A DNA stretch of 13,345 nucleotides, taken from Rubripirellula sp. (GTDB lineage: Bacteria > Planctomycetota > Planctomycetia > Pirellulales > Pirellulaceae). The notes under the pieces are model-generated. The model was not told the origin of the DNA, made no database searches, and saw only the letters and a program-made list of their open reading frames with translations. This document shows positions 1 through 13,345 of this stretch, piece after piece. The position numbers and the translations under genes were made by a program. The stretch is taken from positions 1 to 13,345 of the forward strand of contig JARFQX010000458.1 of assembly GCA_029287555.1 (NCBI GenBank), written 5' to 3'. Each line of letters starts with the position of its first letter. Position 1 is the first letter of the stretch.

Positions 1-144
1 CGCCGACAGCGCCGGAAAACGTCGCTCTAAAGAGTCGATATAGAACGTCGGTGTACATGTGATCTTGTTGTGATAGGTAAGCGTTCCCACAAGGTTAACA
101 AGATCCTGCTGCCAATCGCGGGACGAGTGGAAGAAGCTGGACAT
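1..144 (-). CDS. possible 5' end of a hypothetical protein running off the left edge (partial)
   Basis: Hand translation of the minus strand from ATG (complement of cat at 142-144) gives MSSFFHSSRDWQQDLVNLVGTLTYHNKITCTPTFYIDSLERRFPALSA with no stop before position 1. Composition is protein-like and third-position G+C is higher than in the same frame upstream (145-420), which translates as Ser/Pro/Arg-rich junk. No recognisable motif. A plus-strand gene ending at the TAA at 28-30 cannot be excluded. Confidence 0.25.
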   Translation of the reverse strand, partial: MSSFFHSSRDWQQDLVNLVGTLTYHNKITCTPTFYIDSLERRFPALSA

Positions 145-497
145 AGAGATCTGCTTGATGATCGATAGCGATGCGTGAACGGAAAGATCTGAATAAGGCA
201 CTGGGTCTCTTATGGTCGGACGCGCCCCATGAGATTCGCTGCGAGATTCCGCGCCGAGTGACAACGTTAACCATGGCGGCGGGAGTTGTGCTGCTGGGCT
301 TTGCGATATTGAATGGTTCTGCAATCGCGATAAGCCCGAACTCGAGTGGATTGCGACGAAGCTCAACCGGGCACTTGGGCTCGATACGCAGGGAGATGCT
401 CGATCGTGATCGGGATGCGATAGCGTTTGTTCCAAGAGTAGCGACGAATGTCCGAGAGGGGATCGGGTGAGTTTTCGAGCCCTCCCGCGGTTGCCGC

Positions 498-1376
498 TCA
501 GGCGGAACAACGGGTTCCCGGGCCTACTGCCGGGAAGGGACCGCATGGGATTTCGTGAGCCATCACCTCGCGCGCGGCGACGGGTAGTTGCGGCGCCTGC
601 GAGATGGGCAAGATCGCGTCGTTACCGTGAACGTAATAGGATTCCAGCCGCATTGCCCCGTCATGGTACTCCACCAGCGCCGTGCAGTTTTCGACCCAGT
701 CGCCCGTATTGCAATAAATCATCTCATCCTGATGAAAGAGGTCTGGTGTGTGGATGTGGCCGCAGATGACCCCGCGGCATCCCTGCCGCCGGGCATGTTC
801 GAGTAGCTGCCGCTGAAAATCACTCAGAAAACGGATGAACCTCTTGACGCTACCCTTGATCGAGGCGCAGGTCGCGTAGGGACTGCGTCGAGGGTCTCGC
901 CGCAATCGGCTACAGTACCAATCGAGCGATAACATTGGATCGTAAATGTAGGAGCTTGCGTGGGACAGCCACTGGGCTCGCGTTTCAAACACGTCGAATT
1001 CATCGCCGTGCGTGACGAGGAATCGCCTGCCGTCCAAGGCCTCGAAGACAAATTCATCAGCGATGTGAATATTCAAAGCGGCTACTTGTAACACGCCACG
1101 GACCTCATCCATTCGCAAGAATTGATCGTGGTTGCCAGGCGTGTAGAAGACTTGCGTTCCCCGTTCGATCATTGCAAAGAGATGTCGAAGGATCTGGCTA
1201 TTGATGGCGGGCCAACGAAACGAAGACCGAAGCTTCCAACCGTCGATGAAGTCACCAAGGATGTAGATCTTGTCCGGCTCGATGCCACGAAGGAAGTCCA
1301 ACAGAAGATGGGGCTGAGCGAATCGGCAGCCCAAATGAACGTCGCTTATGAAAAGCGTGCGTGCTTTGCGTTCCAT
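498..1376 (-). CDS. LpxH-family calcineurin-like metallophosphoesterase, PlcP-like (candidate phospholipase C supplying diacylglycerol for lipid remodelling)
   Basis: ORF 498..1385. All metallophosphoesterase motifs are present in order: SDVHLG (DxH), LGDFIDGW (GDxxD), PGNHD (GNHD), THGDEFD (H), CGHIHTP (GHxH). GNHD rather than the GNRD of E. coli LpxH, together with the GT4 gene immediately upstream in the same operon, matches the plcP-agt arrangement. I prefer the ATG at 1376 (MERKARTLFISDVHLG) over the GTG at 1385. 292 aa. Confidence 0.8.
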   Translation of the reverse strand: MERKARTLFISDVHLGCRFAQPHLLLDFLRGIEPDKIYILGDFIDGWKLRSSFRWPAINSQILRHLFAMIERGTQVFYTPGNHDQFLRMDEVRGVLQVAALNIHIADEFVFEALDGRRFLVTHGDEFDVFETRAQWLSHASSYIYDPMLSLDWYCSRLRRDPRRSPYATCASIKGSVKRFIRFLSDFQRQLLEHARRQGCRGVICGHIHTPDLFHQDEMIYCNTGDWVENCTALVEYHDGAMRLESYYVHGNDAILPISQAPQLPVAAREVMAHEIPCGPFPAVGPGTRCSA

Positions 1377-1454
1377 CACAGTCACCCATTATCCTTCTTT
1401 CATCGGCCAACGGTCGGGTTGTTTGCTCAGCCGGTCTGAACCGGAAGCGGAGCG

Positions 1455-2726
1455 TCAGGCTTGGCTCGGCTGAGTCGCCAGCGGCGAGGATGAACTTCGC
1501 CAGCTTCGCTGCAGCCAGGAGGCGCTGCGAAAGGCGAAGACTAAGCTGGATACAGCCAGGGACGAACACCGGGACGCGACGCGACGCTGTTCACGTGCCG
1601 CATCCAATGTTTCCATTGCTTCCTGGTAGCGTCTCCGCACCTCCTCGGTGGAGGCTCGCCACCCACAGCGTTCGACGTGACTCCGCGCGCGAGAACCAAG
1701 CGACCGACGAAGTTCGACGCTACCAAGCAGCTTCGCCAGCGAGGTCTGCGCCGCGTCAACATCTCCAGGACAATAGAGCACGCCGGACTCGCCATCTTGC
1801 ATTAGCGACGGGATTCCACCGGCCGCGGGCGCCAACACCGGTAATCCTGATGCCATCGCTTCCATGACCACATTCCCCATTGTTTCGGTTTCTGATCCGT
1901 ACAAGAACAGATCCGCCGAAGCATATGCCTGCGCAAGCTCCTGTCCTCGCAGGTAGCCGGTGAACGTCGTTTTGCTGCCGGCGAAGCGGCGTTCCAGGCG
2001 GGCGCGATCGGGACCGTCACCCACGATCGCCAGCCTTGCCCCGGGAAACCGCTCGATTACCTTTGCGAGAAAGTCAACGTTCTTTTCAACTGCTAAACGC
2101 GAAACCGTCAGCAACAAGGGCGTATCCGGCTCGCCCGATGTCAGCCGATACCGCATCGACTCGGACTGGCGCTTCGGTTGGAACAGTTGTGTATCGACAG
2201 CGGGTGGCCAGGTCCGAACGCGCTCAAAGCCGCGCTGCTCCAATTCCGCTCGCAAAATGGATGAAACTGTCAGGTTCACGTCGGCACAGTTGTGGTAGCT
2301 TCGAGTCAAATGCCACAGCGGGCGCGACAGCTTGCGAAGCACGGGATACTGTTTGACGAATTCACCGTACAACGTGTGAAAGGAAAAGACTGTCGGAATC
2401 GATATTCTGTGCCGTGCCAGAACGTCATGGCAGCGAAAGCCGAAGGCGAACGGATTCAGGAAATGGATCACATCTGGCGCAAACTCCCGGATTACCTCGA
2501 TAAGTCGCTCCGACGGCACGCCAATCCGATACTCGGGATAGGCGACGCACGGGAAGCTGGGAAACGAAACCGTGCGAATGGATGGGTGTTGGCAATCCTC
2601 GGCGTGGGGGCAAAAGACAACCACCTCATCACCAGCTTCGGAAAGATGTTCCAGCAGTCGCATCGTTCGCATCACGACCCCGTCAATCTTCGGCAGAAAG
2701 ACTTCCGCGATTATCGCGACTCGCAT
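1455..2726 (-). CDS. GT4 (GT-B fold) glycosyltransferase, SqdX/Agt-like; candidate diacylglycerol glycosyltransferase
   Basis: ORF 1455..2750. The N-terminus MRVAIIAEVFLPKIDGVVMRT is the typical SqdX/SQD2-type GT4 start. An EX7E motif sits in GSETETMGNVVMEAMASGLPVL. The ATG at 2726 is preceded by AGAGGAGA with an 8-nt spacer, so I prefer it to the GTG at 2750. 423 aa, with a ~50-aa tail beyond the expected fold. Confidence 0.85.
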   Translation of the reverse strand: MRVAIIAEVFLPKIDGVVMRTMRLLEHLSEAGDEVVVFCPHAEDCQHPSIRTVSFPSFPCVAYPEYRIGVPSERLIEVIREFAPDVIHFLNPFAFGFRCHDVLARHRISIPTVFSFHTLYGEFVKQYPVLRKLSRPLWHLTRSYHNCADVNLTVSSILRAELEQRGFERVRTWPPAVDTQLFQPKRQSESMRYRLTSGEPDTPLLLTVSRLAVEKNVDFLAKVIERFPGARLAIVGDGPDRARLERRFAGSKTTFTGYLRGQELAQAYASADLFLYGSETETMGNVVMEAMASGLPVLAPAAGGIPSLMQDGESGVLYCPGDVDAAQTSLAKLLGSVELRRSLGSRARSHVERCGWRASTEEVRRRYQEAMETLDAAREQRRVASRCSSLAVSSLVFAFRSASWLQRSWRSSSSPLATQPSQA

Positions 2727-2734
2727 GACTTGAT

Positions 2735-2739
2735 CTCCT
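2735..2739 (-). promoter_or_regulatory. Shine-Dalgarno-like AGGAG for the GT4 gene
   Basis: The minus-strand sequence reads gattAGAGGAGAtcaagtcATG. The AGGAG core lies 8 nt upstream of the ATG at 2726. Confidence 0.5.
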
Positions 2740-2846
2740 CTAATCCGCACGTTGGCGCGAGTCGTTCGCCGCCCTGGGGAAGCGTTGAGCGGACGGACGT
2801 GCCATCCAGCAGCCCATCGAAGCTCTGTCAGCAGATGCCGTTTGTC

Positions 2847-3668
2847 TCATCGAGGCTTCCGGGCGACGGCGATGACGATGCTGTGGTGATCCGAGACTGG
2901 AAAAACCAGGGTGTTCAGGAATTGGCGAGTCAACCAGCCTGCCCGCTGGAGCCCCAGTTCTTCGACGAATGGCGTCAGCCAGCCGCCGTGATAGGCAAAC
3001 TCCATGAACCCGTCGAAATGCTCGAACTTGAGTTCTGGCTCGAAGGTCTCGGTTATCTCCGACTCGAATCCCCCATCCTCGAATCGGCGCTTGACTTCCT
3101 GTTCGTCTTCCGGCGTTAGTAGGTTGCCTTCCGCCGAAACGCCCCTTCGGTTGAACAGTGCCTGCAGGACACGAGACTTGGCAATTCTCTGCAGCGCCGG
3201 ATAGCCCCGGCTTGTCCCGCCAACGAACGACCAATAGCCGCCGGGCTCCAAGTGGTCCCAAATTTTGGGTGCCAAAGTCTGCATCGGAACGAATCCGGTT
3301 ACGAAATGCGTGCAGATCATACCGAACGCCTGTCCGGCGAAATGAATTTCAAAATTCGCGGCATCATCGACCGCCGTGGCGATCTCCGGGATACGCTCCC
3401 GGGCGATCTCGACCATCTGTTTAGAAATATCTAGCCCGGAGGGAACGACATCCCGATCGGTCGATTGAATCAATCGCTCTAGGAACAGCCCCGTGCCTAC
3501 ACCAAGATCCAAGACACGGAGTGGTGGCAGGCCCGCTTTGAGAAGGTCGAGATCATCGAGCTGCCGAAGCGACGCTGCGATGGTCCGCTGAATCACGTCC
3601 TGAGGATCAACGTCATAATGCTTCGCAATGACTTCATCGTATTGCCTTTGAATGACTTCCTTGTGCAT
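2847..3668 (-). CDS. class I SAM-dependent methyltransferase (substrate unknown; candidate head-group N- or O-methyltransferase)
   Basis: 273-aa ORF starting at the ATG at 3668. Motif I VLDLGVGTG (3489-3515) has the usual acidic and loop context (LRVLDLGVGTGLFLERL). Later segments fit motifs II/III (IATAVDDAANF, FGMICTHF). It is the first gene of the leftward operon. Confidence 0.85.
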   Translation of the reverse strand: MHKEVIQRQYDEVIAKHYDVDPQDVIQRTIAASLRQLDDLDLLKAGLPPLRVLDLGVGTGLFLERLIQSTDRDVVPSGLDISKQMVEIARERIPEIATAVDDAANFEIHFAGQAFGMICTHFVTGFVPMQTLAPKIWDHLEPGGYWSFVGGTSRGYPALQRIAKSRVLQALFNRRGVSAEGNLLTPEDEQEVKRRFEDGGFESEITETFEPELKFEHFDGFMEFAYHGGWLTPFVEELGLQRAGWLTRQFLNTLVFPVSDHHSIVIAVARKPR

Positions 3669-3864
3669 GTCGATCCCAGTTGTCCCATCGAGGAACGAAA
3701 GTTCTAGCGAAGCCTGAGTGATTCCGTGTCAAGTCTCGCTCGCCGGGAAGCTGGCAGCGGTTAGTCGCAAAACTCCGAGCCGCTATCAACTAATGGAATC
3801 ACCCGGTCCACTTTGCCAACGGCCGGAACGATACACACGTTATGTGAGGACTACGCGAGAGAAC

Positions 3865-3890
3865 TTGTGACGATTTGATAAATACTGACA
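3865..3890. repeat. three 10-bp-phased yTGnnA hexamers in the most AT-rich patch of the divergent control region
   Basis: TTGTGA (3865-3870), TTGATA (3875-3880) and CTGACA (3885-3890). The opposite strand reads TGTCAG-tatt-TATCAA-atcg-TCACAA. The site lies about 190-200 bp from both divergent start codons. Its function is unproven. Confidence 0.25.
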
Positions 3891-3954
3891 CGTTTTCCCG
3901 GATGTGAATTGCGAGCAAGAGGGAAGCTGATAAAGTTCTCGGCGCCGTGGACAA

Positions 3955-3980
3955 GGCAAACTTGCATTGGCAAGTTCGCC
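3955..3980. promoter_or_regulatory. 26-bp imperfect inverted repeat (candidate operator or 5'-UTR hairpin) upstream of the GMC gene
   Basis: GGCAAACTTGC-ATTG-GCAAGTTCGCC. 10 of 11 arm positions are complementary (one A/C mismatch) around a 4-nt centre. It lies ~100 bp upstream of the ATG at 4079. Confidence 0.35.
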
Positions 3981-4078
3981 TCGCCTGATCGAAAGGAATG
4001 TTATGTGTGCGAAGCGGTTTGTTGCCGCTTTGGGAATGCTGAAGGCGTCGTAACAATCGGCCAACAGGACGTGTCCCG

Positions 4079-5662
4079 ATGTCGAGTCTCTTACAACCTG
4101 GTGAGAAACGGGCGAACGATTCAAACACGCGTGGCGGCGAACCGTTCACGGCCCTCCCGCCCCCACCCGATTCCGAATGTCGCTTTGACGTGATTGTGAT
4201 TGGAAGCGGGGCTGGTGGCGCGGTGTTCGCGTGGAAGTGCGCGATGTCAGGCAAACACGTGTTATTGATCGAACGGGCCAGATCGCTTGGTTCACTTCCG
4301 CGTGACGAACTGTCCACACTCGTCGAAAAGCGTCCCTACGATAATCGCACCATCGATTTAAACGGGAAGAGCCAGCGTCTTTACATCGGCGGCACCATCG
4401 GGGGCAGCACGTCGCTCTACGGAGCGGCGTTGCTGAGACCAAGTCTCGATGACTTTCATCCGGGCCGCTACTACAGCCATCGCTTGCCCAAGTATCGATG
4501 GGACTGGCCGATCGACTACGAAGCACTGGCTTCGCATTATGACCGGGCGGAGCAACTTTTCGGTGTAACAAACCCGGCTAGCGAGGACTTTGACCCACTT
4601 CAGTCTCCCGGAACGCAGCTCAACGGCGAGCCGATTCCCCTCGCTCCGATCAATCGCCACCTGGTTGCTTCGAGTCGTTCCGCAGGATGGAAGCCGTTTC
4701 GCTTGCCGCTGGCGATCAACGGAAAGACATGTCTTCGCTGCGCCGCCTGTGCTGGCTACGTCTGCCCGAACGGTTCTCGCCGAAGCGGCGCGGATCTGTT
4801 GCGAGACGCAACCGCGGGCGATGGTTCGCTGCATCTCATCGAGGGCACCGAAACTTTGGAGTTTCGCCGGGGACTCGATGGGGCAGTCACATCGGTACTT
4901 ACACATGGCGAGAGCGATGGAGTGCGCCGGGAGTTTTATGCCAAGCGTTACGTCCTGGCCGCCGGCGCACTCGGTTCCGCCGCGGTCTTGTTGCGATCCG
5001 GGATTGGTGGTCAACACGTCGGGCGCAACTACATGTTCCACTATTCGCCCATTGCTGTCGGGCTATTTCCCTCGCCGACCGAGGCTGATCGCACCTTCGT
5101 GAAGCAGATTGGTTTCGCGGACCATTACTTCGGCACACCCGATTGCCGCGAAAAGATCGGCATCATTCAGTCGCTTCCGGCTCCGGGATTGATGATGATG
5201 CGGAAGAACGGCTCGCGTGGAGTCCCTCGAGCCATCCTCAAGGTTCTCCGCCGGCGCATGCTACCGTTGCTGGGCATCGTCGAGGACCTTCCCGATCCAC
5301 GTAATCGCATCGTCATTGACGGCAGGCGAATAGCTTTGCGTCATCGTTTCAGCGAGTTTGACCGCGCGCGCGGGCGAGCCCTTGCGAAACAAATGGTGTG
5401 TATCTTGAAGCAAGCCGGAGCCGTCCATTGCCTCGTCCGCCAGAGCACTTCCAGCGACCACGTCGCTCACCAATGCGGATCCCTTCCCATGGCCGCGAAG
5501 CGAGAACACGGTGTCGTTAGCCGCGATTGCCGCGTCTATGGGGCGCCAAATCTGTTTGTCGTCGACGGCAGTGTTCTACCCATGTCACTTGGGGTCGGCC
5601 CCGCGCTGACAATCATGGCCAATAGCTTGCGAGTCGCCGATCAGGTTGTCTCGGAATGTTGA
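4079..5662 (+). CDS. GMC-family FAD-dependent oxidoreductase (gluconate-2-dehydrogenase flavoprotein-like subgroup)
   Basis: 527 aa. The N-terminal FAD Rossmann motif is FDVIVIGSGAGGAVFA...LLIERA. The GMC C-terminal signature is HQCGSLPM...NLFVVDGSVLPMSLGVGPALTIMANSLRVADQV. An internal Cys-rich motif CLRCAACAGYVC is present. Confidence 0.9.
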   Translation: MSSLLQPGEKRANDSNTRGGEPFTALPPPPDSECRFDVIVIGSGAGGAVFAWKCAMSGKHVLLIERARSLGSLPRDELSTLVEKRPYDNRTIDLNGKSQRLYIGGTIGGSTSLYGAALLRPSLDDFHPGRYYSHRLPKYRWDWPIDYEALASHYDRAEQLFGVTNPASEDFDPLQSPGTQLNGEPIPLAPINRHLVASSRSAGWKPFRLPLAINGKTCLRCAACAGYVCPNGSRRSGADLLRDATAGDGSLHLIEGTETLEFRRGLDGAVTSVLTHGESDGVRREFYAKRYVLAAGALGSAAVLLRSGIGGQHVGRNYMFHYSPIAVGLFPSPTEADRTFVKQIGFADHYFGTPDCREKIGIIQSLPAPGLMMMRKNGSRGVPRAILKVLRRRMLPLLGIVEDLPDPRNRIVIDGRRIALRHRFSEFDRARGRALAKQMVCILKQAGAVHCLVRQSTSSDHVAHQCGSLPMAAKREHGVVSRDCRVYGAPNLFVVDGSVLPMSLGVGPALTIMANSLRVADQVVSEC

Positions 5663-5687
5663 TTCTCCAACTTCGAAAGTCGGGTGT

Positions 5688-6605
5688 ATGGTGCGAGTCA
5701 AGATTGAAGAACTCTCGCAGGCGAAACAAATTCACGGCGGGCTGGTTCAGCTTTGCGCCGCCTCCCTTGGTGTTCGCCTCGCCCGCGTTCCGATTCCAAC
5801 GCGGCGGCTGCGACGACACGTGTTTAGCCGGATCTACGGCGATAAATATCCCGCCCTTTGCGAAGCCGATTTGGAGAAGCCGCTGCACGACTACCGCTCC
5901 ATCAACGAACTCTTCACTCGCGGGATCCGCGCGGACCGTCGCCCCATGCCCGAAGGCTCCAATCAACTAATCTGTCCCTGCGATTGCACCGTCCAGGACT
6001 CCGGTACCTTGGAACGATCGCTCGTTCTAAACGCCAAAGGAATCTCCTATTCCCTCGCGTCCCTGTTAGCGACTGACCAAGTTCAATCGTTTTCGGGCGG
6101 GCAGTACGCCGTGCTGTTTCTTTCCCCGAGTGATTGTCACCGTGTGTTTTGTCCCACCGAATCGGAACTTGTCGAGATCACGCACGTCCCCGGCCGCCGT
6201 CTGCTGGTGCACCCACCCTATCAACGGAAAGAATATCCGGTCTTCACGCTCAACGAACGTGTGGTGATGCAACTGCGCAGTCCGCGCGGATCGATCGCCT
6301 TGGTGATGATTGCGGGCTGGGGTGTAGGCAACATCACGTATCGGTTTGCCTACGGACCGCGAAAGCGCTCCTATCGGTTGTCTCGCTACGTTTGCGAGCC
6401 GTCGGAACGATTCCAGCGTGGTGACTGGCTGGCGACCTTTGAATTGGGTTCGACCGTGATTCTGGCCATCGAGCCAACGGTGTGCGACTCGCTGGGCCTC
6501 GTTCCGGGCAAGACGCTTCGCTATGGAGAGTCACTGGCCCCGCTCCGATCGTCCTCATCAAAGCCTGTGTCCACGAACACGTTGACATCGAAGGGGAAGT
6601 CATGA
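5688..6605 (+). CDS. psd: phosphatidylserine decarboxylase-family pyruvoyl proenzyme
   Basis: Collinear with E. coli Psd: YRSINELFTRGIRADRRP (cf. YRTFNEFFVRPLR..RP), ICPCDCTV (cf. PADG), FLSPSDCHRVFCP (cf. YLSPRDYHRVHMP), FTLNERVV, and the self-cleavage motif FELGSTVIL (LGST at 6444-6455). I prefer the ATG at 5688 to the TTG at 5646, which would overlap the GMC stop. 305 aa. Confidence 0.85.
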   Translation: MVRVKIEELSQAKQIHGGLVQLCAASLGVRLARVPIPTRRLRRHVFSRIYGDKYPALCEADLEKPLHDYRSINELFTRGIRADRRPMPEGSNQLICPCDCTVQDSGTLERSLVLNAKGISYSLASLLATDQVQSFSGGQYAVLFLSPSDCHRVFCPTESELVEITHVPGRRLLVHPPYQRKEYPVFTLNERVVMQLRSPRGSIALVMIAGWGVGNITYRFAYGPRKRSYRLSRYVCEPSERFQRGDWLATFELGSTVILAIEPTVCDSLGLVPGKTLRYGESLAPLRSSSSKPVSTNTLTSKGKS

Positions 6606-8266
6606 TGGAAGCAATGAAACAGATTATCATCGGACCACGTTCGCCGCTGGCTCTTCGCTACGCCAAGTACCTAAGCGAAGTCGGCGGTCGGACCGTCACA
6701 CTTGTGGCATTGAGTCCGCTACCGAAGACCGAAGACGGGGATCGCCCATTCCATCTCTCTGCCGAACAGTTTGCAAGTGACACATCGCGGGCTGGCGATG
6801 TTTGCCTTGTTCTCTTCGACGTCCGCCATTGCTGCGACGACGAGACACTCATGCAAGGTGTCGAAGAACACCTGCGGAGGAATCCCGGTGCGCTGCTGTT
6901 TCTGATCAGCAGTGCATCGATTCACAGCGGCGATCTCCGCTGCTCCCGGGCGGAAACAAAGCTTCACGATCGGTTTGGACCGCTTGCGTCGCGGCTCGTT
7001 ACCCTACGCGTGACCCACCAGGTTGGTCCCGAGACGCTGGCATCCGTGATTGACGCGGAAACTCACTCCGCCCGTGGCCGCCGATCGCGCACCTTCACGT
7101 TGCTGGAACCGACCGTCGGCGTCCGAAGCCCGAACCCGCTTGAGGCATTGTCAAGCGACCCGAATGACATCGAGACAACCCGCTCGCGCGGGACCTCCGG
7201 TGCGAGCGGATTCCGATCACTCGGCAAGCTGCTCCCGCGTCCGGGCGCATCGATGCCGGAGACTCTGCGTCCGAACAGCGTCAGCGAATTGCTGACGCTT
7301 TACCATCCCTACAGCTACCAGCACGTGCAGATCGCCGGGTGCAACACGGGCGTCAAGCATTTTGGCTGGGAGTTTCCCGGCAAGACCCTGATCCAAACAA
7401 TCCGAACTGCCAGACGGGCCCGCGTGCGTGGCGACCGACTTGATGTTGACGCCGGACTGACGCTGAAACTGGCAATCGAGTGCCTGCGCCGAGTCGAGAA
7501 GGAGTTCTACGTTGTCCCCAACTACTCCTACATCAGCATGGGGACCATCTTCTTTGTTCCGGTACATGGCTCCGGCAGCGATGTGTCCACGCTGGGCGAA
7601 ACGATCGAAAAGGCACTGCTGTATCTGCCGGACGAGGACCGATTCCTGCGAATCAAACGAGGGGACCCCAATTTTGGTCGCTACATCTACCGGCCTGAAT
7701 CGAAAGCGCTTGTTTTACGCTTGACCTTTCGCATTCGTGATCAAACGCGTTATTTCGTCAAACAATCGACACACGCCACGCCGCGGGCGCGTGAAATCGT
7801 CGATCACTTCAGCGATCCGGAAGCCGTGAACGTTGAAATCCGCAAGTCGAAGGCAGCAGATGATTGTGTCACGATTCGAAAGTACTACGAGCATGACCAG
7901 ATTGCTTCCGGAAAACCGCTCGAGCTTCCCAAGGACTCGCTCGGCCGGCTCTGGGATCGATTGGAGGAAACACCGGTCGTGTCTCACCTCTTCCACGAGT
8001 ACGTACGTCGATTCGGCTATCACGTCGAATTGTTCCTCAGCAAAACCCAATTCGATCGGTTTTGGAAGGCTCATCGAGAGCTTCCGCTCAGGAAGATTCA
8101 ACTGCGTCGCATGAAGCAGGATGGACTGCCTCATTCGCCATGCAGCGACTGCGACCGAATCTCGGCCGACCTGTTCATGAAGCGATCCGACAAGGACCGC
8201 TTCTTAGCCTTCATCGAGCACCACTTGCCAGACGTCCACTTCAATCCCGGGAAGCACAGCCGATGA
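6602..8266 (+). CDS. two-domain protein: degenerate SDR/Rossmann-like N-domain + PCMH-type FAD-oxidase-like (FAD_binding_4 / ALO-DprE1-like) C-domain
   Basis: The start ATG at 6602 overlaps the psd stop (ATGA). N-domain: KQIIIGPRSPLALRYAKYLSEVGGRTVTLVA (beta1-loop-helix pattern), LISSASIHSG...CSRAETK (at the SDR S...YxxxK position, with Y replaced), LVTLRVTHQVGPE. A low-complexity R/S/P/T linker follows (~7064-7261). C-domain: VQIAGCNTGVKHFG (at the GGGHS position), LDVDAGLTLKLAIECL, SMGTIFFVPVHGSGSDVSTLGETI (cf. tvGGaiat.ahGsg..yG), and a C-terminal VHFNPGKH (cf. HWGK of ALO/GULO). This is a motif-level call only. 554 aa. Confidence 0.55.
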   Translation: MMEAMKQIIIGPRSPLALRYAKYLSEVGGRTVTLVALSPLPKTEDGDRPFHLSAEQFASDTSRAGDVCLVLFDVRHCCDDETLMQGVEEHLRRNPGALLFLISSASIHSGDLRCSRAETKLHDRFGPLASRLVTLRVTHQVGPETLASVIDAETHSARGRRSRTFTLLEPTVGVRSPNPLEALSSDPNDIETTRSRGTSGASGFRSLGKLLPRPGASMPETLRPNSVSELLTLYHPYSYQHVQIAGCNTGVKHFGWEFPGKTLIQTIRTARRARVRGDRLDVDAGLTLKLAIECLRRVEKEFYVVPNYSYISMGTIFFVPVHGSGSDVSTLGETIEKALLYLPDEDRFLRIKRGDPNFGRYIYRPESKALVLRLTFRIRDQTRYFVKQSTHATPRAREIVDHFSDPEAVNVEIRKSKAADDCVTIRKYYEHDQIASGKPLELPKDSLGRLWDRLEETPVVSHLFHEYVRRFGYHVELFLSKTQFDRFWKAHRELPLRKIQLRRMKQDGLPHSPCSDCDRISADLFMKRSDKDRFLAFIEHHLPDVHFNPGKHSR

Positions 8267-10419
8267 GGTCATCCACTGTCGCAGATGTCCGAATCGAGGA
8301 CGCGTTCGGTCAGCTGATGGACCGGCAGCTACCCAATCTGTTTCGCTTATACCTCAATCCGATCGTGACGCAGGCGTGTCTTTGCCTCTCGCGGATCGCC
8401 TCCGCAAGCAAGGATGGAGTGCGGAGCAGTGGCGGAACGTATCAGATTTTTCTTGCCAACGGCCACGACGAAGCGTTGAGTGGTGCCATAAAACTGACCC
8501 GATACATCCAGAACCTGCGCCGTCGAGATGCCAAGGTACTCATTCGGGGACCGCAACACCGTATCGCACACTTCGCCTCCACGGTCCTTCCGAGCGGACG
8601 CCGCATATGCTTTGTGCCCGAGGTGATGGAGTGCTTCGACGGCGAGGAAAGCACCAGTGCACCGGATCCCGGGAGTTTCGGCGTTGTCGTTACTTTTGCC
8701 AGCCTCGGGCAGCTAGACAATCAACTTGGCGATAATCAGCTGACGATCTTATCCGTCGGCTTGAGGGATGTCTTCAATGCCGGTGGAGATCTCCCCCGCG
8801 GATGGTCGCCCATCGCTTGTCCCGACGTGATTGTATTCGATGCATCGTGGGTCCACCACGACGTGCCGTTCTCTGCATTTGCAGCCAAGTCCACGCTGCT
8901 TCGACATTGGCGAAAGAGAACCATGTCGATGTTTCACTCAACGACCTTTCAACCGAACACCATTGCCAGTCTTCACTTATTGAATTGCCTTCGTCGCGAT
9001 GCGTGGGCGTTCATGACATCGATGAACCCGAAGCTGGAGCGGATTGAACACGATCGCAGCTATCGATGCAAGGTTTTCAGTTCACTCTACAGCCCTTCGC
9101 TCGCGCGACTCATTCGAACCACCGGCTTCGATCAATCGGAACCGACTGCGACGGGACACAAGATTCGAATCCGAGACAAGACGGTGTTTGACGCCGTCGG
9201 CGGCGTTGCCTGCAGCATCCGAGGACACAACCCGCCATCGTATTTGGACGAGATCAACGCCGTCGAGTCCGCGAATTTGCGTGGACGCCTGCAGTCAAAG
9301 CTTGAACGGCTTGTCGGGCTCGGCCATTTCATCCCAGCCGGGAGCGGCGCCGCGGCGGTCGAAACTGCTCTCAAGGTCGGGCTGGTGAGCCAGACCAGGG
9401 GTGACTATGTGTTGGCGCTGCGAGGCGGATTTGGGGGCAAGACCCTGTTCGCCTTGACTGGTACTGATAGCGACCGGTTAAAGACAAACTTGCAACCTCT
9501 CTACCCCAAAGTGATCTTCGTCGACCCGTATGCGGCCGACAGTCTGGATGCCTTGCGACACGCAATGGATCACTTTCGAGTCGGCATCGTCCAAATGGAA
9601 TTGATCCAGGGAGTCGGTGGCGTCCGCACCATTCCCCGTGCAGTCGTCGATTATGTCCAACAGCGGCGAGAGCGAGACGGCTACTGGTTGTTTGTCGATG
9701 AAGTACAAACCGGCATGTATCGAACTGGAGAGATCACGCTTTCAAAAAGGATGGGTCTTCGCGCCGACTTTTTGACGCTCGGAAAGGGCACCTCCGACAT
9801 GATGTTTCCCTCCGCGCTGGCACTGCATTCGGACGAGGTGGAAAATCGATTGCGTGAACTCGATACCGACCTGGACACGGTGCTCAGGCAACGCCATGAG
9901 CACGCGTGGGGCTACAAGACGATTCTGAACACGCTGCAGTATTGTGAGAAGCGAGAGATCCGAGAACAGGTGTTTGCCGCCGAACAGCTGTTCAGAGAGC
10001 GTTTGCACGGCAAGATCGATTGCCTGCCGAACGTGCGGGAGATTCGAGTGTTTGGCCTGTTGATCGGCATTGAATTGAAGGCAAAACAACCGCTAGCTCG
10101 CTTTGATTCATCTCTCGCCTCACTCTACCTGCTGGAGATGCTTCGTCACCCCCAATTCCCGCTGCTCGCAGGTTTCTGTCAAAACGAACGAAATGTGCTG
10201 AAGTTAACCCCGCCCTTGACGGTCGGCGCGGAGGAGATTCACCACATCTGCGACACCGTCATCGATTCTCTCAGCCGGCCCCTATCGAAGCTTGCGCTGT
10301 CAGGCGTCGGCGCGAAGTTGCGTTGCCACCTGCCCATTCAGGTCCTACGGGCTCGAGCACAACCGATCCTCAAAGTGTCAGCCGCGAACCCATCATCGCC
10401 ACACGATTCTGCGGCGTGA
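8263..10419 (+). CDS. tandem class-III (fold type I) aminotransferase: degenerate N-terminal copy + intact PLP-dependent C-terminal copy
   Basis: The start ATG at 8263 overlaps the upstream stop (ATGA). C-terminal copy: GHNPPSYLDEI, IPAGSGAAAVETALKVG, LFVDEVQTGMYRTGE, FLTLGKGTSDMMFPSA (Schiff-base Lys codon aag at 9784-9786), VREIRVFGLLIGIEL, LKLTPPLTV. N-terminal copy: LYLNPIVTQ, FLANGHDEALSGAIKLTRY, PDVIVFDASWVHHDVPFSAFA, FHSTTFQPNTIA. 718 aa. Confidence 0.8.
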   Translation: MRSSTVADVRIEDAFGQLMDRQLPNLFRLYLNPIVTQACLCLSRIASASKDGVRSSGGTYQIFLANGHDEALSGAIKLTRYIQNLRRRDAKVLIRGPQHRIAHFASTVLPSGRRICFVPEVMECFDGEESTSAPDPGSFGVVVTFASLGQLDNQLGDNQLTILSVGLRDVFNAGGDLPRGWSPIACPDVIVFDASWVHHDVPFSAFAAKSTLLRHWRKRTMSMFHSTTFQPNTIASLHLLNCLRRDAWAFMTSMNPKLERIEHDRSYRCKVFSSLYSPSLARLIRTTGFDQSEPTATGHKIRIRDKTVFDAVGGVACSIRGHNPPSYLDEINAVESANLRGRLQSKLERLVGLGHFIPAGSGAAAVETALKVGLVSQTRGDYVLALRGGFGGKTLFALTGTDSDRLKTNLQPLYPKVIFVDPYAADSLDALRHAMDHFRVGIVQMELIQGVGGVRTIPRAVVDYVQQRRERDGYWLFVDEVQTGMYRTGEITLSKRMGLRADFLTLGKGTSDMMFPSALALHSDEVENRLRELDTDLDTVLRQRHEHAWGYKTILNTLQYCEKREIREQVFAAEQLFRERLHGKIDCLPNVREIRVFGLLIGIELKAKQPLARFDSSLASLYLLEMLRHPQFPLLAGFCQNERNVLKLTPPLTVGAEEIHHICDTVIDSLSRPLSKLALSGVGAKLRCHLPIQVLRARAQPILKVSAANPSSPHDSAA

Positions 10420-10437
10420 TTCCGGCTCAAGATCCGA

Positions 10438-10443
10438 AAGGAG
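10438..10443 (+). promoter_or_regulatory. Shine-Dalgarno AAGGAG for the membrane-protein gene
   Basis: The sequence reads gaAAGGAGaagtccATG, with a 6-nt spacer to the ATG at 10450. Confidence 0.55.
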
Positions 10444-10449
10444 AAGTCC

Positions 10450-10935
10450 ATGGTCCACCCCCTGATGATCGATTTCCAGGAATTGTACCGCCGACACCTC
10501 TGTCGGCATTCTCAGTTTGGTCTCAACGTCTTGCACCTGGTCGCCGTTGTCGGGATCTACCTTTCGCTCTATCGCATCGTATTCTCGCTGCCGGGCTCGA
10601 TGTGGATTCTTGGAGCCGGATTGGCACTCTACCTTGGAATCCTATTGGCAAAGCTGCCCTTTCGGTTGTGGCTGATTAACACGGTCATGGTGCTGTTGTT
10701 GCTGTCCCTTGCCGCAGCTGCTCCAGCATTTCCCATCTGGGGATACGCCCTGCTGATCGTAGTCCTGCACTGGTTCCAGAACTGGTCGCACCGAATCTAC
10801 ACAACGGCGTTCGACATGAGCGCCTACAAGGAAAAATATCCAAAGGGCCTGCCGTTGTTTTTGACCTTATCGTTGTTCGAGCTGCCGATCTTGTTGAACT
10901 ATCTGGCGTTCGACCGAAGAAGCTGGGCATCGTGA
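10450..10935 (+). CDS. small polytopic membrane protein, possibly DUF962/Mpo1-like
   Basis: 161 aa with 4-5 hydrophobic spans (VLHLVAVVGIYLSLY, WILGAGLALYLGILLA, LINTVMVLLLLSLAAAAPAF, IWGYALLIVVL, LPLFLTLSLFELPILLNYLAF). The His pattern YRRH...NVLH and WFQNWSH resembles yeast Mpo1 (YHHNPKNVLIH and IFQFVGH). The resemblance is judged from memory of that sequence and was not computed. Confidence 0.6.
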   Translation: MVHPLMIDFQELYRRHLCRHSQFGLNVLHLVAVVGIYLSLYRIVFSLPGSMWILGAGLALYLGILLAKLPFRLWLINTVMVLLLLSLAAAAPAFPIWGYALLIVVLHWFQNWSHRIYTTAFDMSAYKEKYPKGLPLFLTLSLFELPILLNYLAFDRRSWAS

Positions 10936-11678
10936 TGCTGATCTCAAAATCCAAGCGAGTTAGAAGGACGGGGCCAGATTTTGTTCCGCAGTCGGATCCG
11001 TTTCGGCCGGTACATATTCGCCCGGCGGTTGAACCCGATCCAGGACGAGCGAGGTTGCGAGCACGTTCTGCTTTAGTGTCCGAGGTCGTCGTCTTGCTGC
11101 ACGGATTTGGCGCGCGTCCACTGATGATGCGAGGGATCGAAAGAAAGCTGCGGCAGAACCGATTCGACGTCATCAACTGGGGTTACGCGAGCACGCGTCA
11201 ATCCATAGCCTTCCACAGCGGGAGGCTGCGGGATGCGCTGGTGGGTTGTCGGCTAGTCGTTGATTACGGGCGTGTTCACCTGGTGGGTTACAGCATGGGC
11301 GCGATCATCGCCCGACACGCGGTTGCATCCCACGCGGACTTTCCTCCGGGTCGAATCGTTTTGTTAGCGGCACCCAACCAGGGAACGCACGTTGCCCGCA
11401 CAGCGGCCCGCGTGATCGGCAGGTTCTGTCCCACGCTCAACGACCTGTCCGACGCACGTTTCAGTACGGCGAACGTGATTCACACTCCCCGGGACCGGGA
11501 AATAGGAGTCATCGCCGCGAAGAACGATTGGGTGGTGCCACTATCACACACCCACCTGGCCGACCAACGAGACCACATCGTCGTGCCCGGCGATCACTTA
11601 CGACTACCACTGCTGCGAGAAACCAGTCGCCAAGTCGTAAAATTTCTGCAGAACGGCTCGTTTTCTAGGGCAAGTTGA
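10932..11678 (+). CDS. alpha/beta-fold serine hydrolase (lipase/esterase-like)
   Basis: Oxyanion region VVVLLHGFG, nucleophile elbow HLVGYSMGAII (GxSxG), later AAKNDWVVP (Asp) and VPGDHLRLP (His). The GTG at 10932 / ATG at 10935 overlaps the upstream TGA (10933-10935). A shorter start at the GTG at 11076 (MSEVVVLLHGFG) is also possible, because the first ~48 aa are a basic, Pro-rich extension with no signal-peptide character. Confidence 0.8.
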   Translation: MMLISKSKRVRRTGPDFVPQSDPFRPVHIRPAVEPDPGRARLRARSALVSEVVVLLHGFGARPLMMRGIERKLRQNRFDVINWGYASTRQSIAFHSGRLRDALVGCRLVVDYGRVHLVGYSMGAIIARHAVASHADFPPGRIVLLAAPNQGTHVARTAARVIGRFCPTLNDLSDARFSTANVIHTPRDREIGVIAAKNDWVVPLSHTHLADQRDHIVVPGDHLRLPLLRETSRQVVKFLQNGSFSRAS

Positions 11679-11992
11679 AACGGTTTTCCAACTGGGTCGG
11701 CCACTCCGGTGCGCAGGATTGTTCGGTACTGATCTTCGCACCGATTCACCAAGACACATCGCTCCAATCCGAACTCGCATTTCCTTCTATCCAACTCCGT
11801 GCCTCTGCGAGGCTGTGAGCAGGCTCCTTTCAGTAGCGGCGTGCTCCCTGGATCGTCCGGCATCCTGTTCAATGCGCTATACTCGACGGTAAGAGACTTC
11901 GGAAACGGTCAACTCTTCCGCGGATCTTGTCACCGACCGGGTGAGCGGACCGCGACGCTGGAAAGATCAATTCACTGTTGGAACCACTGAAG

Positions 11993-13345
11993 ATGGATGC
12001 TGGACTCTTTGTTACGACCGGTGCTCAGCGACAGGCTCGGCTTTGGATCGTCGTTTTTCTTTCTCTTGTTGCCCTGATACCGACGGGCTGCAGTCGCAAG
12101 CATGAGGTCGACGTCATCTCACCGCAGGAAAGTGGGGTCGTCATATCGGAGATGGAGAGTACTCTGTCGGAAAACGACTGGGGCGGCTGGCGTGGGCCGA
12201 GTGGCGACGGGATCGCCGTGCCGCAAGAGATTGTCACGACGTGGGATGAGACCACCAACGTTCTTTGGCGCGCCGACGTACCGGGACGGGGACACAGTTC
12301 TCCCATCGTGGTTGGTGATTCGGTCTTTCTGGCAACCGCGATTCAGGCCGAGGAAACGCAGTGCGTGATCGCCTACAACCGTGTCGATGGGACGGAACGG
12401 TGGCGCACCGTTCTTCATCGAGGTGGTTTTCCGTCGTCTCGAGAAGTCCATCAGAAGGCCACCAACGCCAACGGCACGATCGCCAGTGATGGACAGCGAC
12501 TATACATCGCGATGCTCAACTCCAAGGCGATCATCGCCTCCGCCCTTGATCTGGACGGTAATCTTTTGTGGCAACAGGAGGTCGGCAAATTCGCTTCCAA
12601 ATTCGGCTACGCACCCTCACCCGTGATCTACAAATCACTCGTTATCTTTGCGGCCGACAATAGCGGGGGTGGGTACCTCGCGGCGGTCGACGGCGCCAGC
12701 GGCAAGGTTGCCTGGCGCGTCTCGCGCGGCCAAGTCGACAGCTACGCCAGCCCGGCGATCGCCAACGTGGGCGGTCGTGACCAGTTGCTGATCAGCGGAT
12801 GCGATGCCGTGACGAGCTACGATCCCGCTACCGGCGAAGAGCTTTGGAGGACGCCCTGCATTGCCGACTCAACGTGCGGAACGATTGTGACCACGACGGA
12901 TCGAATCCTTGCCAGCGGCGGTTTTCCGGAAATGGAAACGGTTTGCCTGTCTGCCGAAGGCGACAAGATCTGGTCCAATTCCGAACAGGTTTATGAACCG
13001 TCGATGATTGTTGTCGGGAACTATGTCGTGGGAGTCAATGATGATGGGATCGCGACGTGCTGGGAGATTGAATCAGGAGAGCGTCAATGGAAGAAACGTT
13101 TGGGCGGAAACTTCAGTGCCTCCCCGGTGTTGGTCGATGACATGGTGATCGTACCGAACCTTGAAGGATCGACATTCGTTTTTCATGCGAGCGAAGAATT
13201 TGACGAGATTGCCGAGAACCGCCTCGGCGACGATGCCTACGCGAGCCCGGCGGTTGCAGGAGGACAAATTTTTCTTCGCATCGGGGTCGGAAAAGGGACC
13301 GACAGGCGCGAGCAACTCGTTTGCATCGGCGAGGTAGCCTCCTGA
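11993..13345 (+). CDS. PQQ-like (BamB-type) beta-propeller repeat lipoprotein
   Basis: From the ATG at 11993 the protein starts MDAGLFVTTGAQRQARLWIVVFLSLVALIPTGCSR, a signal peptide plus a lipobox-like TGC (Cys codon at 12089-12091). Propeller blades recur: NVLWRADVPGRGHSSPIVVGDSVFLAT, GTERWRT, GNLLWQQEVG, GKVAWRV, GEELWRT, GERQWKKRLGGNFSASPVLVD, ASPAVAGGQIFLR. The stop lies at 13343-13345. The TTG at 11978 is a less likely start. Confidence 0.85.
   Translation: MDAGLFVTTGAQRQARLWIVVFLSLVALIPTGCSRKHEVDVISPQESGVVISEMESTLSENDWGGWRGPSGDGIAVPQEIVTTWDETTNVLWRADVPGRGHSSPIVVGDSVFLATAIQAEETQCVIAYNRVDGTERWRTVLHRGGFPSSREVHQKATNANGTIASDGQRLYIAMLNSKAIIASALDLDGNLLWQQEVGKFASKFGYAPSPVIYKSLVIFAADNSGGGYLAAVDGASGKVAWRVSRGQVDSYASPAIANVGGRDQLLISGCDAVTSYDPATGEELWRTPCIADSTCGTIVTTTDRILASGGFPEMETVCLSAEGDKIWSNSEQVYEPSMIVVGNYVVGVNDDGIATCWEIESGERQWKKRLGGNFSASPVLVDDMVIVPNLEGSTFVFHASEEFDEIAENRLGDDAYASPAVAGGQIFLRIGVGKGTDRREQLVCIGEVAS

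Follow-up and report, generated by a model that had tools for sequence, protein, structure and literature searches.

A Planctomycetota-wide gene cluster that may tailor the polar head of a membrane lipid

In a window of 13,345 nucleotides from Rubripirellula sp. (the whole stretch of DNA analysed), we describe a gene cluster that recurs across the Planctomycetota and that, judging from sequence comparison and structural modelling, could quite plausibly modify the head group of membrane lipids, an assignment that we put forward tentatively. A literature search found no paper describing this cluster.

Organisation and conservation of the locus

All nine open reading frames were confirmed (498–11678), three running leftward and six rightward, and the two operons diverge, as a preliminary description of the locus had reported, from an intergenic region of exactly 410 bp (3669–4078) between the starts of the methyltransferase and the GMC-family flavoprotein. 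The tight joining that it gave for the rightward genes was also found: ATGA start/stop overlaps connect the phosphatidylserine decarboxylase (PSD)-family gene to that of a 554-aa flavoprotein (6602–6605) and the latter to the aminotransferase (8263–8266), a 30-nt gap precedes the membrane protein at 10450, and a GTGA overlap leads from there into an alpha/beta-hydrolase (10932–10935). The GMC and PSD genes overlap by 17 nt if the latter begins at a TTG, or stand 25 nt apart if it begins at the ATG at 5688. Profile searches and structural modelling verified all of the earlier domain calls, with DUF962 alone staying below threshold. No sigma-70-like promoter, terminator or Rfam match was found in the 410-bp divergent region, and 32 equivalent divergent promoter regions shared no Pho-box-like or other common motif, with no 8-mer in more than 6 of the 32. 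A PQQ-like gene downstream of the cluster is unrelated to it.

With the 554-aa flavoprotein as query, 78 related loci were recovered at amino-acid identities of 33–58%, from at least six lineages (Pirellulales, Planctomycetaceae, Gemmataceae, Isosphaeraceae, Tepidisphaerales and Kuenenia). The flavoprotein is present in 78/78 because it was the query; the GMC protein occurs in 75 loci, the PSD-family enzyme in 74, the aminotransferase in 76 and the membrane protein in 68, and all five are found in 40 of the 42 loci flanked on each side by 5 kb or more (full-flank loci). These five genes form an almost invariant core operon. Accessory genes are more variable: the methyltransferase adjoins the core in 64 of the 78 loci, a GT4 glycosyltransferase is present in 47, with the methyltransferase beside it every time, and a metallophosphoesterase in 39. 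Among the full-flank loci the corresponding counts beside the core are 40, 29 and 29, and none of the 42 lacks all three. They lie divergently upstream of the core in Pirellulales, Planctomycetaceae and Kuenenia, and downstream of it in Gemmataceae, Isosphaeraceae and Tepidisphaerales, staying associated with the core despite the rearrangement. Because it is repeated in 78 genome loci at such identities, the arrangement is far beyond chance. The earlier proposal that the divergent operons belong together agrees with these neighbourhoods: the two are co-conserved, so relatives do not show them coming apart.

Enzymes of the core operon

The first core gene (4079–5662, plus strand) encodes a GMC-family flavoprotein dehydrogenase of 527 aa (PF00732 and PF05199), with GSGAGG (FAD) and HVAHQCG (active-site region) motifs. 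Its nearest solved relatives are the catalytic subunit of FAD-glucose dehydrogenase (FAD-GDH; 8hdd/6a2u_B, E 7e-24) and the large subunit of fructose dehydrogenase. A four-cysteine motif, CLRCAACAGYVC (residues 218–229, nt 4730–4765), is kept in 73 orthologues and aligns to the CC...C...CPIGA loop of FAD-GDH.

The second gene (5646–6605, plus strand; alternative ATG start at 5688) encodes a divergent PSD-family pyruvoyl proenzyme of 319 aa, matching PF02666 at 150 bits and TIGR00163 at 141 bits (cut-off 111.75). The protein reads DCHRVF where E. coli PSD has DYHRVH (aligned to 7cnw); it lacks the second histidine, replaced by phenylalanine, and its chemistry may therefore differ. This His-to-Phe replacement and the LGST sequence at residues 267–270 are both kept across 73 orthologues. 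One locus (L041) carries a canonical PSD paralogue (DYHRFH, NF001941 364 bits) 1 kb from the cluster. At least there, by this comparison, the cluster enzyme is a divergent paralogue and not the housekeeping enzyme.

The 554-aa flavoprotein (6602–8266, plus strand) has no Pfam or NCBIfam match of its own in profile searches, although about 25 of 120 homologues carry a PF01565 annotation, and its profile gives weak matches to galactonolactone dehydrogenase (GalLDH) in the PDB. With the AlphaFold model (pLDDT 82, pTM 0.81), Foldseek recovered the alditol oxidase AldO (2vfs, E 1.9e-14), GalLDH (8qnb) and DprE1 (4p8y). By this modelled fold, residues 220–554, with an invariant His253, belong with the VAO/PCMH flavoproteins of alditol oxidase/aldonolactone oxidase/DprE1 type. 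Residues 1–170 form a Rossmann-like domain that is degenerate and SDR-like according to motifs and predicted secondary structure, with an SSASIHSGD motif and no GxxGxxG. The model and its structural matches bear out the fusion of Rossmann and PCMH oxidase-like parts proposed before. Among the homologues, one architecture (P0015) fuses the PSD-family enzyme to this flavoprotein.

The fourth core gene (8263–10419, plus strand) encodes a tandem class-III aminotransferase of 718 aa, with PF00202 on residues 305–667. Its C-terminal half is an intact omega-transaminase domain (DEVQTG at 479–484, Lys508), while its N-terminal half (1–300) is a degenerate copy with an invariant Asp193 in place of the catalytic lysine. 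The tandem character, already noted in the preliminary description, is borne out by the N-half profile, for which class-III enzymes make up 17 of 19 PDB matches (2eh6, E 3.6e-5; PigE, 0.0035; BioA, 0.004) and in which PDivvFDesf lies opposite the PDViAlaKGL of those enzymes. The whole protein matches AcOAT (1vef), PigE (4ppm) and putrescine aminotransferase in the PDB, its nearest relatives being PigE, putrescine aminotransferase and ArgD; its model (pLDDT 86, pTM 0.89) resembles PigE and YgjG at a TM of about 0.8. As aligned and modelled, the enzyme is a single-chain 'pseudo-dimer' of class III.

The core ends with a small, mostly hydrophobic membrane protein of 161 aa (10450–10935, plus strand), multi-pass by inspection and possibly a remote DUF962/Mpo1-like protein. 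Its matches to PF06127 (Mpo1/DUF962) are sub-threshold (E 0.15 in the window, 0.013–0.41 in 4 of 10 orthologues), always in an identical register. It has the conserved motifs RHLCRHSQFG, Q.W.H, DM and YE.P, and its family comprises only 92 representative clusters among 1.8 billion proteins. By inspection, no other protein of the cluster has a signal peptide or membrane segment. The following alpha/beta-hydrolase (10932–11678, plus strand; 248 aa, GYSMG nucleophile motif, weak PF00561/PF12697 matches at about E 1e-6) had been counted within the gene set; with orthologues in only 4 of the 78 loci, it is a lineage-specific accessory. In its stead, Planctomycetaceae and Kuenenia loci have, between the GT4 and phosphoesterase genes, an unrelated alpha/beta hydrolase (13 loci) and a PAP2 phosphatase (12 loci).

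Accessory enzymes

The class I SAM-dependent methyltransferase (2847–3668, minus strand; 273 aa, PF13649/PF08241) is extended at its C terminus by about 120 aa that are specific to this family. Its weak PDB similarities are to LahSB, to the amino-sugar N-methyltransferases CalS10 and DesVI, and to a phosphatidylethanolamine (PE) N-methyltransferase.

The phosphoesterase (498–1385, minus strand; 295 aa, PF00149) belongs to the LpxH family and carries the metal-binding motifs SDVHLG, GDFIDG, GNHD, HGD and GHIH. It is far nearer to the plcP-locus proteins of Sinorhizobium meliloti and Pseudomonas aeruginosa (about 195–200 bits) than to LpxH: it shares 39% identity (E 3e-67) with the LpxH-like protein encoded next to sinR/sinI in S. 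meliloti and 40% (E 2e-65) with the P. aeruginosa one, whose gene overlaps a GT4, whereas the best LpxH in the PDB reaches 35.6 bits and LpxH-type NCBIfam models 48 bits against a cut-off of 134. These comparisons favour the PlcP-type identity given earlier. Orthologues at 35% identity or more occur in 21 loci, and 18 others have in this role a different metallophosphoesterase, which is more divergent.

The GT4 (GT-B) glycosyltransferase (1455–2726, minus strand; PF13439 and PF00534) is of the membrane-lipid-acting kind; its 423 aa follow the gene call on ENA contigs, and the frame could extend to a GTG at 2750. The best NCBIfam model is GlcNAc-phosphatidylglycerol synthase (GpgS; 131 bits, cut-off 480), followed by Mgs at 93 bits. 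The preliminary description had made it Agt-type. It is, however, no nearer to Agt than to other lipid GT4s, with 31% identity to the P. aeruginosa plcP-adjacent enzyme versus 35.5% to an actinobacterial (Tsukamurella) glycosyltransferase between menD and menG, the MgtA position; a Bacillus homologue adjoins a PAP2 gene. We take these genomic positions to be known ones for lipid glycosyltransferases. Thirteen of the 42 full-flank loci, every one of Isosphaeraceae type, lack the gene, and the core therefore does not require a glycolipid.

Proposed chemistry, alternatives and known systems

Mechanistically, a PlcP-type phospholipase C (or PAP2) would free diacylglycerol from a phospholipid, and the GT4 would glycosylate a lipid acceptor. 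Among solved structures, the nearest relatives of both flavoproteins all oxidise sugar or polyol hydroxyls; the pair might then take the head group's terminal -CHOH-CH2OH or -CHOH-CHO(H) by oxidation to an alpha-keto acid, which the aminotransferase would turn into an alpha-amino acid. The PSD family decarboxylates a lipid-bound alpha-amino acid, and the cluster member would take off the carboxylate to leave -CH2NH2, to be N-methylated by the methyltransferase. An anionic or neutral head group would thereby become a phosphorus-free, positively charged (methyl)ammonium one; step order, acceptor lipid and product structure are tentative parts of the scheme. A lipid context is supported by the PSD family, the PlcP-like enzyme, PAP2 in 12 loci, the relatives and model matches of the GT4, the DprE1-like fold and the embedded membrane protein, and the P0015 fusion links the PSD and flavoprotein steps. 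On the other side, AldO, FAD-GDH and most class-III aminotransferases use soluble substrates, the usual acceptors of class-III enzymes are aldehydes or ketones and not alpha-keto acids, and the weak similarities of the methyltransferase do not allow its target atom (N, O or C) to be assigned. The earlier interpretation stands as to co-conserved operons, PlcP-like enzyme and fusion and tandem readings, and is not supported as to a specifically Agt-like GT4 and membership of the hydrolase in the conserved set; its amino(glyco)lipid product is a reasonable inference.

A less probable reading, to be taken seriously nonetheless, places two separate functions side by side: the methyltransferase, GT4 and PlcP would perform ordinary phosphate-stress lipid renovation, and the substrate of the core would be soluble, whether a sugar, a polyol or a head group set free. 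The core's product might be an N-methylated amino-polyol or a compatible solute; alternatively it might recycle PlcP-freed phospho-alcohols, in which case the class-III 'aminotransferase' could be a phospho-lyase like ethanolamine-phosphate phospho-lyase. The soluble substrates of the solved relatives fit, as do the lack of membrane segments, by inspection, in the GMC protein, flavoprotein and aminotransferase, and a match of the latter to the class-III lyase model PbfA (E 8e-18); it has also been pointed out that no enzymes are known to free phosphate from the phospho-alcohols that PlcP produces (PMC3972451). Yet the modules remain adjacent through several independent rearrangements and phylum-level divergence, the core includes, translationally coupled or nearly so, both a member of the PSD family and a membrane protein that is conserved, and the accessory gene tied most tightly to the core is the methyltransferase, which suits biosynthesis over salvage.

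Unlikely, in our judgement, is a route resembling Arn on a lipid-bound uronic acid. The GMC enzyme would oxidise a glucosyl-lipid to a glucuronosyl-lipid, the DprE1-like flavoprotein, which carries a UXS/ArnA-like SDR remnant, would oxidise C4 and trigger beta-keto-acid decarboxylation, and the aminotransferase would give a 4-amino-4-deoxy-pentosyl lipid for methylation. L-Ara4N is an established example of such oxidise, decarboxylate and transaminate logic, the group that DprE1 oxidises is a secondary hydroxyl on a lipid-linked sugar, and the flavoprotein N-domain resembles an extended SDR of the epimerase/decarboxylase type, minus the nucleotide-binding motif. Glucuronosyl-diacylglycerol is itself made by Agt-type enzymes (PMC3972451, PMC9239053). 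This route nevertheless leaves no role for the invariant PSD-family enzyme, though some genomes fuse it to the flavoprotein; Isosphaeraceae-type loci lack the GT4, and the SDR-like assignment comes from motifs and predicted secondary structure only.

We consider it improbable that the product is an ordinary phospholipid and not a phosphorus-free one. Here oxidation of the glycerol head of phosphatidylglycerol (or a similar lipid) would yield a hydroxypyruvate ester, and transamination of that would yield phosphatidylserine, which the PSD would decarboxylate before methylation to monomethyl-PE (MMPE), dimethyl-PE (DMPE) or phosphatidylcholine (PC). The cluster PSD does score above the TIGR00163 cut-off, PE, MMPE, DMPE and PC are present in planctomycetes (PMC7828035), and three oxidation steps could be met by two conserved flavoproteins if one acted twice. 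Still, the universal PssA/Psd pathway is far shorter, the PSD motif is altered, L041 has a canonical PSD beside the cluster, and linkage to the GT4 and to a PlcP-type enzyme degrading those same phospholipids goes unexplained.

DegT-type, not class-III, aminotransferases serve LPS amino-sugar pathways. A lipid A/LPS modification, with the phosphoesterase as planctomycete LpxH, the GT4 as core glycosyltransferase and the oxidase and aminotransferase making an LPS amino sugar, is very improbable: pipelines do annotate LpxH, its models are matched and the Planctopirus limnophila essential-gene paper names lpxABCDKL and not lpxH among lipid A genes (PMC10632474), but those matches fall far below both cut-off and plcP-locus scores, and the 78 neighbourhoods show no conservation of any further gene of the lpx or LPS-core kind.

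Of these readings, head-group tailoring is the likeliest. For several bacteria the PlcP–Agt pathway is well established (PMC9239053, PMC3972451). In the planctomycete cluster, a known phosphate-sparing module (phospholipase C and lipid glycosyltransferase) is joined to an uncharacterised operon whose probable role is to convert the head group of a lipid to a methylated amine, and the cluster may therefore encode an undescribed membrane lipid.

Gene map and conservation of the locus

ORF listing and translation, combined with Pfam and NCBIfam scans, bore out the nine genes mapped in the preliminary description. Three of them, here called accessory, are read leftward on the reverse strand: a class I SAM methyltransferase (2847–3668, Pfam and NCBIfam), a GT4 glycosyltransferase (1455–2726, Pfam; 423 aa in the ENA gene call) and a calcineurin-like metallophosphoesterase (498–1385), which is matched by LpxH models at scores well under their cut-offs and lies 69 nt downstream of the GT4 gene, in one operon with it. 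Across a 410-bp spacer, the forward strand carries a GMC oxidoreductase (4079–5662, Pfam), a PSD-family protein (5646–6605), a 554-aa two-domain flavoprotein (6602–8266), a 718-aa tandem aminotransferase (8263–10419) whose C-terminal 360 residues correspond to a class-III aminotransferase, a 161-aa hydrophobic membrane protein (10450–10935) taken from the ORF listing, and an alpha/beta hydrolase (10932–11678, Pfam). The rightward junctions are formed by ATGA at 6602–6605 and 8263–8266, a 30-nt gap before 10450 and GTGA at 10932–10935. Inside the gap (10419–10450), AAAGGAGAAG is found 6 nt 5' of the membrane-protein ATG, the sole clear Shine-Dalgarno-like sequence among the operon junctions inspected.

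The Rfam scan returned no family in the window, and the promoter and terminator scan of the 410-bp spacer displayed no recognisable sigma-70 promoter or terminator; likewise, 8-mer sharing revealed no promoter motif common to 32 divergent intergenic regions. ENA metagenome contigs carry near-identical copies of the window. On these contigs a 99-aa ORF at 171–470 (+), without Pfam match, is a called gene, and it is missing from all other related loci. At the opposite end, a PQQ_2/BamB-like beta-propeller gene (11978–13345, +) runs past the end of the window, and the N-terminus of its protein looks like that of a lipoprotein ('...LIPTGCSRK').

Related loci were collected by a degenerate-pattern scan with the flavoprotein alignment as query, keeping one genome per species. 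The 78 loci obtained span Pirellulales, Planctomycetaceae, Gemmataceae, Isosphaeraceae, Tepidisphaerales and Candidatus Kuenenia, with Singulisphaera acidiphila DSM 18658, Singulisphaera sp. GP187, Aquisphaera insulae JC669 and Paludisphaera soli JC670 among the Isosphaeraceae carriers. In S. acidiphila the locus spans NC_019892 5,129,368–5,150,366. We then counted genes per locus by tblastn of the window proteins. Besides the flavoprotein, present in all 78 as the query, the aminotransferase was recovered in 76, the GMC protein in 75, the PSD-family protein in 74 and the membrane protein in 68, while the accessory genes reached 64/78 (methyltransferase), 47/78 (GT4) and 39/78 (metallophosphoesterase), many of the missing genes corresponding to contig ends. 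An alpha/beta hydrolase of the window type appeared in only 4/78. The PQQ/BamB-like gene had no counterpart (0/78) and lies about 300 nt from the cluster, so it is placed outside it.

With at least 5 kb on either side, 42 loci could be compared over their full flanks. All five core genes are present in 40/42 and the methyltransferase also in 40/42, GT4 and the phosphoesterase each appear in 29/42, and none of the 42 is devoid of all three accessory genes. The two divergent operons are thus co-conserved, in line with their original description as one locus. Eight of the nine genes proposed for that locus belong to the conserved unit; the ninth, the alpha/beta hydrolase, falls outside it.

The accessory genes change position yet remain attached to the core. 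In Pirellulales, Planctomycetaceae and Kuenenia they lie upstream and diverge from it, with the methyltransferase next to the GMC gene, followed by GT4 and the phosphoesterase. Gemmataceae present the methyltransferase and GT4, in this order, downstream of the core and in its direction, and the phosphoesterase upstream. Isosphaeraceae, without GT4, carry the methyltransferase and the phosphoesterase downstream in the opposite direction. When the neighbourhood ORFs were clustered all against all, recurrent families beyond these numbered only two. Both lie, in Planctomycetaceae and Kuenenia, between GT4 and the phosphoesterase: one is a PAP2 phosphatase (12 loci), the other an alpha/beta hydrolase unrelated to that of the window (13 loci). 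A GDSL lipase, considered as another conserved accessory gene, was found in one locus only.

Two peculiarities of the collection concern the records themselves. In loci from MFD long-read MAGs (L054, L055, L059, L070, L073 and L076–L078), core genes are broken into two or three consecutive ORFs (for example, two for the flavoprotein or three for the aminotransferase), which looks like assembly frameshift errors and not true gene fission. Record L013 (CAZIGZ010000008.1), titled 'uncultured Chitinophaga sp.', contains a complete Planctomycetaceae-type cluster with identical gene order; a mistake in binning or labelling is the probable reason for the title, not transfer to Bacteroidota.

Phosphoesterase, glycosyltransferase and methyltransferase

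The phosphoesterase (PF00149, E 1.2e-13) carries the metal-binding motifs (SDVHLG, GDFIDG, GNHD, HGD and GHIH). In tblastn searches of plasmid-labelled records it is 39% identical (E 3e-67) to an S. meliloti protein, the product of a 281-aa gene located about 2.8 kb from an AHL synthase/LuxR-type regulator pair that we take to be sinI/sinR, and 40% identical (E 2e-65) to a P. aeruginosa protein whose gene overlaps a GT4 gene. LpxH is far more distant, with 35.6 bits as the best PDB match and 48 bits against an NCBIfam cut-off of 134, and we therefore accept the PlcP-type assignment made previously. PlcP-Agt has been characterised in both S. meliloti and P. aeruginosa (PMC9239053, PMC3972451), and from gene context and PMC9239053, rather than by accession, we infer that the two matches are the published PlcPs. 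On the basis of this similarity, the window enzyme is predicted to cleave PE/PC to diacylglycerol (DAG), and it may be induced when phosphate is limiting.

Across the loci, however, the phosphoesterase is not uniform: the window type occurs in 21 and a more divergent type, with generic metallophosphoesterase similarity only, in 18. In Gemmataceae and Isosphaeraceae PlcP is replaced by a different metallophosphoesterase.

The GT4 protein combines PF13439 with PF00534/PF13692 in a two-domain GT-B architecture. Its best matches in the plasmid collection are to an actinobacterial glycosyltransferase, that of Tsukamurella (35.5%, E 2e-56), encoded between menD and menG, which is where the gene of MgtA, the glucuronosyl-DAG mannosyltransferase, is located. 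Other similar enzymes are a Bacillus glycosyltransferase adjoining a PAP2 gene (32%, E 2e-54), one adjoining plcHR in P. aeruginosa (34%) and the plcP-adjacent Agt-type enzyme of P. aeruginosa (31%, E 3e-34). As this last one is less similar than the MgtA-position and Bacillus proteins, the specific Agt identity given to the gene in the preliminary description was not sustained. The top NCBIfam model corresponds to the GlcNAc-phosphatidylglycerol synthase GpgS, at 131 bits against a cut-off of 480, so the protein is no GpgS orthologue either. By its sequence it is a lipid-type GT4, not specifically Agt-like, with DAG as a candidate acceptor and UDP-Glc or UDP-GlcA as candidate donors. In a Bacillus mycoides plasmid (NZ_CP036139.1, L085 4458–6143), a PAP2 phosphatase gene sits immediately 5' of the GT4 homologue; a PAP2-GT4 pairing is also seen within the Planctomycetaceae/Kuenenia version of the cluster (L011 3066–5037).

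The methyltransferase shows weak and generic similarity to other enzymes, including the amino-sugar N-methyltransferases CalS10 and DesVI and a PE N-methyltransferase. A Roseomonas mucosa plasmid (NZ_CP025062.1, L082 5992–7566) carries a PlcP-like gene, 38% identical to that of the window, followed directly by a 226-aa methyltransferase. This protein was discarded as a counterpart of the window methyltransferase, with which it has only the SAM motif in common.

Enzymes of the core operon

The GMC protein (PF00732 and PF05199) contains a GSGAGG FAD motif and an HVAHQCG active-site region, and aligns over its full length to FAD-GDH. Its nearest solved relatives are the catalytic subunit of FAD-glucose dehydrogenase and the large subunit of fructose dehydrogenase, with 6'''-hydroxyparomomycin oxidase (7dve) among the weak matches. 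The conserved motif CLRCxxCAGxxCP sits in the loop matching CC…C…CPIGA of FAD-GDH, with a different cysteine spacing; we take this cysteine-rich loop to be the carrier of the 3Fe-4S cluster of FAD-GDH. With this motif, the protein is more likely to be a dehydrogenase than an oxidase dependent on O2, which fits the presence of the gene cluster in the anaerobic Kuenenia. No gene for a cytochrome partner subunit was found in the cluster neighbourhoods of the 78 loci.

For the flavoprotein, hundreds of homologues were retrieved, from Planctomycetota wherever the source is named. PF01565 is recorded on about one fifth of them, the window protein itself having no Pfam match. An AlphaFold model built from 27 sequences (pLDDT 82, pTM 0.81) displays a Rossmann-like domain (residues 1–170), a disordered linker and a C-terminal flavoprotein domain resembling alditol oxidase AldO (Foldseek E 1.9e-14), L-galactono-1,4-lactone dehydrogenase (GalLDH) and DprE1, the latter with 10–13% sequence identity. 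These structural matches, together with PF01565 on the homologues, support an FAD-binding PCMH fold with a cap domain, in agreement with the PCMH-type fold initially recognised. The invariant His253 (GVxHFG) may, by reading of the sequence, be equivalent to the flavinylation histidine of AldO, and the protein would bind FAD and oxidise a sugar or polyol hydroxyl. By inspection of the sequence, the N-terminal domain may be SDR-like: it retains 'SSxxxHxGD', a motif that recalls extended SDRs, and the glycine-rich nucleotide motif is missing. Variants of the protein were also observed: one homologue (P0015, 888 aa) is fused to a PSD domain (PF02666 and PF01565), and Planctomycetaceae flavoproteins are about 740 aa long with a longer N-terminal region (L014 8918–11149).

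The C-terminal half of the aminotransferase matches PF00202 with 114 bits, and both Lys508 and Asp479 of the DEVQTG motif are invariant in 26 sequences. The aminotransferase model (pLDDT 86, pTM 0.89) resembles PigE and the putrescine aminotransferase YgjG (TM about 0.8), as well as acetylornithine aminotransferase. A direct profile-profile comparison of the two halves (hhalign) gave no significance. When searched against the PDB, however, the profile of the N-terminal half retrieved 2eh6 (E 3.6e-5), PigE (0.0035) and BioA (0.004), and 17 of its 19 matches are class-III enzymes in collinear register, confirming the earlier call of a tandem aminotransferase. In this half, 'FLANSxDEALSGAIKLARY' aligns with the 'FFANSGTEAVEAAIKLARK' motif, and the invariant Asp193 occupies the position of the Schiff-base lysine. 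The enzyme is thus a pseudo-dimer made of a single chain, in which just one active site is live.

The PSD-family protein scores 150 bits with PF02666 and 141 bits with TIGR00163 (cut-off 111.75), and its LGST self-cleavage motif (residues 267–270) is kept in 73 orthologues. Where E. coli PSD reads 'DYHRVHMP', all cluster orthologues read 'DCHRVFxP'. We take the second histidine of the E. coli motif to be a member of the D-H-S processing triad; in the alignment of the cluster orthologues it is replaced by a conserved phenylalanine. One Planctomycetaceae MAG (L041) also holds a canonical PSD 1 kb downstream of the cluster (14253–15146, +; DYHRFH motif, GGSST site, NF001941 364 bits), so that both types coexist in this organism. 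Taken together, the altered motif and the canonical paralogue indicate that the cluster enzyme is a specialised paralogue, and the paralogy in L041 argues against a housekeeping role.

The membrane protein, a possible Mpo1/DUF962 member, matches PF06127 only at E 0.15 in the window and at E 0.013–0.41 in 4 of 10 orthologues, in one register. Phmmer against 1.8 billion proteins retrieved 92 close clusters only, with no bridge to DUF962. In a P. aeruginosa plasmid-labelled record (NZ_CP137508.1, L086 5656–5973), a protein annotated as 'Mpo1-like protein' is encoded two genes away from plcP-agt and has only an N-terminal motif in common with the window's membrane protein (pairwise E 0.055); its location may reflect a coincidence or a recurrent PlcP/DUF962 association.

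Proposed head-group pathway and comparison with known systems

The core is tied to enzymes of membrane lipids: its own PSD-family and integral membrane proteins are accompanied by a PlcP-like phosphoesterase, PAP2 and a lipid-type GT4. By analogy, the nearest characterised chemistries of the conserved enzymes would make one coherent line. PlcP or PAP2, together with GT4, would provide the lipid substrate, and the flavoproteins would oxidise a terminal -CHOH-CH2OH (or hemiacetal end) to an alpha-keto acid. The class-III aminotransferase would bring in nitrogen by transaminating this group, and the PSD-type enzyme, which requires a lipid-bound alpha-amino acid, would decarboxylate it to -CH2NH2, leaving the methyltransferase to end the pathway by N-methylation. 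Such a scheme of oxidation, transamination, decarboxylation and N-methylation would give every conserved enzyme a role. We propose, tentatively and as something short of probable, that the cluster encodes a lipid head-group amination and methylation pathway. The preliminary interpretation is supported in part.

Our confidence in any particular product structure is much lower. One candidate, which we consider doubtful, is a membrane lipid of a class not described so far, cationic and free of phosphorus, which would occur widely among Planctomycetota, anammox bacteria included, and whose head would be an N-methylated amino-deoxy-sugar or amino-polyol (aminopentanetetrol-like) built on the lipid by a neofunctionalised PSD paralogue and the pseudo-dimeric aminotransferase. 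Aminopentanetetrol head groups have been linked to Thermodesulfobacterium and Aquificales (PMC5572230); with no homologous loci seen outside Planctomycetota, a direct link was rejected and the resemblance kept as analogy only. The OlsG/OlsH/OlsI ornithine-lipid operon of S. acidiphila was also set aside, being a separate locus with other families.

Planctomycetota reach high abundance in soils, waters and, as anammox bacteria, in wastewater, and their lipids are used as biomarkers. That they conserve an uncharacterised lipid locus of eight genes suggests a head group, or a route of remodelling, still to be assigned by lipidomics. If true, the scheme would represent a new way to cationic, phosphorus-free lipids through in-place head-group editing and a second function of the PSD family in bacteria, and would account for how the carriers tune membrane charge or phosphorus demand. 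The presence of the cluster in cultured strains (DSM 18658, GP187, JC669 and JC670) makes the question directly testable.

Full-text searches on this combination of genes, the lipids of planctomycetes, clustered genes for PSD-like enzymes and aminopentanetetrol, with results partly swamped by papers on papain-like 'PLCP' and on 'Planctomycetes', found no publication describing this gene set. Among the closest known systems is PlcP-Agt renovation (S. meliloti PlcP; plcP-agt of SAR11, roseobacters, P. aeruginosa and Methylosinus trichosporium), which shares the LpxH-family phosphoesterase and the GT4. There, PlcP frees DAG from PE/PC and the GT4 makes glucosyl- or glucuronosyl-DAG (PMC3972451, PMC9239053), but the loci as described have neither the added methyltransferase nor the five-gene oxidase/decarboxylase/aminotransferase operon. 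In GlcN-PG synthesis (gpgSDF, P. aeruginosa), a GT4 also puts a cationic amino-sugar head on a membrane lipid; in contrast, its amine derives from GlcNAc and not from on-lipid transamination (PMC12713373), and our cluster contains no deacetylase or flippase.

Alternatively, the locus could consist of two neighbouring but separate modules, the core acting on a soluble substrate; with the accessory genes kept beside the core through their rearrangements, we regard this as unlikely. A GMC dehydrogenase paired with a class-III aminotransferase is an established route from CH2OH to CH2NH2 on sugars (NeoQ/NeoB, GenQ/GenB1), and the cluster shares this flavin GMC and aminotransferase pairing. However, it adds a PSD-family enzyme, a second flavoprotein and lipid enzymes, its aminotransferase is a tandem pseudo-dimer, and its context has no aminocyclitol or NDP-sugar genes. 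Oxidation on the lipid finds a parallel in DprE1/DprE2 (decaprenylphosphoryl-ribose 2'-epimerase), where DprE1 acts at the membrane, oxidising one hydroxyl of a sugar linked to a lipid. A DprE1-fold VAO flavoprotein and a domain of (putatively, in the cluster) SDR type are common to both systems, but in the cluster they are fused, the SDR-like part has no nucleotide motif, and the keto product would be aminated instead of reduced.

An Arn-like uronic-acid route would follow the same logic of oxidation, decarboxylation and transamination as our scheme, and the Arn pathway itself yields L-Ara4N, a cationic amino sugar that reduces the negative charge of the membrane. Yet Arn works on UDP-sugars, its SDR is NAD-dependent and its aminotransferase is of the DegT type, with only a distant SDR resemblance to the cluster. 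An Arn-like route leaves the PSD without explanation, and we consider it improbable. Similarly, a path from PG through PS and PE to PC would follow the logic of Psd and PmtA (PS to PE to PC), in which a lipid-bound alpha-amino acid is decarboxylated and then N-methylated; the cluster likewise pairs a PF02666 LGST proenzyme with a SAM methyltransferase. The altered DYHRVH motif alongside a canonical PSD in L041, the absence of a PS synthase gene from the cluster and a methyltransferase only generically class I-similar to PmtA-type enzymes set the two apart, and we deem this path very improbable. LPS modification is the most improbable of the readings considered.

Taken globally, the left half of the cluster belongs with the PlcP-GT4 loci, and the core operon, for which no described counterpart was found, draws by analogy on logic known separately from NeoQ/NeoB-type amination, DprE1/DprE2, Arn and Psd/PmtA. 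On this comparison, we classify the whole cluster as a putative lipid head-group remodelling locus.

Follow-up and report, generated by a model that had tools for sequence, protein, structure and literature searches.

A conserved planctomycete gene cluster as a candidate phosphate-responsive route to a nitrogen-bearing, phosphorus-free lipid head group

The 13,345-nucleotide stretch of Rubripirellula sp. DNA analysed here (contig JARFQX010000458.1, hereafter the window) carries a seven- to nine-gene cluster that we read, with a probability of about one half, as a phosphate-starvation-induced route to a nitrogen-bearing, phosphorus-free membrane-lipid head group. Its core comprises genes for a GMC-family dehydrogenase, a phosphatidylserine-decarboxylase-like (PSD-like) enzyme, a fusion flavoenzyme, a class-III aminotransferase and a DUF962-like membrane protein, a conserved, uncharacterised gene set on which we found no paper in the literature searched. 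If this reading is true, carriers would make a PE/PC surrogate lipid without phosphorus when phosphate is scarce.

Pfam and NCBIfam domain assignments and gene overlaps bear out the initial annotation in placing the GMC flavoprotein and the class-III aminotransferase in one tightly coupled operon, divergent from a glycosyltransferase gene. The divergent side encodes this glycosyltransferase (GT4), a methyltransferase and a phosphoesterase of LpxH/PlcP-like type. Absent from that annotation were the two genes between the pair, encoding the PSD-like protein and the fusion, and the continuation of the operon to position 11678. The features of the window are:

498..1385, minus strand: calcineurin-like metallophosphoesterase, LpxH/PlcP-like (PF00149, 52 bits)
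1455..2750, minus strand: GT4 family glycosyltransferase (Glycos_transf_1, Glyco_transf_4)
2847..3668, minus strand: class-I SAM methyltransferase (Methyltransf_25/11)
3866..3908, minus strand: Pho-box-like direct repeats of the divergent promoter, weak in the window (degenerate units)
4079..5662, plus strand: GMC-family FAD dehydrogenase with a four-cysteine putative Fe–S motif (GMC_oxred_N/C)
5688..6605, plus strand: type-I PSD-like pyruvoyl proenzyme with an LGST site (PF02666, TIGR00163)
6599..8266, plus strand: fusion of a Rossmann-like N-domain and a VAO/PCMH-type flavoenzyme domain (AlphaFold, Foldseek)
8263..10419, plus strand: tandem class-III aminotransferase (Aminotran_3, 114 bits)
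10450..10935, plus strand: small polytopic membrane protein, remotely DUF962/Mpo1-like (PF06127, sub-threshold)
10932..11678, plus strand: alpha/beta hydrolase, lipase/esterase-like (Abhydrolase_1/6)

All operon genes are co-directional and separated by short gaps or overlaps. The GMC stop (5662) precedes the PSD-like ATG at 5688, the PSD-like stop (6605) overlaps the fusion ATG (6599), and the fusion stop (8266) overlaps the aminotransferase ATG (8263) as ATGA; the aminotransferase stop at 10419 is followed by the DUF962-like ATG at 10450, and the stop of the latter gene (10935) overlaps the hydrolase GTG (10932).

The order GMC, PSD-like, fusion, aminotransferase, DUF962-like is collinear in about 65–80 species-level genomes from several orders of Planctomycetota and a few Cyanobacteria, with Singulisphaera acidiphila among the cultured carriers. 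In a set of 80 loci at species level, retrieved through the aminotransferase, it is kept wherever the contig is long enough: the aminotransferase was counted in 79 loci, the fusion in 76, the DUF962-like gene in 73 (in each immediately 3′ of the aminotransferase), the PSD-like gene in 68 and GMC in 65, and the divergent methyltransferase, GT4 and metallophosphoesterase genes in 62, 50 and 38, the last adjoining GT4. Linkage of the core genes is far beyond chance, and the GMC–aminotransferase pair is part of a larger unit whose PSD-like, fusion and DUF962-like genes are equally conserved. The core is patchy and rare: a sample of 400 genomes from the phylum had one carrier, and 40 relatives had none. 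In the cyanobacterium Mastigocoleus the order is GT4, PSD-like, fusion, aminotransferase, methyltransferase, DUF962-like, amid genes for HAD, MFS, desaturases, FAAL, PKS and ACP-oxoamine synthase; no GMC gene was found in this cluster, the sole such locus, on a contig that ends just past it, and the fusion is retained. Accessory genes in Planctomycetota encode Metallophos, PAP2 and alpha/beta hydrolase proteins. The alpha/beta hydrolase of the window is a lineage-specific addition with orthologues in only about six close Pirellulales loci, and in about 15 loci of Planctomycetaceae its accessory place is taken by a different alpha/beta hydrolase together with a PAP2 phosphatase.

Both flavoenzymes fall in sugar/polyol-oxidising groups. 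Among solved structures, the GMC protein is closest to the alpha subunit of FAD-glucose dehydrogenase (8hdd/6a2u, E = 7e-24) and the large subunit of fructose dehydrogenase, and its motif CxxCxxCxxxxCP (residues 218–229), with cysteines invariant in 20 orthologues, aligns with the Cys-rich segment of 8hdd. It has no detected signal peptide and is predicted to be cytoplasmic. The initial annotation had proposed NeoQ-type chemistry, an identity we rejected in favour of the Fe–S dehydrogenase type, as the match to 7dve (E = 1e-5) covers only the C-terminal ~60 residues. Known Fe–S GMC dehydrogenases act on secondary or anomeric hydroxyls, so oxidation at C6 is not favoured. The fusion protein gave no Pfam match. 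Its AlphaFold model (pLDDT 84) comprises a poorly conserved Rossmann-like N-domain (residues ~1–170), in which no conserved nucleotide-binding (glycine) motif was found, and a VAO/PCMH-type flavoenzyme domain (~220–555) for which Foldseek returned alditol oxidase (2vft, E = 8e-14), L-galactonolactone dehydrogenase (GLDH) and DprE1, with E from 8e-14 to 1e-11 and TM by target of 0.5–0.6. Profile matches to 3pm9 and GLDH are weak, with sequence similarity near the detection limit; the modelled fold suggests FAD binding, and the fusion could supply a carbonyl equally as well as the GMC enzyme.

Aminotran_3 covers the C-terminal 400 residues of the open reading frame 8062–10419 (+), in which the likely start is ATG 8263, overlapping the upstream stop; homologues are 690–730 aa long. 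The protein joins a degenerate N-terminal copy (~1–245) to a catalytic C-terminal domain; K508, the PLP lysine of that domain, and DEVQTG are invariant. The C-domain model matches PigE (4ppm, Z = 39.4), YgjG and ArgD, omega-transaminases aminating aldehydes or amines, and the N-domain profile matches ArgD (2eh6, E = 7e-6) with FDES replacing the lysine motif; judging by its sequence, this copy is dead. For the DUF962-like protein, PF06127 is the top family in 10 of 20 orthologues, every match being sub-threshold (best E = 0.016), and H16, H20, H29 and H114 are invariant.

The PSD-like protein scores 150 bits with PF02666 and 141 bits with TIGR00163 (cut-off 112), contains the LGST cleavage site and is closest among solved structures to Escherichia coli PSD (7cnw, E = 3e-21, against 1e-3 for PsiD-type tryptophan decarboxylase), with an alignment that begins at E. 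coli residue 51. It shares only 26% identity with the PSD encoded by a cluster-free genome of the same genus, and the usual PSD motifs are altered (PCDC, DCHRVF). Pyruvoyl PSD-type decarboxylases form a Schiff base with the free alpha-amine of their substrate and require a free alpha-amino acid. The cluster copy is the sole PF02666 gene found in S. acidiphila, Singulisphaera sp. GP187, Aquisphaera insulae and one Lacipirellulaceae genome, and a second PSD gene is present in some carriers. Reported major lipid classes of S. acidiphila are TMOL, PC, PG and PA, with PE not listed and several lipid spots unidentified (PMC12493201). Its genome encodes a Pcs-like protein, and no PssA was recognisable among its CDP-alcohol transferases. 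Given a sole PF02666 gene, no recognisable PssA and no PE among the reported major classes, the decarboxylase substrate would therefore be made elsewhere, plausibly by the neighbouring aminotransferase.

On the divergent side, the methyltransferase is probably an amine N-methyltransferase: a profile of 20 orthologues, matching chiefly in the SAM-binding core, picks up amino-sugar N,N-dimethyltransferases, phosphoethanolamine N-methyltransferases and one bacterial PE N-methyltransferase. The gene initially called a DAG glycosyltransferase encodes a GT4 family protein whose sequence does not show use of DAG. Among NCBIfam models it scores highest with lipid glycosyltransferases (132 bits for GlcNAc-PG synthase, 93 bits for MGlcDAG synthase) but reaches no equivalog cut-off, BshA and MshA models match weakly, and we treat it as a candidate lipid glycosyltransferase. 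The methyltransferase and GT4 genes stay together, whether next to the core or at another site in the genome, as in two Gemmataceae where GT4 adjoins the methyltransferase away from the core. GT4 is not orthologous everywhere: in Isosphaeraceae it is not near the core (best genome-wide match 33–38%) and in Cyanobacteria its identity is 23–35%. LpxH models score 46–48 bits on the esterase at 498..1385, far under their cut-offs, and this protein is a candidate phospholipase C that would yield diacylglycerol.

The divergent promoter of the window holds, on the minus strand, one TTCACA unit (3903–3908) and three degenerate units (3866–3891) with 10-bp spacing, a weak Pho-box-like element (10/12 at that spacing). 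Orthologous promoters contain a clear direct repeat, TT[ACT]ACA-N5-TT[ACT]ACA, at 11 bp. Of 35 orthologous intergenic regions, 12 reach 11/12 or better at this spacing, compared with 0–3 at any other. Because the unit was built from k-mers over-represented in these very regions, independent evidence comes only from the spacing test and from the sites at pstS. The latter are exact copies that precede PstS-family genes by 15–128 nt in three of the carrier genomes; a further copy adjoins a phytase-like gene. The pathway is probably induced by phosphate starvation.

In the route that we propose, a phosphoesterase of the PlcP-like Metallophos type, whose place PAP2 or HAD enzymes take in other lineages, would free a lipid acceptor for glycosylation by GT4. 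The cytoplasmic Fe–S GMC dehydrogenase and the alditol-oxidase/DprE1-like domain would then oxidise sugar or polyol head-group hydroxyls to a carbonyl, possibly a carboxyl, the tandem aminotransferase would add an amino group, the PSD-like enzyme would remove a carboxylate adjacent to the amine, and the methyltransferase would N-methylate the product to an ethanolamine- or choline-like (cationic or zwitterionic) PE/PC surrogate, with the DUF962-like protein as an obligatory partner. The gene complement, its synteny, the assigned families and folds and the common promoter motif are observations, from which we infer substrate, step order, aminated position and product. We favour this route because the core is collinear in 65–79 of 80 loci spanning several planctomycete orders and Cyanobacteria, methyltransferase and GT4 travel together, the accessory genes are all lipid-related, the promoter repeat recurs at pstS, and each enzyme has fitting relatives: Fe–S sugar dehydrogenases for GMC, alditol oxidase, GLDH and DprE1 for the fusion flavin domain, omega-transaminases for the aminotransferase with its retained PLP lysine, E. 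coli PSD for the LGST-bearing decarboxylase and amine N-methyltransferases for the methyltransferase. Against it, class-III aminotransferases typically give omega-amines from aldehydes, not alpha-amino acids, which fits poorly with a subsequent pyruvoyl decarboxylase. A hexopyranosyl-diacylglycerol has no site for an amine alpha to a carboxylate, and an unusual head group is therefore needed, for example a furanosyl sugar, a uronic or higher sugar, or a glycerol-/glycerate-type group. The non-orthologous GT4 and its absence near the core in Isosphaeraceae, the fusion N-domain without a conserved nucleotide-binding motif, the fold-based FAD assignment of its C-domain and the weak Pho-box-like element of this window also count against the proposal.

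The initial annotation had the GMC–aminotransferase pair convert a lipid head-group hydroxyl to a carbonyl and then an amine, a logic that is reasonable for a conserved pathway tied to GT4 and to hydrolases of lipid phosphates or lipid esters; both of its schemes are incomplete because neither employs the invariant pyruvoyl decarboxylase. One has GMC oxidise the 6-CH2OH of a hexosyl-diacylglycerol to an aldehyde, which the aminotransferase converts to 6-amino-6-deoxyhexosyl-diacylglycerol, other genes being peripheral. Although the pair shares an operon beside GT4 and the PlcP-like esterase, structures closest to the aminotransferase act on aldehydes or terminal amines, and avrainvilloside, a 6-amino-6-deoxyglucosyl glycerolipid, reportedly occurs in a green alga, we consider this unlikely in view of the GMC structural matches, the secondary or anomeric hydroxyls used by the Fe–S group, the idle PSD-like, fusion and DUF962-like genes, as invariant as the pair, and the Mastigocoleus cluster with its truncated contig and no GMC gene. 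The other, ArnA/ArnB-like scheme (C4 oxidation of glucuronosyl-diacylglycerol, release of C6 as CO2 and a transamination that yields an aminopentosyl lipid) is very improbable. Agt-type GT4 enzymes of other organisms can make glucuronosyl-DAG, and oxidoreductases, a decarboxylase-family protein and an aminotransferase are all in the cluster, but an LGST-bearing PSD-type enzyme has no decarboxylase activity on beta-keto acids and is incapable of ArnA-type chemistry, a 4-keto-uronate would lose CO2 without a decarboxylase, no extended-SDR ArnA-like domain was detected (the fusion N-domain has ~170 residues and no glycine motif), and ArnB is a DegT-type, not a class-III, aminotransferase.

A PssA-independent PE/PC route, in which oxidation of the terminal phosphatidylglycerol diol gives a hydroxypyruvate-type group, and transamination, decarboxylation and methylation then lead to phosphatidylserine, PE and PC in turn, would suit a PSD-like protein above the equivalog cut-off, the methyltransferase profile, PAP2 and HAD, which are also PGP phosphatase families, and S. 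acidiphila, with PC and neither PE among its reported major classes nor another PSD or recognisable PssA. It is nevertheless quite improbable: a Pho-box-type promoter common with pstS argues against more phospholipid under phosphate limitation, the Pcs-like gene can account for the PC of S. acidiphila, some carriers keep a second PSD gene, the tight methyltransferase–GT4 coupling goes unexplained, and in Cyanobacteria, not known as producers of PE or PC, the core sits within a lipid cluster of FAAL, PKS and GT4 genes. Also unlikely is a pathway to a soluble product, an N-methylated amino-sugar or amino-polyol serving as compatible solute or as secondary metabolite, with the lipid genes as mere neighbours. 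GT4 plus phosphatase is classic glycoside compatible-solute logic, in keeping with the weak BshA and MshA matches, the flavoenzyme relatives all use soluble sugars or polyols, and the core is patchy and rare; against this stand a PSD-like protein far nearer the lipid-acting E. coli PSD than soluble PsiD-type enzymes, an invariant polytopic membrane protein within the core, and accessory PAP2, lipase-like hydrolases, desaturases, FAAL/PKS and MFS.

The cluster overlaps in part with several known systems. With NeoQ/NeoB (NeoN) of the 2-deoxystreptamine aminoglycosides it has in common a GMC flavoenzyme and class-III PLP aminotransferase encoded together and a plausible sugar hydroxyl-to-carbonyl-to-amine logic, whereas its GMC protein, with the invariant four-cysteine putative Fe–S motif, is nearer FAD-glucose/fructose dehydrogenases than 6'''-hydroxyparomomycin oxidase (7dve), its tandem aminotransferase carries a dead extra copy at the N-terminus, the pair is split by an equally conserved PSD-like decarboxylase and second flavoenzyme, and the context is lipid, not aminocyclitol. 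Membrane-bound FAD-glucose/fructose dehydrogenase complexes have the same GMC-fold catalytic subunit with a Cys-rich Fe–S segment in the same place; the cluster protein, by contrast, is predicted to be cytoplasmic, and no small hitch-hiker subunit, cytochrome c subunit or export signal was found in any cluster locus. Fusion residues ~220–555 have the fold of alditol oxidase, L-galactonolactone dehydrogenase and DprE1, in a shorter domain (~335 versus ~415 aa) fused to an extra Rossmann-like domain, and the protein may, like DprE1, act on a lipid-linked sugar. As in Psd/PmtA synthesis of PE and PC, there is a type-I PSD-like proenzyme that has the LGST site and E. coli PSD as its nearest relative, and a methyltransferase resembling PE/phosphoethanolamine N-methyltransferases, but the decarboxylase is divergent in identity and motifs and occurs in organisms with no recognisable PssA, in one whose reported major classes do not list PE, and in Cyanobacteria. 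PlcP–Agt lipid renovation (Sinorhizobium, Agrobacterium, SAR11, Pseudomonas) likewise combines an LpxH-like metallophosphoesterase adjoining GT4 with a Pho-box-type element common with pstS (in orthologous clusters here), a likeness by family; those systems end at glucosyl- or glucuronosyl-diacylglycerol, and the cluster adds a methyltransferase and a five-gene oxidation/transamination/decarboxylation core. A likely functional analogue is the BtaA/BtaB betaine-lipid (DGTS) pathway, a Pho-regulated source of a phosphorus-free N-methylated head group replacing PC or PE, though by entirely different chemistry: the cluster is without a BtaA-like SAM 3-amino-3-carboxypropyl transferase, and its nitrogen would derive from transamination.

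The window comprises the entire 13.3-kb contig of a 74%-complete, metagenome-assembled source genome, and open reading frame (ORF) listing with Pfam/NCBIfam scans resolves it into two divergent operons.

Genes of the two divergent operons, with the basis of assignment
3668-2847, minus strand: class-I SAM methyltransferase (MT; Pfam/NCBIfam)
2750-1455, minus strand: GT4 glycosyltransferase (Pfam/NCBIfam)
1385-498, minus strand: calcineurin-like, LpxH-related phosphoesterase (Pfam/NCBIfam)
4079-5662, plus strand: GMC flavoprotein (Pfam)
5688-6605, plus strand: phosphatidylserine-decarboxylase (PSD)-family protein (Pfam/NCBIfam)
6599-8266, plus strand: fusion of Rossmann-like and VAO-type domains, 555 aa (without a Pfam match)
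8263-10419, plus strand: class-III aminotransferase (AT), 718 aa (Pfam)
10450-10935, plus strand: polytopic membrane protein, 161 aa (ORF listing)
10932-11678, plus strand: alpha/beta hydrolase (Pfam)

The initial annotation had placed the GMC enzyme and the AT in one operon, which is correct given the ORF, Pfam and NCBIfam layout and the plus-strand junctions, three of five being start/stop overlaps (ATGA twice, GTGA once) and the others gaps of 25 and 30 nt. Its boundaries required amendment: the AT starts at 8263 and not at 8062, the pair is separated by two genes and the operon extends beyond 10419. Further downstream, a PQQ_2/BamB-like beta-propeller gene with a lipoprotein-type N terminus (LIPTGCS) occupies 11978-13345, where it is truncated by the contig end; it is common only to the closest relative (ENA contig L015) and lies outside the conserved set.

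Metagenomes hold hundreds of full-length AT homologues at 40-50% identity, with named sources in Pirellulales, Gemmataceae or Planctomycetota. A scan of one genome per species yielded 103 AT relatives, and we mapped the window proteins onto the loci of the best 80 and clustered all locus ORFs. Among these best 80 of 103, the GMC enzyme (65 loci), PSD-like protein (68), fusion (76), AT (79) and membrane protein (73) form an invariant collinear core, with absences mostly at contig ends; the MT is found in 62 loci, GT4 in 50 and the close metallophosphoesterase type in 38. Two Gemmataceae without MT and GT4 beside the core have the two adjacent to each other elsewhere in the genome. In Isosphaeraceae, the MT and a second metallophosphoesterase type lie downstream of the core, and the best GT4 match is distant (33-38% identity) and located elsewhere. 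Carriers among the best 80 of 103 include Singulisphaera acidiphila DSM 18658, Singulisphaera sp. GP187, Aquisphaera insulae, Tepidisphaerales, Fuerstiella and many Planctomycetaceae, together with a few Cyanobacteria (Hyella patelloides, Mastigocoleus and two further bins). The gene set is rare and patchy. The AT search found the cluster in none of 40 same-genus and same-order relatives, which held ordinary class-III paralogues, and 400 sampled genomes of the phylum gave one orthologue and otherwise such paralogues. In L015, the nearest relative of the window (proteins 79-95% identical), the cluster is called as many short fragments, with GMC, PSD, fusion and GT4 each in pieces, which suggests a frameshift-rich long-read assembly or decay.

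Across the family, the divergent promoter points to phosphate control. In the 35 loci where MT and GMC are divergent neighbours, the intergenic regions are enriched in hexamers such as TTCACA and TTAACA, and pairs of TT[ACT]ACA units outscore shuffled sequence. At 11-bp spacing, pairs scoring at least 11/12 occur in 12 of the 35 regions, against 0-3 regions for any other spacing from 6 to 18 bp. The exact repeat pattern was counted 21 times across five carrier genomes, compared with 9 for a reversed control. Of the 21 sites, three coincide with the cluster promoters, another three precede PstS-family genes (TIGR02136, 280-285 bits) by 15-128 nt and one adjoins a phytase-like gene (locus L132). 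Such a pattern is the signature of a putative PhoB/OmpR-type Pho box. As a planctomycete Pho-box candidate, TT[AC]ACA-N5-TT[AC]ACA is present at orthologous loci (for example, L043, L066, L074, L051 and L069) and at L119, L128 and L131, and two NagX-like membrane acyltransferase-family genes (L134 and L137) have it upstream as well. The window's own genome has a PstS-like gene with TTCAC repeats spaced at 11 bp upstream of it. Phosphate control is well supported for the family, judging from these repeats, and only suggested for the window copy, because its own intergenic region contains only a single perfect unit, the three others being degenerate and spaced at 10 bp. The same divergent promoter region carries an inverted repeat, GCAAACTTGC-ATTG-GCAAGTTCGC, at 3953-3982, approximately 100 bp upstream of the GMC start.

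The GMC enzyme matches PF00732 (55.8 bits, cut-off 23) and PF05199 (66.7 bits, cut-off 24.6), has the FAD-binding GxGxxG motif as VIVIGSGAGG and retains, in all of 20 orthologues, the active-site histidine H464 (HxxG motif, in AHQCG), aligned with the histidine of NHITGS in 8hdd. Among solved proteins, it is closest to the catalytic subunits of Burkholderia FAD-glucose dehydrogenase (FAD-GDH; E 7e-24) and fructose dehydrogenase (FDH). The proposed analogy to the aminoglycoside oxidase NeoQ fared poorly by comparison, as 6'''-hydroxyparomomycin oxidase (7dve) matches residues 465-526 only (E 1.2e-5). Four cysteines (C218, C221, C224 and C229, CxxCxxCxxxxCP), likewise invariant in the 20 orthologues, form a predicted Fe-S segment that aligns with TCCGNNNCMPICP of 8hdd/6a2u, a stretch that binds the 3Fe-4S cluster in those enzymes. 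FAD-GDH and FDH are periplasmic three-subunit complexes, whereas the enzyme here shares the Cys-rich segment without the partner subunits: genes for the small Tat hitch-hiker and cytochrome c subunits were found neither in the window nor among the families recurrent across the 80 loci. Because these subunits and an export signal were not found, the N terminus beginning at the FAD motif, the protein looks like a cytoplasmic Fe-S dehydrogenase; if the pathway favoured below is right, Fe-S GMC dehydrogenases would gain a cytoplasmic role.

The fusion protein, for which the window copy gave no Pfam match and one orthologue a precomputed 'weak' match to PF01565 (FAD_binding_4), is best understood from its predicted structure (pLDDT 84), in which residues ~220-555 show a clear fold match to alditol oxidase, L-galactonolactone dehydrogenase and DprE1. 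Its profile reached only E 1e-3 to 0.4 against the PDB, and phmmer against PDB sequences returned nothing meaningful. The VAO-type domain is shortened and opens with an invariant G-x-N-x-G-x-x-H-x-G at residues 247-256. The N-terminal Rossmann-like domain is poorly conserved and has no conserved cofactor motif, so we do not claim that three redox domains represent three oxidations.

The AT (PF00202, 114 bits) has an invariant D479-E-V-Q-T-G484 and, 24 residues further on, an invariant K508, and its structure is tied with PigE, putrescine aminotransferase YgjG and the acetylornithine aminotransferases ArgD (Z 38-39). A profile search of solved structures indicates that residues 1-~245 (8263-9000) are a degenerate copy of the class-III PLP-binding domain (ArgD 2eh6, E 7e-6; PigE, E 1e-3), with FDES in place of the catalytic-lysine motif. 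A profile-profile match between the N- and C-terminal halves proved to be an artefact of overlapping cut points. Since class-III aminotransferases are normally homodimers and the N-terminal copy is degenerate, the chain may form a pseudo-dimer within itself and have a single active site. The MT orthologue profile matches mainly amine N-methyltransferases. For the membrane protein, PF06127 (DUF962/Mpo1-like Fe(II) dioxygenases) is the top family in 10 of 20 orthologues (best E 0.016), with all scores below the 24-bit cut-off, and the protein has four invariant histidines, as would be consistent with a bound metal.

The PSD-like protein, of type I, scores 150 bits on PF02666 and 141 bits on TIGR00163 (equivalog cut-off 111.75), has its self-cleavage site as ELGSTV, aligns to E. 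coli PSD from residue 51 of the 7cnw chain and is far nearer to that enzyme than to soluble tryptophan decarboxylases. A housekeeping PSD was set aside as its identity: it shares 26% identity with the PSD of a same-genus genome lacking the cluster, two other carriers have a second PF02666 copy, and carriers include Cyanobacteria and an organism without phosphatidylethanolamine (PE) among its reported major lipids. That organism, S. acidiphila, has phosphatidylcholine (PC), PG, PA and trimethylornithine lipid as major classes, PE not being listed, and several of its lipid spots are unidentified (PMC12493201). Its 9.6-Mb genome (L062 and L114-L118), in which the cluster lies at about 5.127-5.149 Mb of NC_019892, encodes PgsA and a Pcs-like protein scoring 106-143 bits on five phosphatidylcholine-synthase models, each below cut-off, and examination of its CDP-alcohol transferases revealed no recognisable PssA-like member. 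No PF02666 gene other than the cluster copy was found in the genomes of S. acidiphila, Singulisphaera sp. GP187 and A. insulae or in one Lacipirellulaceae genome. Carriers without a recognisable PssA, PE absent from the S. acidiphila majors and the presence in Cyanobacteria indirectly disfavour phosphatidylserine (PS) as substrate. Given the sole PF02666 copy, the unreported PE and the unrecognised PssA, the substrate of the enzyme is most likely an amino-acid head group that the pathway itself produces and not bulk PS.

The genes surrounding the core differ between lineages. Some 15 Planctomycetaceae loci have a PAP2 lipid-phosphatase-family gene and an alpha/beta hydrolase inserted between the metallophosphoesterase and GT4. 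In Mastigocoleus (locus L056 with L111, a contig of ~30 kb), the order is GT4, PSD, fusion, AT, MT and DUF962, and the surrounding genes encode a fatty-acyl-AMP ligase, a KS-AT-ACP polyketide synthase, a TE-ACP-alpha-oxoamine synthase, a short-chain reductase, two members of the desaturase family, an MFS transporter, a HAD phosphatase and a second DUF962 copy. A GMC orthologue is absent from this cluster, shortly after which the contig ends, and only a GMC fragment was found in the incomplete genome. Orthologues of the ACP-oxoamine synthase (57-59% identity) lie on other contigs in the two other cyanobacterial carriers searched. The planctomycete and Mastigocoleus settings thus place the core and GT4 in two very different lipid-anchor contexts, and this is the best argument that the core tailors a glycosyl or polyol head group and not the acyl part.

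How these enzymes might cooperate can be weighed by the genes that each scheme employs. The initial annotation proposed flavin oxidation followed by transamination of a glycolipid hexose; it fits the enzyme families and uses two of the five invariant genes, leaving the pyruvoyl decarboxylase without a role, and we regard such simple 6-amination as unlikely. Its ArnA/ArnB-like alternative likewise cannot use the decarboxylase and appears highly improbable. Conversion of phosphatidylglycerol to PS, PE and PC is distinctly unlikely in view of the Pho-type promoter, of the Pcs-like gene and of the setting in Cyanobacteria. A soluble product seems unlikely as well.

We favour, with a probability of roughly 0.5, a pathway that uses every conserved gene to make a lipid head group. 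The two flavoenzymes would carry out one or more oxidations, the AT would transaminate the product, the PSD-like enzyme would decarboxylate the amino acid thus formed and the MT would finally N-methylate it, leaving a phosphorus-free lipid that bears a group resembling ethanolamine or choline. The specific amino-acid intermediate is a more tentative proposal and less likely than not. Equally tentative is a version in which every step proceeds on the lipid: flavin-dependent oxidation would turn the terminus of a sugar or polyol into a 2-oxo acid, transamination would make this a lipid-bound alpha-amino acid, and decarboxylation of the PSD type and N-methylation would follow. A head group resembling ethanolamine or choline, possibly a quaternary ammonium, would thereby be built de novo on a glycolipid free of phosphorus, which would be a new, phosphate-sparing class of membrane lipid and would make the decarboxylase the first of the PSD family to act on a non-phospholipid. 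One weak point of the favoured scheme is that class-III enzymes usually aminate aldehydes and not 2-oxo acids; another is that an ordinary hexopyranoside has no site for an amine beside a carboxylate, and the scheme would need a furanosyl, uronic, glycerol-/glycerate-type or higher-sugar head group.

Phosphate-starved bacteria swap phospholipids for glycolipids, betaine lipids or ornithine lipids, by routes that are, to our knowledge, each short and already known. There is a realistic chance that the cluster makes a new lipid class: if the favoured pathway is right, a nitrogen-bearing, phosphorus-free class of lipid would exist in Planctomycetota and some Cyanobacteria, and the substrate range of PSD-family pyruvoyl enzymes would widen. 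The pathway might also account for part of the unidentified lipid spots of S. acidiphila, in which the question is directly testable, since a gene-deletion mutant of this cultured planctomycete has been published (PMC12493201).

Each part falls within a known enzyme family, and in its purpose the cluster is similar to lipid renovation as already described. In the literature searched, we found no paper on this cluster, nor a description of the gene combination, of an Fe-S GMC enzyme without partner subunits, of a tandem aminotransferase or of a PSD-family enzyme outside phospholipid synthesis. A possible parallel is PlcP-Agt lipid renovation: here too an LpxH-like metallophosphoesterase is adjacent to GT4, and the Pho-box-type repeat associated with Pho control stands out in orthologous loci and upstream of pstS genes but is weak in the window. 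To this candidate PlcP/GT4 renovation module the cluster joins five further conserved enzymes, a combination without a described product.

Follow-up and report, generated by a model that had tools for sequence, protein, structure and literature searches.

The best-described relatives of the protein considered here are flavoenzymes of the VAO/PCMH type. The alditol oxidase AldO of Streptomyces coelicolor (PDB 2vfr-2vfu) is a single-domain soluble enzyme whose FAD is attached covalently through a histidine. Galactonolactone dehydrogenase (GalDH, of the ALO-GULO group; PDB 8qmy, 8qnb) binds FAD non-covalently and, like AldO, acts on soluble substrates. DprE1 of M. tuberculosis (PDB 4fdo) is a PCMH flavoenzyme paired with an SDR, DprE2; the two are separate proteins, both active, and their substrate is lipid-linked. 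Cytokinin dehydrogenase is an amine oxidiser. Here we describe a gene from a Rubripirellula sp. contig (JARFQX010000458.1; the window is the whole analysed stretch of 13,345 nucleotides) whose product joins an SDR-type domain to a flavoenzyme domain of this kind and whose conserved operon position points to an undescribed lipid head-group pathway (Table 1).

Searches with the protein returned at least 378 homologues, nearly all from Planctomycetota. They form an uncharacterised, Planctomycetota-restricted family, here called family A. Literature searches found no paper on family A or its operon, and the combination of an SDR with a flavin oxidase appears to be undescribed, nothing comparable having been found; individually both folds are ordinary. 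The target protein alone matched none of the Pfam, NCBIfam or PDB sequence models, so that the evidence for its domains is structural and family-level. An AlphaFold2 model built on 51 homologues (pLDDT 83, pTM 0.83) divides the chain into three parts, residues 1-173, 174-216 and 217-554. The sequence-only reading had proposed that a low-complexity linker joins an SDR-like domain to a PCMH/ALO-like one, and this architecture is borne out by the model, by Foldseek and by VIA-align. Structure searches recovered both the Rossmann (SDR) and the PCMH fold, and the linker is the only stretch of the model in which pLDDT falls below 50. At the linker position most homologues carry a hydrophobic segment that their sequences suggest is likely a membrane anchor (maximum Kyte-Doolittle 19-mer score 5' of the C-terminal domain 1.6-2.7 in most loci, versus 1.19 in the target); it is absent from the target and from its closest relative, P0003.

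Table 1. Position of the target gene, its predicted domains and motifs, and its operon neighbours in the window
Feature	Coordinates	Strand	Evidence
GMC-family FAD oxidoreductase, first operon gene	4079..5662	+	PF00732, PF05199; syntenic in all loci reaching far enough
Dedicated PSD-family pyruvoyl decarboxylase, coupled 5' partner	5646..6605	+	PF02666 E 6.5e-44
Whole target gene, family A: pseudo-SDR, linker and VAO/PCMH flavoenzyme	6602..8266	+	ORF, 554 codons plus stop
SDR-type Rossmann domain, residues 1-173	6602..7120	+	Foldseek, VIA-align, motif statistics, family B alignment
Disordered low-complexity linker, residues 174-216	7121..7249	+	pLDDT <50
VAO/PCMH flavoenzyme domain, residues 217-554: FAD-binding subdomain and AldO/DprE1/GalDH-type cap	7250..8263	+	
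Predicted FAD diphosphate loop, G246-C-N-T-G-V-K-H-F-G255	7337..7366	+	Invariance, profile alignment
Predicted second FAD-contact loop, H322-G-S-G-S326	7565..7579	+	Invariance, alignments
N548-P-G-K551, three residues from the C-terminus, probable counterpart of the HWGK Lys	8243..8254	+	
Class-III aminotransferase, 718 aa, with N-terminal extension of ~300 aa	8263..10419	+	PF00202 E 6.5e-33
Polytopic membrane protein, weak Mpo1/DUF962-like signal	10450..10935	+	PF06127, synteny

The SDR topology proposed for the N-terminal domain agrees with both structure searches. When residues 1-176 were modelled alone (pLDDT 87), Foldseek returned only SDRs (EntA, 2fwm, E 1.2e-4, TMq 0.62), and an independent VIA-align search of 48,161 chains gave a top 50 made up essentially of SDR-superfamily members (Z 11.3-12.9, 145-172 of 176 residues aligned). 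The cofactor loop was correctly seen to be reduced: it reads IIIGPRSP in the target, with GxxGxxG absent, and it is degenerate throughout family A, where column 11 is Gly in 21 sequences and Asp in 21. No in-register glycine-rich motif (TGxxxGxG or GxxGxxG) was found in family A, the matches in 4 of 51 sequences being chance ones. The catalytic Tyr position had been read as Cys/Arg; when the column is located by alignment to proteins of a second family, family B, that retain YxxxK, it is instead Glu118 in the target and Glu in 48 of 51 relatives. The column of the catalytic Lys is variable across family A and is His in the target. Near-invariant residues of the domain in family A are H108, D111, E118 and R136, and approximately 30 SDR-domain residues of other members are missing from the target and its nearest relative. 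With neither a glycine loop for NAD(P) nor a Tyr/Lys dyad left, the domain is classed, from its alignments, as a relic of an extended-type SDR; this pseudo-reductase has probably been retained for a structural or docking role.

Family B, also from Planctomycetota, carries PF01370/PF13460 (extended SDR) and PF01565 in the same domain order as family A, for instance in L084:8965-10872, P0213 and P0244 (Rhodopirellula sp. MAG). Its members are 18-21% identical to the target and much rarer than family A, with approximately 20 sequence clusters. They keep the SDR cofactor loop (TGATGGIG) and YxxxK (SYIxMK), have two hydrophobic segments between the domains in all members examined, and end in HxGKYS. 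R136, G246, P306-N307-Y308, H322 and K551 are common to the two families. Since the same architecture occurs in family B with an intact SDR, family A is the derived form, in which the reductase half has decayed; an oxidase-reductase fusion of epimerase-like character would thereby have been converted into an oxidase feeding a transaminase. With an apparently active version in family B and a decayed one in family A, the architecture illustrates clearly how an oxidase-reductase with two functions can turn into an oxidase with one. The suggestion of DprE2-DprE1 logic in one polypeptide is fair for the ancestor-like family B but not for the target, whose reductase motifs are lost. At the one family B locus examined, the gene adjoins a GT4-metallophosphoesterase fusion, and there were no PSD, aminotransferase or GMC neighbours.

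The C-terminal domain tells a different story from the N-terminal one. Its top Foldseek matches were galactonolactone dehydrogenase (8qnb, 7e-16), alditol oxidase (2vfs) and DprE1 (4fdo). The best structural match by VIA-align was AldO (2vfu, Z 27.7, rmsd 2.8 Å over 315 residues, model range 217-554), which has the same two-subdomain fold at 17-18% identity. Further enzymes followed closely (DprE1 Z 27.2, CKX Z 27.1, GalDH Z 26.7), DprE1 superposing overall at Z 26-27 over approximately 310 residues with 10-13% identity, and GalDH was the sole cap-bearing relative recovered by profile (E 0.0075). The PCMH/FAD-oxidase-like fold with its cap, as first proposed, is therefore upheld by the AldO and Foldseek matches, with PF04030 (ALO) unmatched. 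The FAD-binding model PF01565 matched 36 of 51 relatives at E 0.01 or better (best 6.9e-8) and family B members at 29-51 bits (cut-off 26.4), and it did not match the target protein even at E 10. PF04030 matched 0 of 51 relatives, and in a whole-genome search it picked out only another gene, on contig C888, so that we do not place the target in the ALO family. As a template for mapping cap residues, L083, the ALO protein encoded in this genome, was tried and set aside, since hhalign of the family A profile against it gave a probability of 7.9% and covered the FAD subdomain only.

Conservation in family A is concentrated in this domain, which holds nearly all of the 52 invariant columns of the alignment. 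Where the other 50 sequences show conservation of 90% or more, in 103 columns, the target agrees with them in 97. In the diphosphate loop G246, N248, G250, H253, F254 and G255 are invariant (consensus GYNxGVxHFG), and the family A profile aligns it to GGNTGLVGG of PDB 3pm9 and VGSGLSPNG of GalDH. The target's GCNTGVKH had been placed at the GGGHS position, which is right; it is a variant rather than a degenerate or dead loop, since it belongs to an invariant family motif and resembles the GGNTG of the D-lactate-dehydrogenase type. H322, G323 and S324 of the second loop are likewise invariant, the target's HGSGS corresponding to HGTG in GalDH and to HGSG in the genome's own ALO protein. At the C-terminus family A never varies at N548, G550 or K551, and the lysine is kept throughout family B as well, which reads HxGK there. 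The superposition ends at model residue 554, AldO residue 378 and DprE1 residue 421, an offset of 3 in both cases, so that the target chain ends three residues beyond the position of AldO Lys375. On the model, K551 is the probable counterpart of AldO K375 and DprE1 K418, which we take to be the catalytic lysines of the HWGK motif, the equation being one of agreeing superposition end-points rather than of residue pairs. The domain is thus apparently an intact flavin oxidase of the AldO/DprE1/galactonolactone dehydrogenase type, and the doubt raised earlier about catalysis fits the N-terminal domain, with its lost motifs, but not this strongly conserved one. By profile alignment the position of AldO's covalent histidine is Gly or Val in the target, which would bind FAD non-covalently.

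Set against the known systems, the target differs from AldO in carrying an N-terminal pseudo-SDR and in ending directly after its Lys motif, and from GalDH/ALO-GULO enzymes in having no PF04030 and in having NPGK in place of HWGK. It resembles DprE1/DprE2 in pairing a PCMH flavoenzyme with an SDR; unlike that pair, it is a fusion in which the SDR loop and dyad are lost, and its genomic partner is an aminotransferase where DprE1 has a reductase.

The ORF and the coordinates first given for it hold up, and the target is translationally coupled to its neighbours on both sides. Its start ATG at 6602, just downstream of a purine-rich GAAGGGGAAG, overlaps the TGA of the PSD gene (ATGA, 6602-6605), and its stop (8264-8266) overlaps the ATG of the aminotransferase gene (ATGA, 8263-8266). 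All 73 loci in which the four genes are present show the identical order GMC-PSD-target-class-III aminotransferase; they are spread over Pirellulales, Planctomycetales, Gemmatales, Isosphaerales and Tepidisphaerales and include Singulisphaera acidiphila DSM 18658. An operon that has so far gone unannotated is thus tightly conserved across five orders, in 73 planctomycete genomes or more. The aminotransferase adjoins the target in all loci reaching far enough and the membrane protein is syntenic in nearly all. By coupling and gene order, the link to the downstream aminotransferase drawn from the sequence is a strong one. The PSD upstream of the target scored 141 bits against TIGR00163 (cut-off 112), and the best NCBIfam match of the aminotransferase is PigE. 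The membrane protein has five hydrophobic segments and matches PF06127 in 8 of 13 orthologues (best E 0.0097). The wider neighbours include a GT4 and an LpxH/PlcP-like phosphoesterase. The operon contains two flavoproteins, the GMC protein and the target, either of which could feed the aminotransferase. None of the 73 loci had an in-frame GMC-PSD, PSD-target or target-aminotransferase fusion. Homologues split into separate genes were looked for and not found; seven short target ORFs, all from 'MFD' MAG assemblies (assumed to be long-read and indel-prone), look like frameshifts, because of this origin and because several come with a truncated aminotransferase match.

We favour, somewhat more than we doubt, the explanation that joins these observations, in which a decayed SDR and a flavin oxidase together make a protein that generates a lipid head-group carbonyl for amination by the aminotransferase. 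The flavoenzyme would act on a membrane-lipid head group (a polyol, sugar or 2-hydroxy-acid) by oxidising one of its hydroxyls, and the class-III aminotransferase would turn the resulting carbonyl into an amine. In this pathway a head group of amino-acid type would be decarboxylated by the dedicated PSD paralogue, a further oxidation would fall to the GMC flavoprotein, and methylation of the product may be the work of a methyltransferase encoded nearby. The order oxidase, aminotransferase, PSD is suggested by chemistry alone. The lipid or membrane context comes from the hydrophobic segments of most homologues and from the nearby PSD, polytopic protein, GT4 and LpxH/PlcP-like phosphoesterase.

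A more specific version, which we consider unlikely, is that the core operon builds an amino head group directly on the membrane lipid without a phosphatidylserine synthase, running a counterpart of the phosphoserine pathway on lipid-linked intermediates. The starting head group would be a vicinal diol (phosphatidylglycerol's glycerol, for example), which both flavoproteins would convert to a 2-oxo-acid resembling phosphatidyl-hydroxypyruvate, the target performing one of the two oxidations. Transamination would then give a serine-like head group, the dedicated PSD would decarboxylate it, and the product would be N-methylated. The dead SDR domain would on this route be a fossil of an earlier epimerase that oxidised and then reduced.

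Other explanations fare less well. A soluble oxidase of sugars, polyols or 2-hydroxy-acids with no connection to lipids, in an operon making a small amine or compatible solute, would suit a target that has no hydrophobic segment, the soluble substrates of AldO and GalDH, and an FAD loop that resembles the D-lactate-dehydrogenase/GlcD clade. We think it improbable, given the inter-domain hydrophobic segments of most family A and all examined family B members, the action of the PSD family on membrane phospholipids, and the operon's polytopic membrane protein with linked GT4 and PlcP/LpxH-like genes. Similarly improbable is an amine dehydrogenase or oxidase that attacks a C-N bond (the one in the PSD-made amine, for instance) in the manner of cytokinin dehydrogenase. 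Cytokinin oxidase/dehydrogenases tie with AldO and DprE1 (Z 25.9-27.1), so that the fold would also suit chemistries other than alcohol oxidation, and the coupled upstream decarboxylase makes a primary amine; however, the target appears to share its C-terminal Lys motif with the alcohol-oxidising AldO, DprE1 and ALO enzymes, and amine oxidation would be redundant, since the operon aminotransferase already interconverts amine and carbonyl. We give still less credence to a non-catalytic scaffold, two pseudo-enzyme domains that merely hold PSD and aminotransferase together. Invariance is concentrated in the FAD loops and cap rather than on expected scaffold surfaces, K551 is invariant across both families, and PF01565 still matches most relatives, even though the target itself matches no sequence model, its N-terminal domain is clearly degenerate, its pTM of 0.83 suggests a fixed two-domain body, and one metagenomic protein, P0016, fuses a PSD to a family A-type protein with PF01565 (an assembly error being possible). 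A self-contained epimerase, whose PCMH domain oxidises a lipid-linked sugar that the fused SDR reduces with opposite stereochemistry as in DprE1/DprE2, is plausible for family B, because the SDR motifs there are intact and a GT4-metallophosphoesterase adjoins, but very improbable for the target despite its SDR and DprE1-like folds, because family A has neither the NAD(P) glycine loop nor the Tyr/Lys dyad (Glu in the Tyr column, a variable Lys column), the target is also short of some 30 SDR-domain residues, and the invariant neighbour is an aminotransferase, not a reductase.

Returning to the head-group pathway that we favour, the distribution of its genes bears on the role of the PSD. Where a genome encodes pssA, a further PSD lies beside that gene, while genomes without PssA encode just the cluster PSD, which marks the latter as a paralogue in its own right, dedicated to the cluster. 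Family A is sparse in the phylum, as neither it nor family B turned up in a sample of 300 genomes drawn evenly from the phylum (four candidates were scored per genome, so that some matches were possibly missed, and the two family A runs apparently used one and the same sample), while the positive controls G000 and G041 were matched. Five cluster-bearing genomes had no TIGR00473-type PssA and the cluster PSD as their sole PSD, whereas the TIGR00473 cut-off was reached in 34 of 41 genomes comprising 40 cluster-less relatives and G000; these counts refer to the TIGR00473 type, the E. coli-type (PLD-family) PssA being outside the search. The idea that the cluster replaces PssA was dropped: when 40 further genomes with the cluster were examined, a PssA-like gene turned up in 29 and exceeded the cut-off in 24, so complementarity fails as a general rule.

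Singulisphaera acidiphila is among the genomes in which the cluster PSD is the sole PSD and no PssA is recognisable. The idea that its PC derives from the cluster PSD and a methyltransferase is weakened by a Pcs-like protein encoded in the genome, which at 143 bits falls short of the equivalog cut-offs. This species has already yielded a deletion mutant, and its lipids include unidentified spots on TLC (PMC12493201). Because S. acidiphila is culturable and has both, the lipid or amine product of the operon is directly testable there, and it could reveal new head-group chemistry in a phylum known for unusual lipids.

The feature at 6602-8266 is real and was correctly seen in the sequence-only reading. 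Within an open frame spanning 6482-8266, the biological start of the gene, here called X, is the ATG at 6602, which is directly preceded by the purine-rich GAAGGGGAAG and overlaps the TGA of the upstream pyruvoyl decarboxylase (PSD) gene (gtcATGAtgg). At its other end, the X stop codon (8264-8266) overlaps the ATG of the downstream aminotransferase gene (ccgATGAgg), and in related loci the start of the X orthologue and the PSD stop are likewise only a few bases apart, with frequent overlaps of 7 or 13 nt.

Coordinates of the features discussed, in the window and in other genomic loci
Feature	Location	Strand	Remarks
GT4 glycosyltransferase	window 1455-2750	-	best NCBIfam match NF053787
Cluster PSD	window 5646-6605		upstream neighbour of X
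X	window 6602-8266	+	product of 554 aa
Membrane protein	window 10450-10935		161 aa; five hydrophobic segments
Canonical ALO/GULO-type flavoenzyme	L083:1480-3144 (contig C888 of the window's genome, G000)	-	554 aa; PF04030, 60 bits
Family B protein	L084:8965-10872 (G011, another species of the window's genus)		635-aa ORF
Phosphatidylcholine-synthase-like (Pcs-like) protein	L092:566-1393 (Singulisphaera acidiphila, G041:C1, about 7.136 Mb)		143 bits, below equivalog cut-offs

Searched alone against Pfam, NCBIfam and the PDB sequence set, X had no match, even at permissive thresholds, and our literature search found no paper on the family or its operon. A word-indexed search recovered at least 378 relatives, nearly all unnamed Planctomycetota MAG proteins of 520-740 aa, with 50-59% identity over the C-terminal 60% and 35-45% overall. 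This family, which we call family A, is small, since an exhaustive HMMER scan of 1.84 billion cluster representatives yielded only 123 clusters. An alignment of 51 family sequences contains 52 invariant columns, nearly all in the C-terminal half. Of the 103 columns with 90% conservation or more among the remaining 50 sequences, X retains 97. The FAD_binding_4 domain (PF01565) was matched by 36 of the 51 at E 0.01 or better, and the alignment profile matches the FAD subdomains of L-galactono-1,4-lactone dehydrogenase (GalDH; E 0.0075) and of PDB 3pm9 (E 0.0022), a D-lactate-dehydrogenase/GlcD-like oxidoreductase.

An AlphaFold2 model of X built on this alignment (pLDDT 83, pTM 0.83) is disordered only at residues 174-216. 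For the C-terminal domain, Foldseek against the PDB retrieved galactonolactone dehydrogenase, alditol oxidase (AldO) and DprE1 (E 1e-13 to 7e-16), and VIA-align superposed it on AldO (Z 27.7, rmsd 2.8 A, 315 residues), DprE1 (Z 27.2), cytokinin dehydrogenase (Z 27.1) and galactonolactone dehydrogenase (Z 26.7), in each case across model residues of about 217-554. Both comparisons bear out the earlier proposal of a flavin oxidase fold complete with its cap. By fold and family-level profile X is a member of the VAO/PCMH superfamily, outside the ALO Pfam family, as PF04030 had no sequence-level match in X or its 51 relatives. The GCNTGVKH stretch does sit at the GGGHS position, as proposed, but it is not a broken form of that motif; rather, it is the local form of an invariant family motif (G246-x-N248-x-G250-x-x-H253-F254-G255) in a known style of diphosphate loop, which the profile aligns to GGNTGLVGG of 3pm9 and VGSGLSPNG of GalDH. 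The second FAD loop, H322-G-S-G-S, is also invariant and aligns to the HGTG of GalDH. Enzymes of the GULO/AldO type carry a covalently flavinylated His, and that position aligns to G250 or V251 of X, so non-covalent FAD seems the likelier state judging from the alignment, a view tempered by the invariant H253 two or three residues further on.

The chain of X terminates in NPGK551-HSR, and the end-points of the superpositions (X model 554 = AldO 378 = DprE1 421) would put K551 on the catalytic lysines AldO Lys375 and DprE1 Lys418. A distant sister family, family B, also has K551 as an invariant residue, within an HxGK motif comparable to the HWGK of ALO enzymes. Given the retention of conserved columns together with the motifs and K551, the predicted C-terminal domain is very probably a working flavoenzyme, and it may be likened to a flavin alcohol oxidase of the AldO/DprE1 type. 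Alternatively, it may oxidise amines, as cytokinin dehydrogenase is tied with AldO and DprE1 in structural similarity to this domain.

Modelled alone, the N-terminal domain (residues 1-176) reached a pLDDT of 87, and its Foldseek matches were exclusively SDRs, namely EntA, FabG-like enzymes and the atypical or extended members TIP30/CC3, 3gpi and SDR39U1. When 48,161 chains were compared by a method independent of Foldseek, the top 50 were essentially all SDR-superfamily members (Z 11.3-12.9, 145-172 of the 176 residues aligned). The reduced glycine loop noted previously was confirmed: the cofactor loop is gone in X, which reads IIIGPRSP, the decisive position holds Gly in 21 of the 51 family A sequences and Asp in another 21, and none of the 51 has an in-register G-x-x-G-x-x-G. 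The catalytic Tyr column had been assigned Cys/Arg; when aligned to family B it instead reads Glu118 in 48 of 51, and the catalytic Lys column is variable. The domain is thus an SDR by fold and descent, yet it fails both defining SDR motifs, so the suggestion of a self-contained DprE1/DprE2-type epimerase is unlikely to hold for X, while the domain architecture and the C-terminal fold proposed with it do hold. Near-invariant polar residues of this domain in family A are H108, D111, E118 and R136. X and its closest relative, P0003, lack about 30 SDR-domain residues and the hydrophobic inter-domain segment found in most members (maximum Kyte-Doolittle 19-mer of 1.19 in X vs 1.6-2.7 in most members). 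The S. acidiphila homologue (L073:9149-11005), by comparison, is full length and bears this putative anchor.

What the SDR domain of family A has lost is displayed by family B. The weakest matches of the exhaustive search (P0213, P0219, P0226 and P0235) and the G011 protein share the architecture of X, but their N-terminal domains are genuine SDRs of the extended type (PF01370, PF13460) with the motifs ITGATGGIG and SYIxMK (YxxxK), followed by two hydrophobic segments before the PCMH domain. This rarer family comprises about 20 sequence clusters from Planctomycetota and might itself be a DprE1/DprE2-type epimerase. Upstream of the G011 gene lies an rve-type integrase gene; downstream come two ORFs that lack annotation, possibly a single gene broken by a frameshift, and a GT4-metallophosphoesterase fusion of 869 aa.

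The main interest of X lies in the operon that it marks. We recovered 80 loci (L003-L082) from species-representative genomes of Pirellulales, Planctomycetaceae, Gemmataceae, Isosphaeraceae and Tepidisphaerales, including the cultured S. acidiphila DSM 18658, Singulisphaera sp. GP187, Aquisphaera insulae and Paludisphaera soli; the synteny is unchanged in a few MAGs tagged Kuenenia, Chitinophaga or Trichodesmium. The order GMC oxidoreductase, PSD, X, aminotransferase was found in all 73 loci with enough sequence, across five planctomycete orders, usually followed by the 161-aa membrane protein. A class-I methyltransferase is almost always adjacent, and a GT4 glycosyltransferase and an LpxH/PlcP-like metallophosphoesterase usually are, in varying orientation. 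In Pirellulales and Planctomycetaceae these three genes lie upstream in divergent orientation, in Gemmataceae they lie downstream, and Isosphaeraceae loci have no GT4 nearby. With the core, they make the whole contig (window 498-11678) essentially one conserved cluster. The membrane protein has invariant His/Arg residues (R15, H16, R19, H20, H29 and H114), and 8 of 13 orthologues weakly match PF06127 (Mpo1-like, 2-hydroxy-fatty-acid dioxygenase; best E 0.0097). X is encoded by one ORF except in seven loci, all from 'MFD' MAGs and several with a truncated aminotransferase match as well; these seven short ORFs were the only candidates for the split homologues considered earlier, and we read them as frameshift errors, taking the assemblies to be indel-prone long-read ones. 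No in-frame fusion of X with a neighbour occurs in the loci, and one metagenomic protein, P0016, joins a PSD to the X family.

The cluster PSD is a dedicated paralogue. It scores above the NCBIfam PSD equivalog cut-off (141 vs 112 bits) and is the sole PF02666 gene in the complete genome of S. acidiphila, in three other cultured Isosphaeraceae and in the window's genome. A TIGR00473-type PssA is absent from these five genomes (best 28 bits vs a cut-off of 107), the weak matches being the Pcs-like protein and a PgsA protein; most relatives that lack the cluster carry pssA, in many cases beside a psd. Replacement of PssA by the cluster was nevertheless rejected, as a PssA-like gene is present in 29 of another 40 genomes that carry the cluster. 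The pssA-bearing genomes have two PSDs, the second beside pssA, and 8 of the 11 PssA-less genomes have the cluster PSD only, which means that the cluster copy does not depend on the housekeeping pssA-psd pair. Another source must therefore provide its amino-acid-type substrate, and this would most economically be the aminotransferase two genes downstream.

We hypothesize that X is an FAD-binding enzyme that converts a hydroxyl in the head group of a membrane lipid into a carbonyl, which the class-III aminotransferase would aminate, while the GMC enzyme would supply a second oxidation, the PSD paralogue would decarboxylate and the methyltransferase may carry out the last step. A full route would begin with a terminal vicinal diol (PG glycerol, for example) and pass through 2-hydroxy-acid, 2-oxo-acid and serine-like stages to an ethanolamine-like head group that is then N-methylated; that a PG-glycerol-like diol is processed in this way, with each core enzyme used once and a final N-methylation, seems to us improbable. 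A glycolipid or PG-linked substrate is hinted at by the position of family B beside the GT4-metallophosphoesterase fusion and by the top NCBIfam match of the cluster GT4, GlcNAc-phosphatidylglycerol synthase, which ranks ahead of diacylglycerol glucosyltransferases at 131 bits, far below the cut-off of 480. From this match, the acceptor of the GT4 might be the head group of PG and not diacylglycerol; a GlcNAc-phosphatidylglycerol pathway has been described (PMC12713373). The major lipids of S. acidiphila, in which a deletion mutant has been made, are TMOL, PC, PG and PA, along with unidentified spots (PMC12493201). Given its Pcs-like protein, PC in this species need not arise by PE methylation.

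The cluster appears to be a sparse, patchy accessory one, since family A did not turn up in 24 further species from the window's genus, where the sole match was the family B protein, or in 300 genomes drawn evenly from the phylum, where positive controls matched. The window is the whole 13.3-kb contig (C110) of a MAG that is 74% complete in 1073 contigs, and this contig might have been horizontally acquired or wrongly binned. Elsewhere in the same MAG, the canonical ALO/GULO-type flavoenzyme, unrelated to the cluster, carries the motifs VGKRHS, THGSG and RPHWGK.

Follow-up and report, generated by a model that had tools for sequence, protein, structure and literature searches.

The protein of 718 residues encoded at positions 8263-10419 (forward strand, as are all features below) of the window, the 13,345-nucleotide stretch of Rubripirellula sp. 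DNA analyzed here, is probably a single-chain pseudo-heterodimeric class-III (omega-type) aminotransferase in which a dead module takes the place of the second subunit. Its C-terminal copy (C-copy) is a complete class-III aminotransferase presumed to be live, and its N-terminal copy (N-copy) is, judging from its residues, catalytically dead. The open reading frame runs from the ATG at 8263, which shares an ATGA overlap with the stop codon of the preceding gene (cgATGAgg), to the TGA at 10417-10419, and every motif position given in an earlier note on this DNA was confirmed on translation. An identical 718-aa protein is present in the database (P0011), and a database search returned about 120 full-length homologues with a query coverage of 92-98%. 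The same architecture is found in more than 160 full-length homologues; all full-length relatives measure 680-870 aa and carry the N-domain at the N-terminus. Surveying the spread of the fusion, as had been suggested, we find that 78 of 84 loci, from independent genomes, encode both modules in a single reading frame, while the remaining loci are located where a contig ends or on MAG contigs that are interrupted and may contain errors. A split, two-gene version was looked for among the 84 loci and none was found. The distribution covers mostly Planctomycetota and some Cyanobacteria, and the locus is a conserved operon. The fusion is genuine and conserved and not an assembly artefact.

The C-copy (residues ~290-690; 9133-10332) comprises N-terminal arm, large domain and small domain. 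Residues 305-667 match PF00202 from profile position 26 to 400 of 403 (E 4.5e-33; 115 bits, cut-off 30.5), the PDB sequences 1vef and 4ppm are matched at E about 1e-22, and Foldseek matches PigE, YgjG and AcOAT at E about 1e-23. All cofactor residues checked are retained, in line with what had been claimed. The arm carries the G-H-x-x-P segment as GHNPP (9223-9237), in which G321 and H322 are invariant in 37 sequences and which is present in the C-copy only. Ser361 and Gly362 of the cofactor phosphate-binding motif PAGSGAAAVE (9334-9363) are conserved in 163/163 sequences and E367 in 156/163. The DEVQTG motif (9697-9714) aligns with DEIQTG of 1vef and contains Asp479, the residue that pairs with the PLP ring nitrogen, and E480 (both 163/163). 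The Schiff-base lysine, Lys508 (9784-9786; K in 162/163), aligns with the lysine of LTLAKA in 1vef. On this sequence evidence, the C-copy is apparently a live transaminase module with predicted activity.

A single sequence is insufficient to reveal the homology of the N-copy, whereas the family-level evidence is clear. In the window protein, Pfam detects PF00202 once, at residues 305-667, and no domain in residues 1-296. A BLASTP comparison of the N and C halves with each other gave no match, nor did a search of PDB sequences with the N half alone, and the N-copy by itself has no significant match to PF00202, unlike 21 of 26 family N-domains, which match individually (best E 6.1e-7). Likewise, hhalign of a 37-sequence family alignment, split into N and C parts, was not significant. 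With 163 sequences, however, the N-copy and the C-copy align over 199 columns (E 0.003), in the register originally proposed and with Ala194 paired with Lys508. A profile built on residues 1-262 alone (alignment A2) matches solved class-III aminotransferases collinearly: 16 of its 19 matches belong to class III, among them the acetylornithine aminotransferase 2eh6 (E 2.2e-5; profile 55-222 on chain residues 86-263). The N-terminal parts of distant relatives match PF00202 at E 2e-10 to 2e-4 with up to 40 bits, two of them exceeding the Pfam cut-off, and four of eight full-length distant relatives show two PF00202 stretches. Furthermore, when the N-domain is modeled by itself (AF2, pLDDT 87.3), all of its top 50 Foldseek matches in the PDB are class-III aminotransferases (E ~1e-9, TM 0.55-0.61), and the N-copy keeps three class-III signature motifs in collinear order. 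By profile and modeled fold, residues ~47-262 represent the large (PLP-binding) domain of a class-III aminotransferase in degenerate form.

The single-sequence Pfam and BLAST results, which detect one aminotransferase domain only, are what speaks for the reading that sequencing or assembly joined two genes into one open reading frame, or that the N-terminal 260 residues adopt an unrelated fold. Either outcome was named in the earlier note as a refutation, and both are ruled out by the family, profile and fold results: more than 160 homologues are built alike and the single frame recurs in 78 of 84 independent genomes, while profile and fold evidence places the N-domain in class III. We therefore give this reading virtually no credence. 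The claim of two homologous class-III modules per chain is borne out by profile, PF00202, Foldseek and hhalign, with the qualification that the suggested domain count and self-alignment fail on the window protein alone (one domain, no self-match) and succeed at the family level. The term "tandem fold" is too strong, as the N-copy is a truncated large domain with neither N-terminal arm nor small domain.

The chain begins with a family-specific segment (residues 1-46; 8263-8400) with predicted helices at 11-20 and 33-47 and the motif PNLFRLYLNP..Q.C.CL, of which P24, N25, R28, P33, C39 and L42 are invariant in 37 sequences. This motif has no counterpart in canonical aminotransferases, and the segment may be part of the active-site entrance. 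In the N-copy proper (8401-9048), the counterpart of the F-x-N-S-G-x-E-A...A-x-K-x-A-R motif, FLANGHDEALSGAIKLTR (8449-8502), aligns with FFANSGTESVEAAIKLAR of 2eh6, and F63, N66, E70, G74, K77 and R80 vary little or not at all. The Schiff-base segment PDI...GK(G) is represented by PDVIVFDAS (8821-8847; pDivvFDesf in the profile, aligned with PDVIALAKGL). Here, Ala194 (8842-8844) occupies the lysine position, as had been noted; Ala is nevertheless a rarity of the subclade of the window sequence, and the family residue is Glu (column 194 in 163 homologues: E150 D8 A2 G1 N1 Q1; K never). The PLP-binding Asp had been described as replaced by Val. No candidate residue is Asp in the window N-copy, but the exact equivalent is uncertain by a few positions (Ser164 according to HMMER, Val165 in the earlier note, Leu167 according to hhalign), and many relatives carry an Asp two residues on (CVDR). 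N-copy matches span only PF00202 positions ~78-318 of 403, with the next module starting at about residue 290. Consequently, the N-copy is without an N-terminal arm, including the GHxxP segment reported missing, and without a C-terminal small domain. Having lost its lysine and aspartate along with the arm and the small domain, the N-copy would be incapable of forming an active site of its own, and the description of it as dead holds up. A helical connector (residues 263-290; 9049-9132; predicted helices 265-276 and 278-287, high pLDDT) leads into the N-terminal arm of the C-copy; the NCBIfam PigE alignment begins near it, at residue 260.

One loop of the degenerate domain is invariant. FHSTTFQPN (8932-8958), the counterpart of H-x-x-T-F-x-G-N-P, aligns with HINTFGGN of 3n5m and takes the form HSTT(F/Y)QPN in the family, with H225 and N232 conserved in 163/163 and T228 (codon 8944-8946) in 162/163 sequences. 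In canonical dimers, a threonine crosses over to the PLP phosphate of the partner, as documented for Thr322* of hOAT (PMC5432616), and the HSTT threonine of the N-copy aligns with this trans threonine. The equivalent region of the C-copy, RHEHAWGYKTILN (9892-9930), is degenerate. In a register set by the predicted helix start at 548, which is uncertain, the putative equivalent of the trans threonine falls on the His547 column (Y124 N21 F7 H6), and Thr553, present in 128/163 sequences, is a possible alternative. The live C-copy appears to have lost the trans-acting threonine, and we propose, from the alignment and by analogy with hOAT, that Thr228 acts in trans on the C-copy by reaching its PLP phosphate.

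Fold-type-I aminotransferases are obligate dimers. In the arrangement we favor, the C-copy would bind PLP via Lys508, Asp479 and Ser361-Gly362, and the dead N-copy would stand in for the second subunit and supply the dimer interface. Through Thr228, its HSTT loop would contact the PLP phosphate in the live site in trans, and the N-terminal motif particular to the family may line one side of a substrate entrance that is asymmetric. Each chain would then hold a single active site. For the full chain, the AlphaFold model has a pTM of 0.90 and a pLDDT of 87; this pTM means that AlphaFold sets both modules in a confident fixed arrangement and, together with the invariant HSTT loop, it indirectly supports a packing of the halves like that of a canonical dimer. 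The HSTT/Thr pattern, the pTM and the precedents of SerTA and glycine decarboxylase support a single-chain pseudo-heterodimer.

Alternatively, the N-copy could be an accessory module for regulation, docking to a partner or membrane, or substrate delivery, mounted on a canonical C-copy homodimer with two active sites as in other class-III enzymes. Class-III enzymes with N-terminal add-ons (the reductase domain of PigE, the extension of YgjG) still dimerize through the aminotransferase domain, and SerTA heterodimers further assemble into tetramers. However, pairing of two C-copies needs a trans threonine loop from each of them, and this loop is degenerate in the C-copy and invariant in the N-copy. 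An accessory role also leaves unexplained why the add-on is a large domain, i.e., the dimerization element, and the pTM favors tight, fixed packing. We consider such a role unlikely. Less likely still is that the N-copy is not dead and instead binds PLP, PMP or a substrate head-group non-covalently and independently of a lysine, as an allosteric or holding site. Counter-evidence to a fully dead N-copy comes from the well-kept NS..EA motif and the Asp that many relatives have close to the PLP-Asp position (CVDR), which leave room for some ligand binding. The strong conservation of F-L-A-N-S..E-A...K-L-A-R, D188, F192, D193, Glu194 (150/163) and W216 is consistent with this idea, and an N-terminal PLP-binding role has been proposed, at low confidence, for GLDC (PMC7259800). 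Yet not one homologue has a lysine, there is neither small domain nor N-terminal arm to close a pocket, and the window subclade is without Glu194 and the CVDR Asp and still keeps the HSTT loop. Moreover, the interface and trans-loop roles proposed for the pseudo-heterodimer explain the conservation equally well.

Among characterized systems, SerTA of Serratia sp. ATCC 39006 combines the Lys-less, large-domain-only Ser4 with the full-length Ser5 into a single site in which Ser4 contacts the PLP phosphate (PMC11726168). Like the window protein, it pairs a full-length fold-type-I aminotransferase with a short, Lys-less and Asp-less paralogue that is essentially a large domain; its one site per pair would correspond to the single site per chain proposed for the window protein. 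This likeness is one of anatomy; the contribution of the N-copy to the active site is suggested by the invariant HSTT loop. Ser4 and Ser5 are two distinct chains and belong to the sugar-aminotransferase (DegT-like) type, whereas the window protein is fused and of class III, and SerTA belongs to an amino-group carrier protein cluster while the window gene lies in another operon. No SerTA chain was among the N-copy profile matches up to E 10, i.e., there is no detectable similarity to Ser4, and the N-copy and Ser4 are therefore likely of independent origin. The single-chain P-proteins GcvP/GLDC (PMC7259800; 4LHC and others) consist of two homologous fold-type-I halves with PLP in the C-terminal half, and the N-terminal PLP fold of GLDC has no lysine (PMC7259800). 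The window protein shares this plan of two homologous fold-type-I modules, one with Lys. GcvP/GLDC is, however, a decarboxylase of about 950-1000 aa with near full-length halves, whereas the dead half of the window protein is a large domain only. Some prokaryotes have a split alpha-beta P-protein, a form not found among the 84 loci of the window family. By sequence, the window protein is not a member of the GcvP family: Pfam returns PF00202 only, with no GcvP match, and all NCBIfam matches are class-III families.

Within class III, PigE (PDB 4PPM; PMC8341465, PMC10829540) is the closest characterized relative of the C-copy (NCBIfam PigE E 3e-33, 4ppm E 8e-22, best Foldseek match). The window protein is not itself a PigE: it scores 115 bits against the cut-off of 850 of the equivalog NF053554, residues 260-608 covering profile positions 371-730 of 837. 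The N-domain of PigE is an AAR-like thioester reductase, of which the window protein has no match, and the N-copy profile matches PigE only in the aminotransferase domain (residues 496-697). Canonical class-III enzymes (AcOAT/ArgD 1VEF and 2EH6; OAT; YgjG) share the full fold and all cofactor residues with the C-copy. They differ in being homodimers of about 380-470 aa with two symmetric sites, to which each subunit contributes cis and trans residues; in the window protein, the cis and trans roles appear to be split between two unequal modules.

The conserved operon encodes a GMC oxidoreductase, a PSD-like protein, an FAD_binding_4 protein, the aminotransferase and an Mpo1-like membrane protein. 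Distant relatives adjoin either MMPL lipid transporters or an NRPS that ends in a reductase domain. This gene context suggests a lipid-like aldehyde substrate; the asymmetric pocket for a lipid that had been put forward is, on the same basis, hypothetical. The closest characterized relatives are PigE and YgjG, and PigE and related transaminase fusions are class-III enzymes of several domains that serve secondary metabolism by aminating hydrophobic aldehydes. By analogy, the adjacent GMC flavoprotein would supply the substrate, probably an aldehyde that is hydrophobic or linked to a lipid, which would be converted to the amine in a PigE-type reaction. The architecture had been called unusual, which is true of class III, where a literature search found no description of a dead-half-copy design. 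It is not true of fold-type-I enzymes at large, where the GcvP P-protein (PMC7259800) and SerTA with its two chains (PMC11726168) are precedents: the design is already known in a few other vitamin-B6 enzymes.

An earlier note described two collinear sets of class-III motifs in the 718-residue aminotransferase and proposed an intramolecular pseudo-heterodimer of a catalytically dead N-terminal copy (N-copy, residues ~47-262) and a live C-terminal copy (C-copy, residues ~290-690). Examined as a single sequence, the protein does not reveal this repeat. Self-alignment and Pfam domain counting return one aminotransferase domain and no internal match: Pfam assigns one PF00202 (class-III aminotransferase) domain to residues 305-667 and nothing within residues 1-296, BLASTP does not match the N half to the C half, and phmmer with the N half alone finds no relative among the PDB sequences. 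Taken from this protein alone, the motif pairs would not pass as distinguishable from chance. It is family profiles and the predicted fold, not the single sequence, that bear out two class-III aminotransferase modules in one chain.

For the profiles, 37 full-length homologues were aligned (A1), and residues 1-262 from 26 of these formed a second alignment (A2), which ends before any possible downstream aminotransferase-domain sequence. Searched against all PDB sequences, the A2 profile gives 19 matches up to E 10, 16 of them to class-III aminotransferases. Aquifex acetylornithine aminotransferase (2eh6) ranks first at E 2.2e-5 and is matched collinearly, with chain residues 86-263 falling on profile positions 55-222; FLANSfdEAlsGAIKLAR aligns on FFANSGTESVEAAIKLAR, pDivvFDesf..vPfgafaAR on PDVIALAKGL..VPIGAILAR and HSttfqPN on HINTFGGN. 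In individual scans, PF00202 is matched by 21 of the 26 N-domains, at best with E 6.1e-7, and the N-domain of the window protein is among the five without a match. When 1.84 billion representatives were searched exhaustively with A2 in HMMER, only 261 proteins reached E ≤ 0.001. Nearly all long proteins among them (~680-870 aa) are matched at the N-terminus; P0232 is the exception and is apparently a merged ORF with a frameshift. Aligned by hhalign with 37 sequences, globally and locally, the N and C parts give no significant match and the wrong register. With 163 sequences of the family and a more distant second tier of relatives, the same comparison reaches E 0.003 over 199 columns and reproduces the register of the earlier note, with Ala194 opposite Lys508. 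This N-versus-C signal, obtained only when both subfamilies are spanned, is marginally significant.

An unrelated fold in the N-terminal 260 residues, as the Pfam result on the window protein might be read, is contradicted by structure prediction. AlphaFold2 on A2 models the N-domain alone with pLDDT 87.3 and pTM 0.87, and the top 50 PDB matches of this model are exclusively class-III aminotransferases (E ~1e-9, probability 1.00, TM 0.55-0.61 on the query). Hence, the aminotransferase fold of this region stands. The whole chain, modeled on A1, has a mean pLDDT of 87.0 and a pTM of 0.90, a value that requires the modules to be confidently placed relative to each other. The matches of the full model are to chains of class-III aminotransferases and run through its C part, the best being PigE (4ppm), YgjG and AcOAT.

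A second alternative, that two genes were fused in sequencing or assembly, is ruled out by an identical protein, full-length homologues and a conserved single frame. The public collection holds an identical 718-residue protein (P0011), and the homologues are nearly all ~690-760 aa long with a query coverage of 92-98% (120 listed of 668 strong matches). The HSTT motif of the N-copy and the DEVQTG and GK motifs of the C-copy share one uninterrupted frame in 78 of 84 homologous loci; two of the others run off contig ends and four are interrupted. The broken frames, all on MAG contigs (L029, L077, L081, L084), may stem from indel errors in the contigs rather than genuine gene splits, and a split two-gene version was seen in none of the 84 loci. 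The gene itself extends on the plus strand from ATG 8263 to TGA 10417-10419; its start codon shares bases with the stop codon of the preceding gene (cgATGAgg), and the following gene, at 10450, has a Shine-Dalgarno-like aaaggag ahead of it. A 785-residue ORF from TTG 8062 was also considered and dropped, as homologue lengths and the ATGA overlap favor ATG 8263.

Residue counts per column of the 163-sequence alignment separate the two copies. The C-copy retains the cofactor residues, with Lys508 kept in 162/163 sequences and Asp479, Glu480 and Ser361-Gly362 in 163/163 each; the GHNPP arm and a small domain are likewise present. The Schiff-base lysine position of the N-copy holds Glu (150), Asp (8), Ala (2) or, once each, Gly, Asn and Gln, and in none of the 163 Lys; as the earlier note had read it, the window protein has Ala194. 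The loss of the PLP-binding Asp likewise stands, and its exact substitute is less certain than the Val165 first named. The equivalent position is ambiguous within ~3 residues, being Ser164 according to HMMER and Leu167 according to hhalign; none of the three is Asp in the window protein, and most relatives read CVDR there. Profile matches of the N-copy are confined to the large-domain part of PF00202, and the next module begins ~30 residues past its end; the N-copy therefore has neither an N-terminal arm nor a small domain. Thus, the N-copy is homologous and dead, as proposed, and represents a truncated large domain instead of a whole fold.

The window protein belongs to a subclade (with P0012, P0013 and P0015) with the most eroded N-copy. 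Around the lost PLP-Asp (8737-8772) the sequence is shortened and rewritten, reading LSVGLRDV versus LLITCVDR in the family, and Ala instead of Glu at position 194 (8842-8844) is shared with only one other of the 163 sequences. The HSTT loop is intact in this subclade. The first ~46 residues (8263-8400, plus strand) carry a family-specific invariant motif, PNLFRLYLNP..Q.C.CL, whose invariant residues P24, N25, R28, P33, C39, C41 and L42 are without counterpart in canonical aminotransferases.

The most conserved element in the entire protein lies in the N-copy. Its FHSTTFQPN loop (His225 163/163, Thr228 162/163, Asn232 163/163) aligns with the class-III H-x-x-T-F-x-G-N-P loop; in human OAT, Thr322* of this loop is contributed by the neighboring subunit and forms a hydrogen bond with the PLP phosphate (PMC5432616). 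The corresponding region of the C-copy is RHEHAWGYKTILN. Anchored on the predicted helix start at 548, the Thr equivalent would be His547, in a column that, at this uncertain register, holds Tyr, Asn, Phe or His across the family. The live module retains the cis residues and seems to lack the trans residue; in the dead module it is the other way round. Such a division would be expected of an N-copy that replaces a second subunit. The N-copy would then take that subunit's place and serve the active site of the C-copy, whose own trans loop would face a site that no longer exists. We infer such pseudo-dimer packing of the N-copy on the C-copy; the main interpretation of the earlier note was largely right, apart from its treatment of the N-copy as a whole fold.

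Scanning a single genome for each GTDB species detected the gene in 99 species, most of them Planctomycetota (Pirellulales, Gemmataceae, Planctomycetaceae, Tepidisphaerales and Isosphaeraceae, the last with the cultured carriers Singulisphaera acidiphila DSM 18658 (orthologue at about 5.139 Mb of NC_019892.1), Paludisphaera soli and Aquisphaera insulae). A few Cyanobacteria (Hyella patelloides, Trichodesmium, Mastigocoleus; L024, L027, L030, L046) also carry the gene together with most of its operon, and the patchy occurrence outside Planctomycetota suggests horizontal transfer. The second tier of relatives (E ~1e-20) has N-copies nearer to the canonical motifs (FFANS..EA, VFGESL, HSSTFGGN). 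Their N-terminal parts alone match PF00202 (E 2e-10 to 2e-4, two above the gathering score) at profile positions 78-124 and 211-318; among eight full-length proteins, four contain two stretches that match PF00202. P0244, P0252 and P0266 (loci L085, L087, L088) have the same dead-plus-live architecture in this more distant subfamily; P0257 and P0266 bear an additional C-terminal F420H2_quin_red-like domain. The host genomes are apparently high-GC and possibly actinobacterial. Neighboring genes encode MMPL transporters and an LmeA-like protein; one relative is encoded immediately before an NRPS whose last domain is a reductase, accompanied by a P450.

In the window, the aminotransferase gene is part of a tightly packed plus-strand operon (4079-10935). 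It is preceded, in order, by genes for a GMC oxidoreductase (4079-5662), a PSD-like decarboxylase (5646-6605) and a protein of ~555-590 residues (~6600-8266), and followed by a 161-residue four-helix membrane protein (10450-10935). A methyltransferase, a GT4 glycosyltransferase and an LpxH-like metallophosphatase are encoded divergently upstream on the minus strand (498-3668); the best NCBIfam match of the GT4, far under the cut-off, is GlcNAc-phosphatidylglycerol synthase. The third gene lies in a 594-codon ORF (6482-8266, plus strand) that begins before the PSD gene ends, and it probably starts at a Met pair near 6602 (MMEAMKQIIIG...). Its product has no Pfam match and no PDB sequence match; it is probably a VAO/PCMH-type flavoenzyme because the Gemmataceae orthologue (L003 6220-7989) matches FAD_binding_4 (29 bits, above cut-off). 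The membrane protein has ~4 hydrophobic helices and a conserved HWFQNWSHRIY and gives, as do two orthologues, weak, sub-threshold and consistent matches to Mpo1-like proteins (2-hydroxy fatty acid dioxygenase, PF06127). Gene order is conserved in Planctomycetota and some Cyanobacteria. By tblastn, within the bounds of flank length, the flavoprotein-like gene is found in 83 of 84 loci, the membrane protein in 78, PSD in 73, GMC in 71, the methyltransferase in 63 and GT4 in 43. An alpha/beta hydrolase (10932-11678, plus strand), overlapping the end of the membrane-protein gene, and a PQQ/BamB-like beta-propeller (11978-13345, plus strand), running off the window end, are not conserved partners of the operon (4/84 and 1/84 loci).

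The nearest characterised enzymes to the C-copy are PigE and the putrescine aminotransferase YgjG; PigE aminates an aldehyde that its own reductase domain releases (PMC8341465, PMC10829540). Together with the operon and the second-tier gene context, this suggests with moderate confidence that the live module works as an amine/aldehyde (omega) transaminase, with a hydrophobic or lipid-linked aldehyde as its substrate, plausibly made by the GMC flavoprotein. A further and rather unlikely joint reading is that the operon is responsible for an as yet undescribed amino-lipid or lipid head-group of Planctomycetota and some Cyanobacteria, and that the dead half-copy, with the unique invariant N-terminal motif, forms an asymmetric membrane-facing entrance for a bulky lipid-linked aldehyde in an enzyme with one active site.

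Fold-type-I PLP enzymes are obligate homodimers with two symmetric sites. To our knowledge, cases of a dead partner turned structural half are few, namely the glycine decarboxylase P-protein and the recently solved SerTA. SerTA, the closest mechanistic precedent, pairs full-length Ser5 with Ser4, a ~210-residue large-domain-only paralogue without Lys or Asp; the heterodimer has a single active site, with Ser4 residues contacting the PLP phosphate (PMC11726168). SerTA consists of two chains of the sugar-aminotransferase type, whereas the window protein is a single class-III chain, and the N-copy profile searched against the PDB up to E 10 detects no relation to it. The closest single-chain precedent is the P-protein, whose N-terminal PLP fold lacks the lysine and which also exists in a split alpha-beta form (PMC7259800); it belongs to another family and has two near-complete halves, in contrast to the large-domain-only N-copy. 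Known natural transaminase fusions have reductases or dethiobiotin synthetase as partners, and no dead transaminase (PMC10829540). The N-domain of PigE was considered as a dead aminotransferase copy and rejected, being an acyl-thioester reductase that the N-copy profile does not match.

The design principle is thus already known in fold-type-I enzymes; for class III, the literature searched contains no dead-partner arrangement and no description of the family, the operon or a tandem class-III aminotransferase. Database labels for the family ("aminotransferase class III-fold enzyme" or "acetylornithine aminotransferase") overlook its architecture and likely function. In this family, the dead-partner arrangement would occur naturally within a single chain, and the cis residues and trans loop divided between its modules constitute a natural experiment on which parts of a partner subunit are needed. 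The family would further provide a monomeric omega-transaminase scaffold of possible use in biocatalysis, and it draws attention to a conserved operon in about 100 species, culturable ones included.
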